Positions 1-64,000 of a DNA stretch of 64,000 nt are shown here, piece by piece. Each line of letters opens with the position of its first letter. Positions within the stretch are counted from its first letter, which is position 1. The notes beneath the pieces were generated by a model. The model was not told the origin of the DNA, did no database searches, and saw only the letters and a program-made list of their open reading frames with translations. The DNA lies in the NCBI GenBank assembly GCA_051362555.1, contig CM120641.1, positions 31,192,401-31,256,400 on the forward strand. Direction: 5' to 3'. Origin of the DNA: Lingula anatina. Its lineage: Eukaryota > Animalia > Brachiopoda. The position numbers and the translations under genes were made by a program.

Positions 1-1682
1 TTTCTTCCAGAGATACTCCCATCTCCACCAGGCCATGCAGGAGGGAGGGTTGCACTGGCTTGGGGCGTGCCTCTGGGAGATCTGGTGCGGTTGAGAGCTT
101 GGCCCCAGGGAGAGTGGCACCGAGTAACAGCTGTGTCACATCTTGACGTCTCTCCCTTTGGTGATACCTGAAGCCAGTAAACAGTCATATGTTCAATTGA
201 CAATTGCAACCATTTTTTTCAGTTTGTTTCAATATCAATGCAAACCTCACTATTTCTGTATGGTACTCAATGGAATTGTAATAAGAAGTTTTCCTACATA
301 CATATTTAACATTTATTTCTAAATTTTTGATGTCATTCCCAAAACCTTTTGATCCAGATAAACAGCACAGCAAAATTATATTTTCTGTATCATCATAACC
401 AATAAAAACAAAATTCATAGGACAGATAGGTATTTTTGCTATAAGTAAAACTTGCAGATATATCTTTTCGTGTGAATGTAGAAAACAAAATAGATCCAAT
501 TTATTGAAAAACTACATGATCCAATAAATAGTTTGCACATAGATTCAGTATCATTTTGATCAAGATAATCAGCTCATTTCCTTATATCGTTTCCTTCCAT
601 ATGACAGCCCTAACAATAAGTACAAATTTAAAGCTTATTACACTTCATGCTTTAGATAAAGTCCACGTCTAAAAGAGACAAAATCAAGTTAAATTGGTAA
701 ACCTAACACTCACCAAGAACGTAAGGTGGCATTGTTGATGGGCGGCAGCACTAAATTGGTGCGCTCCATTAGGTGACCATTGCCCAGGACTGCCTGGCTG
801 ATTAAGGTGTAGGTGTCTACGACCTTATTCCATCCAGTAACATGCCCTCTCTTCCTAGGTTTTCTAAACTTGGCACATAGTTTTATACAAAGTCCCTCGA
901 CAATTCTGTTGATGGCAGGAGAAGCCGCAGGTACCCCTGCACCCAGAAAACTTCTGAAATGTAATAAAACTTGTCCATCACATTTTGAAGATGGCCATGA
1001 TTATTCTTCATCCAACAGGCTGGAAACATTTTTTTTTTACAATTCTATGAGTTCTATACTAAGACCTTGTTATTGTGGTTGCTATAGATTATTTTCCAAA
1101 AAGTTATGAAAGTTTACCTTCTTGTTCTCTCCACATCTGGAGACACAGTGGATTTGGACTTCCCCTTTTTGAATCTTCCAGACAGGGCAGACTGTTGTTC
1201 TATGTATGGCCGAGGAGTCCTTTGTTTATCATAATCATCCAGGTCATCATACAACATGATGCACATCATTACATCATCAGGGGTGAGAGACATCTCTGTG
1301 AAGTTGAGAAGGTGATTCGTCAGCCTGTCCACCTTGTCCCAACCTGGAATCCCTCTCCAGTCCACACTTGACTTTTATCAAAAGAAAAAATAAATCATTA
1401 TACATCATCATCAAAAGCGATAAGGAATCATTTTGTTAAGACTGCCTGTTTAGTAACAAGCTAAGGCTAACTCCATAACAAAAGGCAACTTGCATTCATG
1501 TATGCCTGTCTAAAAACACTTAGATGTCATCAGTTCAATATGTCAGCTGCTGATGCTTTACCAAAATTTTGTGTGTCATGAAGTGAATTATTATTAAAAT
1601 ATTTCATTTAATTTCATTTGTATAACCTAACAACTGTTTCAAACTGTAGGCAAAGCAAAACAGTTATATTATCTATTCTTAC

Positions 1683-2470
1683 CAAGAGACTAGACCAGCT
1701 TTCCTGTTCTTCCTCTGGGAGACTAGACCGGCTTTCCTGTTCTTCCTCCGGGATGGGAAACTGTAGGATTAAAAAAAAACATTTGTGGACCTAAAGCATC
1801 TTGATATTATTTCAATAATATTATTTCAATATCTATTTAGTGGAAAACACCATTTTTCAGTGTAGCTTTCATATACCAAGACAGTTTGATAAGATTATTT
1901 TCACAAAAACAATTAGTAAGGTAACTGTTAACAAAAGAAGTTGTATTTATCTATTCTTACCAAGAGACTAGACCGGCTTTCCTGTTCTTCCTCCGGGATG
2001 GGAAACTGAAGGATTAAAAAAAAACCATTTGTGGACCTAAAGCATCTTGATATTATTTCAATAATATTATTTCAATATCTATTTAGTGGAAAACACCATT
2101 TTTCAGTGTAGCTTTCACATACCAAGACAGCTTGATAAGATTATTTTCACAAATACAATTAGTTGGGTAACTGTTAACAAAAGAAGTTGTATTTATCTAT
2201 TCTTACCAAGAGACTAGACCGGCTTTCCTGTTCTTCCTCCAGGATGGGAAACTGGAGGATTGAAAAAATAAACATCAGGGACCTAAAGCATTTTGATATT
2301 ATTTCAATAATATTATTTCAATATCTATTTGGTGGAAAACACAATTTTTCTTTAGTGTAGCTTTCATATACCAAGAGACAGTTTGATACGATTATTTTCG
2401 CAAATACAATTAGTTGGGTAACTGTTAACAAAAAAAGTTGTATTTATCTATTCTTACCAAGAGACTAGAC
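1683..2470 (-). repeat. Tandem array (about 246-251 bp unit) of intron plus 45-bp microexon encoding FPI(P/L)EEEQESRSSLL
   Basis: cag|TTTCCCATCCCGGAGGAAGAACAGGAAAGCCGGTCTAGTCTCTTG|gtaag at 1961-2005, with a one-base variant at 2207-2251. A 78-bp variant lies at 1683-1760 and a partial copy ends at 2458. Confidence 0.9.
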
Positions 2471-4173
2471 CACTTTGAGCACACGCCCAAACACTGATGT
2501 CAGCTGCCCCTTTACATACTCAATCCTGTCAAGGGCATCATTCCTCAAACAGGTCACTAGCCAGTGGGCATCATGCATCTGAGGGGGTGGTGGAAGAGGA
2601 CCATAAGCAGCTGGCCTAGCATACTGCAAGATCCCTGTTGTGGCCAAACTAATGTGCTGCTTGCAGTCACTAAGGTACATGATGGCCTTCCTCATCCATT
2701 CTTCAGAGTGGAGCTCTTGAAGGGTGTTCTGTAGTTGATTAGAACTGTTTCCCAGAGTCCGTGATCTCAGAAGTTTGACAACCTTTTTGTCAATGGCCAG
2801 CTTCTGGGTCAAAATAGCTGGAAAAATCAATCGGTGCCCTTCATCCAACTGGCTCAGGATAACATCTGACCACCCCATGGTGGTCATTTGGGGGATACAC
2901 TGTACACATTCAAAATACTCAGTCATCAAATAATATTTACAATCCACATCTACCACTTCTCGCAGCCTGTTGTAAATGCCCTTTCTGGTGAGCCTACTGC
3001 CGCAGCGGTTGCACTTAAGTGGGATCTGGAACATTCGCCCCAGTGACCAAACAAACATCTTTTGCAAAAAAGTATGAGTCTGGATTAGGTGCACCGTAAT
3101 TTCGGGGTGACAGAAGAGGAGGCTGTGGTGGGTGCTGCCAACAGTCTAGTTGATCAATTCTGATCACACCCGTGGACGTGTACAACCTGTCAGATATCCA
3201 CCCCATATCTCTGGCAGCCATAACGTTTTTCCAGTACTTGGGAAGAAAGTGCTCCTTGCTTGTTGTCTGAGCCTGTTGATGTAAAATATCTTCATACATT
3301 TTGAGAGAAAGCAAAAGTAATGTGCAGTCTTAAGAAAAAATTAACAAAACTTGGAAAATTGCATTCAGAGTATATTATATTGTATAACCATTGTTACCAA
3401 GTTAATTCTTTTAAATTTGATTAATGTTACTTAATAATAAGATGAAAACTCCAGAAAAATACACTACACATGTTTCCTATGGTTAAAAAATGCTTTAACT
3501 TTTCTCTTATAGAATAAGTACATACTCTTTCAAGTTCAATTGTGGGTCTTAGGGGAGGTTCTGCTGAAGGGGGGATTTCTCTGGACAGATCCTAAAAAAA
3601 AAAAAAAAAGAAAATTAAAAATACAATTTGATTTACAATAAGGCTAGTGCCACATGGGAATGGATGCAAGCTTTTTCACAAGCTAAAATAAAAATTCACT
3701 TCGGTGTGATTTTTTAATGCAAAGTTTACAATGTTTACTCCTGTTCTGTAACTCTTAAAACTATGCTGATTTTCAAGAATATTTTCAAAGTAAACTGCTT
3801 TGAGCAATGCTAACCTGATATGTCACAATTCTTCAACTACAAAAGCAGGGATGAGGAATGATTCTAAAGAAGACTATGCTATTCAACCTTCAAACCACTT
3901 GGCTGATTTTTAACTAGTTATTTCCATTTACCTCAGAAATGCAAGAGCTTCCTGAGCTGACATCTGGGGCATCTCGACCAGATTGAAGGAAAAAACTTAT
4001 AATCTATAGAAAAAAGAATTTCAAACTAAAATGAAAGAGCAATGCTACAAGAATATATCTTACAACACCTTATCCTAGAAAATCAGGTAAACTCCTATAA
4101 AAAATAGCACTGTGCTTCTAAATCATCTTCGTCTTAATTGTTGATAAACTTAGTTAATTTTAATTCAATTTAC

Positions 4174-4566
4174 CTGTGCAACACGAGAGACTCCTGAACT
4201 GACACCTGGGACATCTCTAGGCTGTGAGCTGACATGTGGGACGTCTCGACCAGAACTGACACCTGGGACATCTCTGGGCTGTGAGCTGACATGGGGGACA
4301 TCTCGGCTAGAAGTGACACCTGGGACATCTCTGGGCTGTGAACTGACATGGGGGACATCTCGGCTAGAGGTGACACCTGGGACGTCTCTGGGCTGTGAAC
4401 TGACATGGGGGACATCTCTGCTAGAAGTGACACCTGGGACATCTCTGGGCTGTGAACTGACATGGGGGACATCTCGGCTAGAAGTGACACCTGGGACATC
4501 TCTGGGCTGTGAACTGACATGGGGGACATCTCGGCTAGAAGTGACACCTGGGACATCTCTACCAGA
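4174..4566 (-). repeat. Coding minisatellite exon, 57-bp unit (RDVPGVTSSRDVPHVSSQP)n
   Basis: 393-bp phase-0 exon bounded by cag/gt, with a 57-bp periodicity made of 27+30-bp subunits. Confidence 0.9.
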
Positions 4567-5989
4567 CTGAAGTAAAAAACATATTTTATGCTTTAACATT
4601 AAACAAAAGAACAGAAGTACGTAGACATCTGACAAGATCATACAATATTTTGTCATAGACAATGATAAATGATTTTCTGTTCTTAATTCCTCTCAGTGTA
4701 CATGATATTGGTATTTCTTATTAATTATAATATTTAAAATACAAATAATAAATATAGTGTTTAAAGAACATCATATGTATCTGTGATAAGACAGTATCAC
4801 TTTATAAAGTCATTTTATTTTATCAGTATACCAAAATAATATTTATGGTTCTCATGGTCCATAAAACTGCCATAATTTTTTGAGGCAGAGGGATTATTGC
4901 ATTAACAGAGATAATAAAACACTTAACAGACACTAAATAGCACAAGTTCTAGAAAGTCAAGCACTCAATTGCATTACCTGTTCCTCTACCACTGTAGGCT
5001 GCTCCTGTAATGCTGTTTCTTCTGGAATCTGCAAAAAATAAGTTGACAGTAAAATAGTTGAAAGTTGTTGTTTGCTTTTCAATGTATTAGAAGTTTCTAA
5101 AGGAATAATACATGTAGTTACATCTGAAAATCTAATTTATTTAATATGAAGACAGAAACAAGGTTATAAATCAAATATCAAACAAACCATCTATGTAGAA
5201 AATAATCGTCATTCATCTTACCTGTAATAATTTTCTTCTTGATGGGATATTCGGTATGGCAGCTCCACTTCTACGTCCACCAAATCTTGGAGATAAAGGT
5301 TTCCCATATTTTAGTGCTAACTGTACAGCCTTTCAAACAAAGTAAAGCAAAAAAGCATGATGAGCACCATTCCTCAATCAAATTTTTATTTATTACTTAT
5401 AATTTTTCAGCTTGCAATTTGTGTGAAAAAAAAAAAAAAACAGCAGAGAACTGATATTTCACTGAAGGGCACACGCAAGGAAACTGCCTATCACATAACA
5501 AATATTATTGAAACAGACATACATTATTTTTGATAATGCAAGGTTTAAGTGAAAAATAGCATTTGAAACATATAATGGAAATAAGACACCATCATTCACA
5601 AAATTCAGAGGACTTGCAGATTTCCTGTAATGCCATTCCTTTGGACTTTTATTTGTTCAAACATTCTTCCCATGTCTGTAGTAGGTGTAATCATTCTTAA
5701 ATCATCTACTTAATGTTAACCATATAATTACCTTTAAATAAGAACTCATTTACACTTGAGCCAACTTACTTGTGCAACTGGAGAGCTTCCTGGAGTGACA
5801 CCTGGGACGTCTCGACCAGACTGAAGAAAAAAAGTATTCAATGCTTTTAACTTAAACTAAAGACCAATGTGACAAGAATATCTTATAAAACACTTTGTAC
5901 TTTCTCCTCTCCCTATAAGTAGCATGCCTTGTGCATCAAATTATTTTGCCAATAAACAACTCTATTTTACATGAGCAACATAAGACCTT

Positions 5990-6230
5990 TCTGAACTGAC
6001 ACTCGGGGCATCTATGTGACTTAAACTGAGACCTGGAACATCTCTGCAGCCTGAACTGGAACTTGGAACATCTCTCTGGCCTAAACTGACACTTGGAACA
6101 TCTCTTCGGCCTAGACTGACACTTGGAACTTCTCTCTGGCCTGAACTGACACTTGGAACATCTCTCTGGCCTGAACTGACACTTGGAACATCTCTCTGGC
6201 CTGAACTGACACTTGGATCATCTCTACCAG
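5990..6230 (-). repeat. 30-bp minisatellite within a paralogous SGRD-type exon
   Basis: Repeats of gacacttggaacatctctctggcctgaact, related to the 4174-4566 unit. Confidence 0.85.
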
Positions 6231-6764
6231 AGTGAAGGAAAAAACAACATTATTTAATCCTTGGCATATGCAAGAATGCTATCTTTTTTTCTATGAAACT
6301 AAAGAATGTAACAAGACCATACTGTCCAATATTTTGGCCTATTAAATGCTATTTTTATATTTTTCAACTTTCTATAAGTAGTACTGAGCAACTAATTTTC
6401 ATTGTTAATTAACCCACAGTTAATTAAAATTATTTCATTTACCTGAGCAATAGGAGAGACTCCTGAACTTACTCTTGGGACATCTCTTCCAGACTGAAAA
6501 ATTAATGATTAAATTATATTAAAATGCAATTTTAAAGTAAAATTTCATAGCAGTACTACAAGAACTTATCTCAAATTCCTTATACTAGAATATCAATGAT
6601 TTATTTGTCGAAGCACCAAAATTCTAATTATTCTGCTAATAAACTAATATTATAAAATATAACTCATTCTATTTTACCTGAGCAGCAGGTGAGCTTACTC
6701 TACTGGAACTTGGCACATCTCTTTGGCCTGAACTGGCACTTGGCACATCAGTTTGGGACTAGTT

Positions 6765-6801
<37 letters not shown>

Positions 6802-7122
6802 TGTTTCATTAGGTTTTACTGATAGCATGTGAAAAGTGGACATAAAAAGGAAATTTGCACAGTATTCCTATATGTTTATTCTAATTCCTATTTATAATTC
6901 ATTGTTTTATTCACACAATTGTAAAAAAAATTAATTCTTGATAATTAATATATTTTAGTAAAGCACTGATTGTTTTATAGTACAAGATGTTCCTATCAAA
7001 CAGCAAATTGTAATTGATTTAAATATTTAATAAAAAAAAATATGTCAATATATCCTCCCAAATTCATTCTGGACCTTATTCTTTAATTTTTTTTACAGAA
7101 ACAACAAGCACCAAAAGAAAAA

Positions 7123-7224
<102 letters not shown>

Positions 7225-7676
7225 CTTTTTCTTTTTCTAACCCATGACAGAATCATAGGACAATTAGAAATGTTTATGAGAGGACATGACAGATATTAAA
7301 ATTCAGCACTTCATACTTGCTGTTATTTATTGAACGAAAGTTCATTTCAATTAAAAAAATTAACTGTTAACCATTTTTTTCAAGATATATGCCCAGATTA
7401 ACCTTAATATATTTAGAAGTGGGGGTAAATTGAGGGCCAGGTAAATTGAATGCTGTCAGACTCATTTATAGAAAACACAAAGTGACTTAGAGAATTTAAA
7501 GATATTTGGTAAACAAGGCAGCAAAGCTGTCAAATGTACAGACAAAAAACAGAAAATAAAGATGCAAAAAAAAAGGTCATTTTGTCAATTTTGATGCAAT
7601 AATAAATAATGCTTATAATAGCACTGTCAGTCAACACTGAATTTTAATCATGCACAACAGGTAACATGGTCAATAA

Positions 7677-7839
7677 CAGGAGCAGATCCAGAGATATTTT
7701 CTGACAGTTTTCCAAAGTATCTATGTTGATCCATCCTCCATTTTGATGGTCTTCCAACAGAAAAAAAATAGATAGCAGTCAATATAAACTTAATAACTTG
7801 TCTTCCGGAAGACCCAGAAGATGGTCTCAATCCACCCCT
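7677..7839. mobile_element. Small hAT-like MITE
   Basis: Ends caggagcagatcc...aatccacccct, flanked by duplicated tcaataa. The paralogous HINE segment near 61750 (ggtcaataagattacag) lacks it. Confidence 0.65.
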
Positions 7840-8052
7840 TCAATAAGATTACAGTTTCAGGACCATGAGAGACCAAAGTCACATGATGAAAGTCTCAATA
7901 TTTGAAAAATAATATTATATAATGTTTAAAGACATAAAAAACAATACAATTGCTTATATGTGGAAATACAGAAAATGTGCAGAGCCTATGATGAGAGATA
8001 AAAGTCACAAATGCAAGTGTTTGAGAAAAAATTGTAAAGGAAAACATAACAA

Positions 8053-8287
8053 AACTAGAAAACCACAGAGAGTGCAGACCTCTGCCAAGGCAGCAATTGT
8101 TGATTATTATTGATTATTGATTGATTATTGAGCCAGACCACCACTAAAAACTAATCATTGTCCTCTTTGGCCCAATTCTGACAGTTCCTGAAAATTTCAG
8201 CAAAATTGGTCCATAACTTTTTGAGTTATGTTCATGACAGACAAACAGGGGTGAAAATATAACCTCCTTGGCAGAGCCTGAGGTAAA
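8053..8287 (-). mobile_element. Short HINE/DINE-like element
   Basis: aactag end, subterminal inverted repeats ctctgccaagg / ccttggcagag, gacagacaaac microsatellite and aaatataacctccttggc terminus. Confidence 0.65.
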
Positions 8288-8397
8288 TATAATTTCAATG
8301 AAGCTGCTATTCAAACTTTTAATCTTTGATTATATATATTATCAATTGATGCAGGTTAATATATATAATAATTATGCAGGTTATATATATATATATA

Positions 8398-9782
8398 CAC
8401 ACACTGGACAAAAGAAGTGTCACCCCCTAACTCAGAGTAATGAAAGTAGGCAGATCTTGGGTACTTATAATGCCTGGTCTACTTATAATGTGACTAATGA
8501 GTATAAAACCGCTATACCATGGAATTGTATTGTTGGTCTTGTACATGTACAGCAAATGTTATTCCTGTCTTCCTCCAGTATGGCAAGATACAGGTAATTA
8601 TATAACGGTTATAGGTGCAAGTTATTAACCTGAAGAGGCGGAATATAAGCAATGTCAGAATATGGATACAATTGAATTGTTCAGTCGGAACCATGCAGAG
8701 GGTCTGGTCTCGGTATAGAAACACTGGATCAAGAGACAAATTGCCTCTGATGGGTCGTCCAAGAAAAAATACTGGCCGTGAAGGCCGACGACTGATTTTG
8801 ATGTCCAGGTTGTCAAAGTTCGACACTGCTTGTCAGTTGACAACACAGTGGAACAATTTCACACATAAGAATATGTCTGTGAAAATTGCTAGGCGTCGGT
8901 TACATGCTCAGAGAGTGTACAGCAGGGTAGCAAGACTGAAACCTCTTATATCGTTAAAAAACAGGCAACGTAGAGTAAACTAGGGTCAACAGGATCTGGA
9001 ACTGGACAGTTCATGACAATTGGTCCTATATATTTTTTCTGATGAGTGTCGCTTTGGTCTGATCTCTGATGACAGACGGGTACTATGCTGGCAAACTGCT
9101 GGTAAAGCATTTGAACCACATGCACTGAATTTTCGAACCCAGAGCAGCATATTCATCATGGTGTGGGGCTGCATCAGCATCCATGGCTTGGGCGAATTGA
9201 TAGTGGTTAATGGAAACATGAATAACTAGAAATATATCGATGTTTTGGAGTCAGGCTTGCTACCATCTATTACTAACATGTTTGGTGAAAGGAATTATCC
9301 ATCTGTTCACCAGGATGACAATGCTCCTTGTCACAGGCCCAGAGCAGTTGATGATTGGTTTGACCAACAGGACATTCGCAGGGTGATGTGGCCTGCCCAG
9401 AGTCCGGATATAAACATAATAGAAAATGTGTGGAATGATATGTCAAAACTTTTTACAAATGCCCGTCTAACCAGCAGAGAAACTCTGTTATATTCAGTGT
9501 TTCATGCTTGGGCCAGCATAAGCCCTGAACGCATCAGACAATTAAATGAATCCTTGCTTCGTAGACTGGCACCTATTATTAGGTCACGTGGCTATGCCAC
9601 TAAGTACTAATTTTGGACTTGAAACTACATATTTTGGTAGAATGTATATTTTGTTCTCATTTTGTGATTTTTTTGTGAAATTTGATGTTAATAAAATGAT
9701 ACCAGGAGCATATCATTCCACAGTCATTTATCTCCCCCATAGTATTGGCTCAGTAGGGGACACTTCTTTTGTCCAGTATGTG
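8398..9782 (+). mobile_element. Tc1-like DNA transposon, full length, defective
   Basis: TIRs cacacactggacaaaagaagtgtc / gacacttcttttgtccagtatgtg with TA on both flanks; 1.39 kb. Confidence 0.93.
8580..9610 (+). pseudogene. Tc1 DD34E transposase pseudogene
   Basis: GRPRK, IFSDECRF, MVWGCIS, HQDDNAPCH and WPAQSPDINIIENVW motifs; several stop codons and a frameshift. Confidence 0.93.
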
Positions 9783-12700
9783 TATATATAATAACCTGCA
9801 TAATTATCACTGCTTCCTTATTATTAATCTAGCAGAGAGCTTAACTTTTGGGAGTTTACAAGGAAATATCAACAAGTGTGCTTTATGTAATCTCCTTTAA
9901 TGGCCTATCAATTAGGCAAATGGCTTTATAACTCAGAAATTAGCTAAGTGATACCCAAGGGATATTAACAGACTGACCCTCTCAAAGGTCTTTCAGGCCC
10001 ATAAGTCACATCTTAAGAAAAGCACAAAACAATAATGCACAAAATAGGAGACTACCAATTCTGATGCAATAATACATTACGTTTTACTGCACAGTCAACA
10101 TCAAATTTTAATTATGCACAACAGGTAACAACGACGGAAGTAAAAGCATAATGCTTCAGGCCCATCAGAGTGCAAGTTTATACTTAAAAAGTGACAGAAT
10201 GAGAAAAATGAAAATTTCACACAAAATTGCATAAATTCAATAATAAATGATAACCCAATTGACCTGGCTTTCTAATTTGAACTGCATGCCAATCCTAAAA
10301 TCATACTTGTAAGTTAAAAATAATAATAAGTAACACTAATGTTTGCAGTAGCAATGCAAAAATATTGTTGTCAATTTTGATGTAACATTACATAATAAAT
10401 TATACAATAATTATCACCAATTTTTGATTTAATATTGACAATAAATAGCATGGACATGTAGAAAATTTGATTACCATTCGGCTTCATGTCCATGGGAGCT
10501 CCGAGTCCCACAATGAATATGCCAAAAAGATAATGAATATTTTACTCAAATGTATAACTTCCAGAAAAAGAAACCAATTAGACTGCTTTTCCAACTCATT
10601 CTGCATTTTAGTCCTGTGTTTGTTTTTTTAAAGGTTTGACAGTCATAACACAGTTTTCCCATAATGGTCATCATGGCAGCAGCACCAAAAATTGTGTTTT
10701 CTTCTATTTTGATGCAACATTACATAATGCTTAACAGCATAATGACCATCAATTTTTAATAATAGAATATAAGTAACATGGACATTCAGAAAACGTGACA
10801 AGCAAAGTTCTTCAGGATCATGGAACTTTAAAGTCACACCTTGAAAATGCCAATATGTGAAAAATTAAATTTTCACCAAAAACTGTTTAACTGCCAGAAA
10901 AAATTACCAAACAGACTGCATTGCCTTCTGAAGCTGTATTTCAGCCCCATGTTTCTTTCCTGTAAGTTTGAAAACAGTAAGTGACATGGTTTTTCTTAAA
11001 TGGTCATCATGAGAGCAGTGCCCAAAATAGGTGTTTCTTCAAATTTTGATGCAATATTACATAATGTTTAACAGCATAATGACCATCAATTTTTAATAAT
11101 AGAATATTAGTAACATGAACATTCAGAAAATGTGACTAGCAAAGGTCTGCAGGCTCATGGAACTTCAAAGTCACACCTTGAAAATGCCAATATGTGAAAA
11201 ATTAAATTTTCACCAAAAACTGTTTAACTGCCAGAATAAATTACCAAACAGACTGCATTGCCTACTGAAGCTGTATTTCAGCCCTATGTTTCTTTCCTGT
11301 AAGTTTGAAAACAGTAAGTGACATGGTTTTTCTTAAATGGTCATCATGGGAGCAGTGTCCAAAATAGGGGTTTCTTCAAATTTTGATGCAATATTACATA
11401 ATGTTTAACAGCATTATGACCATCAATTTTTAATCATAAAATATTAGTATAATGGATATTCAGAAAATGTGACTAGCAAAGGTCTGCAGGCTCATGGAAC
11501 TTCAAAGTCACATCTTAAAAATGCCAAAATGTAAACAAGACAGCACTGTTCTGAAATGGGTTTATTTCCATTTTTAACACTTTTTTTAACATAAAACAAA
11601 ATAAACAGTTTGTTGCCATTTTTATATGACCAACTAAGAAAATTGCTGAGATGGGAAAAATATCAATAGAACAGTGTTAAATGTCCAATTTCCTCCATTC
11701 TGAAATTCTGAACATAGTGGATGATTGAATCTGACAAACTGCAATGATATGAGTTTATTTCCATTTTTGACACTTTATTACACAATACACGATAAAAAGT
11801 TAACCATCATTTTTACATAATCAATTAACAATGTTGTAAAGATGCAGGAAATATCAAACAAACACTTTTACTTATCTTATTATTTAAATAATGAGACTGT
11901 TAACATGCCTAAGAATTGAATCTGAGGAAATGTGAAAAAACAGCATAACTTCTAAAATAAAGGCCCGATTATGCTGATTTTCGAACTCAACCTGCGTTTT
12001 AGTTAGTTTGACTACTCCTGTGAGTATAATCACAATTGGCCTATCTGTTTTTCTTATATTGTGTTATCAGTGTTGCATATATGCTGAAAAAAGTGAAAAA
12101 AACAGCATAAATTCCCTTAAAATAACCCAAGCATGCTGATTTTCGAACTTCACCTGCATATTATGAATATTCATCAGTTCTGTAAGTTTCAAGCCAAAAA
12201 GTAAAATGGTTTTCCACTTATCATGTTATCGGGGTTGCATATATGCTGAAAAAAGTGAAAAAACAGCATAAATTCCCTAAAAATGACCCCATCATGCTGA
12301 TTTTTGAACTTGACCTGCATATTATGAATATTCATCAGTTCTGTCAGTTTCAATCCAAAAGGTAAAATGGTTTTCCACTTATCGTGTTATCGGTGCTGTA
12401 TATATGCTGAAAAAAGTGAAAAAACAGCATAAATTCCCTAAAAATGACCCAATCATGCTGATTTTCGAACTTGACCTGCGTATTATGAATATTCTGTAAG
12501 TTTCAAGCCAAAAGGTAAAACCATTGTCCACTTATGGTGTTATCGGTAAAAGTGCACGCCAACGGCAACGGCAACAACAGACGCAGGTGACGGCTATATG
12601 TACAGACACATCTGTGTCTGTACATAAAAAGATGGAGCTAAAGAGAAGCCTATTTCAAGGAGCAATATGAAAGAGACAGAGAAAAAAAGCCAGCTCAGTT

Positions 12701-13049
12701 AAGTAGGGCTTATGTTTGCTGACATCATACGACATGAAAATGTTGTCTTGGCTAGTAAGTGAATATCATATCCCATGATACTTAAACGTAACAAAATAAT
12801 GAATATTTAGTCTCATTTTTTCTCTGTAGGTGTGTCCTTATCATCAATCATGCATGTAGTCTATGAACATGTTTTACAATTAAGTTCCCAATAAAGAATT
12901 TATAATCAGTAATTATGAATGACAAGGGTTTTAATTTGGTCATTTCTCATAATTCCCTCTTCAAATGAAGATGGTGTAAAAGCATTTTGTTTAAATGATA
13001 AAGATGTTTATAATTAGACAAGACAGATGAATGGGAATGAATACTAACA

Positions 13050-13262
13050 CCCCATTTCCATAGATTAGATTGACCTACTTTAGATCGACCTAACTCCCTG
13101 GGGGTTCACGCTAAATAGCTGTCAGCCGGGCGGACACAAAAGTTAATTACCCTCTTACTGCTTGTAGTAGGCGGGACGGACATTTAAGTCGGATTATCTG
13201 AAAGTAATCTAGTGAGACTCCCCGCGGGGATAGATCGATCTAAAATCTATGGGAATAGAGCC
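13050..13262. mobile_element. MITE (PIF/Harbinger-like ends)
   Basis: Imperfect terminal IR ccccatttccatagatt / aatctatgggaatagagcc, plus internal inverted segments. Confidence 0.55.
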
Positions 13263-15015
13263 TAAGACTTCCTTAATAGGTTTCAAAGAGTGGGTTCTAA
13301 ACTTAAAGCTTTATTGTCTTCTTCTTCACACGTCCAATAATTATAACATCATCTGGACCTCCTAAAACCACACATATTCACTAACTTGTTTTGATGTGTT
13401 CACTTTAATTGCAACTACTATTGTTATTGTTACTATTGTGGTGTAACTCTCAATCACTAAGAAGCCAGATGTTTTAAAGTAAACAAACACACCATCCCCT
13501 AATTATCGGCATAATCTCTAGCAGTGGCCGAGAACATCCTTCAGATTATCTTGCTGTTTGGCACACACCAACCCACTATTGTCTAACTCCAGTAAGTGTC
13601 CAGTAATAATGACTCATTTGGGCATTGTTCACATGGTGTAACTTTAGGTAAACAAACACCCTGACTCTTAACTACCAGTATATCTAGTGATCTCCAGCAG
13701 AACATCTTTTAAATAATCTGGCTATTTTGCACACCTCCTTACTAATAACTACTGTAGGAATCCAGTAATTGCAACTCCTATTGTTCATGTGGTGTGTCCA
13801 TTACAAACTATGTGGCCAAATGTTTTTGAGCTGTGTTTTAAAAAGGCATTTTTATAAAAAACAATAAGTTATAAAGCAGTCTTACTTATTGGAACAAATG
13901 TACTGTATGAGGACATCTCTTTGAAGTTAGCTGGTCTAACTGAATGGAATATGCTACTAGATTGAAATCTGCTCAACAGAATTAACTGTAATTGATAATA
14001 TTAAGAAGGAGTTTAAGTCTTTTAGGGACATATAATGTGAGAATGAAATGTAGTCATTTTTTAAAATTTTTTGGTTGTTTTAAAATTTGAGATTTATGTT
14101 TCTAAGTACTTTTCTTTAAAAGGAAAGTTTACTGAACAATTTATAATGGATATTTGAATGAATGTAGTTTTTTTTTAGTAAACTATAAAGTTTTGAACGT
14201 CATATTACATACATTTTAATTTTGATTCTTCAGATTATCAACATGGGTTCTATCTTAAGACCTAACTTGAAATACCATAATTAGATTTTACTTTTAAAGG
14301 TGATAAAAAGTATGAAGTTGCAGCCTTATATGTGGGGCCCTGTTATTTTTGCACCCCCTCGCCCTAAAACTCCTATTTCTAATGTTGATCAAAATTAATT
14401 TATGTGGTGCCAGGGATCAATGTCTCTGCTATTCAAATAAATAAATTCTTTAATTTAGTAATTTTCTAATTGTTTTCGTCCTTTTCATTAATCCTTAAAG
14501 CTCTTGTGCAATGAGATTACTGTAACATTTCACCCCATCGTTTACCTCATAAATTATAGATAACACCATGAAACAGAGGACTTTTAAACAAATTTATTAT
14601 ATAAAATAGTTAAATAAGTAACTTAATTGCCAAACTAATTTCTTTGAGTAGCGGAGACATTGATGAACGGGAGGGGGGGGGGGCTTCAGCAAAAGTGCCA
14701 CGATCTAAAATTTGGTTCAATACCTAAGCAACGAACGTTTTTACCGTCTTCACCGTCTATAATTGCGATTCGTGACATTAACAGTTAAGAAAAAAGTTTT
14801 ACCTTATGATAGCCGCAACGACAGATCAGCTGTCCACCGAACAAACTCTGACTTCCGCCTGCTTTCTGAAGAGGGCACTCTTCGATCTTCTTTATTTCTC
14901 CCGCCCATTTGCTTCCTCTTGGAGGCTTCTGACCCGTCCTGAAGTGGAATCGACCCTGGGCAAACTCCGTCAGCCTTTCCCTCCACTCCCTGTCCGATTT
15001 TCCCGTCTTAGGCAT

Positions 15016-15245
15016 GGCCTCCTCTCCTAGAAACGCGTCTACTCGCAGCAACACACTTTTTTTCTCTGACCTCTGACCCGCGTCCTCGCAACGCCCTACT
15101 AATGAGAGCGGCGACCCGCCCCCTGGCGGCGGCCGTGAATACCTGCGCGCGACTGCGCATGCTCCCCGGTTCTTGCAATACGCGGTGCTTTCGAGTTACG
15201 GGGCCCAGAACAGCAACCCCTCAGACCCCCCCCCCCCCCAAGGAT
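15016..15245 (-). promoter_or_regulatory. CpG-rich putative promoter of the DUF6729-family gene
   Basis: Local GC/CpG peak just upstream of the ATG at 15015; CTCF-like cgccccctggcggc (15117-15130) and NRF1-like tgcgcatgc (about 15154-15162). Confidence 0.5.
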
Positions 15246-16173
15246 GAAATTCTTCTTTTCATAATACACGAAATATATGTTGCAGGACTAACAAAACATA
15301 AATAACAACACAAAAACCCCCAAAATATTTTGACATGTGTCCGCCACAACTATTCATGATGTCCCTGATAAAAAGAAGTTAATCGATAATTGAACGACGC
15401 TGCGTCCCGTTTTCACAGAAATGGAAGTCCCGGATTCCCATATGATAATTAGTACACATTAGGGTTAGTTGAAGTATTGGGGTTAGTATATGGGACGAAT
15501 GTCACCTGTACAAAGAAATGGGGAACGGACTACTGTTCCTAGCACACTACCCATCCTGTACACTGTCATCTTTAAATAGAAATTATTTGGAAACAAGCCA
15601 CTCGCATATGTTGTGCGTATAATCTTTGTAAAATTTTGTTGTAATTTAGCGACCTCTTGTTGTGTAGATATCTGCCAAAAACTGCTGCACACTCATTTAC
15701 ACCAGTACATGCTGACGTATTAGTTGTAATAGGTATTAAATTGTACATAACAGGTAATCTAACTGCAGAACGCCTGTCTTGATAGTGGCATATTTACAGT
15801 GATAGGTCCACCTTTTAATATATCTTAATGGATCACTTATACTCTAATGTTAATATTTAACCAATCATGCAATAAATTTTACAACAGATCATCCCTTTAT
15901 GAACCAGACTCTCTGCTCTGTTGCCACCATATCCCTGCCGCAGAGACAGCGTCATGGTGTCATATGTGGTCAACCCTAGGGCCTTCTACCCGCGTCCTTG
16001 GTCAAACTTACACAATACAATACTCACTGTCACTTGGCAGGGCTAAAAGTAGACCAAGCAATTCAGTTTGGGGTGTTACTAAAAACAACCTTGTCGCGCA
16101 AAGCTAATTTAACGAGTTGTTGTTGACTTTAAAACTATAGCCAAATTGGTATGCTGCTTAGAAGTGGGGCCAT

Positions 16174-16420
16174 ATAAACAAATTAGGCGTTTACTAACAC
16201 CACCTGCAGATCTTTCAGCTCTAACACTCATATTAACCAAAAAAAAACATACAAATTAACCAACACTACCCGAGCGGATGAATGTTAGTGCTAGATATCG
16301 TTTTGTTGGTGCTAAATAAGTGTGTGGTGTGTTGGTTAATTCGTGGGTTTTGTGGTTAATATGAGCGTTAGTGCTGAAAGATCTGCGGCTATTGTCATTA
16401 AACGCCTAATCAGTTTATAA
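16174..16420. mobile_element. Palindromic MITE-like element with arms of about 95 bp
   Basis: attaggcgttta..gcagatctttcagc..ctcatattaacca is mirrored by tggttaatatgag..gctgaaagatctgc..taaacgcctaat. Confidence 0.7.
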
Positions 16421-17549
16421 GACCTGGAAGTCCCGAAATCGTTATCTTCCCAAAGCAATTTCGTATTATTTCGTATTATTTGAAAAAAAAAACTCCAAAT
16501 GTTCTTATTCATCTTGGTCTTCAGATAATATAAGAGCTCAAACATCTATCCAGGTACCCCCCCCCCCCCCCCCCCCGGACAATTCCCCGCTGAAATGAAT
16601 ATAATAATGAGATTGAAAATGTGATAATTATAAATGCCAGCTTTTCATAAAATTCTATCTCCAGGCAGAGGCAGAGGAGGGGAAACAGATAATCTCACTC
16701 ATTCAGGTATCTCTTTGATGAAATTACTGTAAGTTTTAATTGATTTACCACTGCCCCATGACAGAAATAAACAAGTTTCGAAACTAATCTTTTTTTACCA
16801 GTTTCATTATTATTTGCTTAACCTCTTATTCAGAATCCTCCCTAACATCAAACGAAATGCAGATAAAATTATGTTTGTTTGCTTTCAGAAAAAAATAGAG
16901 AAATGGTAGTATTAATTTGATTAAAAATGCATGAATAAAAAAATTAAAAAATAAATGAGGAATTGGAAACAAATTAATAAAGACAGCACATTGACGCGGG
17001 AAAATAGTGATAATAGTTTAAACAACATTTTACTAATAATTAGCCAAACAAGGTCTTATACATTTAAGTGTGTCCGTAATTCGAAGACTAGAGAAAATGT
17101 TCTTCAGATTTGTAAAGTGAATTGAACGAAACTGATCTGGGCACTCAGTCGTATGTATGCAGTCACAGACTACGTATTCCTGCGTTTAAATCACACCGCA
17201 CGCACAGTCTGTTCTCGCGTGGTGTTCTGACCCACCTGGCCATCAATCAACACTGTACGAAATATAAACATGTCAACCATACACTGTATATATACAAAGT
17301 TCGTTATGTTTCCTGTTATAACCTCTCAGCAAAATTGAAGTAAATGTAGCGAAGACCATCCCACCAAGGAAAATTTCAAAGTTAATAAATGATAATAATA
17401 AAACCAAGGGGCAAATAGAAGAGATTTCATGTTGAGCGATCTTTCAATATTTCATTTAAGCTTTCAAGTAACACAATATTTTTAATCAGTGATAAAACAA
17501 AAAGAAGATATCCTCCAACTGAAGTAAATGTTATTCGTTGCACATAATA

Positions 17550-19223
17550 CAACATTGGTCAAAAAGGTTGTCCCACCTTCAGTATCATGTGCTTTTATTC
17601 ATAAATGATCACATCATAGGTGAAGATTGTTATAAATAGTGATTTTCATTCCAAATACCATAACTAACATGATTAGTCAGACAGAAAACACAAACTAGCA
17701 GTGAAGATATCAATATTTAATACCATTTATTCACATTTATTACATGTACCCCCTCAAATTCGACGTTTCACTGTTATTTTCACAGAGGTAAAGAAATGTC
17801 CACTAAATTGAAATGACACCACCAAATGTCACCAAATTTACACACATTTACCATTAGGGTGTGCTCGTTAAAGGCTCATTATTTAATAGCGTTTGTGTTT
17901 ATCGCGTACTTTAATTACCTCCTGTAGGTGGCGCGGCCTGCCTTCAACAAGGGTAACAATTCTGTTTTATGGGATATTGCCCCATTCTTCCTAAAGAGCT
18001 TGGGGGAGTTGGTCCAGATTATTAAGAGGTTGGTTCTCCTTTGCATTGCACACTTCAAGTCATGCCACAGATGTTTAATAAGGGTAATAACAAGGCTCAG
18101 AGGTGGTTGTTCTATCCTCTGAACATTGGGTTTCTGCAACAAATCACTCTGCAGACGAGAGTTGTGAGCAAGTGCATTTCTACGATGACGCCTAGCTGCA
18201 GTTTCCCTGAAGTCACCTCTTGCAAATGGAGTGAGATATTTGTTGAGAATGTTTCAGTGAATTGCCCCAATAACGTTCTTTTCTGGAAAGAACAATGCAC
18301 TAAAACCATGGGCTTGGAATTCTGCCAAACGTGGACTGATCTGACACCTCAGTCGATATTATCGTGCTCAAACCTTCCAAAATGCATTCTGCAACATGTC
18401 TATGGACCCTAATTTGACCATCGATGGAATACAAGAAATACATTGATTCTTCAGCAAAACCAACTTGTTCCTAGTGATGATTGACCAAGTTCTGGTAGTT
18501 CTGGGGTCACTGAACCTACCTTTCTCAACTGATACCTCATTCCATCTGCAAGAGGGTACTTCGGGGGTGATCCAGGCTTCATCATGACAGCACACTTGCA
18601 CACAGTTCTCATGTGGTGAGTGATCATGATTTGTTGCAGAAACCCAATGTTCTGAGGCTGGAGAAACAATCTTTGAATCATGATAATAAACCTACTGAGC
18701 ACCCGTGGCATGAATTGAAGTGTGCAATCCAAAGGAGAACCAAATCACAAATAGTCCGGACCAATTCCGCCAAGCTTTTTAGGAAACATGGGGCAATATC
18801 CCACAAAACAGAATTGCTGCCCTTGTTGAAGGCAGTGGCGCCGTCTACAGGAGATAATTACACATGTGGCCACACATGCTAATAGACACGTGACCTTTAA
18901 CGAGCATACCCTAATGCTAAATGTGTGTAAATTTGGTGACTTTCGGTGGTGTCATTTCAATTAAATGGGAATTTCTTTACCTCCTTGGAAATGACACTGG
19001 AACTTCGGATTTGAGGGGGTACATGTAATAAATGTGAATAAATGGTATTAAATATGACACGGATATCTTAACTGGTAGTTTGTATTTTCTGTACCAATAA
19101 TCATGTAACTAATGGTATCTGGAATGAAAATCACTATTCATAGCAATTAACTAATGTGGTATGATCGTTTATTAATAAAAACACATAAAACTGGGGGTGG
19201 GACAACCTTTTTGACCAATGTTG
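17550..19223. mobile_element. Foldback element made of two inverted 3' halves of a degenerate Tc1 transposon
   Basis: Terminal caacattggtcaaaaaggttgtcccacc / ggtgggacaacctttttgaccaatgttg; arms of about 700 bp. Both arms translate outward to LLQKPNV..(K/E)H.WH(D/E)LKCA.QRR, the Tc1 catalytic-E region. Confidence 0.88.
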
Positions 19224-21297
19224 TTTAGTACTACGGACTAGGCCCGACTTAAAAAACTTTATTTATCTGGGGCCTACCAAAAGTCGCATATGTGTATATG
19301 TATATGTGTATATAAACATCGCCATCGCCTGCGTCCGTCGTCGTCACCGTGCATATTTCACTGTTATGGCACTAAATTGATAACCGTGTTTTTTTTCAAT
19401 TCTCAAACTTACTGGGTTATATTATGATATATTATGAGTCGCTACGAGAGAAAATAATAAAGCTTGATAAAAGCATTGATCAAATAGACCGATGATCATT
19501 AATATAAAGCGTGTTATTATAAATAGGTAAAATTTTACAGATAATTAGCTTTAGTTGTTCGGCTTCTTGATCCTAGACAACGTCTCGACGTGAATTCCCA
19601 GAGTAAAAAAATCTATCGCATGCAGGGGCTTCAAGCACAGTTATCACTGTTACATGGTACTCTTTTCTCATATAAATGAAATACAAGAAATTTGGACAGT
19701 TTTGAAATAAGTGTAACTATTTAGTACAAAAAGTTTTTAGTATTTTAAAATTTTTCTTACTATACTCCGGAGAAATTATATGAAAATGATCATATCAGCG
19801 CCCTCTATCATTTATCGTTGTCTTCACTAGCACAATATGATGATTTTCATGGACACCGTCACAATCATGATGAGACAGACTATAAGGTCAAATACTGTAG
19901 CATTAACCCTGTTGTAACTCAACTTCCTATATTCTCCCGGACCATTACATACCTGTCAATATTGACAATTGCCAGAGAGGGAGATTCCCGCGCAAGACCT
20001 ACGTCCCCCACGACACACACACACACACACACATACACACACACAATAGTGGAAAGAAACGCCTCGGTTATAAATGTGTTGTCAGCAGTTTGCTAAAATA
20101 CTTTGACTATACAAAATGATATAGAAAAACTAAATAGGCAATTAAAAAATTTATTATATTCCAATTCAAGTCTTTCAATGTTTCAAGAGTTTTACCGGCT
20201 GTTTTACAACTTGGTCGTACTAACAGCCTGTTTTAATCAATAATTAAAACAAGTCAATTTTTGCGCCCCGATATTTCAGTCTGCGTTGAGTGGCTTATTG
20301 CACACCTCAGGTAGAGGTGACACTCAGTCGTTAGCCTAACTTTTTATGTTACTGGAACATTTTTGAAATATTGTTCAGATTTCTTTGTGAAGTCCCAAAT
20401 ATGTCACTTCGTAACAAATTCATTTTTAATTTAAAAATAAGATAAAATTATCTTTCTGCCCTTCAAACCGTACTATTTTAGTCCATTGCCAATGTTGACA
20501 GTTCGGCAATTCGGCTCATTCATTACCACTTCTGTTTTATGTTTTCTGATGTATATATTCTGGATTGTCACGCAAATAGGTCCCAGTGCATAAATGAAAA
20601 TGTGAATATTTCGTGCAAGTCGGCAAACATACTTGATGTGAAAATTAAAGCTGACAGTTTGTGTAGTTCAAAAATAGCAAACTTTGACTCCAAGTAAATT
20701 CTGTCGGCAGTTTATGTTCCATTTTTAGCCCATTTTAATTTTAGTTCCTTTCGTATCGTTCACGCTTTGCCAGTTAATTTTCCAGGGCTGCGATTTTTGA
20801 AATGGCGCTCTTTCTAAATAGACGTCATGTATTTTAAGTTCACCTTTAGGAATTACTATAGCTGAAACATACGGTGGTTACATAAATTTAAAAAATAATC
20901 TTTACAGGGATTTTTAAAGACAAAAGCTGCAAAAGTTTGAATAAACTGGTGTGTTAAAGTTAAAAGACACCAGTAAACACCCGAACGCTCTCAAAACTCA
21001 ATTTCCCCGACTCTCCCAAACCTTTTATACCATCATCATACCCTCCACCCATCATTTTAGTGCCGTTTTATTTCAACATATTTCCTTTTAATCCAACTTT
21101 CTCTGCTTAAAGATTCGTCGACATCTAATTTAGCATGTTTTCATTTCCATTGATTTATTAGGTAATTTCTTTATAAACATTTCATCCCCCTCCCCGTCTC
21201 GCGTTATGTCTTCACAAACACAATTGGCTGATATTTGTGGAGTCCGTCACAATCATGGTTGAGACAGCATCAAAATCAACACACCGCAGCCTCTGGC

Positions 21298-21434
21298 TAC
21301 CCTCTACCAGGGCCATAGATTGATTTTTCACTAGATATTAAAAGATGCATCTCTGGTTAAACAGATGGCTTATCTCTGTACTGTAAAAGCAAATAATATC
21401 CACAGCATAATAACTGCGGCCTTGGTAGAGGGAA
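21298..21434. mobile_element. MULE-type MITE with 9-bp TSD (uninterrupted relative of the 31980-52295 copy)
   Basis: TIRs taccctctaccagggcc / ggccttggtagagggaa; TSD gcctctggc / gcctatggc. Confidence 0.8.
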
Positions 21435-22484
21435 GCCTATGGCTCATTTCCCATATTTACTGAGATTGCTCATATGAAATGTCTTCACGGTGAAAGAGAA
21501 CATATTTTATGTTAGCAACAAAGATTAAGAAAACGAGCGAGAGAGGGAGGGGGAGAGAAAAATATTTAAAACAGGTTTATCTGAGACAAATAAAATCGGA
21601 AAACAAAATAATTCATTTATGAGCAGGAACATCTTTACGGATGATTAAATTTCACAAAAATATCTTAGAACATATGTCGGAGATTGTTAATGTGTGTGTG
21701 TGTAGGGTATCATCATTATTGTCAGAAACTAGTCAATTTCTGGGCAAAAATGCAAAAAATCACACCTGCCATCATAAAAATGATTAAAACGGCTATAAAC
21801 GAAAGCATTAGGTGTAAAGATTTACGTTCTACTAAAGCTTAGGTTACATTTTTCACAGACGCCGCACGATGAAATAGAAATTAATTTTCCTTATTTTTGT
21901 ACTGTAAGTGTCTATGGACTAGCATGCTTACGTTCGGTACGGGCGCCGTACCATTTCTCCCACTTGACCTTGAAGTTACCGTAAAGTCTTGAAAATTTCG
22001 TCGCTTAAAAATTAATTAATATTTTTAATTGTGTAAATCCGACTAATTTTTCAAAATTACCTCTCCCCGACTCCTGGGTATGACGAAATTTTCAAAAATC
22101 CGGCCTTTGGGCTTTTATCCTTAGCGACTGTTATCTTTGACCCTCCTATATGGTGGGATATTTATTACTACTTCCTAAGTCATTTTCTGGTGGTAAATAA
22201 TAATCTATTTATTAGTGAATCTCGATTAAGTTACATTTAACTTACTGTACCCGAAAACATATTGAGAATTATTTTCTCGGTAAGAAACATACCTCCTGAT
22301 AGAGGAGAAGGATCAAGATAAGCCTAATTGCAACCTTGCATCATAACCTGGACGCGACATGTTAAAAAAATTACGCACTTGGGAACGTTTGTTGCATGCA
22401 GGGCTTTTCCCAGGATTGAGTGTCAGGCCTTCTAAAATTACCATCTGTCACTTCCTAAAAATTTACAGGGTGTTAAAATATAAT

Positions 22485-22768
22485 GATCTCCCGTTGACGA
22501 TCTTCCGCAATTTAAGTTCCTTGAACTAATATGAAAACTGCATTTTATTATTGCTTACATCGCGAACAATCTCCCGATGAAGATGTGAAAATTGCCTTTT
22601 CGTCTAGCAAGGATCGCGAACCATCTCCCGCTGACGATCTTCCGCGAACGAAGTTCCCTAAATCCCTTGAACTAATATGAAAATTGCATTTCATTCTTGC
22701 TTACATCGCGGACGATCTCCCAATGATGATATAAAAATTGCCTTTTCGTCTCGCTCGGATCGCGAACG
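22485..22768. repeat. Two-copy tandem duplication of about 140-150 bp
   Basis: atctcccg.tgacgatcttccgc..ttgaactaatatgaaaa.tgcattt..ggatcgcgaac occurs twice. Confidence 0.85.
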
Positions 22769-23187
22769 TAACGGATGCCCCACGAGTAGCATATGGGTAA
22801 TGCAAGGACACCATACGGACATTGCATGTACCACAAATGTAACCCAAGATTGGATATTTGAAAAAAAAATTAACTATATTTGTCGGGGAATTATGCGTGC
22901 AATTTCTAAATGTTTTGGTCTTATGTAATTTATTTATTTATTCATTTATTTATTTACTTATTTTTATGTTTATGTATGTGTGTGTGCGAAATCGGTCTTT
23001 TACACATTTTAAGTTAAATTCCAGGGTTAAATATACTCTGTGTTTACTATTACTAATACGTGCTACAACAAAGTCCGAAAAATGAGCTTTCTGATTTAGA
23101 GGTAATTTGTCTCCTTGTTGCTGTATGATATAAGCGTGATGTAACGAGATCCGCACATTGATCATTTAGTTTGTTTAACTGTATTTA

Positions 23188-23753
23188 TTCCCCTATTTCA
23201 CACAGACCACGAATCCCACGAATCGACAAATTTCAGGATTCGTGAGGATTCGTGAGATTTTGCAAATTTTCTGGCCTAATTCGACACGCTCTACGATTCA
23301 GTTACGATACAGGTGCGGTAGTGTTACGAATATTCGTGGGATTCGGGTGGAATCGCACGAATATTGTCAAGAATTCACTATGATTTTTTTGGAATCGGGA
23401 GATCGTGGCCAATTTTTTGAACATTTTGAACATTTTTCCCGATTGATCAAGAATTCCAAGAACTGACTACGATTATATACAAATCTGTTAAGAACTCCAC
23501 GGACTGATTACGATTCATCCACGGATCCTGAAATTTGTCAATTCCTGGCGATTCGTGGGATTCGTGGTCTGTGTGAAATAGGGGCATCAAAGTTTTTGCC
23601 ACGAATTCTTGTTGGTCAAGAATTGCAAGAACTGATTGCGAATATATACGAATCTGTTGAGAACTTCACGAACTCATTACTGTTTACGATTCAACCACGA
23701 ATCCTGAAATTTGTCAACTCCTGGCGATTCGTGGTCTGTGTGAAATAGGGGCA
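23188..23753. mobile_element. PIF/Harbinger-like MITE with duplicated right end
   Basis: Left cccctatttcacacagaccacgaatc; right gattcgtggtctgtgtgaaataggggca occurs twice (ending about 23586 and 23753); tta on both outer flanks. Confidence 0.8.
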
Positions 23754-23837
23754 TTAACTGTATTGTATTCACAGCCACGTGTTTGTGAGTATTACTGATA
23801 TACAGCCTTTGTCAGTAATTATTATTATTGTCTTCTA

Positions 23838-23960
23838 TACTACAACTACAACTACTACTACTACTGCTACTACTACTACTACTACATGGTGTACTACTAC
23901 TACTACAACTATTACTACTACTACTTCATATAGTCCTACTACACTGTACTACAACTACTA
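23838..23960. repeat. Degenerate (ACT/ACA)n microsatellite
   Basis: Directly visible. Confidence 0.9.
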
Positions 23961-25292
23961 CATGTACTGGTTCTACAACTTACATCGCTCCAGAGGTATG
24001 CTGAGGTGAGTTTCCAGAAATCTCTTAGACTCAACGTGCTGTCGGGGACAGCTTGAGGATATCTGTTCCCCGTGAGGTCGACTGTTGTAACGAACTGACC
24101 TTTTTGTATGTCTCCCTTCCTCTCTCCTACATCCATCCCCGTTATCCTCCCCACCCCACCACATTCCCCTTCAAACACTCCAATCATTGAAATGCACGCA
24201 CATGCTATCTGCCGTACACCACAAGAGGGAGGTACCCCCCCCCCCCCCCCCCCGCCCCGCCCCCCACTTCTCGCCTTACGTTCAGCCTTCACTAACACAA
24301 CGGGGTGATATTTGTGGAGTCCGTCACAATCATGGTTGAGACATCATCAGAAGCGAAACACCGCAGACTAATGGCACATTACCCTTATTAAAACAGATTG
24401 TTCATTTGTATGTATATTTACAAATTGGTTGGTGTTCTTTTCTCGAAAAATAGACTTCGTGTCTGGATTAAAACAGGTGTGAAATTGTGAACTTTGTCCG
24501 AAACTGCATATTTTCAATACTATATAATATTCGAAACACCGAACTAGATCAATTAAAACGCAAGATTGAATAATGGTGTGTTTCAGCAGAATTGTAAGTT
24601 TTGTTTCCATGTCTTTTTCAGATAACGTTTAGTTCACGATCCCAGCGACAGATTACCGCAGCTCTGGGATCATGTCCATGGATTCTGCCTTCAACTTGTC
24701 CCAAACCACAGACTAATAGAACTCGGCAGCTCACCACGCTGTGTATCTACCAAGGAAATCACTGTCGAAACACGCGGAACGCTTCATTTGCACATACGCT
24801 GCACAAAAATTTTATTGAAACTGCTGTCATAAATGATAAAGTTGATAAGTTAACTAAAATTTCTTAATCCTTGTCTTCCCAAAAATTTCATGGACGTATT
24901 ATTTGAAAAAAAAAAGCTTCAAATGTTCTTATTCATCCTCGTCTTTAGATAATCTTAGAGCTCAAAAATCTATCTAGGTAATCAGGACCCCCCTCCCCCT
25001 CCCGGACATTCCCCCTGTAATGAATATAATAATGAGAATGAAAATATCATATTGAGAAAAATTATAAATGCCTGTTTTTAATAAAATTCTGTCTTCAGGC
25101 AGAGGTGGATAAACAAGGAATGTTTTAATGAAACAGATGTATAATATAGATAATTCAAAACCAGAGTATTTTTTCTGAGAAGGTGGGGGTTGTCTTGAAG
25201 GGATTGTCCGAGAAACATGTAAACAGCCAAGACTGACCCATTACCATCATTAAAAACTCAAAGCCTGATGTAAAGAGTGTGTATTGACCGCA

Positions 25293-25490
25293 CCCCGCCC
25301 CTCCCCGGGGCCTTCTCCAAGTCCCTGCCCCTCCCCATAGCCTTCTCCGCGTTCCTGCCCCTCCCCACGGCCTTCTCCACGTCCCTGCCCCTCCCCACGG
25401 CCTTCTCCACGTCCCTGCCCTTCCCCACGACCTTCTCCACGTCCCTGCCCCTCCCCACGTCCCTGCCCCTCCCCACGGCCTCCTCCACGT
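25293..25490. repeat. 30-bp GC-rich minisatellite
   Basis: About six copies of gtccctgcccctccccacggccttctccac. Confidence 0.92.
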
Positions 25491-28400
25491 GAGGTACATA
25501 GTTGTATTTCATGTGCCATTTCTACACTAGGCGAGTACAGCTGTGTGAACTAAGAATGGAGAAAGTTCGGCATTGCCTGCAGTATTTTTTGTAGGGGGTC
25601 TAAATACAAAGAGTTAATGCCAAATCTTAAAAATATTCTTTGTTTTTTCAAGATGTTTCTTTTAATTTAAGAAAATGCAACATTTGACTAGAGTCCTCCC
25701 TTGTAGCAGCTATGTGCAGCACTTCGTTCACCAGCGCTCTCCTGACTCAAAGGAAAATGTTGTAGTTAAGAACAAATATCCCTATGGTATTACACCGTTT
25801 ATTTCATGTTTGGTACTCGCGACAAAAACCAAAATGCGCTTGGATATCCACAGGGGCGATGGCTGAAATCACTGGAGCTGATCAAGGCCTACATGTACAC
25901 TAGCTGCCAGGTTATTTGTGACGCTTGTGGTGTTCTTCTTGGGGACTGACTACAGGAAAATCCAGAGGAAAAGAAAGGAAGAGAGGCTAACACGTCAGGT
26001 TATTTGCACCTTAACTGGATCCTCCAGTGATGGTGATGAAAAGATAAATGAATAAGATAACGTTTATTTTGAACTTAATGTTCCACTTTCCGAAGACAAA
26101 ATCCGAATCTCAACGATTTTAGGTATCAGTACCCATAATCGGGTTCGTAGCCAAGTTGGGTGGGTGGGGGTGGGGTGGGTCGAGCTGTTCGAAATAACTC
26201 TGTTTGCTGGGAAAATGTCCACTCTGGATAAATTTGGTCCATTTGCACAACAGCCCGGAATTCGATACAATTTACATAGGTACAAGCAGAGTTGCTTCAG
26301 TTTTTTTTTTTTTTCTTTTTTGTCTCATCACGAATAACATGTTTTTTGACCGATATGGTTTTTTAAAAAAAGGCCCTCTTTATAATTAGGCTATATCTTC
26401 TGGGCCATAGGCTAGCTGAGGAAAATGCTTGGTGGAGCGGGAGTAGGCCTACAGTAACTATGCAGAGGTTGGCGGTTATTTGTACCGCCTGTGGTACACA
26501 TATAAACGCCTACTGGTAGAAAAATAAGACACTTTTATGGACTGTATAAACGGAAAATACTTCAACTTTATTAAGATCCTCTTTTCCCCATATTTCTCTG
26601 CCCTTCCCAGAACGCGTTTTTACTGTGTACACTTTTTTTGCATTTTATATACAATACACTGTCGATCAGATATAAGGAAAACTACAACGAAATATTTATT
26701 TTTAATATTCTTTAAATATATTGTGAATTTGAACGACACACACACTAACACTGGGAGATCAAGATAAATTATACTCTGCAAATTAAGAATGACAAACCAT
26801 GAACTGATAATAAAAACCGGGAGTTAGAACAATATTGACAGAAAAGATGTATTTTTTGCTATTATTTCAAGACAAATTCGGTTATTTACATGGTGTAAGA
26901 AGTTATTTATTAAATGATCTTAAGTTACCATTTAGAATATACTTTTGGACTTAGTACAGTAAGGACTGGGTGACTGGTAAAATATTGTATGAACAATAGC
27001 TTAAATTTAAAGTAAGACCCGTGCTCTAACTTAAAGCCAGTGCAGCTGTTTAAAAACATGTAGGGCCTAATGTAATTTGTTGGCAATGAAAAAATACACT
27101 TCAAAAATAAGTATTATTGAATTAATAGGCCTATTGTAGTGTCAGAAGCATTTATACTTGAAATGTTCTGAAGCTAAGAAAAGTATACCATTAAACATTT
27201 ATATAAAAAACATTACCAGCCCGGGACCCACCGGTCTGCCGCTAGGTGGTTTAAAAAAAAAACCCGGAAGTTATAGATTTTTGAAATGGGATATTTTTTT
27301 TGATTTATAGGATGTCAGAAAAGGTGGAATATCTCGCTATTTAGGATATAAGAGTTTCGTTATGTACGGAAATTTAACTTTATCTCCAGTGCTTGCATTC
27401 TTAGAGAACAGGTCGGAATTTTAAAATACAGCAAGTTGTGGCAAATTTATTCAGCTTCATGTCAATGTAAACATGTAAGGAACTTTACCTTCATCCAGCA
27501 TTGGCACAAATCAATTCACAGCAGAGTATGCAGGAAAAAGTCGTACTTGCAATATCCATGTGCCAGCCTCGTTTTGACCTAGTACATTCTAATCTAGCTT
27601 CGTTTTGGATTATTCTTCGCACAATATTGTCTATATAGACAAACAAAACTTGCACAGGAAGAATGGGAAAAATGAAAATATAATTATCTCATTTTTTTTC
27701 TTTGTAAATAAGCATTTATCTATTACACGAGGCGGATTGATGAGTTTCTTTTTATGAAAAGACAAAAAACAAATGAGTACTTTTTATCAATTGACTCAAT
27801 TTATAAATTTTTTACATATGAGCAACTTTTATAACATGAGTCAACAAAGTATCAATATTGTGACAGCCAACAGGGATTAAAGCTTTGCAAATATACATGC
27901 AGATTTGTGGCAAAAAGTGTTATGTTTTATTTTCGCAACATTGATATGGTGATTTATTTTACACATCTAGATCAGTACATATACAGTTAGCCAACAAACA
28001 CACCACCCACTTTTAAAAACAGGACCAATTTTAACAAATAATATTTTATAAATTTACCCAAGGTCAGCAGTTCTTTTCTCACCAACACCAAGTTATTCCT
28101 GTACCAATCCATATTTGCATTTGAAATAACTTTTTTATTTTTATAAGAATAATTTTTGTCTACACGCCACGTCATGTATGCAAAAGCTTGCACATTAAAC
28201 TTAATATACCCTACTTTTGGTGCATGGTGCAAACCTACCCGTAAAATAATATGACAAACTAGTTATACTGATGATCAATAAATATTATTATTATTAGCAT
28301 CAGCTAGCACAGCACAAAAATATTTTCTATCTCTTAAAAGAATGTCAGAGGTTGTGACGGTGCTCAATGCTACACAGCATTTGGAAATGATAGGTGCTTC

Positions 28401-29058
28401 TGTCATAATAATTGCAGGCCAAGGAATGGCAAAATGATTAATCCTGGTCCCATTCATGTTCTTCAAGCCTAGAAAAATATCAAATTAAAAAGTAACATAA
28501 AAACACTTTTCTAACTGCAAATGTCTTTCCACACACACAACAACACGCACACTAAAATCAATATAAATAATAAATCACTATCTTGGTAATAAAGCTGGTA
28601 GAAAATACATACTGGGGTACATGTCTACAAATTACAGTGTTCACAACTACCACACTAATTATTGTACTGGTACATTTTGTTTCACAAAATACACAACATT
28701 TGTAACTTAAAACAAAGGAATAGTTTTACAAATATAAGGTTTTTATTTCATGAAACAATTTTCTTTCACAAACTAATAAGCCATGTGTACGCAGGTGTGT
28801 GTGTGTGTGTGCGTGTGTGAGTTTGTGTGTGAAGAGAGAGAAAGAGAGCATATATAGCAGTCAACTTTCAAGATAAAAATAAAGTTATGGCAAAAAAACA
28901 ATGCATACATGTAATGTACGATGCCGTATTCTCAAAAGCATTAGGATCTGTTCTCCTAACTAAAGAACCACAGTTTTGTTGGCACATCCAGCAGATACTC
29001 TAGCACTCAAAAAAAAAAAAAAAAAAAAAGATTGATTACGTACTGTATACGCTAAATA

Positions 29059-29595
29059 TACTGATAGTCAATGAAAACGCATCATTTACTTTTCGAATAG
29101 CATTTAAGTTCCTTTGGCACATTAAGAAAATAAGTTTTCGTGTGAAATATAACCCATTATTCAGTCACACAAGGTGAAATAAAGATCAGAAAAGATCATT
29201 AAAATGCAAGGTCACGTGATCAAATCTCTTTGGTTCCGCCCAGCCTCCAGCATCCCCAGTCGCTCTTCCAGTGTCAGACGTGGCATGACATTACTTTTTT
29301 TGGCATGTGTCATACTGGATTTGGTGACTACCTTAAATAGGCTTAATTAATCACCATATATTGAACCTGATTAATTCACACCAATCACGAAACAGGAAAA
29401 ACACATAATTTTGTAACAGCTGACCACAAAATCAATAAAGTGGAAATTTTAAACATCCGAGTGGTCAGCCCACTCTCTTTTGACCAAATACGTGCATCTG
29501 TACTCGTTTATATGGTTGGAATCAATTCTAGGTAAAAGTACAAGAGTACAAAAGTACAAGAAAGTTTTCTGATGCGTTTTCATCGACTGTCAGTA
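29059..29595 (-). mobile_element. Internally deleted Tc1 derivative
   Basis: TIRs tactgatagtcaatgaaaacgcatca / tgatgcgttttcatcgactgtcagta with TA flanks. The minus strand near 29285 reads MPRLTLEERLGMLEAGRNQRD, a Tc1 transposase N-terminus. Confidence 0.85.
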
Positions 29596-31435
29596 TATAA
29601 ACCTCGTTGGAAATATCGAAAACCACCAAGTTACAGGTTTGGTCAGTGCTCAAAAATTTTATATGTTCAAAAATGAATGTCAAACTATGGAAAAACCTGA
29701 ACAGACAAAGGAAAAAGCCCATCTACATTTGGCACAATTCAAAAACACAGTTACAATGCCGCTTTGTGTGCAGCCATTTTGGAAGACGAATGTAACTTCA
29801 GAAAATACTCAGTGAAATTGATACACGAACATTCCTTTGGGGTATAAGATGTAACTGAAGCATATGCTGTATCGTCTTTTTGAATTTATTAGTATATAAA
29901 TCAACTGGTCATTGTATAAACATATGTACATCTTACCTGTCTCAATGCCTTCTTCTCCCACCATTTTTTCTTAGAGCTATCCGCTCCCTTTTTGAAAACA
30001 AGGCCAAATCTAATATTTTCCTAAGTAACTGTCATATGAGCCACTGGCTCCCGGGCTATACTAAAACTGCATTTCATTTCAAACAAAAAATACTTGCAAT
30101 AATTGCTTCCTTCCATGTTTCCCTTCACTGTTTGGAGATTGTTAAAGAGAAATCAACTAAAAATCCACAGAAGTGTTTCTAAACACTCGAATTACAAAAA
30201 TGCTCAACAGAAGACTGTACCCAAGTGGTATAAAAAATAATCAATTTGAATAGGATGCCATCTACATCTTCACTACAGTACCAATGTGTGTTAAATAGTG
30301 CAAACTGCCATTTCATACTTTACCCAGGAAATGACAAAGAAAACAACCATCAATATGTTCCTTTCAATGATAACTATTCTAAGTTTATTCATTACTGCAA
30401 GCAAAAAAAAACAAACAAAAAAACAGAAAAAGGCTTTGTAAAAGACTAAATTATGCAATGTAAACAATAAACAAACTTTATGATCAAGATATATATTGGT
30501 CTATATGAGCATCACAATATTAAGTGAACTGTTCATTGTTCATATATATATACTAGTATATGTCATAGAGGCAAACTGCCCACATACGATCACAAAAGAT
30601 ATGAAGAGCTGTACACTGTGGCCATCAGGATCACTCAGTTTCACACTTAAGTACAGATTCATATTTAAGAGTACATGAGGAAAATTTTATTTCAATCAAA
30701 ACCAGGCTGCATGAAAACTACCAAGAGCTAATAAGTTGATGTGTTTTTTTACAAATACATAATCTACATTTCATTGGAGGAATGTAAACAGGAATATTAA
30801 CAGTATAGTATAAACAGTATATCGCTTCTGGTACTGTCTGGTACCATTTATGATTCAGATGAAGAAATGCCTTTAATAATTTTGTTCTCAGTTGAAAATG
30901 CATACTACATATTAAATATTAATTTAAAACCATTTGTAATTTTTTCACTGCACTCTCTATTGACGGATTGCCTGCAGTTAAGTTAGGTGGAAAGGATAAC
31001 ACGTGGCTTTGTTTGCTGGCTGCTGCTGTCAGGTAGCAGGCCTGTAGCCAGGGGGGTTCAGGGGTTCGAAAGAACTGCCCTTTTTGTCAGAAAAAAGTCC
31101 ATTCTGGGATACTCTGCCACAGGTGTACTGGTAAGACATCTACATGTAGACATGAATCACTGGATGACATGAATCACTAATTAATCCTGAATGACAGGTC
31201 TATACCAGTTCTCTTGCTGCCTTGTAACCACTCCCTGAAAAATGCACAACAGATAAAACTGATTTTAATAAAATGTGAAACAACCAAAAGGTTCAGGCTA
31301 TTGAGAGTTCAAGTACACACTTTGAAAATGCCAGAATAAGAAAAATGAAAATATTTCAAAAATATTATAAATTTAATGAAAAAAAGATAATCCTATAGAA
31401 CTGGTTTTCTAATTTGAGCATCACAGGATAACCAA

Positions 31436-31565
31436 GGCTGCAAGCAGCATGGCAGGACAACAGAGACGGCCAAAACATGGCAAGACAAGTGTGACTGCCA
31501 GCATCATGGCAGGACAACTGAAACTTCCAGAACATAGCGGGACAACTGAGACTGCTAGCTGGATG
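31436..31565. repeat. Short diverged patch of the 28/30-bp satellite found at 52550-56720
   Basis: catggcaggacaac..gagactgc units. Confidence 0.8.
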
Positions 31566-31629
31566 GCTTCAATGGCAGCCATTGTAATCCTTTCAGAATA
31601 GGAGTTATATGATGTGCACTATTGCACTT

Positions 31630-31979
31630 TATTTGACAAACCAGTTTTGCAGCCGAGTTTTGAATAACTTGTAATTAATTTTTTTTAATCTGATAGTCAC
31701 ATGTACCAAAGAGGAGACTTGCAGTAATCTTATCTTGATGATTTTTTTTAATGTATTTACTAATTTTTCAGTGGTTCTGTTATAAAACACTTTTCTTACT
31801 TTTCCAATGTGCATAAGATGCTGATTTACACATTCAGATACATGCTTCCCCACACAGTGCCATTTTCATTGAGGGTAACTACCAGATCTTTTACAGAACT
31901 AGATGGTTTTATAAGAACATCTATGCAAATGTTGGCATTTGCTGCATTTTTCCTATTTGCTTTGAACCTTGATGTAAAC
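31630..31979 (-). pseudogene. L2/CR1-like LINE reverse transcriptase relic, 3' part (5' part at 52296-52480)
   Basis: Degenerate KPSSSVKDLVVTL and HLMHIGKVRK..TEKLVN motifs typical of the RT C-terminal region. Contiguity with 52296 is shown by the uninterrupted paralog at 56874-57040. Confidence 0.6.
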
Positions 31980-32474
31980 TACCCTCTACCAGGGCACAGT
32001 ATTCATTCTAGGAATGTTTCAATATGGGACAAAGGGCCCCTATCATAAAAAGAAGTGGGTCATTACATTTTGAAGTGGGCCCTTTTTCAAATCTTTAAAT
32101 AATAATATGTAACACGTGTTTTACTGCTGTGGTTTTAATATTCAGAGATGAAAAATACTTTATATCATAAAAATAATATTTTGACTTGCAGGTTCACATT
32201 CAATAGGTTATCCCAACTTTCTAAAATAAGAGACTTCATGCTCGAAATTTTGTTTACAAATATAAGATTACACTGAAATATGTTGATGATTCTTTCACCA
32301 ATAACCAAAATCTTACTAAAACAAGATTTTAAAACCATTTTTGGCTTCAATTTATAAAAAAAACCATGAAATTTAATTAATTATATAAGGTTGAGATAGC
32401 ACATAAAAAGCTACCAGATTGAATGATATCACAAACATAAAAATCACTAAGAGAATCTGTCCCTTTTTTGATAC

Positions 32475-32999
32475 CTACAAAGAATGTATCGGAAGGATGA
32501 GGGAGATTGCAGCCAGCTTCAACAAATTGGGAAAGTCTTCACTATGGTGTGTTTTGATAATGCTCCACAGTTTGCAGGTGGCATCTCTTGCATACCCCAT
32601 TCTGAAAACCAATTCTTTGAGTTTAGACCATTCACTCATACCTTGTTTTTCAATTATTATTGGCACTGATCTGGACCCATGATGTTCAATAATGTTACCA
32701 TAATGGCTAGCAAGTTTCTGTATAGGGACTTCACCCCAATTTTCTCTTTCTGACTCAGACAAAAAGCTTAGTGGTCTCATGCTCAAATACCCAAATGCTG
32801 TTACCATATCCAAGTGTTCCTGGGGAAATCTGGCATTTATGTTGTTAATGAGATTGTCAATAAATTGACACTGAATTGCCTTGCATTGTTTTTCATAATT
32901 AGGACAACAAGTCAGAAGGTGGTCCCTGAAGAATTTACGTTGACCTGTTCCCACCTTCAGGAGAAATTCCTCGATGTAGCTGCCAGGTTTACCAGACAA
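32475..32999 (-). pseudogene. hAT-A transposase, 3' part (ZNF862-like), ending just before the catalytic Glu motif
   Basis: FIDNLINNINARFP..EWSKLK..FPNLLKLAAISLILPIHSL*; joins 49574 in frame once hAT-B is removed. Confidence 0.88.
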
Positions 33000-33375
33000 C
33001 AGAGATGCCTACCTAAAAATGTTAAAATCAGGACTTTTGGTAAAATTTTCAGTATTTTCTAATAACTTTCAGTAACACAAATCCAATTAATCAACACCTT
33101 ATTTAAATCATTAAATGTTATTAAGCACTACCTTATTTTTTTATTTTTCCTTATTTATGAAAAAACAATGAATGAAATGGTAAAAAGTTTAGGATAACCA
33201 TTATTTATTTCATCAGAATTTATTGATACACAATTTTATTATTCACAGATTAAATTCATTGTATGATTTAACAAATTACACATTCACTGTAAAAAGTTGT
33301 TAATAAAACCACAGCTTTAATTATAGTTCGTCCAACCTGTCACTTCGTTTATCAATTGGTAACTTTTTTAAGATA

Positions 33376-33534
33376 AACTAGAGGATCAGAGAGGCGATAC
33401 CGCCTCTGGATATTGTACCACCAGCTGGAGTAAGCTCATTTGTATGGAAAACCGAAAAAAAAAAGGGACACCACTACCAGTCTTGTGCTTGACAAGCTCT
33501 ATAAAATGCAATAAACTAGAATTCTCAAAATATG

Positions 33535-33611
<77 letters not shown>

Positions 33612-35148
33612 TGTAAAAATGGTCCTATCAATTTTCGAATTGACCTGTATTTTCCTCTCATTGATCATTCCGGTGATTTTCTAGACAAAAGGCCTATTTG
33701 TTTTCCTCGAAATGTATTATCAGTGTTGCATATTTGCTGATAAAAAAGAAAACCAAGAGGCAACACTGGGTATATCTCTGCTAGTTTTGAAGATATGAGG
33801 GGCAAGAAAATATGCAAAGTTTAGTTCATGGTGAAAAAGAAGGTCATAAAAAGTAAGTCAAAGGTCAATTTCAAGGCCACAGTCAGATTGCCAGTATATG
33901 CTTTCCTACTTAAGTTCAATAGCAACTATGAGCCTACCTCTGTCAGTTTTCCGAGATATAAGGGTGACAAAATTTACCAGGTTCAATTCATGGTGAAAAG
34001 TAGGTCAAAGGTCAATTTCAAGGTCACAGTAAGATTGCCAGTATATGACTTCCTACTCAAGTTCAACAGTAACTATGGGCGTATCTCTGATAGTTTTAGA
34101 GATATAAGGTCTGGAAAATTTGCAAAGTTTAGTTCATGGTGAAAATTAGGTCAAAGGTCAAATTCAGGATCACATAAAATTGCCAGTTTATGACTTCCTA
34201 TTCAAGTTCAATAGTAGCTATGGGCGAATCTTTGCCAGTTTTGGAGATATAAAGATCAGAAAACTTGCAAAGTGCAGTTCATCATGAAAAGTAGGTAAAA
34301 GGTCAATTTCAAGGTCACAGTCAGATTACCAGTATACGATTTCCTATTCAAGTTCAATAGTAACTATGGGCATATCTGTGCTAAAAAAACACTGAATATC
34401 TGATATTGAACTTTTTGATATAATGCAACGCCTAAGCCGAATTGAAAAAGGAAAAATGGGCACCACTTTCTGTGTTGCACTTGATAAGCTCTACAAAATG
34501 CAAAACACAAGAGGTCTCTAGCATTAACGGTTCCAGAATTACAGAAAGTTTTCTGTTTCGCATCTAATGGCCGCTACTCCGATGAAAATGCACCGATTGA
34601 CCCCAAACTCAAAAAGATGAAAGATGACCCAAAGGGTAACAACTACCCATAATATTATAGGTTAGATCTGTGTAGTTTCTGAAAATCAGCAGAAATAAAA
34701 AAATTTTCGCAAAAAAAATTAAGATTTTTAGAAAATCTTGGCCAGGTTGACCTCGAAATAAAGTCTAAAGTCAAATCCAAGGGCATATTTGGAATCTTCA
34801 CATATGACTTTCGGTCAGACTTCTGTAGTAATTTTTCCCATAATTTCTTCGATTTGGGAGATATTTGGCATTGAATTTTCAAAAATTTTGACAAGGGTGT
34901 GTTTCAACGAGCGTCATGCCCAGACCAATGCACTGACTGAGACAAAAAGAACAGGGGGTTCAAGTTGAGATTATATGTGACCTAAATCCAAGAGATGGGT
35001 ACATGGGTCCTTGCAGTCTAGGAGGAGAAGCAGTAATGGTGACTTGTATCCAGCGCCAGTACGCGGAGCCGCAGGAGCCGGCAGAGCCGTACGAGACGGT
35101 CGGGACTAAAATCATGAGTACCGCCAGCGTACACGCTGGTGGTACTAA
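33376..35148 (-). mobile_element. Helentron-type non-autonomous element (HINE family 2), complete copy
   Basis: 5' hairpin agtaccgccagcgt-ac-acgctggtggtact (35117-35146); 3' subTIR gtaccaccagc (33415-33425), stem-loop agaggcg-atac-cgcctct and CTAG-TTT terminus; internal tandem repeats of about 146 bp and (TA)n. Confidence 0.8.
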
Positions 35149-36479
35149 ATATGGCACTTACAATATTACTAGACCTTTTATACAAAAAAGGTATTAGTAT
35201 ATGAAAAGCACAAATTAAAAACCTACCATCCATTGACTGAACGGAGCATCCAAGTACTTCTAAGCGCAATTCAGGTCTCCCATTCCAGGCCAGAAGATGT
35301 ATACTTATGGCATCTGCTATGAATGGTGGGTGCATATACTGTGTAACCAGCCCATTCCAATCAGTGTTTCCGGACAGCTGAAATATTTTACTCAAGGTGA
35401 GGAATATGCAAATCAGTTGTTCTTAATGTTCAACAGTAAGATACCCAGACACTGTAATATATTTCAGATATACACTTATGCACTGTAATTTCGTGAAAAC
35501 ACACACACACTTAACAAGGTAACTATAGTAGCTTTCAAAAACAACACAAACTTATATGGCAATATATACATTTTTTATGAGTCTCAGAATAGATGTTATA
35601 AAAGTACAAATGTCATTGTTACATGTCTCTCCATACCTCCAGAGTTCCATTGGAAGAATAGTTGTGCCACCCCTTTTCATCATTGTAGGTAACTCTGTAC
35701 TGCGTTATCCAGTTTGTTGAAGTGGACTGTGTGGTATAACCCCCTAAGAGCAGAGAAAATTTATGTTTTTAGCTTTCTATGCATCTCATCTCCTCTCCAC
35801 TATCCCGTCCTCCCATCCTTACCTCCTGCTCTCTCTCTCTCTCTCTCTCTCTCTCATCCTCACTTCCTCAAATTAAAGCACAAACTACCCTTCCGAAATT
35901 GTCTCACCAACAGCACAAAAGTTAATCAACTTAATACCAGTTATCAAAAACACATTACTGTTACCCTACCTTGTGTGACAATCCCAGTTACAATACGCCT
36001 GGTATTAAAGGTGAGCTTGACCCAGGGGGCACTATCAGAAGTATTTGGAGCCCATGCACCTTCATCATAAAGACTGGAAAAGTATATCAGAAACCATTTA
36101 TGAAAACCCGTTTCCATGTATGTTCTGTAAAAAATCCATACAATTTGTAGGAAATTGATTAAGATCTACATGTAAAAAATTAATTTCTAGATTTGCAATA
36201 AGATTTAGCCAGAAAGAAAGGGGGGTGGGGATTCCACTGCTAAGTCTGAAGATGTATGTTTGCATTTACTACAAACACACACACAAAAGAAAAACACACA
36301 CACACATGCATATTTGTGTGTGTGATATATGTAAACGAATCTTACTGTATGTTTTGTTTTTGAAAGTTTGCTTCTGCTGCTTCTGATGACACTTCTACTT
36401 GACTGGATGACAACAGAGACTCACTGCAGGGTTCTAATTCAAATAAAGGTAAATTAGGAAAATCAAGGTCTGTCTTCGA

Positions 36480-36731
36480 CCCCTTTCACATACACACTAT
36501 TGGTCTACATAGACCAATACATTTCTATGGGATTGCTTAAATAGTGCAATCAGCTTAACTGAGTGACATGCCTCCTCTTCTTTCCAACGTTCTATAATCA
36601 CCAGCATTTCTGTATTCTTCTCAGTGCCAGGAGGCCTGTCATTCAGTTAAGCTGATTGCACTCAGCTAGAGTCCCCACAGAGTTGGATAGATCTACCTAA
36701 GACTAGACCAAAGGTGTGTATGGGCAAGGGA
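36480..36731. mobile_element. Palindromic MITE in a cargo intron
   Basis: catacac..ttggtcta / tagaccaa..gtgtatg ends; inner IR tgcaatcagcttaactga / tcagttaagctgattgca. Confidence 0.65.
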
Positions 36732-39700
36732 CTTTACAGATTATACTGATGATAAATTTAGGCCAATACATAATTTCTAAAATGACATACTCCAATCTAA
36801 ACATTATGATATCATTTAACAAAGTTATATAGACTTTATATTCAGTTGGCAGCCATCACAAAGTTAAAAAATATATTTCAAGCATGTTATTATCATGTTC
36901 CACACATACCCATGAAGCATTCCACCCTCAAAGAAAACTCTTTCCCATCAGGGCGTATCCAGTATTTACCAGGTAGAAACACACCTTGACTTTTTAGAGA
37001 TTCACAAGATAACGCTTGGAAGTGATATATCGCTAGGGTAATGAAAAAATATAACACCAATACAATAATATTGCTACCTGAATAATCTTATGAATGTTAA
37101 TTAGTCGTTTACCTGTTCCTTTGAAAAACACCTAAGTATGATTAATGATTAAAAAATAAGTGTGACCAGTTCAGTTGAGTTAAATTTAGACACATTTCAT
37201 TTTTTTTACCACATAAACAAAGGAAAATAATTCCTTCTTATCCTTCTTAAACTTAAGGTATCTGCCATCAATACTTACGGCCTATAAACAAAAGGGCATG
37301 ATTGGCACCACCACAGTTTTCCAGGGAATTCCCAGTGCATGTCTGCTCACACATCATTTCATCTGCTTTTGTTAAATCATTATAGTTCGTTCTACAATAG
37401 CAGTGAGTGAGGGACACAGCAACTATATGGTAATCAAGTCCCCGGCAGTACTCTATACACTGTAATGCTGACATGTGTTTATCACTGGTTACTTCTGCTT
37501 TCGAGGTTGTTGGTTTCTGGTAGCATCCCAGGTATCCTTGAAAATAAAGAACAATGCATTAATATCCGAAACCTATATTTATGGTAGCGTCATTCTGACA
37601 AGGAGCATATAACAAAGTAAAATCTTGACAAAAGGATTAATATTGTGTAAATTTGATATGTAGTTTTAAGGATATTTAAGGACCTTTCCTGCATCTGATA
37701 ATTCAGTAATGCATCTATCTTTGTGCTGATTTAAAAAAAAAATACTTGAAAATATAAAATATTGGCATTTATATTTCTCATTGCATTGTATAAGCATAGG
37801 CAACTCAAAGATTTAATCTTCCATTTAACACATATCTATTTTGAGGTGAGATAGCACTCGGTATGGGGCGTAACTTCATCTCGAAACAAGATTTTATCAC
37901 TAAAATTGGTAGAGTTGACCACAAGTGTATAGGTTACAATCCTGTGCATCACTTAAGTTCAAATGTTTTTGTTATGGAGTTATGAGCCCCTAATTACAGA
38001 TTTTCATTTAACAAGGGCATTATTTTGCTTTATCAACGATAAAATCTGAACTAAGACTTTTAAGAAAAATTGCTGGCAGGGTTTGGAGTACTAAATGGTG
38101 TCATTAAATCAGCATTGAAATGGTGACCATGAGTGCTCAGGTAAAAGAAAAATTTAAGAAACTGATTTTTCAGTTTTTACCCCAAAATCACAACTATGAC
38201 GTCGCCTGTAAGATGTGTAAATGTCAATTAATCTAGTCACTGAACACTGAAGATTATATATTACACAAAAAGAATGTATGTAAGGCAGTAAATAAGGAGT
38301 TTTGGGGAAAGGGTGACAATATCCTTTAAACCCTGTGTGTACGTGTGTGTGTGTAAAATCAAAAAAATCTTTATTTGTTTTAATCTATATTTTTTTAATT
38401 GATGAAGTTTAATCTAAATATTATAAACTGATTGCTTATTTTTTCCATAAAAACTCACCATAATTCTTTTGACAGATAAAAGAGGAGGCTGAGTCATTAA
38501 AATCCTGCAGTAAATATCCAATACCCTGTGACATAACCATGAATTGGCTCCAAACATCAGATGGTTCATTGGTATCCATGATACCTGTAACATCTACGAA
38601 GGAGCCATCAACACTGCGATAAACATTTAAAGAATATGGATCATATAAGCCAACCAGCCATTTTGAAATTGATGAGTACTGTGGTAATGTGGAGAGGACA
38701 TTCTGAAGATGACTCTTTATGCCAGTGTCTGCTGGCACAGCTATGTAGCCACCATCTTCCAAACATTTCCTTCTGGCTTCAGATGGAGAAACTTCTGTTG
38801 AATTGATGATAAAGCAGTTGCCCCAGTACCCATAACCCCAAGGACTGCTGCATTGTGTTTTATCTGCCAGGTCTGGAGAGAAAAAAAAATGTAATTCACT
38901 ACAATAAACAGTTGCCTTAAATCTTACCAGGCAAAACATATATACAAATATCTCTGCAATACTATGGACAACTATGTACCAAGAAGAGAATTTTGTTCAC
39001 TACAGTGCTTTTTTTTACCATATCATCAAAACAGTTTTTGCCATTTCATACATCTTATTTGAATAGTTTCTCTTAATTCCGAGGTTCTGATAAAAAAAAA
39101 GGGTGACACTCAAATTTAAGTCTCTAAATGATTGACATACATGCACATGTTGGTGGATATCCATCCCAAGTAAAGTTTGCCTGGCATGTGAGTCTTAGAG
39201 ATCCATTGACAACATCGTAGCCTTGGAAACAACCATATGTGACATCCCCTCCTATCTGATATCCCCCCACTGTTTTTGTGGCATTTACCCCCTCACCGGG
39301 GTCACTACATCCTAGAGTATATCATCAAAATATTCCATACATAATGTCCCTTATGGAGGTTATAAAATATTGTAAATCATAATATCTTAAACATTTACAT
39401 ACATGAAATACTTAGAACTTGTTAGGAAATGTTTGTTTAACTTAAAGGGGATAATTATTCCTAAACAAAATTTCAGTTTCAACTATAAGAATTAAGATAT
39501 TTCCCTTACGGTCACACTCCAATGGTGCCCCTCCTGTCCACTGTCCAGTCACTCCACAGGTAAAGCTTATATTCCCTGCACTCTGTGAATAACCAGCATC
39601 ACAAGTGTACTGAACCTCCTCTGAGTTCCTATAGTGGGTTTTCACTGGGCTGTAGGAGGCCATGGTACCATTGGGCGGAGGTGTGCAGCCTGAAAAGAGC

Positions 39701-41230
39701 ATTAATTGCCAGTTGTTTTAAACGATTACACAGGTCTTTTCAAAGATGCTAAACATTCTCAGTTTAACTAGTATGCGTATATATATATGTTTTAAGTTCT
39801 GTTACTAATGTTGAAACTTATGGGGAATGAATTAAAAGAGACAGGAGTAAAAATCAACAGAAATGTTTTCAGGTTTGTATAAAGAAACTGGTTCTGTAAA
39901 TAGAAAAATATATGCTCCAAATATTTTCCCCCTGAGATGTTTTGTTCACAACCAACATACCGCAGGCTGCATTTGTTATTGTTATATCATCAATAGCAAT
40001 AGAGCTGTCATCCACCATGGCACCTGATGTTTTTATTCCTTCAAATATGACCTGAAATCAAGACAGATATTAGTGACAACAATCTACACTATGTTCTGAT
40101 GCCAATCACGTGATCCAAGGAGGATATTTGATAGACGCGATATATTAATTTCATCACCATAACAAAATTTCAACATTGTGAATTATTAATTGTCAAAATT
40201 CACCATATCAAGCTGGTTTAATCTGATCGCTCTCTTACTTGGAACCTCTCCGTAGTGTTTATGAGGACATCCACATGTCTCCACTGATCTTGACTACTGC
40301 CGTCATGACTCCATGCTGTATATATCTGGCTGCTGCCATTTATCTGGTATTTCACATTGAACGTCACCAAATGAGATCCAAATGCATAGTACTCAAAGCT
40401 TACAGTGGCCTGGCAGTGTTCCTGGGAAATGTTTATCCATGGGGATCTTATCCTTGCTGTGGCTTGTGAAGAAGCAGTCTGCCAAATTGAATTGTTAACA
40501 TATTTATTCCAACCAGTACAGAATTTTAACTTACTTTATTTTTTTATGATTATGATTGTCTCAAAATACATAAAATCATTTAAGAGCTTGTATCATCACT
40601 TGAGAAGGAATGCATCACATCAGAGGTACGTTTTTCAAAGATGTTATGCTGCCCTCCCCCTTATGCCTGCCCCTCCCCCCCCCCCCCCCCCCCCCCCCCC
40701 TCAGATCCCCAGCAAATACATTACCAGAGAGGTAGTACATGTACCTGATATCTGGGTTCCAGCAGGTAGTAGAATCCATCATTCCCTGTGTGGTCTGCCT
40801 GTGGCCCAGTGCTACTCCTCCCTGGAGCTTCTCTCTTATAAAGAGTCCACTCCAACTCTTCATCTTTATCTTGTGTGAACCCACAGTTATCACTGTCAAA
40901 TTGAAAGGACGCTGGGGTGGACACAACTGAAATGAAAGACCATAAAAGATGATGTGAAAATAACTGATCATGATCACTGATAGGCATGACTTCCTTGAAT
41001 TCACTTTGCTTATGCAAAAGGTGCAAGGTGACTGATCTGGACCTCCCAAGGCAAGAGAGTGGTTTGCCTTCATTTGTTTTCAACCTCAGACTATGTGAGT
41101 TATTATTATTCATGGTTTGGGCTTTTGATAATTGCCAGACAATCATCTTTAAAAAATTACTGAAATATAACACATAAACATAATCTTTGTCAATAAAGGA
41201 AGACTATATATACCAATAAATACATATACA

Positions 41231-41388
41231 GGGGGCATCTCAATAGTCCAAAGGCTCACTGGTCCAAAAAATCGTAGCATTATCATCAGTTTTTTAATCA
41301 AGGGTTCGTTGGTCCGAAGGATCTATAGTGAACATTCGGACCAATGAACCTTCGGACTATTAAACCTTCGAACTATTGCCACAGCCCC
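41231..41388. mobile_element. Small MITE with internal ggtccgaagg/ccttcggac repeats
   Basis: gggg..caatagtcc / gaactattg..cccc ends. Confidence 0.5.
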
Positions 41389-43335
41389 CACATACATATT
41401 CATGTCCAGCTTCATGTTTTGTGGCAATTAAGGCAACAATGCAGGTGTTTAAACACCCCTTCACTTTGAGGATCAAGATAATTTAAAATCTGCACAAAAA
41501 TAGGTCATAGAAAGATTTAAGCTAAAATATTAAGGAACACATTTAAATAAACTAATTAAAGGCTCTAACAACTTTACTCAGTACACACACAAACACAGCA
41601 AGAAAATTACAATATGCTGTACTTTAGCATACCTTCTATACAGTTGCCAGGCACCTGAATCACTCTGATACCATCAATAGCTATATCTCCACCAGTTCCA
41701 GATCCAGCAATACCATTAAACTGAATCTACAAAAAGAATGTGTATGTTTAGTTTTACATGAACCTATTGTAATACAATTAATTTACAAGAAGTTTGGTAT
41801 CTAATCAGGAGGGAACATAAAACATTGTTCTATATACATGTATCAAGCAATGAAAGAAATATATACACATTCAAGGGGATGAAAAAATATTTTGCTTGTT
41901 TTTAATAATATGAAGGTTTAGAATATCTATATAAGCAAATAAGAAAAATTTAATTTCAGTCAGTTTCTTAACTATTTTGTTTTGTTTCATAAATAGGATC
42001 ACTCTATTTGCAAAAGCACTAAGGCTGTGAAAGTTTACAAAAAAAAAAAAAATTAAATGGATATGGACAGGAGATCAAATGGATTCTGGAACATATATAT
42101 TTGACAAACATTAGCCAGACAAACAAGTTTCCAGACAGAGAGACATACAGATGGAAATACAAGACAGACAGGCAGACAAACATACTTTAAAATGAATAAT
42201 TCCAGATGGTTGTAGGATCCATGTATATTCCTTCCATGCATTCTGGACCTCATTTAGATGGAAAAGTTTCATATTCCGGTTGAAAGTCGACTGCCCAGAT
42301 TCTTTTTCAAGTAATATTACAGTCAGTGCATTGACATCACCACCATAGATGTGTGCCCAGAATCTCAAAGTCACTAATCCACACTGATGAACCTCAAGAT
42401 CTGGAGTCTCCAAAGCAGCTATGGCACCATTTGACTAAAAGTTGGATTAGTACATATTATGTATCTTTAATAAATCAGCTATATTGTAGAATTTTCTCCT
42501 AACTTGTATTACATGAAGCAAATCGATGCCAGTTCCAGACTAGAAACGCAGCCAACATCTAGATTTTCTAAGAAATTTTTTATCTCATATTAATGCATAA
42601 TAAATTTGGTACAATCTACATACTTGACCATCTACTTCAATATACAAGTAATGTCCTATGCCTTCTTTTGTTATAGGGTCAGCAGAAGGTCCAGTGCTTG
42701 CAGTAGGAGTGGATCCGCTCTTCAAAGTCCAGTCAAACTGATCTGATGTGAGCTGATTAAAGTTGCAAATGGTGGAGTTCTCAAAGTCACAGCTGGTTTC
42801 GTATGGTAGACCTGCAGATGGTGGGGCAGAGATGTTAGACAACAATAAAATAAAGCAATCAAATGTATTCAAAATAAAAAAAAAAAAAACAATTTCCCAT
42901 CCTACCTCGTAGTACAGTGAAAAGGTGATTTACCGACAAGCATCGATTATTATAATATTTCTAATGGAAAAACTTTTGTAAATCAAAACCTTAAGTTTAC
43001 GTGCTATTATTATTATTCCATACTAATATCTAAACAGACTGAATTCTTTACCACTATTATCATCTCCTTTCACTTGTATTTCACACAGATTCATAATTTC
43101 GTTGTTTCCTTCTATCTGAATGGAGACATATCTGCCCGCTAGTGGACTGGCACAGTTAAAAGTGTCAGTGGCTCCCCCTGCAGGCCATGTTCCAGTATAG
43201 TTAGAACACCAGATCCAAGTACTAGAGTCATGTCCTCTGTCGATGTCAAACTCATCACTCACAGATATTACGAAGTCATGAAGACGGTCATCTGGAACAG
43301 TTTTTGTCAGGTGAGATACTATATGAGTTCATGAC

Positions 43336-43336
<1 letters not shown>

Positions 43337-43390
<54 letters not shown>
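43337..43390. repeat. (AAT)n microsatellite
   Basis: Directly visible. Confidence 0.95.
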
Positions 43391-43391
<1 letters not shown>

Positions 43392-44785
43392 TTTTAGGGT
43401 GATGGAGTGTTAAATCAGTAATAATATTTGTAACCCTACCAGCAGGTCCAAATATTTTTCAATATTTTTAATAGTCTAAGATCACAATTTGAATTCTCAA
43501 AACCTTTAATGTTTTACATGTTCTAAAAAAAGGGATCCTTGCAACATATTCAAAATCATGCTTTGCTTTCCTTTTAAGCAAATTGGTATGTGCATAGTTC
43601 AACTTACTGCAGCAGTCCCCTCTCCCTGTAATAGTTACAGTGGTAATAAAGGTGTATCTCTGAAGATCTACTACAAACCAAGGATCTGTCATAGCATTAG
43701 ATTCCCAGCAGGATTTATGTGAATAAATCGGATCTTGGTTTCCGTCTAAAACTTGATATGGTGAAACTGCATTTGTGCTACCAGCATACGCCTCTTTTCC
43801 AAAAGCAAGGTTTTCACCTGAAATTAAGTCTATAACAGTGCATATTGTACTTTAAACTGTATCCTAAGTACTGTACAGCATCATCACCACAAAATATGCT
43901 TCGAAAATGTTGCAATTTGTGTTATAAATACATTTAATTTGATTGAAATTAATATGTACTAGATTATTTACATTTGTTGTATCTTTAGTATAGTTTTTAA
44001 AAATATTTTTGCTTTTTTCTCTATGTTGTGATGCAAGAATATGACAATCATTGAGCTTCTCTTAATTAAAATATATACCCAATGCAATCTGCAAGAGATA
44101 TTACATGTATCAATATTAAAAGACTGAATGGAATGCAACATTTATGAAATCTCTGAAAAAGAAGATGAAACCATAGCAGAAAAGATTTATGTTAATTTTT
44201 GGGCACTATTTTGTTTCACTACAGAGTTATATCAAGCAACTTAATGCCTCCTCTGACCAGTAATAATTTCAGATTTTCAAATCCCTCACTTTTTGTAACA
44301 TTCTAATCTACCATTTCTAATATTTTCAGACACTAGTATCATTGTACTTTCAAGTTTCAATTATTTTTTCAAAGATTTTTATGTCAAAATATCTATGGAA
44401 TTCTTTATTTTTTATATATACTTACAGTTCATCTGGGTTAAAATGTTCACATCATCTATGGCATAATCAGACTCATGATCATTTCCCCTCTGAGCTTCAA
44501 AAACAATCTGAAATTTGAAGAATATGGCATAATTTAAATTCTATGGTGACAGTGCATGTATCATTCTTCATATGTGACTTTGAGGATTTGATTTAGTCTG
44601 ACAAACATTCACAAAGTAAATAAAGCAATAAATCTATATTACTATAAATATATACTACATCATGGACTTTGAGTAAAGATACATAATTATAATTTTCAGC
44701 ATCATACCTGAAACTTGACATTTTTAAGAGGTAACAGTAATAACTCGTGCTCTAGCTCCATTGGGCTAAAAACAAAGACCAATGA

Positions 44786-46089
44786 AACTAGACAATAGGC
44801 CTATTGGTTTTCCTTGAAATGTGTTATCAGTGTTGCATATATGCTGACAAAAGAGAAAACGTAAGGGCAACACTGAGCATATCTCTGCTAGTTTTGAAGA
44901 TATGAGGGGCAAGAAAATATGCAAAGGTCAGTTCATGGTATATGATTTCCTATTCAAGTTAAATAGTAACTATGGGTATCTCCTTGCTAATTTTGGAGAT
45001 AAAGAGGCCAGAAAACATGCAAAGTATAGTTCATCATAAAAAGTAGGTCAAAGGTTAATTTCAAGGTCACAGTTAGATTGCCAGTATATGACTTCCTGTT
45101 CAGGTTCAATAGTAACTATGGGTGTATCTCTGCCAGTTTTCGAGATATAAGGGAGATAATTTTTGCAAAGTTCAGTTCATGGTGAAAAGTAGGTCAAAGG
45201 TCAATTTCAAGGTCACAGTTAGATTATCAGTATATGACTTCCTATTCAAGTTCAATAGTAACTAAGGGCTTATCTCTGCTAATTTTTGAGTAATTCACAT
45301 TTTATTTTCACTACTGAATTTTGGATGTTGAACTTTTTGATTAGTGCAATGCCTAAGCCGTATCAAAAACAAAAAAAATGGACACCACCCCCAGTGCTGC
45401 CCTTGACAAGTTCTACAAAATGCAAAAAACAAGAGGTCTCTAGCATTAACGGTTCCAGAATTAGAGAGAATTTTCAGTTTCGGCATCTAATGGCCGCTAC
45501 TACCATGAAAATGCACCGATTGACCCCAAACTCACGAAAATGAAAGATTACCCTAAGGGTAACACCTGCCCATAATATTATAGGAAAGATATGTTTCGTT
45601 TCTAAATATCGGCTGAAATAAAAATTTTCTCGCAAAAAATTCCCATTTTTAGAAAATTTTGGCCTGTTTGACCTTGAAATAAAGGTCAAAGGTCAAATCC
45701 AAGGGCATATTTGAAATCCTCACATATGACTTTTGGTCAGCCATCTGTTGTAATTTTTCCCATAATTCCATCGGTTTGGGAGATATTTAGCATTGAATTT
45801 TCAAAATTTTTGACAAGGGTGCATTTCAACGAGCGTCACGCCCAGGTCAATGCACCAACTGAGACAAAAAAACCTGGGGGTTCAAGTTGAGATTATATGT
45901 GACCTAAATCCAAGAGATGGGGACACAGGTCCTTGCGGTCTAGGAGGAGAAGCGGTAACGGTGACTCGTATCCCACGTCATCCTGCGGAGCCGCAGGAGC
46001 CGCAGGAGCCGGCGGAGCCGGCGGAGCTGTACGAGACGGGTCGGGACTAAAACCATGAGTACCGCCAGCGTACACGCTGGTGGTACTAA
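44786..46089 (-). mobile_element. HINE family 2, second copy, lacking its 3' terminus
   Basis: Same 5' hairpin (46058-46087) and body as 33376-35148. Similarity stops at ctagac (equivalent to 33681), so about 305 bp carrying the subTIR and stem-loop are absent. Confidence 0.82.
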
Positions 46090-46267
46090 TGATTTACTAT
46101 AGAAAATTAAGTTAAAGATTTTCTACAAGACAATTCATAGAATGAAATATTTGCAAAGTCTAAATGTGTAGAAATTAAATTGTCCTGTGCTAGCAACTGT
46201 ATGATGCACTAGTTTCTAAAACTAAAGCATGATCACACTCCTAGAGGTTTCCCTATTGTTTATTTCT

Positions 46268-49200
46268 CTACACATGCTTACTGAGTGATTCAACATAACA
46301 GGATTTAAGGCTATCTAGTTGTTTCCTGGTGTAACTCCTGGCCCCAGCATTCCCTGATCTTGATTTGTTTATCAAAATAGCCTCCAGGGTTTGAGAGCTC
46401 ATGTTAGGCCTGAATGCAGTGTGAGTTTTTCTGACCATGCTGAAAACTCTTTCACAGTGTGCACTGGAGTGTGGGATGGTTAGGATCCTTAACATGAACT
46501 TGGGCAGAACTTGAAACATCTGCACACCATTCTCATCTTTCATCTGTCCCATTTCTGCCCATGCTTCATCCAGCCGATCCTTCTTGATATCCCTGATGTC
46601 AGTTACCTGATATAGAGCAAACTCGCTTTCCAGTTTCCCTCTCTCCTCTTCTGGTATCAGGCATGGGAACTTCTTCAGAAAGAACTGTACTGATGACTGA
46701 TAGCTTTCAGTCTGCCGCTGCATGTCTGTGACTTCTGCATGTTTCAGCAATTCACATGAAAGAGGCAGCTTCTGTTTAATGTATGAACAGGCTGTTGAGA
46801 AGAATGATTTCACATTCTTGTGGAATTCCTGAATTCGCTTATCCCTCAGGTGGTTGTCTTTCTTCTGAGAAAGAAATGCTTTTGCCTCATCTCCAATGAG
46901 CAGATCATTTTCAGCCTTAATGTTGCTGGATACAGTGAACTGCACATCAAGGACACCCTTGTAAATCATAGCTGACGGTTTGACGAACATTACTAAGAGT
47001 TCTTTGAGCAGACTGTGCAGGCGTCTACGCAGAACATGGATCTTTGGTTCAGCACACTGCAGCTCTGTGTTATATTTATCAAAAACAGCTATGGCATGCT
47101 TCAAAAATAAACAATACAATCTGTTTGTTGGTGACTTGAAGAATGCCTTCATTCGGTCAAGACGATCAGCTTGCTTTGAGCTTGTTGAAGAACTTTCCTC
47201 TCTAATGAATTGGAGAAGCGGATCCCAGTTCTCAAGAACTCTGTTAAGGCATCTTGAAACACTTAACCAGCGGGTGCACACATGTTTCAGCATGTCAGCA
47301 TCTTTTAGCTCGTGAAGCACCTGCATTGCTTTGAGCGAAGATTTTCGTAGTGAACTCTTGTCTAGGTAATAGTAGACATCCACAAGAATCTGATCAATGC
47401 TGAATGGAAGGCAATGAGCAGCTGCAAATAACATTGAATAACATTTGTTAGGACAAACTCAATGAATATTGAATAAAACAATACTGATACCATATAATCA
47501 AACAATATTTAAATTCAAATTAAAATACATTTTCAAAGACATTTTTGCTTATTTCAATAATGAATTCAAATACCATTTTCAGCTGCATGGTGAATCAGAT
47601 GACACGCGCAGCCAGACAGATAAATGGAAGGGTGAACTGTAAGCATATGTCCATACACTCCATTCTTCTTCCCGACCATCACATTGGCATTATCAGACCC
47701 TAGTGCTATACAATTTGTCCAGGGAATGTGTTCATCTTGAAACACTTTGTCAATCAGATCAAATATGGCCTTCCCTACAATAACAACAAAAATATAAAAA
47801 TCAATGTGATTTACAAGTAACTCATAATGCAACACAGAATCATAACATTTGCATTGGTTTTAATAAAAGTATTATAAACTAAAGCAGTTAAAGGGACACA
47901 AAAGAGGATTCTCCCGCCAACACTAACATCAAACGAATTTTCCCAAGGTAAACGGCATTTTTCCACCTTTTATCATCCTTTTCTAACACTCGCCATACTT
48001 ATGTAACAATTTTGGAAAAAGGTGAAATATCCAAACCTGTGCTTAAGCGCGGGTTTGTCTTGATGGCTGACTACATAGGCTGAATAGGGGACGGTGAATA
48101 TAGCTGTTTTGCGATATTGTTTAAGGCCATCTATCTTTGAATTTATGTTTTAAACGTTTTTATTGTACTCATGTAAGTTCAACAAGAAGCGATTCATGTC
48201 TTTACATTGCGATCAAAATCCTATTTTGTGTCCCTTTAATATTTTAACTTAATCTCAACAAATAATGCTACTATGAAATCATATTGAATAAGAAAATAAA
48301 AAACAAAATAAAAAATACACACCATCATGCATCAATGATCAGTCAGCAGGCAGAACGATTGTTAAAAAAAAAACTGAACATGAACAATCTCTGAAAACAA
48401 AACAAAAGAAAATATATTCTCTTCACAATTGATGAACAAACTTGACTGGGTTGAAAGTGTTAGTATATGAATAAAATACATGCATATATTCCCCACAAAA
48501 AGTAATTGTAATATATTATTAGCGAAGTTTTAAAATTCCATTCACTACTAATGTGCGTGTGTGTGTTTGTATATTCACATGTATTGCAATAAAATATTAT
48601 TATTTCATATAAAAATTTCAGCTTTACCTGTTGCTGATCCTTTACAAGTCGGCACACTCAGCACGTCTGATCTGACCTCAGAAGTTTGTGGATCGACGCA
48701 TCTAATCACAAGAGGGAATAGTTTCTCCGTATCGTTGCTACCATCTGTCGATATGGTAAAAGGGTTGTCTTTGATTATGTCGATCAAACGTTTCTGGGTA
48801 TGCTGGGCATTTTTCTGTACAATTGCCGTTGTTTTTGAGCGCCCGCATGCAAACGATTTGGCGATTTCAGAGTCACTGAACTTGGTTTTACATATGGCTG
48901 TTATTTTGTCCATAATTGAAAATGGGAGATTTTGTTCCACACAGAGATCGACGAAGGCAACCTCCGCATCAATCACATTATATTTCAGTTGAGTCGTCTT
49001 TTGTAAGAACTTGCTCATGTTTGAGCTGACTGCGGCCTTCGCCAACTTGGCATATTCAGCGTGTTTCTTCGACTGCACATGTCGGCGGCAGTCATCCCGG
49101 CCACCGTGCGCGATGGAAATGTCCACGCGGCACACTTCGCAATACGTATGACAACTGCCTTGTTTGCTTGCCTTTAAGCAAGGCCACTGTAATGTGTAGC

Positions 49201-49270
49201 TGGGGATAAAGTTTTGGCTCCGTTTCTTCGCGCTTTTGTCATTTTCTTCGCCTTTACGCTTCTCCGCCAT
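46268..49270 (-). CDS. hAT-B transposase, 3 exons, 665 aa, apparently intact
   Basis: Exons 48628-49270, 47574-47774 and 46268-47421 (643+201+1154 = 1998 nt, phases 1/1). Zn finger CEVC..H....H, STDGSND, GSDNANVM, CACH, TRWLS and SSAHCERVFS motifs. Confidence 0.9.
47892..48235. mobile_element. Kolobok-like MITE in intron 1 of the hAT-B transposase
   Basis: ttaa|agggacacaaaagaggatt ... aatcctattttgtgtccct|ttaa: TTAA TSD with AG..CT termini. Confidence 0.8.
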
Positions 49271-49567
49271 TTCTGACAACACGTGTGTAGCAGAATGAAA
49301 CGAAACTGGTGATCTTTTCAATACGCATGCGTCAGTCCCTACATAGGTTACTTACACTAGACATGATTGGATAGTTAGATACGACACTTCCGCTATTTGT
49401 ATTGTGGACTCTACTTACTACGGTATAAACAAAAACAAACAATTCAATCAATGGTTATATTAAATATACCCCAATAAAACGTACTTCAAAACTATTCTTC
49501 CGTAACATCGTATTTTATTGTCAAATCCGTACAAAATACGGCCAAATCGTAACGATAGGCATCTCTG

Positions 49568-51493
49568 AGACAACCCTTCACTACTTGTGGCATGGTCCCT
49601 GTGCTTTTGCAGTTCTCTCAATGCATGCTTCACATTAACATCCACCAAGGCTGGGTCAAGATCTTTCTTTTGGAAGAGTAAACATAGCTCTGTGACAATG
49701 CTGAGGATGGACAAAAGCATATGGGTGACAAAAACAAAACTGAATTGTGAAAGTTTCTTTGCAAAACCTTTTGCCTTGGCATCACTTGCCCCCATTTCAG
49801 ACATATAGGACACTAATGACCCATAAGTCCTGTAAATTGTTTTTATTGCTTTGTAGTAGGGCAACCATCGAACCTCATGGACTTCATTGCACTTTAAAAT
49901 AGGTTCATCCAGCAGCTCCTGAATAGCTGTGATTCTGTTTACCCTGACAGATGATGCTTTAAAGTAATAAAATATACTGGTAATAGTTGATTGATAGTCC
50001 TTCATATAGTCTATAGCATTTGCTGCCTGGCTAGTACATAAAGCCAATCTGTGGGCAATACAGTGTATGTGAACCATCGCAGGATTTTCAGCAAGCAGTC
50101 TGCCTGCAACTCCATTTCCCATGCTGGTCATGCTCGCTGCACCATCAGAACCAAAACCATATATCTTACTTAAGGGGATCTCCTTTGATTTAAGATAGTC
50201 TTTGATAGCTGCTGCAACTGTGGCACCCTTGCCATCTGTGACATTTATGTCGGCTACAAAGTGGGTAGAAGGAACAAAGTTATCATCTAAAAGTCTGACA
50301 CATATAACCAACTTTTTTGTTACTGTTATATCAGTGCTCTCGTCTGCTAGTATTGTTAGAAATGGTGAAGACTTCATTTTCTGAAGCAAGTCTTCCTCAA
50401 CTGTGGCAGCAATAGCAACAACCATATCCCACCCTGCTGTATCAGAATTATACTTTGCATTGTCTCCTTGGTCTAAGTATGAAAGGTTGGGGCAATCCAG
50501 GTGCTGTAGCAACTCTATTAGGCTTCCAAACTTTCAAATTGCTATGCCCTCTTGAACTAGCCAGTACACGGACTTCATTGATGTCATGATTGCTCCATCT
50601 TTACCTAAAAATGTTTTATAAACGTTACTTTAAATTTGAATTTGGACATTATAACCTGCATAAAATGTTAAATAGTGTTGAAGGTACCTGCAAACATTAC
50701 TCCAGCACACAATCCCTTACTTTATTTTTCCCTTAATCACCATGAACAGAGACCAAATCTCTCGACACACTAAAATTATGAAAAATGAATGTGAAAATTT
50801 TATCTATATATATACAAAAAATAATGTTCAGGGAAAAAACATGAGCGTAACGCCCTGTGTCAATGCTACGCAGCAAACGCATTGTTTACATAGTTGTTCA
50901 GCATTGCGATATCCCAGAATGCACTTTCGAGAGTTCTTCAACCTACACAAATATAACTACAACACGTGGGTCCGGGACCGTCACGATAATCAACAACGTA
51001 CACTAGTGTCACTTTGCTGGCTCATGCTCCGTGTTACAAATAAATATTGACAAAAAATAATATCTTACCTTCTAAAGCTCTGCAAAAAGCCTGTTTAGCT
51101 TGAGCTGATTCCGACGTTTCTTGTATGGCAAGCTTGTGGTCTTTAGATGTCTCATGGTGCACAAGGATACTGGTTCGAAAGTTATTAGTCCCTTGAAATA
51201 ATATATTGTCCTTCTTTTTTTCAACACATCAGCTGCAATACATCAAGTTTGCGTTATTGTCTTATACAAGCCACTTGTAAGTATGACCTTCAAGTTGCAT
51301 TTCTAGTTGACACGGTATCAGAAGTCATGACAGCAGCACATACATCTACTTTAGCTCTCTTCTCCGGTGGAAATGTCTGCTGTGTATGATCATTGTCTCC
51401 GTCGCTACTATTCTGATCCGTTTTAGGGTGATCTTTGGGATCAACTTTCTTAAAAAAACTTAAAATAACACTTAGCTTCTTCTCCGCCATCAT
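49568..51493 (-). pseudogene. hAT-A transposase, 5' part (ZNF862-like)
   Basis: Exon 51069-51493 (disrupted Zn-finger region) and exon from 50604 with an in-frame stop. Motifs ILADESTD, GFGSDGAASM, HCIAHRLAL and EVRWL. Confidence 0.9.
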
Positions 51494-52295
51494 GTACAAT
51501 GTACGTGTTGATCAATTGATTTACATGGACAATTAATCTCAGCCTATCAGGGATTCAAGAAAGGAGGGGTGATCGCCACTGATTTCCATAAAAAGCATGA
51601 CATCAGCATAAATTAAGATATTTGTTAAAAACTGCGACGAGCAAAGAATATCTTCATTACGTCGAACATAAGATCTTGATGTCAAGAGATGTCGAGTAAA
51701 CAATCAAACTTTGGTCGTGAATTTGCCGAATTGGAGGGCGCGTTTAGAACACAAAAATGCGCCACTGTTAATTCTCTTGAATTTTGTTGGCGCAGCTCAC
51801 TCTAGGAATTGCGTCAACCTAATTTTTTCTGCGCCAATGACGCAAGGGCGCATCCTAGAATGAACACTGAGGTCAACAGATTGATTTTCCACAGATATTC
51901 ACAGATACGTCTCTAGATAAGTAGACAATCATTTTGGTCTGATGTCACCCTGTACTGAAATCTCAAGGATGATTACATGGCTTGTAAATGTTTGCATAAC
52001 TACTCAGGCATGGTCACTTAGCGAGTCCCTGCAAAGTCCCCTTGACAGTAATCAAGATAGTGAATTTCTCATCTGTGACAATAAAACAGCCCTTTAACAG
52101 ACAGACAAGACAAGGCAGGTTGCATAACAAGTGTTAATCATATTGGCGCAAAGCCCAGCTCTCATTGAGGTCCTGCAGAGCAAGTACAAAGCCTTCTGCC
52201 TGCGTGCAGAATTAATTGTTTCCTCCTGGCCAAACATAACAGGGTCGCCTCAGCAAATATGTCCACAACAATAACTGCGGCCCTGGGCGAGGGTA

Positions 52296-52480
52296 GATGT
52301 AAACCATATCAACTCGACCTTAGTATCATTTAAAGCCAACATGTTCACTTTCATCCATTACTCGAAAACTCTGCAAGACAATCCTCCATAGGAGTGATTG
52401 TTGCAGACTGGTTGCTCTTGCATGTAACATAAACTTGTATGTCAGCTGCTAAAATGACAGTGTTCAGACCATGTTAAAGT
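52296..52480 (-). pseudogene. L2/CR1-like LINE RT relic, 5' part
   Basis: The minus strand reads LAADIQVYV (degenerate YADDTQLY) followed by MEDCLAE. Confidence 0.55.
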
Positions 52481-52549
52481 ATGATATTTTCTACAGGTTA
52501 CATGTATAATAATGAGAATAGGATTGGACTTAACACAGCATCAAGGGAG

Positions 52550-55500
52550 GGCAGCCGAGACTAACGGCTTCATAGGAGAACCACAAATACTGCCATCATC
52601 ATTGCAGGGCAGCCGAGACTGCCAGAACATAGCAGGACCATCAAGACTGCCAGAACATGGCAGGACCACCGAGACTGCCAGAACATGGCAGGACCACAGA
52701 GACTGCCAGAACATGACAGGACCACCGAGACTGCCAGAACATGGCAGGACCACCGAGACTGCCAGAACATGACAGGACCACCGAGACTGCCAGAACATGG
52801 CAGGACCACCGAGACTGCCAGAACATGACAGGACCACCCAGACTGCCAGAACATGGCAGGACGACCCAGACTGCCAGAACATGGCAGAACGACCGAGACT
52901 GCCAATGTCATGGCAGGACGACCGAAACTGCCAATGTCATGGCAGGACGACCGGGACTGCCAATGTCATGGCAGGACGACCGGGACTGCCAATGTCATGG
53001 CAGGACGACCGGGACTGCCAATGTCATGGCAGGACAACCGGGACTGCCAATGTCATGGCAGGACAACCGAGACTGCCAATGTCATGGCAGGACAACCGGG
53101 ACTGCCAATGTCATGGCAGGACAACCGAGACTGCCAATGTCATGGCAGGACAACCGAGACTGCCAATGTCATGGCAGGACAACCGGGACTGCCAATGTCA
53201 TGGCAGGACGACCGAGACTGCCAATGTCATGGCAGGACGACCGAGACTGCCAATGTCATGGCAGGACGACCGAGACTGCCAGTGTCATGGCAGGACGACC
53301 GAGACTGCCAGTGTCATGGCAGGACGACCGAGACTGCCAGTGTCATGGCAGGACGACCGAGACTGCCAATGTCATGGCAGGACGACCGAGACTGCCAGTG
53401 TCATGGCAGGACGACCGAGACTGCCAGTGTCATGGCAGGACGACCGGGACTGCCAGTGTCATGGCAGAACGACAATGACTGCCAGTGTCATGGCAGGACT
53501 ACCATGACTTCCAATGTCATGGCAGGACAACCAGGACTGCCAGCATCATGGCAGGATGACCTTAACTGCCAATAACATGGCAGGACAACTGAGACTGCCA
53601 GTATCATGGCAGAACAAACAACCTTACCACAGGTCAATCAAGTCTATCAAAGCACGGGAAGACAATTGAAACTGCCAGAAAATGGAAAGGCAACCAACAC
53701 TGCAGCTTAATGGCAGGACAGCCAAGTCTGCCAAAATGATGGCAGGACGACCGAGACTGCCAGAACATGGCAGGACCACCAAAACTGCCAGTTTCATAGC
53801 AGGACAGCCGAACCTGCCATCAGAATGACAGGACAGCTGAATCTGCGAGAACGCTGGCAGGACAACCAATGTCTGCCAGCTACACGGCAAGACAACTGAG
53901 ACTGCCAGAACATGGCAGGACAACCGAGACTGCCAGTTTCATGGCAGGACAGCCGAACCTGCCTTCACAATGACAGGACAGCCGAATCTGCGAGAACGCT
54001 AGCAGGACAACCAATGTCTGCCAGCTACATGGCAAGACAACTGAGACTGCCAGAACATGGCAGGACCACGTAGACTGCCAGTTTCATGGCAGGTCAGCCG
54101 AACCTGCCATCAGAATGACAGGACAGCCGAATCTGCGAGAACGCTGGCAGGACAACCAATGTCTGCCCGCTACATGGCAAGACAACTGAGACTGCCAGAA
54201 CATGGCAGGACAACCGAGACTGCCAGAACACGGCAGGACCACGTAGACTGCCAGTTTCATGGCAGGTCAGCCGAACCTGCCATCAGAATGACAGGACAGC
54301 CGAATCTGCGAGAACGCTTGCAGGACAACCAATGTCTGCCAGCTACATGGCAAGACAATTGAGACTGCCAGAACATGGCAGGACCACGTAGACTGCCAGT
54401 TTCATGGCAGGACAGCCGAACCTGCCATCAGAATGACAGGACAGCCGAATCTGCGAGAACGCTGGCAGGACAACCAATGTCTGCCAGCTACATGGCAAGA
54501 CAACTGAGACTGCCAGAACATGGCAGGACAACCGAGACTGCCAGAACATGGCAGGACCACGTAGACTGCCAGTTTCATGGCAGGACAGCCGAACCTACCA
54601 TCAGAATGACAGGACAGCCGAATCTGCGAGAACGCTGGCAGGACAACCAATGTCTGCCCGCTACATGGCAAGACAACTGAGACTGCCAGAACATGGCAGG
54701 ACAACCGAGACTGCCAGAACATGGCAGGACCACGTAGACTGCCAGTTTCATGGCAGGTCAGCCGAACCTGCCATCAGAATGACAGGACAGCCGAATCTGC
54801 GAGAACGCTGGCAGGACAACCAATGTCTGCCAGCTACATGGCAAGACAACTGAGACTGCCAGAACATGGCAGGACAACCGAGACTGCCAGAACATGGCAG
54901 GACCACGTAGACTGCCAGTTTCATGGCAGGTCAGCCGAACCTGCCATCAGAATGACAGGACAGCCGAATCTGCGAGAACGCTAGCAGGACAACCAATGTC
55001 TGCCAGCTACATGGCAAGACAACTGAGACTGCCAGAACATGGCAGGACAACCGAGACTGCCAGAACATGGCAGGACCACGTAGACTGCCAGTTTCATGGC
55101 AGGTCAGCCGAACCTGCCATCAGAATGACAGGACAGCCGAATCTGCGAGAACGCTGGTAGGACAACCAATGTCTGCCAGCTACATGGCAAGACAACTGAG
55201 ACTGCCAGAACATGGCAGGACAACCGAGACTACCAGAACATGGCAGGACCACGTAGACTGCCAGTTTCATGGCAGGTCAGCCGAACCTGTCATCAGAATG
55301 ACAGGACAGCTGAATCTGCGAGAACGCTGGCAGGACAACCAATGTCTGCCAGCTACATGGCAAGACAACTGAGACTGCCAGAACATGGCAGGACAACCGA
55401 GACTGCCAGAACATGGCAGGACCACGTAGACTGCCAGTTTCATGGCAGGTCAGCCGAACCTGCCATCAGAATGACAGGACAGCTGAATCTGCGAGAACGC

Positions 55501-56720
55501 TGGCAGGACAACCAATGTCTGCCAGCTACATGGCAAGACAACTGAGACTGCCAGAACATGGCAGGACAACCGAGACTGCCAGAACATGGCAGGACCACGT
55601 GGACTGCCAGTTTCATGGCAGGTCAGCCGAACCTGCCATCAGAATGACAGGACAGCTGAATCTGCGAGAACGCTGGCAGGACAACCAATGTCTGCCAGCT
55701 ACATGGCAAGACAACTGAGACTGCCAGAACATGGCAGGACAACCGAGACTGCCAGAACATGGCAGGACCACGTAGACTGCCAGTTTCATGGCAGGTCAGC
55801 CGAATCTGCGAGAACGCTGGCAGGACAACCAATGTCTGCCAGCTACATGGCAAGACAACTGAGACTGCCAGAACATGGCAGGACAACCGAGACTGCCAGA
55901 ACATGGCAGGACCACGTAGACTGCCAGTTTCATGGCAGGACAGCCGAACCTGCCATCAGAATGACAGGACAGCCGAATCTGCGAGAACGCTGGCAGGACA
56001 ACCATGTCTGCCAGCTATATGGCAAGACAACTGAGACTGCCAGTTTCATGGCAGGTCAGCCGAGACTGCCAGAACATGGCAGGACCACCAAAACTGCCAG
56101 TTTCATGGCAGGACAGCCGACCTGCCATCAGAATGACAGGACAGCCGAATCTGCAAGAACGCTGGCAGGACAACCAATGTCTGCCAGCTACATGGCAAGA
56201 CAACTGAGACTGCCAGAACATGGCAGGACCACGTAGACTGCCAGTTTCATGGCAGGACAGCCGACCTGCCATCAGAATGACAGGACAGCCGAATCTGCAA
56301 GAACGCTGGCAGGACAACCAATGTCTGCCAGCTACATGGCAAGACAACTGAGACTGCCAGTTTCATGGCAGGACAGCCGAACCTGCCATCAGAATGACAG
56401 GTCAGCCGAATCTGCGAGAACTCTGGTAGGACAACCAATGTATTCCAGCTACATGGCAGGACCACATAGACTGCCAGTTTCATGGCAGGACAGCCAAACC
56501 TGCCATCAGAATGACAGGACAGTTGAATCTGTGAGAACTCTGGCAGGACAACCAAGTCTGCCAGCATCATGACTGGACAACCGAGACTGCCAACATGTCA
56601 GGACAACTGAGACTGCCAGAACATGGCAGGACAACGGAGACTGACATCAGAATAGCAGGACAACCCAATCTGCCAGCTACATGGCTGGACAACCAAGTCT
56701 GACAGCATCATGGCAGTCTG
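52550..56720. repeat. Satellite array: 28-bp monomers, 30-bp monomers, then a 173-bp higher-order repeat
   Basis: 28-mer gagactgccagaacatggcaggaccacc (about 52615-52895); 30-mer with ctgccaatgtcatggcagg (about 52895-53520); 173-bp period shown by ORF starts 54375, 54548, 54721, 54894, 55067, 55240, 55413, 55586, 55759. Confidence 0.97.
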
Positions 56721-56873
56721 GATCTGAACCCTAGATCTTTCATGGAGCATATATCCTATTTCCTGGAAATTCAGTAGCCGGGAGTCCCTGAAAGTAAAAG
56801 AAGAAAATCAGATGAAAAAAAAAACTATTTCATAAAGCAATGTGCAGATCATTACAACATCATATTTTAGCAT

Positions 56874-57040
56874 TCTTTTACAGAACTAGATGGTTTTATA
56901 AGAACATCTCCTATGCAATGTTGGCATTTGCTGCATTTTTCCTATTTGCCTTGAACATTGATGTAAACCATATCAACTAAGTCATACTATCATTTAAAGC
57001 CAACATGTTCACTTTCATCCATTCTCGAAAACTCTGCAAG
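56874..57040. repeat. Uninterrupted duplicate of the LINE segment 31888-31979 + 52305-52378
   Basis: Single gatgtaaac at 56960-56968; flanked by direct repeats of about 30 bp (agatcattacaacatc.tatttt.gcatt). Confidence 0.88.
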
Positions 57041-60000
57041 AACATACAGTATGTAGATCATTACAACATCTTATTTTGGCATTTATATATAAAATTTTAT
57101 TCAACCTTGAAATAATATGAACATATTTGATGAAGCACCACATTTTCTTCAGTAGCAGACTTTACAATGCTTGTCAACAAACCAGGTGGCTGTTTATGAA
57201 TTAAGAATCACTTTACAGATTATTACCAGAAAAAAACTTTTAAGAAAAAAAAAAACATGGACTAGCTTTGAATTTTGGAATGGATTATATAAATATTTGT
57301 TAGTATGGGTATGGGATTTTTGGAAAATCATTGTTTTCCCCAGGTATATACTTTCTTTGCCAAAACAACCAGTTGTTATTCCTTTAACAGTTATTGGTAG
57401 GGCATATTGATGATCTAGATCTTGCCTTGTTTCATTCCACTAGAGAGGTCAGGTCAACTTTGATAGTAAGATAAATATCAGCCAAAAGGATCTTCTGTGA
57501 TAGAAAAATTCATGAGCTTTCCAAAACATTTTATTTTTCGGAAATCAAGCAAGCCAATCAAAAGTTATTAAATTTAAAAGAATGCTAGTCGCCCACAAAA
57601 TTTTGAAAAAGTCTGGTATCCAAGCATATATGTAACAGTGGAAGCCAAAAGTGTCACCTCATTGCCCAATAAATAAAACAAAATTGGCATAACTTTTGAA
57701 TGGAGTAAAATATCCATTTGAAATTTTCTGGAAAGTTACAGTATGCCAAGAAAAATCTGACAAGATATTATTTTCAATAATTCATCCATTATTTCCATGG
57801 CAACCATTGCTTAATATCAACAGTGATCAACACTTTTTTTTCAACCTTAAGGCAGGGTAGGAAATAAGGACCGGCAGCCCGGGACGGCTCAATTGTCACC
57901 CGGGCGGTCTCTTTCCAAAAGTTGCCAGTCCGTCGGTCTGGCCATTTTCTGGCCTCTAAAATAATTGTATATCAATATGCACGTTCATATTAAGCAGATT
58001 TGGCTGAAATAAAACGAAAACAATAAGGCTAGCCCTTCAAGAAATCGACACTCTCAAAAAATGAACGAAAACCGAAAGTACATGGTTATTCAATGTGTTC
58101 CCTGCATGCCTAACGCAAAGACCCATGTTATGAAACATCTGATACAAAGTATCAAACGCAGCATTTATATGCTTGTTTCTGAGACAAGTGACGAACGATG
58201 AGTGGTCATTCAAATTCACACAATCTCGTCTAATTACACAGTTTAAGTTTTGCTTCTTCTATAATCTGTAATTTTAATTGTAAGATGTCTTTCTCATAAA
58301 AAAATTAATTGAATGACGTCACGACGCACATGGATTATACAAGATTGCGCCCAAGTCGCAGTCAGGATTACCCCTGTCGCAGTCTACCCTCTGTAAGTAT
58401 TTTGGTGCTAATAATGTATGTGATGCCCCAGCATGTAAGAAAAGAACACAGGAAGGTATCAGACAGTCAAATAAAGTGTATGATGACACCAAAGCAGGGC
58501 TCCACAAGTAAAAATTCAGTTCAGACTAGTGAATTTGCAGGGTGGGCTGTCCGACGAACAGGTTATGTTTTATTAGAACTTAAGAACAAAAATCTTGAAA
58601 AAGAAATTTTTGTTGCATACTCCCTTCCTGGATTGCATTGAAAAGAGTGGCCTACATTTGGTACAAAACATGTGGTCCCAAAACGAAGTCTAAGCAAACT
58701 TACCACCAAATTATGAAAGTGAACACCTTCCAAAACTTCACAAGACAAAATTTATTCACATAACAGGCTGAATACTGAATATTTATTTGCTTAAAAATCT
58801 AAGTGCTCTAGTAACAAAGACCATTCCTTAAATAGAAACTACACAAGTACTGGGTACAACAGCCAGATTGGACTGGTTGTATCTAGTTTGTTGTCAAGGC
58901 ATACTGCCTGTCAATCAAATGTGTTGCACGCTATCTCCTCACAACCATATGAAGTTGGAAATTCAAACTTTGGGACTGAAGATCTTGTTGAAATGTTGTT
59001 TATTTGCATAGCCTAAAATTTTGCTTTATTTGTTTTATTTTATGACTCTAGCACCACCTGTGTTATTTACAGTTCAAAATTTGGTGCTGGAATTTGATAA
59101 ATAAGCAATGCTATCATATACCAGTGTGGTATTGATGTAAGGAAGAAAATTAGTAATAAAAATATGAGAATTTAAATAAAAAGGGGGAATTTTTTTAATG
59201 ACTGATTTTATTTAATTCATACTGTATATTAAAAAAACCAAACACGTTACCCCTAAAAAAAGCAAATTGAAGAAAGCAATATCAATTTAAAAACTTAAAA
59301 ATTTGTGACATTAATATAAGTAAACTATTATACAATGAATATTCTTCCATTTTTAATGAAATTTATTCAAATATTTAAAATTTTGAATATTTTAATAAGA
59401 TAATATAACACTGCGCCCCCCCCCCACCCCCCACCTCCAGCTCACAGTATTTTTTAAAGACTTGGTTAAACTTCATGTGAATCTGTTATCAAATTTCAGA
59501 TTTACAATAAGTGGACCCTGCACCCCAAACCCTGGGAAAAGCCCTGATCGAAACCATGTTAAAACAATAATAACTCTTCCTTTGAGATTCAAAATTCCGC
59601 AAGTAATACATTCTAAACAACACATGGAAATATATTATATTGCATTTCACCACTAAAACGGCTGTTATTGTAGTAAAACTAAAAACTGCTTGTCAATGGG
59701 GCTTTTGGTGCCTTTCTTCCCGGTAGTCAAGGCATCCGTTGCCAAGGATGTTGGCGCATCACGCAGATTTTCGTGTGCATTCGAGACCAAAATAACATGT
59801 GGCGGGATAAGATATAGCAGGCACATGACACAATCCTCAAACTTAAGTTGCGAGTTTTTGTACAGTGTGTCGGATAATGAAAAGCCCAGAACTGCACACG
59901 TTGTAGATATAAATGCATTCTGAGCAGTAAGACGATTATATCGTATGAATCTTATTTTATTGTAATAAAGTGTTGTTGTTGTCTGCTTTTCCTGCGGTTT

Positions 60001-60114
60001 TAAGTAGGTCATCAGAAAACCCCGCTCGATATCGCGTGACTTATGCAATGTCAGAGAGGGCTCCGTCAGTTAAAATCTCTTAAGAGATTTTAACAAAAAA
60101 ACAAGCATTTAGGA

Positions 60115-61907
60115 AAACAAGGCAGCAAAGCTGTCAAATGTACAGACAAAAAACAGAAAATAAAGATGCAAAAAATTCAACATCAAATTTTAATTATGCT
60201 CAACAGGTAATACCAATGTAAGTAAAATGTGTAACAAGCATAAGGCTTCAGGCCCATGGGAGTTCAAGTTCACACTTTGAAAATGTATAACTTCCAGAAA
60301 AAGAAGCCAATTAGACTACTTTTCCAACTCAGGCTGCATTTTAGTCCTGTATTTCTTTTTTGAAAGTTTGGCAATCATAAATAACATGGTTTTCCCATAA
60401 TGGTCATCATGGCAGCAGCACCCAAAATTGTGTTTTCTTCTATTCTGATGCAATATTACATAATGGTTAACAGCATAAAGACTGTCAATTTTTACAAATA
60501 AAATATATATACCATGGATTTTCAGAAAATGTGATATGGGAAGGTCGTCAGGCCCATGGAACTTCAAAGTCACAACTTGAAAATGCCAAAATGTAAACAA
60601 GACAGCACTGTTCTGAAATGTTTTTTTTTTAGCATAAAACAAAATAAACAGTTTACTGCCATTTTTATATGATCAACTAATAAAAATATCAATATCAATG
60701 TCCAATTTCTTCCATTCTGAGATTCTGAACATAGTGAATGATTGAATCTGACAAACTGCTATGAGTAATGACATGAGTTTAGTTCCATTTTTGAAACTTT
60801 ATTACACAATATACGATAATAAGTTTACCATTATTTTTACAAAATCAACTGACAATGTTGTAAAGATGCTGGAAATGTCAAAATAACACTTTTACGTATC
60901 TTATTAGTTAAATAATGAGACTGTTAACATGCCTAAGAATTGAATCTGAGGAAATATGAAAAAACAACATAACTTCTAAAATAATGGCCCAATTATGCTG
61001 ATTTTCGAACTCAACCTGTGTTTTAGCAGCATTGACCACTCCTGTGAGTTTAATGACAATTGGCCTATCTGTTTTCCTTATATTGTGTTTATAGTGTTGC
61101 ATATATGCTGAAAAGGGGAAAAAAAGCATAACTACTAAAATAGTGGCCCGATCATGCCGCTTTTTCGAACTTGACCTTAATTTAGTAAGATCGATTACCG
61201 CAGTGAGTTTCATGACAACAGGCCTATCAGTTTTCCTTGAAATGTGTTTACAGTGTTGCATAATTATATGCTGAAAAGTGAAAACATCTTAAAAATGACA
61301 GTTTGAAAAATTAAAAATTAAAGAAAAAATTACAAAAATATTCCACTAAAGCTGCCATTCAGTCTAGGTGCATAACCATGATATGAATCATCCAACTTGA
61401 GTTTAAACAGTGTAAACAACTCACAGAAATATAATATATTTTGTTTTACTACAAAATAGGCAGTCATAGCTATTATTCTGATATCTGAACTTGTCATCAG
61501 ACCATGTGACCTCTATAGATGGCTATACTTTGTAATAATTTCTTAAGAGATTATAACAAAAAAAAAAAAAAAAACCACTTTTTAGAAAAAAAAAAAAATT
61601 ATTTGCCAAAAAGAACAGTCAAGTTGCAAATATTGCACAACAGGTAGTATCAATAAAAGTTAAATGTTACATGTCCTTGGGAGTTATAAGTCCCACAATG
61701 AAAATTCCAGTCTGTGAAAGATAAAAGTTCACAAAATGTACAACAGAATAACATGGTCAATAAGATTACAGTTTCAGGACCATATGTGAGAGTTCAAATT
61801 CACATAATGAAAATCCCAATATGTGAAAAAAGATGACAGTGCATAAAATAATATAATTACACAATGTTTAAAGACATAAAAACCAACACAACTCCTTATG
61901 TGGAAAA
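60115..61907 (-). mobile_element. HINE family 1, second copy, interrupted at 61907
   Basis: Near-identical to 7511-7570, 10100-10250, 10550-10860, 11500-12100 and 7840-7965. Confidence 0.8.
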
Positions 61908-64000
61908 GGGTCAAAACACGGTATTTGAAATGTCTCTGACGGGACATTTTAGAGACAATTTTAAAAATTACAGTTGGTAAATGATCCACATGGTTACTTT
62001 TAAATACATTTTTATTTAGCTGGACCATAAAGGATTATGTAAAACAAGCAGCTAATTTGTATTGAAATAAATGTGGGAATTACAATCACTTAAAGATCGG
62101 TCTCTGACGGGACATTTTTGACCCCTGTATTTTTTTACTAAAACTCCAATGCAAAATTCTCTTTGAAATTTCATTTAATCAAGACTTTTGTAATTCGTAT
62201 TGCAAGGTACAAGTCTTGGGAAGCAATTAATGCACAAACAGGCCAGTTTTGTTTTCTTTCCTTGGCAGCATGGGTTGTTAAGTGTAAAAAGTCACTGTCT
62301 CTGACGGGACACTTTTGGGCACTATTGAAAAATCTTAGAAAAGAGGTTTAAAAAGTCACATTTTTGTATGTAGTGAATCTTACTTGATGGTTATTGCAAA
62401 ACAGCATTTCTGTACATTAGAAAAATCACCAGATACAATATGTTTATAATATTAATTAATTAATTATCATGACACGGCGATAAGGCACAGTATAATTTTC
62501 ACGTAATCCACTGTCCATTACTGCTATTTCTCAATATCAATCAACACTGTCCATGATAGTTCACATAATAATTCCTGTTTTTCAATTAGTCTTAGAAAAC
62601 ATATCTTTTCTGCACTTTAGAGATTTTTTTCAACCAGTCACATTAACAGGTGATGGAAACAAGTTAAGTCCACGAGTGTCTATGCTAGGCATTGGAAGGA
62701 CTTCCTTGGCATTTTTACGGGAATCCATGCTTTATCTTCTGTGGCAGGGTACACAAAGATTCTTTTGCCAGAACCTTCATTACGTTAGAAACTGACTTCC
62801 ATTTTGCCGTCTTCAGTGTCATGGGTGACCTGACCTAAGAATTGTTTTACTCCTTTCCTGGCAGCAAACTCCGCAATGACAAAATTTCCCTGGTGAGACT
62901 GAGCTGTGCCTTGACTGACACTGTCATAGTGCAGATGTGCAGGCAAATCAAAGTCCACAGTCATATGAGTAAGTTTAGCATATTAAGAGGGTTGCTGGTA
63001 CTGAGAATTGGTTGACACAAGTACATGTATACCTGACTGGGGCTGGGGCTGAAGCTGTTGGAAGTGTTGAATTCCTGGAACAGATGGACAGTTTACCCAG
63101 CGACTGCTGATGGGCGCGGTAGCTGCTACAATATCTGCTACAGACAGGTACATTACGTTGACATTGGGGCATAATTCTTTGCCAGCCAAATAGAATTGAT
63201 AAGGTGTATCTACAACCATTTTTCTCTGGAGCACAGCTCCCCAAACCTGATGTTTCATTTCCCCTATGATTCTATCCACTGGTCCTTTGCCATGGGCAGT
63301 GGTATAAAAAGTACCACAGTGCTTCCATACCAAAATCTCATTCATGATAGTACCTTGTTTAGACAGTAAAAACCAATTTTTGAATTGAATGGGGGTTTGG
63401 GCTCTGTCTGACCAGTAATGGACTTTGCTGAATGATTGCTGGTGTTGGAGGTCTTCGAGAATGGCCTTATTACAAGTAAAAACGGACTGTTTGTTATGGT
63501 GCAGATCATCAGATACCACAACATATGGTTGGAGCTGGAGGTCTCCTTCAGACTCTGTTCTAAATCATGCACATGCAGTGAACAGAATTACCTGCTCACA
63601 GTTCTAGTGCTTTGACATGATCTCTGACGGCACATGTCAACACCTAATCACTGACAGTCAACCTAGCTAATAATCAGTAATAGTTAATGAATTACCCAGT
63701 AATGATCAGTTGCAAAAGAAAAATAAGAAATGTAACACACCAGAACACTTGAAAATGATTCAGTTGAAGATGTAAAACCTTGTGTTTTACATCTGTCAGA
63801 AAATGTCCCGTCAGAGACTGAAAATGTCCCGTCAGAGACAATGATAAAATGTGGCAATAAATTCACTGTTAATTGTTTTAATTTTGTAATTTTTAGCTAT
63901 AATCATTACTTATTATTATTTAAAAGAGGATTTGAAGTTTCATTTATACAACCTACCAGATGTGGAAAATATGAAAACTTTTCGAAGTCAAATGTCTCTG
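61908..64000 (-). mobile_element. Sola-like DNA transposon relic (right end probably outside the window)
   Basis: HINE similarity breaks at a GGG terminus (61908). The subterminal motif tctctgacgggaca occurs three times at the left and twice inverted at 63800-63840. Contains a degenerate transposase. Confidence 0.6.
62983..63570 (-). pseudogene. Degenerate DDD-type (Sola-like) transposase
   Basis: VSDDLHHNK..V, VHYWSD..QFKN and FYTTAHGKGPVD.I.GEMK motifs, with frameshifts. Confidence 0.7.

Follow-up and report, generated by a model that had tools for sequence, protein, structure and literature searches.

A MALRD1-like lectin-gene segment between two HINEs inside a hAT element of Lingula anatina: a probable case of compound rolling-circle transposition

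In the 64-kb stretch of Lingula anatina DNA analysed here (the window), a hAT element (hAT-B) is nested in another hAT (hAT-A), and a unit delimited by the ends of non-autonomous Helentrons (HINEs), with part of a MALRD1-like lectin gene between them, is nested in hAT-B in turn (Table 1). We propose that this unit is probably a single compound Helentron that was copied out of the lectin gene and entered a T run within one hAT copy. The arrangement is likely the product of a one-off nested insertion, not a member of a gene-carrying transposon family. A sequence-only reading of the same DNA had instead attributed the capture of the cargo to the hAT.

Table 1. Features of the nested elements, in positions of the window
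Feature	Position	Strand	Remarks
Outer hAT-A transposase frame, 3' part	32475..32999	-	in frame with the 5' part after removal of the element; stop in the dimerisation region
TSD left copy, AGACAA, 6 bp	32994..32999	+	present once in the empty site, 4/4 DNA runs
TIR, 3' end of hAT-B	33000..33011	-	12/12 match; family contigs begin at 33000
hAT-B 3' part, 378 bp	33000..33377	-	adjoins 46090 directly in cargo-free copies (contig loose ends in X1, X2, X3, X7)
Insert: H1, lectin segment and H2, 12,712 bp	33378..46089	-	in a T run, no duplication
H2, complete HINE, 1,771 bp	33378..35148	-	all HINE features, including the inner inverted repeat
H2 palindrome	33407-33390	-	
H2 3' subTIR	33425-33415	-	
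H2 (TA)35	33537-33607	-	
H2 145-bp central repeats	33849-34377	-	
H2 5' subTIR	35145-35135	-	
Cargo, MALRD1-like gene segment, 9,639 bp	35149..44787	-	begins and ends in introns; domain order: end of MAM, F-type/F5-8C, MAM, MAM, 2 Sushi, CTLD-like, WSC, F5/8C
Region of the 18 lectin exons	35227..44507	-	lacks a start codon, a signal peptide and a stop of its own
Lectin exons 1-6	44507-44426, 43817-43608, 43291-43052, 42811-42624, 42434-42186, 41726-41633	-	
Lectin exons 7-12	40926-40745, 40478-40239, 40051-39961, 39689-39510, 39311-39141, 38872-38459	-	
Lectin exons 13-18	37536-37279, 37032-36910, 36433-36346, 36073-35970, 35743-35637, 35377-35227	-	
H1, 3'-truncated HINE, 1,302 bp	44788..46089	-	5' subTIR and inner inverted repeat; no 3' subTIR or palindrome
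H1 146-bp central repeats	44938-45290	-	
H1 9-bp microsatellite	45985-46027	-	
hAT-B 5' part with transposase gene, 3,478 bp	46090..49567	-	gene model, run contigs
Transposase exon 3: RW, E605, hAT dimerisation domain, stop	46268..47421	-	100% to P0001
Transposase exon 2: D242, CxxH	47574..47774	-	
Transposase exon 1: BED-type zinc finger motif, first catalytic D176	48628..49270	-	
TIR, 5' end of hAT-B	49556..49567	-	12/12 match
TSD right copy, AGACAA, 6 bp	49568..49573	+	flank comparison
Outer hAT-A transposase frame, 5' part	49574..50533	-	DUF4371 match under the cut-off

The perfect TIRs and TSD that had been described for hAT-B are confirmed: the TIRs are identical over their 12 bp and diverge beyond, the same AGACAA stands on both flanks, and contigs of the empty site were found in all four DNA runs (X1, X2, X3 and X7). 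The empty site fixes the TSD at 6 bp and thereby rules out a duplication of 8 bp, the length typical of hATs. In a scan of the whole window for perfect 12-bp inverted repeats spaced 1-30 kb apart and flanked by the same 6 bp, only two pairs emerged, this one and a second inside a long-inverted-repeat element (17748-19020). The TSD interrupts the reading frame of hAT-A, and upon deletion in silico of hAT-B with one TSD copy a single open hAT-like frame runs from 50533 through 32475. For hAT-A itself no TIR/TSD pair was found on comparing 30500-32500 with 51000-52700.

The spliced 665-residue transposase with DDE motifs is likewise borne out, being intact over three exons with GT-AG introns, with an AATAAA just past exon 3 (at 46264). 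D176, D242, CxxH (270-273), RW (332-333) and E605 are all present, and D176, D242, H273, R332, W333 and E605 are common to at least 90% of the aligned rows of 19 long homologs, of which the 7 rows listed run through both splice junctions with no gap there. One homolog (P0006) matches the Hermes transposase (E 3e-5), and P0001, which matches exon 3, is recorded on a 172,227-nt contig. The DDE transposase, CxxH, RW, C-terminal dimerisation domain and short TIRs are features of the hAT superfamily, and the 6-bp TSD is like that of the hAT6 group described in PMC12730594, a comparison made by TSD. Distant relatives, only 28-29% identical to the query, resemble hAT6 too: a pair of TIRs starting with CAG and distinct 6-bp TSDs were seen at 5 of the 21 relative loci scanned (73 fetched), and a 5-bp match at two more. 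DNA of the element among the 73 metagenome loci amounted to one 79-bp match, and the viral contigs searched contained no copy of the transposase or of the HINE 5' end.

Without the insert, hAT-B measures 3,856 bp, in agreement with the ordinary 3.85-kb element envisaged earlier. Contigs of its family join 33377 straight to 46090 in 4/4 DNA runs, free of both cargo and HINE, though the contigs are short and a rare second cargo-bearing copy could escape this count. The family is young (4 differences over a 2,521-bp contig), and different flanks at 33000 in three of the four runs indicate that it occupies other sites.

The limits of the insert coincide to the base with the termini of two same-strand HINEs, and the 5' end of H1 and the 3' end of H2 lie in the same orientation with host DNA between them, as in a compound unit. 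H2, downstream, is complete. Published descriptions of HINEs (PMC4067079, PMC7492417) give subTIRs of 11-15 bp near both ends, a 5' inner inverted repeat and a 3' palindrome 8-35 bp from the end; H2 has the subTIRs (3 nt from its 5' end and 37 nt from its 3' end), the inner inverted repeat, the palindrome (12 nt from the end) and central tandem repeats, and its spacings, microsatellite-like and central repeats and T flanks agree with those accounts. The target of the unit is T-rich and was not duplicated, as judged from the empty site in 4/4 runs. H1, upstream, is devoid of the 3' terminator: among the only five subTIR matches in the window (one mismatch allowed), none lies at its 3' end, and other members of the family extend beyond 44790 (40 and 26 contigs in X1, 918 reads in X12). 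Its last bases, TCTAG followed by TTT, are the same as at the true end of H2, and H1 ends as an intronic insertion that had lost its terminus in place would. In an alignment of 1,279 columns H1 and H2 agree at 85.5%, and no 100-column window exceeds 92%, which argues that they are independent insertions and poor substrates for homologous exchange. Rfam returned 0 matches.

The 18 lectin exons (3172 nt) splice to 1057 codons with no stop, and all 17 introns are GT-AG. The cargo had been put at 9.5 kb, a figure close to the lectin segment between the HINEs and not to the whole insert; the earlier 18 exons, approximately 1057 open codons and retained introns stand, and the 19 exons of its title do not, as the parent aligns without gaps to 18. 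This parent, P0078, is a MALRD1-like protein of 2574 aa whose record is on a different contig (483,913 nt) and which was recovered by the HMMER search only; cargo exons 12 and 5, as protein queries, found no match among proteins of up to 2000 aa. The cargo corresponds to residues 802-1858 of P0078, with 1017 of 1057 residues identical (96.2%) and no gap. The parental gene expected elsewhere thus exists, the cargo is a true duplicate of its internal part, and no parent exon to which the lectin exons might be spliced lies outside the TIRs in the 64-kb window. Among the domains proposed earlier, MAM, F5/8C-type, Sushi and WSC are Pfam matches, whereas the CTLD, which has no Pfam match in the cargo, is suggested by weak PDB matches, 8/8 of which are C-type-lectin proteins (E 0.12-0.79), and by a 33% match to a record named mannose-receptor-like.

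The protein sequences of the cargo and its parent were compared under an amino-acid null with neutral simulations (n = 5000). Of their 40 differences 22 are conservative against 11.5 expected, a number reached in 2 of the 5000 simulations; no Cys or Trp is changed (P 0.011), and the lack of stops has a P of 0.10. These differences look selected rather than decayed, in keeping with recent copying of a functional allele. Two contigs of X1 (392 and 352 bp) show zero differences from the cargo. No start, signal peptide or promoter was found for the cargo, which is likely a young, untranslated fragment.

The proposed origin would begin with a haplotype of the MALRD1-like gene bearing two same-strand HINEs in its introns, the upstream one lacking the 3' subTIR and palindrome; we infer this donor placement of H1 and H2. 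A Helentron Rep/helicase supplied in trans would have started at the 5' end of H1, met no terminator, copied on through 9.6 kb that held the 18 exons and come to a halt where H2 has its 3' end. The unit lies in a T run 178 bp past the transposase stop without duplication, as the empty site records, and the hAT copy inserted into hAT-A with its 6-bp TSD. Very likely this hAT insertion preceded the arrival of the unit, making the locus a one-off nesting.

Repair between HINE copies can lead to the same geometry. A lone HINE may have entered the hAT copy and then suffered a break, with the stretch of the lectin locus that lies between two HINEs in its introns serving as repair template; the copied exons would then have a chimeric HINE on either side, and rolling-circle read-through would not be needed. 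The final structure would be identical; DINE-1/DNAREP1 elements at Drosophila duplication breakpoints have been interpreted as traces of ectopic recombination (PMC2211543), and transposition-independent gap filling is the explanation that PMC8277862 gives for the majority of single-copy Pack-TIRs. We consider such repair rather unlikely, as it requires two rare events within one young copy, no lone-HINE contig at the site occurs among the contigs listed for the four runs, and H1 and H2, at their level of likeness, share no near-identical tract.

The reverse order of the two insertions seems unlikely. In that case a Helentron would first have placed the open-frame cassette of 18 lectin exons in an intact autonomous hAT at another site, and the resulting 16.6-kb element would afterwards have moved as a unit into hAT-A. 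If true, it would be an animal Pack-hAT made outside gap filling and FoSTeST, with a cargo far larger than that of a published Pack-hAT example, and whole lectin domain arrays could spread. Transposase exons 1 and 2 both have phase-1 donors, which would be in frame with the phase-1 acceptor of cargo exon 2.

It is also quite unlikely that the assembly has mis-joined a real HINE insertion in the hAT, via HINE repeats, to a second lectin allele. The cargo does resemble a working allele, with its open frame and conservative differences, and a selected-looking 3.8% divergence from P0078 is also expected of such an allele. No cargo protein is on record among the proteins of up to 2000 aa searched, and the cluster of P0078 has one member. 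Among the contigs listed, of a type that drops rare links, none bridges any junction of this locus, and the locus itself is unconfirmed since the depth at 32962-32987 equals that of the hAT-A contig alone in 4/4 runs. Against this, the artefact requires two mis-joins across repeats approximately 86% alike; the window is free of N and a 4.1-kb tandem array in it (52590-56716) is resolved, which suggests long reads; and the summed contig depth over the cargo, which is not a copy number, often exceeds that of a single contig.

Capture of the lectin segment by the hAT itself through gap filling or template switch, with spread as a cargo-bearing family and the HINEs as passengers, which was the earlier proposal, is highly improbable even though the TIRs, TSD and transposase are intact, the family is young and active, and animal hAT Pack-TIRs, a few of them multicopy, are known (PMC8277862), because hAT capture does not predict that both breakpoints in the T run match HINE termini to the base, the family contig lacks the cargo in all four runs, as fits the one-off nested insertion to which the sequence-only reading had been prepared to retreat, and transposase contigs reach depths of 176 (X3) and 329-447 (X1) against 22-50 among the cargo contigs listed, a rough guide only.

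In its plan, the compound unit resembles the bat element HelibatN539, described in PMC4224331 as a compound Helitron formed by end-bypass capture, in which one rolling-circle copy's 5' end and a second one's 3' end, in the same orientation, enclose a host gene region. It differs in its Helentron/HINE ends (subTIRs, T-run target), in its cargo (9.6 kb, 18 coding exons) and its landing in an autonomous hAT, and in that its parent is known from protein and the flanking HINEs in the parent are inferred. With HINE/DINE-1 elements, such as the oyster Cg_HINE (PMC4067079, PMC7492417), it shares the subTIRs, inner inverted repeat, microsatellite, central tandem repeats, 3' palindrome and T-rich target without duplication. 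PMC4067079 proposed compound transposition for HINEs, and PMC4224331 inferred it for one Helitron of bats; what differs here is that the family is from a brachiopod and that there is a concrete unit of two elements whose cargo has many exons and whose target site is documented in its empty state. Maize gene-carrying Helitrons, with up to 39 kb and nine gene fragments according to PMC6431247, likewise move large intron-containing gene fragments by rolling-circle elements, though with canonical Helitron ends and in plants, whereas this animal unit holds one contiguous fragment of one gene.

The earlier view that Pack-type capture is mostly a plant phenomenon is dated, as PMC8277862 reports 370 Pack-TIRs, 208 of them hAT, in 100 animal genomes. 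The present locus is like these in having duplicated host sequence within hAT TIRs and a TSD, with the parent elsewhere and apparently a single copy. According to the same source, animal Pack-TIRs arise by gap filling or FoSTeST, and most are short and degenerate (consensus median 374 bp); at this locus an intact autonomous element is the carrier, and the cargo is delimited by the ends of another transposon. With both ends and the transposase intact, it is possible that the hAT could mobilise the lectin cassette.

The run search listed no RNA run matching the query. In approximately 6% of each of two RNA runs (X12, X15), mean depth is 0-0.7 over the lectin exons in repeat-free bins and up to approximately 2 over the transposase, and none of the 15 joints listed (495 further) is a splice joint; these depths are uninformative, as a similar-enough parent is absent from the reads too and the sampled animals may lack the insertion. 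The cargo copy is likely single and untranscribed, and its present biological effect is therefore probably small. If real, the locus would document, with unusual clarity for a natural case, how a non-autonomous element of Helentron type undergoes compound transposition: for a cargo of 18 coding exons it offers both ends, the upstream copy without a terminator, the target site in its empty state and the protein of the parent. It would also show that an element with the appearance of a Pack-TIR can be built by a different transposon, and would offer a concrete route for domain shuffling in the mosaic lectins of marine invertebrates.

When the inner hAT (33000-49567, minus strand) is excised in silico with one copy of its TSD, a continuous hAT-like frame runs across the two main segments of hAT-A, the outer hAT that it interrupts. 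Contigs from all four DNA runs (X1, X2, X3 and X7) contain the exact empty site, from which it follows that the TSD is 6 bp long; the perfect 12-bp TIRs and perfect 6-bp TSD claimed in the sequence-only reading are both matched in the window. The spliced 665-aa hAT transposase described there is likewise borne out, as three minus-strand exons give 665 residues after splicing, with the catalytic and structural hAT motifs and a Pfam hAT dimerisation match. The third exon matches P0001 at 100% identity; this record, the sole member of its cluster, bears the name Lingula anatina LOC106154078. The next relatives reach at most 52% identity. Other flanks are seen at the TIR in three of the four runs (X1, X2, X7) and thus the inner hAT occupies other genomic sites too. 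Judging from the 4 letter differences between the window copy and a 2,521-bp X3 contig, the element is young. Its 3' end (33000-33377) occurs in two variants: the X1 contig has the window version, and the contigs of X2, X3 and X7 are shorter by 4 bp at 33317 and have other letters at positions 33198 and 33337.

Coordinates and structural features of the two hATs and of the HINE copies bracketing the cargo
Feature	Position	Strand	Details
Inner hAT TIRs	33000-33011 and 49556-49567		perfect 12-bp inverted repeats
Inner hAT TSD	both flanks		AGACAA
hAT-A	50533-49574 + 32999-32475	minus	further exon near 51490-51070
H1	46089-44788	minus	5' end as in H2; 9-bp microsatellite; 146-bp repeats
H2	35148-33378	minus	11-bp subTIR 3 nt from 5' end, nested in short inverted repeat
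H2 central repeats			145-bp units
H2 3' end			reverse subTIR 37 nt from end; palindrome with 7-bp stem, 12 nt from end
H2 flanks			T

hAT-A is a multi-copy family, with empty-site contigs at depth 422-1012 in all four DNA runs; its window copy is about 0.9% from the X3 contig, carries a stop immediately ahead of 50533 and terminates prematurely in the dimerisation region, and a comparison of 30500-32500 with 51000-52700 found no TIRs of its own. CAG-starting TIRs with distinct 6-bp TSDs were found at 5 of 21 scanned relative loci (73 fetched), and hAT6 is the name given to hATs with 6-bp TSDs in PMC12730594. A distant 2.3-kb hAT family (loci L028, L030, L033, L034 and L038; about 99% alike) has CAG-starting TIRs and varied 6-bp TSDs; inserts account for the greater length of L033 and L038. 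Elsewhere in the window lie a 4.1-kb GC-rich tandem array (52590-56716; 28/29-bp units, higher-order units of 145 and 173 bp), with a short related stretch at 31438-31567, on the far side of the nested elements; an element (17549-19224) whose long inverted arms, in three blocks of 81-86% complementarity, enclose a degraded region resembling a transposase, Tc1/mariner-like on visual inspection and with no Pfam match in the two ORFs tested; a Tc1/Tc3-type transposase in pieces (8615-9610; Pfam HTH_Tnp_Tc3_2 and DDE_3); and a minus-strand ORF (2465-3145) with a strong DUF6729 match (E 1e-56), adjoining 246-bp and 57-bp tandem repeats.

Downstream of the transposase, the cargo (35149-44787, 9,639 bp) comprises 18 same-strand exons, separated by GT-AG introns and totalling 3172 nt, or 1057 codons free of stops. 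This agrees with the approximately 1057 open codons and retained introns reported earlier, and with the 18 exons of that text, but not with the 19 of its title. Searching by HMMER from cargo exon 12 yielded 46 matches, of which one, P0078, stands at 94%. This 2574-aa protein of the same species lies on a 483,913-nt contig and bears the name MAM and LDL-receptor class A domain-containing protein 1-like; the expected parent elsewhere is known here as this protein. Its residues 802-1858 match the cargo gap-free, with 1017 of 1057 identical. No exons for the 801 preceding and 716 following residues were found outside the inner hAT within the window. The cargo is thus an internal duplicate without its own start codon, signal peptide or stop. 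Against a crude null with fixed transition bias, 22 of the 40 differences from P0078 are positive-scoring (neutral mean 11.5; 2 of 5000 simulations reach 22), Cys and Trp are spared (P 0.011) and stops are absent (P 0.10). We attribute these differences to working alleles or paralogs that would have diverged before the copy was made, rather than to selection acting on the cargo.

Among the contigs listed, two of X1 (392 and 352 bp) are identical to the cargo and one of X3 (352 bp) has 1 difference, whereas the four other X3 cargo contigs have 17-29 differences in 293-449 bp; near-identical and diverged versions of the cargo therefore both exist. The last cargo exons are a mosaic (6 and 5 differences) of a near-identical internal F5/8C repeat of P0078 (residues 1739-1858 and 2044-2163), hinting at conversion or at another allele as donor. 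Were the last cargo donor left unused (35018-35422, minus), the frame would run through the intron into H2 to a stop at 35018. High-copy repeats occupy cargo introns at 36481-36730, about 37600-38400 and about 41000-41500; intron 14 holds an inverted-repeat element, and introns 12 and 6 have high contig depth. In about 6% of two RNA runs, mean depth over repeat-free bins of the lectin exons is 0-0.7 and reaches about 2 over the transposase; since the parent is likewise unseen, the low lectin depth is no test of cargo expression.

Window self-comparison places the cargo between two same-strand repeats, the HINE (non-autonomous Helentron) copies H1, upstream of it, and H2, downstream. Contigs aligned on 32650-33402 join the hAT 3'-end contig at 33377 to letters found only at 46090 in all four DNA runs. 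The common hAT form is therefore 3,856 bp without HINE or cargo, in keeping with the cargo-free element of about 3.85 kb proposed earlier, and the insert spans 33378-46089 (12,712 bp). Its ends are, to the base, the 5' terminus of H1 and the 3' terminus of H2, in a T run and with no duplication. The features and spacings of H2 are those given for HINE and DINE-1 elements and for oyster Cg_HINE in PMC4067079 and PMC7492417, respectively. H1 stops short of the 3' motifs, beyond which other family members continue (contig loose ends at 44790-44791), and TCTAG followed by TTT at its stop matches the true end of H2. Most simply, H1 would have inserted in an intron and, while retaining its T flank, lost the roughly 300 bp that separated two TCTAG words. 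HINE-family transcripts are plentiful in both RNA runs and strongly biased to one strand (first mate plus, depth up to about 1260); they map to 33681-34380 and 44790-46050 and derive from other family copies. Another repeat is present in two copies (10663-12547 and about 60250-61800); its 337-bp and about 160-bp tandem units are similar to HINE sequence around 33631-33752 and 44791-44860, and it is possibly a related HINE family.

The best fit to the insert, and a probable one, is compound rolling-circle transposition, as proposed for HINEs (PMC4067079). Both HINEs would have sat in introns of the donor lectin gene and a Helentron would have acted in trans; copying would start at the 5' end of H1, meet no terminator, read through 9.6 kb of lectin gene and end at the 3' end of H2, in a single step. 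The product would then have integrated 178 bp past the transposase stop, and beyond its AATAAA, in a T run within a single hAT copy; both the stop and the AATAAA precede the insert. For one bat Helitron, HelibatN539, compound transposition was inferred (PMC4224331). Helitrons in maize attain 39 kb, and as many as nine fragments occur in them (PMC6431247).

HINE-guided ectopic repair is unlikely. DNAREP1 lies at breakpoints of new Drosophila duplicates, explained mainly by ectopic recombination (PMC2211543); H1 and H2 are 85.5% alike over 1,279 columns, with no 100-column window above 92%. Mis-assembly through the HINE repeats is still less probable, though a mis-joined second allele would give the same selected-looking differences from P0078. 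Just beyond the left TIR, the depth in each of the four DNA runs equals what the hAT-A contig by itself supplies, which on its face counts against our reading of the locus, and none of the contigs listed for these runs bridges a junction of this particular locus; as such contigs drop rare links, neither result decides for or against the locus. Inner-hAT contigs have depths of 294-935 and 176-447 versus 22-50 for the listed cargo contigs, depth being a rough guide only. Capture by the hAT itself within a cargo-bearing hAT family, the Pack-hAT of the sequence-only reading, is very improbable and falls as the carrier, given the HINE termini at the insert ends and the cargo-free family contig in all four runs, even with 370 animal Pack-TIRs in 100 genomes (208 hAT, four multicopy; PMC8277862).

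As far as the sequence goes, the structure is real: a HINE-delimited lectin fragment lies within a single intact hAT6-like copy, which in turn lies within another hAT. hAT vectors such as Tol2 carry more than 10 kb, and with its two ends and its transposase intact the loaded hAT could move as a unit, though such movement is unlikely. No prior description of this locus or of a Helentron-loaded autonomous hAT was found in the titles and abstract starts listed from the open-licence literature; similar cases may occur in the tables on Pack-TIRs and on bats. Under compound rolling-circle transposition, the locus would be a valuable, clear-cut case of many exons transduced by a Helentron-type element.

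Follow-up and report, generated by a model that had tools for sequence, protein, structure and literature searches.

A 12.7-kb block, consisting of two HINE copies and the 19 host exons between them, forms a clean insertion within hAT-B, an intact cut-and-paste transposon located in the window (i.e., the whole 64,000-nucleotide stretch of Lingula anatina DNA that was analysed). At its two ends, the block carries termini belonging to a single family of HINEs (i.e., non-autonomous Helentron/HLE2 elements). Located in a T run of the hAT, it is probably the product of one composite rolling-circle event involving the gene piece between two HINEs. Whether DINE-1/HINE-flanked duplicates stem from rolling-circle transposition or from ectopic recombination has been debated without a clean case, and the duplicate in the window is young and apparently polymorphic, its termini being exact, its polarity correct and its empty site identified. 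It also indicates that, in a brachiopod-type genome, a duplication of 9.6 kb and 19 exons can be bounded by short non-autonomous HINEs. Already published for Helitrons, the composite model has also been proposed for HINEs, and the unit in the window is a clean new example of this known way of duplicating gene pieces.

The insertion and its empty site

The insert is nested in two hAT-like elements, with the following features:
31997..51869, minus strand: hAT-A, outer hAT-like element; ORF split by hAT-B; DUF4371
33000..49567, minus strand: hAT-B; 12-bp TIRs; perfect 6-bp TSD (32994–32999, 49568–49573)
46268..49270, minus strand: transposase of hAT-B; 665 codons and a stop, spread over three in-frame exons; with hAT dimerisation domain PF05699 (E 3.7e-08)
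33376..46089, minus strand: whole inserted unit; net 12,712 bp; two A/T end letters assignable to either side; joint of 33375 to 46088

hAT-B measures 3,856 bp without the insert and 16.6 kb with it. The insert follows the stop codon at a distance of 180 nt, and 376 nt separate it from the TIR. The element has the TIRs, TSD and transposase of the hAT superfamily, with a TSD of 6 bp instead of the usual 8, and resembles the hAT6 group as described in the available text of PMC12730594 in its dimerisation domain, short TIRs and 6-bp TSD (a likeness by these features only). The hAT-B-free joint (32993 to 49568) was present in all four DNA runs, while the 6-bp repeat flanking hAT-A is alike in five of its six letters.

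Cargo-free hAT-B copies, which the original prediction had called for, were found in contigs of three of the four DNA runs (X2, X3 and X4, from three studies; X1 is without the joint), in which 33375 is joined to 46088. The exact empty site carries three A where four had been predicted, and skips 12,712 bp as opposed to the 12,714 bp expected. Two letters at this joint are compatible with both sides, the insertion site is a T run, and the comparison reveals that no hAT-B base was lost. The proposed insertion into an A/T run without TSD therefore stands as far as the T run is concerned, although the lack of a TSD is indistinguishable from a 2-bp TT duplication at this single site. Both outer ends of the unit coincide exactly with HINE termini.

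Two HINE copies with complementary ends

The HINE features at either side of the cargo are:
44788..46089, minus strand: upstream copy (HINE1); 5′ TT and hairpin 46058–46087; 2.4 central 146-bp repeats
44788..44791, minus strand: internal CTAG, then TTT, forming the end of HINE1; without 3′ subTIR and without stem-loop
44793..44806, no strand: perfect 14-bp palindrome, 1 nt ahead of the internal CTAG
33378..35148, minus strand: complete downstream copy (HINE2); 5′ TT and hairpin 35117–35146; 3.6 central 145-bp repeats; (AT)n
3′ features of HINE2, minus strand: subTIR 33415–33425, stem-loop 33390–33407 and CTAG 33378–33381

As originally read, the cargo is bracketed by same-orientation (minus-strand) copies of one HINE family (33376/8–35148 and 44788–46089) that have visibly diverged: they are 83% alike over 1,157 columns (identical letters number 665/754 in the unique 5′ part, and 139/151 in the common 3′ part), and their longest identical run is at most 48 nt. 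Both open with TT and an identical 30-nt hairpin (z of –5.3 and –5.0; 0/200 shuffles equally stable). An 11-nt subTIR motif occurs five times in the window, always at HINE ends (0/100 shuffles reach five), with two occurrences per 5′ end, one at the 3′ end of HINE2 and none at that of HINE1. HINEs are expected to have subTIRs of 11–15 bp (the 3′ one ca. 38–60 bp from the end), a 5′ inverted repeat or palindrome at the subTIR, a stem-loop 8–35 bp from the 3′ end, and insertion at T|T without TSD. Correspondingly, HINE2 carries a perfect 11-bp subTIR pair, 37 nt from the CTAG end, and a 7-bp stem located 8 nt before CTAG and 12 nt from the end of CTAG (the entire 79-nt stem-loop region has a z of –2.1; 5/200 shuffles), while the 30-nt hairpin is found in both copies and T-run empty sites occur both in hAT-B and in the gene intron (again alternatively read as a 2-bp TT duplication).

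The division of ends between the copies was likewise confirmed, since HINE1 keeps its 5′ hairpin but lacks the final 303 bp with the 3′ subTIR and stem-loop, and HINE2 supplies the subTIR, the stem-loop and the CTAG-TTT end. The upstream copy is not raggedly cut, however, as its end falls exactly on the internal CTAG before TTT, and it looks like an early-terminated copy rather than a deleted one. Because this end is one of the six CTAG present in a complete 1,771-nt copy, with TTT next to it, HINE1 seems to have inserted in the intron in its present form. The 14-bp palindrome is a possible cryptic stop signal; as a stable hairpin it was rejected (z of –0.51; 61/200 shuffles fold as well).

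The cargo is an internal piece of a MAM-domain gene

The captured gene piece comprises:
35149..44787, minus strand: cargo; 9,639-bp genomic piece with introns; aa 722–1858 of P0001
44708..44765, minus strand: first cargo exon (MAM); ca. 182-nt internal deletion, frame shifted; 58 nt left of ca. 240
35227..44507, minus strand: 18 exons in frame, together 3,172 nt; free of stops, with AG/GT borders throughout

P0001 is a 2,574-aa MAM-domain protein named for Lingula anatina (parent locus, that of XP_013395916.1), of which the cargo encodes an internal MAM / F5-8C / Sushi / C-type-lectin-like / WSC piece, with 972 of 1,005 residues identical (96.7%) over the 17 exons scored and with a near-identical repeated module of P0001 over the last cargo exons. 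The broken first exon in 44508–44787 was resolved only by this comparison, and aligning the window's own MAM exons to that region yielded nothing above shuffles. A word-index search with the C-type-lectin-like exon among proteins of 241–2,000 aa, a range below the length of the parent, gave no match. Metagenome scans returned one distant match (L001, 40%), which was set aside, and no exact match for a 20-mer; as this 20-mer spans the deletion within the cargo, its absence is uninformative. RNA run X12 gave 0 reads on ca. 6% of the run, which says nothing on expression. Lacking its own promoter and start, and with its first exon broken, the gene copy is most likely a non-functional fragment.

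Both HINEs are intronic relative to the gene, as had been proposed, with HINE1 lying 22 nt before an acceptor and HINE2 78 nt after a donor. HINE1 cutting into an exon was ruled out, as the exon's true acceptor is situated 22 nt inside the cargo. Near the 3′ end of the cargo, the folding of a candidate hairpin was no better than that of shuffles.

The junction between cargo and HINE2

The inner end of HINE2 coincides with a run of TTT, a triplet that begins at 4.6% of all cargo positions, and in two X4 contigs the intron continues uninterrupted through this run. At the junction, three or four letters match both HINE and intron. Contigs crossing from the gene into HINE2 numbered 0/7 in X3, 0/12 in X4 and 1/11 in X2, and the crossing X2 contig could derive from donor or duplicate alike, X2 possibly belonging to the window's own project. 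HINE-free intron types, which may be alleles, modules or paralogues, amounted to two in X2, two in X3 and four in X4. In X2, the depth of the HINE2-bearing type is about that of one other type, and this type was not seen in X3 or X4, the contigs being too short to link cargo to other flanks.

The original prediction of two HINEs at parental intron positions thus stands insofar as HINE2 occupies a T run of the intron for which other gene copies show the empty site, but these copies are themselves without HINE2. The finding that had been named as refuting, i.e., a parent lacking the HINEs, was in part obtained for HINE2, which is missing from all contigs examined in X3 and X4 and from the other X2 types. 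Such HINE2-free copies weaken but do not kill the composite model, because unfixed donor insertions are expected; according to PMC4224331, parents are often without the Helitron (26 cases). With the junction crossed in one of three runs and every other gene copy seen without HINE2, a donor allele carrying both HINEs is something we can only infer.

An assembly artefact, with the assembler switching between the gene's HINEs and one in hAT-B, would fit the great abundance of this HINE family in the DNA runs and the fact that no contig across the outer junctions or the entire unit was among the matches listed. We nevertheless consider it highly improbable, as repeats of 1.3–1.8 kb that are 83–88% alike are a poor basis for misjoining and the inner junction does occur in X2. 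Moreover, three intron types of similar depth in X2 versus two in X3 is what an extra copy would give, with depth being only a hint of copy number that is confounded by the repeated module of P0001.

A probable composite rolling-circle event and its rivals

The probable composite event would have started from one allele of the MAM gene, in which an early-terminated HINE1 and a complete HINE2, both inserted in the same orientation, lay in introns at a distance of 9.6 kb from each other. A Helentron Rep/helicase acting in trans would then have initiated at the upstream 5′ end and, meeting no subTIR or stem-loop in HINE1, read through over 19 exons to stop at the 3′ end of HINE2, after which the copy would have entered a hAT-B element in its non-coding 3′ region. 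In favour of this scenario, the copy without terminator is the upstream one, which is the polarity that read-through requires, and exact HINE termini at the outer ends go together with an undamaged hAT-B. The target also matches the T|T described for HINE/HLE2 elements (in the available texts of PMC4067079 and PMC11417382), the inner end of HINE2 falls on TTT of the intron, and the cargo retained its introns and its close protein identity, all of which likewise argues for this route. The presence of the cargo–HINE2 junction in X2 adds to this, with the above proviso on the origin of that run. For Helraiser (HLE1), hairpin deletion raised capture from ca. 12% to at least 36%, with internally truncated ends next to T (according to the accessible part of PMC4778049), while our literature search retrieved experimental bypass for HLE1 and none for HLE2. 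Counting against the composite event are the shared letters at the inner junction, which also suit a template switch, the failure to find a HINE2-bearing parental copy in X3 and X4 together with the ambiguity of the X2 contig, and the absence of an autonomous partner from the window (no Rep/helicase ORF was recognised among the 17 of 88 ORFs scanned).

Alternatively, HINE2 might already have resided in hAT-B, with a HINE1-only donor reading through into the gene and ending without proper terminator beside the T-rich 5′ end of HINE2. Every parental type seen without HINE2 fits this two-step course, as do the letters in common at the junction and the direct side-by-side insertion of Helitrons reported in the consulted portions of PMC4778049 and PMC4067079. 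It is nonetheless unlikely, as a single base would have to be hit by two rare events, and as the end of the cargo is not a CTAG (the nearest being ca. 20 nt inside) but a T run, the typical HINE target. A hAT-B with only HINE2 was not among the matches listed, which carries no weight against this course.

Homology-guided repair or ectopic recombination without transposase, in which a break in a lone hAT-B HINE was repaired from the gene locus via HINE homology and the segment between two donor HINEs was copied in the process, would also leave exact outer HINE ends. Partial texts of PMC2211543 and PMC8277862 respectively propose it for DNAREP1-flanked duplicates in Drosophila and attribute single-copy Pack-TIRs mostly to gap filling. 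We judge this explanation to be improbable: hAT-B shows no gap where the unit is inserted, it would be mere chance that the upstream copy is the one without terminator, and the HINE copies share no identical run above 48 nt, although the lost parts of a resident HINE are beyond comparison. Repair is also less economical, because it needs a resident HINE plus the same two donor HINEs.

A proposed relay to cut-and-paste mobility

It had further been suggested that the capture amounts to a relay from rolling-circle to cut-and-paste mobility. In such a relay, the HINE pair would have copied the 19 exons into a hAT that was active, and the resulting 16.6-kb hAT would then have jumped with its cargo. 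This relay was not supported, as neither a second site nor any sign of amplification emerged, the TIR element with cargo being known from one site in these data (of short contigs), and we regard it as quite doubtful. Capture might conceivably have come first and a jump into hAT-A second, because hAT-B still has its TIRs, a perfect TSD and a transposase open over 665 codons. If true, large and nearly intact gene pieces would pass from rolling-circle capture into cut-and-paste spread.

Comparison with known systems

Composite (chimeric) Helitron capture, as in the Tempel et al. 2007 model and bat HelibatN539 (PMC4224331), likewise combines the 5′ end of one copy with the 3′ end of another and host DNA in between. 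Those cases concern HLE1, whereas the unit in the window is of HLE2 type, and the parent of HelibatN539 was found to carry both ends, unlike the gene copies seen here. DNAREP1-flanked Drosophila duplicates also have a HINE-type repeat at dispersed-duplicate breakpoints (all four in one pair); their authors preferred ectopic recombination, as stated in the excerpted PMC2211543, whereas the complete termini, polarity and empty site of the present unit point to transposition. Animal Pack-TIRs similarly consist of a TIR transposon with a duplicated host piece, but the available text of PMC8277862 gives a median cargo of 224 bp captured via gap filling or fork switching, with multicopy Pack-TIRs having moved again, in contrast to the 9.6 kb delivered here between HINE ends and the single known site of the loaded hAT-B.

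The closest known counterparts of the two copies are the HINE/DINE-1-like HLE2 elements (Thomas et al. 2014, PMC4067079, seen in part; oyster Cg_HINE, PMC7492417), with which they have in common the subTIRs, the 5′ inverted repeat, the ca. 145-bp central tandem repeats, a microsatellite, the 3′ stem-loop and the T|T target. End bypass or composite transposition was proposed in the consulted text of PMC4067079 for DINE-1-linked duplicates, and the HINEs described there have few gene fragments, in contrast to the 19-exon cargo with exact empty site in the window. The microsatellite lies near the 3′ end in the window's HINE and in the left flank in Cg_HINE (PMC7492417).

Two HINE copies bracket the cargo

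The unit at 33376–46089 (net 12,712 bp) consists of a gene fragment between two copies of a HINE, a non-autonomous Helentron (HLE2), and is held by a hAT element within another hAT-like element. The features concerned are as follows.

31997–51869: hAT-A, outer hAT-like element, ORF split by hAT-B
33000–49567: hAT-B, 12-bp TIRs, perfect 6-bp TSD; open transposase of three exons and 665 codons with a hAT dimerisation domain
33378–35148, minus strand: HINE2, complete downstream copy
35149–44787, minus strand: cargo
44788–46089, minus strand: HINE1, upstream copy

Comparison of the window with itself returned one repeat in two copies (33376/8–35148 and 44788–46089), both on the minus strand and 83% alike over 1,157 columns. 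Both copies start with TT and an identical 30-nt hairpin, whose stability is far above that of shuffled sequences, and the 64 kb contain five occurrences of an 11-nt subTIR motif, each at a HINE1 or HINE2 end. The cargo is thus bracketed by two same-orientation copies of one family, as the original prediction held. Also as proposed there, HINE1 keeps its 5′ hairpin and lacks its 3′ end (the last 303 bp), and the complete right end is supplied by HINE2 (a subTIR and a 7-bp stem-loop, the latter 8 nt from the terminal CTAG, which TTT follows). These features and the central repeats of 145–146 bp in both copies agree with HINE descriptions in the available parts of PMC4067079, PMC11417382 and PMC7492417.

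A detail missed earlier is that HINE1 homology stops exactly after an internal CTAG, followed by TTT. Since the 1,771 nt of HINE2 contain only six CTAGs, a random cut would rarely fall at one. Judged from sequence, HINE1 would be an early-terminated copy inserted at an intronic T run; truncated ends adjoining T are described for Helraiser (HLE1; PMC4778049, in part). The 14-bp palindrome preceding the internal CTAG gave no significant fold relative to shuffles. Separately, a repeat family at 10345–12547 and 60280–61284 (tandem units of about 337 bp and 161 bp) includes a short stretch 72–87% like HINE near the internal CTAG, and is without the HINE subTIR motif.

The cargo is an internal gene fragment

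The 9,639-bp cargo contains 19 exons on the minus strand; 18 of them, together 3,172 nt, keep the reading frame free of stops and are bounded by AG/GT. A full HMMER search with one cargo exon as query found, at 95% identity, a 2,574-aa Lingula anatina protein named as MAM and LDL-receptor class A domain protein (XP_013395916.1). The cargo corresponds to its aa 722–1858, with 972 of 1,005 residues identical over the 17 exons scored, a level that points to this species or a near relative as source of the window. The remaining regions of the protein had no high-identity match in the window, except for a repeated module on the last three cargo exons. This near-identical F5/8C-WSC module (aa about 1737–1960 and 2042–2265) could reflect either genuine duplication in tandem or an assembly that placed two haplotypes one after the other. 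On sequence grounds, the cargo is an internal piece of the gene, without promoter. The first cargo exon retains its donor and an acceptor 22 nt from HINE1, having lost about 182 nt with a frame shift. Exon boundaries at the cargo ends therefore place both HINEs in introns, as had been claimed. Small high-depth repeats also lie in cargo introns (36480–36730, 37576–38400 and 41220–41390), two of them with inverted ends.

Cargo-free hAT-B copies exist

When contigs of four DNA runs (X1–X4) were compared with 31600–51500, the joint 33375 to 46088 was found in at least three of the four, from three studies (contigs of 625–725 nt, two other letters, a 4-base gap). Cargo-free hAT-B therefore exists, with no bases lost at the site. 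The expected join of ..agataa to aatgattt.. was thus recovered, one A shorter than predicted. The net insert of 12,712 bp targets a run of three T (minus strand), which upholds the claimed A/T-run site; its claimed lack of a TSD is less clear-cut, a 2-bp TT duplication being indistinguishable at this single site from element-borne T.

A joint taking hAT-B out of hAT-A occurred in all four runs. Both hAT families are young, given that each of the four runs has contigs about 99% or more identical to them. Their flanking repeats are both 6 bp (perfect for hAT-B, five of six letters for hAT-A), as in hAT6. A 4-bp length variant at 33317 divides hAT-B copies; the window form, which is the rarer one in both X2 and X3 and absent among the X4 matches listed, could serve as a lineage tag for cargo-bearing hAT-B.

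The original prediction had the cargo relayed to cut-and-paste mobility, which was not borne out: there is no sign of hAT-B moving after cargo gain, and cargo-free copies are the form seen in at least three runs. In one run, the type bearing HINE2 was covered roughly as deeply as one other type. Movement of hAT-B with captured cargo seems a long shot, retained because hAT-B looks movable and may have taken the cargo before its jump into hAT-A. The part of PMC5148889 available describes hAT elements within Helitrons, chimeras without sign of moving, and the literature searched, covering few subscription papers, held no Helitron-to-hAT relay.

HINE2 in other gene copies and the route of capture

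Contigs of X2, X3 and X4 were compared with 35129–35488, including 20 bases of HINE2. The gene-to-HINE2 junction was crossed by 1 of 11 X2 contigs (113 nt long with a single differing letter; depth 79, against 272 on the exon) and by none of seven in X3 or 12 in X4, where contigs from these three samples show presence, not absence. About 6% of an RNA run (X12) yielded no matching reads for this stretch. The crossing contig may be the duplicate or a donor allele, and gives no independent support because X2 could stem from the same project as the window. Two X4 contigs track the intron to 35146 before differing, so that the HINE2 empty site is a T run in a continuous intron; further HINE-free intron types part from the window at 35184 and 35197, some extending at least 255 letters. 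The gene therefore extends past the inner HINE end, and sampled copies mostly lack HINE2. Accordingly, the predicted HINE position in the parent gains an empty site at a T run, but among these contigs HINE2 adjoins the intron in that single X2 contig, possibly the duplicate.

Among the bat cases, the expected Helitron was missing from 26 parents; in three its 3′ end was present, and a further 20 had poor assemblies (PMC4224331, in part). HINE2-free parents agree with read-through from HINE1 only, landing against a HINE2 already resident in hAT-B, which we nevertheless consider unlikely. The unit probably arose by composite rolling-circle transduction from an allele with both HINEs, a route that fits its polarity, its outer ends at exact HINE termini, its T|T target and the placement of HINE2 at a T run of the intron. 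On such a putative donor allele, copying by a putative transposase would begin at the HINE1 5′ end and finish at the HINE2 3′ end. Homology-guided repair via the HINE copies, by analogy with what the accessible text of PMC2211543 argues for DNAREP1 duplicates, may be given a similarly small chance, and misassembly of the unit is very improbable; HINE-flanked gene duplicates in Drosophila are known from the same text.

The composite route itself is already known, and the unit is a real, clean further example. Composite capture was modelled for Helitrons (PMC4224331) and proposed for HINEs, whose describers, in the portion of PMC4067079 available, found few captured fragments. Pack-TIRs, TIR elements with cargo, have a median of 224 bp (PMC8277862, in part), against 9,639 bp here. 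The literature searched, which included few subscription papers, yielded no composite of HINEs that has both an empty site and cargo this large.

The last cargo intron also holds a short inverted-repeat piece (35155–35200), inverted in some gene copies of X2, X3 and X4 and marked by loose contig ends at 35197, 35155 and 35188. At 35219 the window has A vs. C in all contigs there from four runs, the HINE2-bearing one included, which reflects either a change private to this sequence or a mistake in assembly.

Other features of the window

A GC-rich compound minisatellite (units of 28, 29, 145 and 173 bp) occupies 52500–57050, and a short related piece lies left of hAT-A (31416–31567). Flanking pieces at 31887–31979 and 52296–52378 recur at 56874–57041. 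The segments 17549–19224 and 8600–9610, noted jointly, comprise a 1.7-kb element with inverted arms of about 700 bp and decayed ORFs, presumably of Tc1-type transposase. Finally, an ORF at 2465–3145 strongly matches DUF6729 (E 1e-56).
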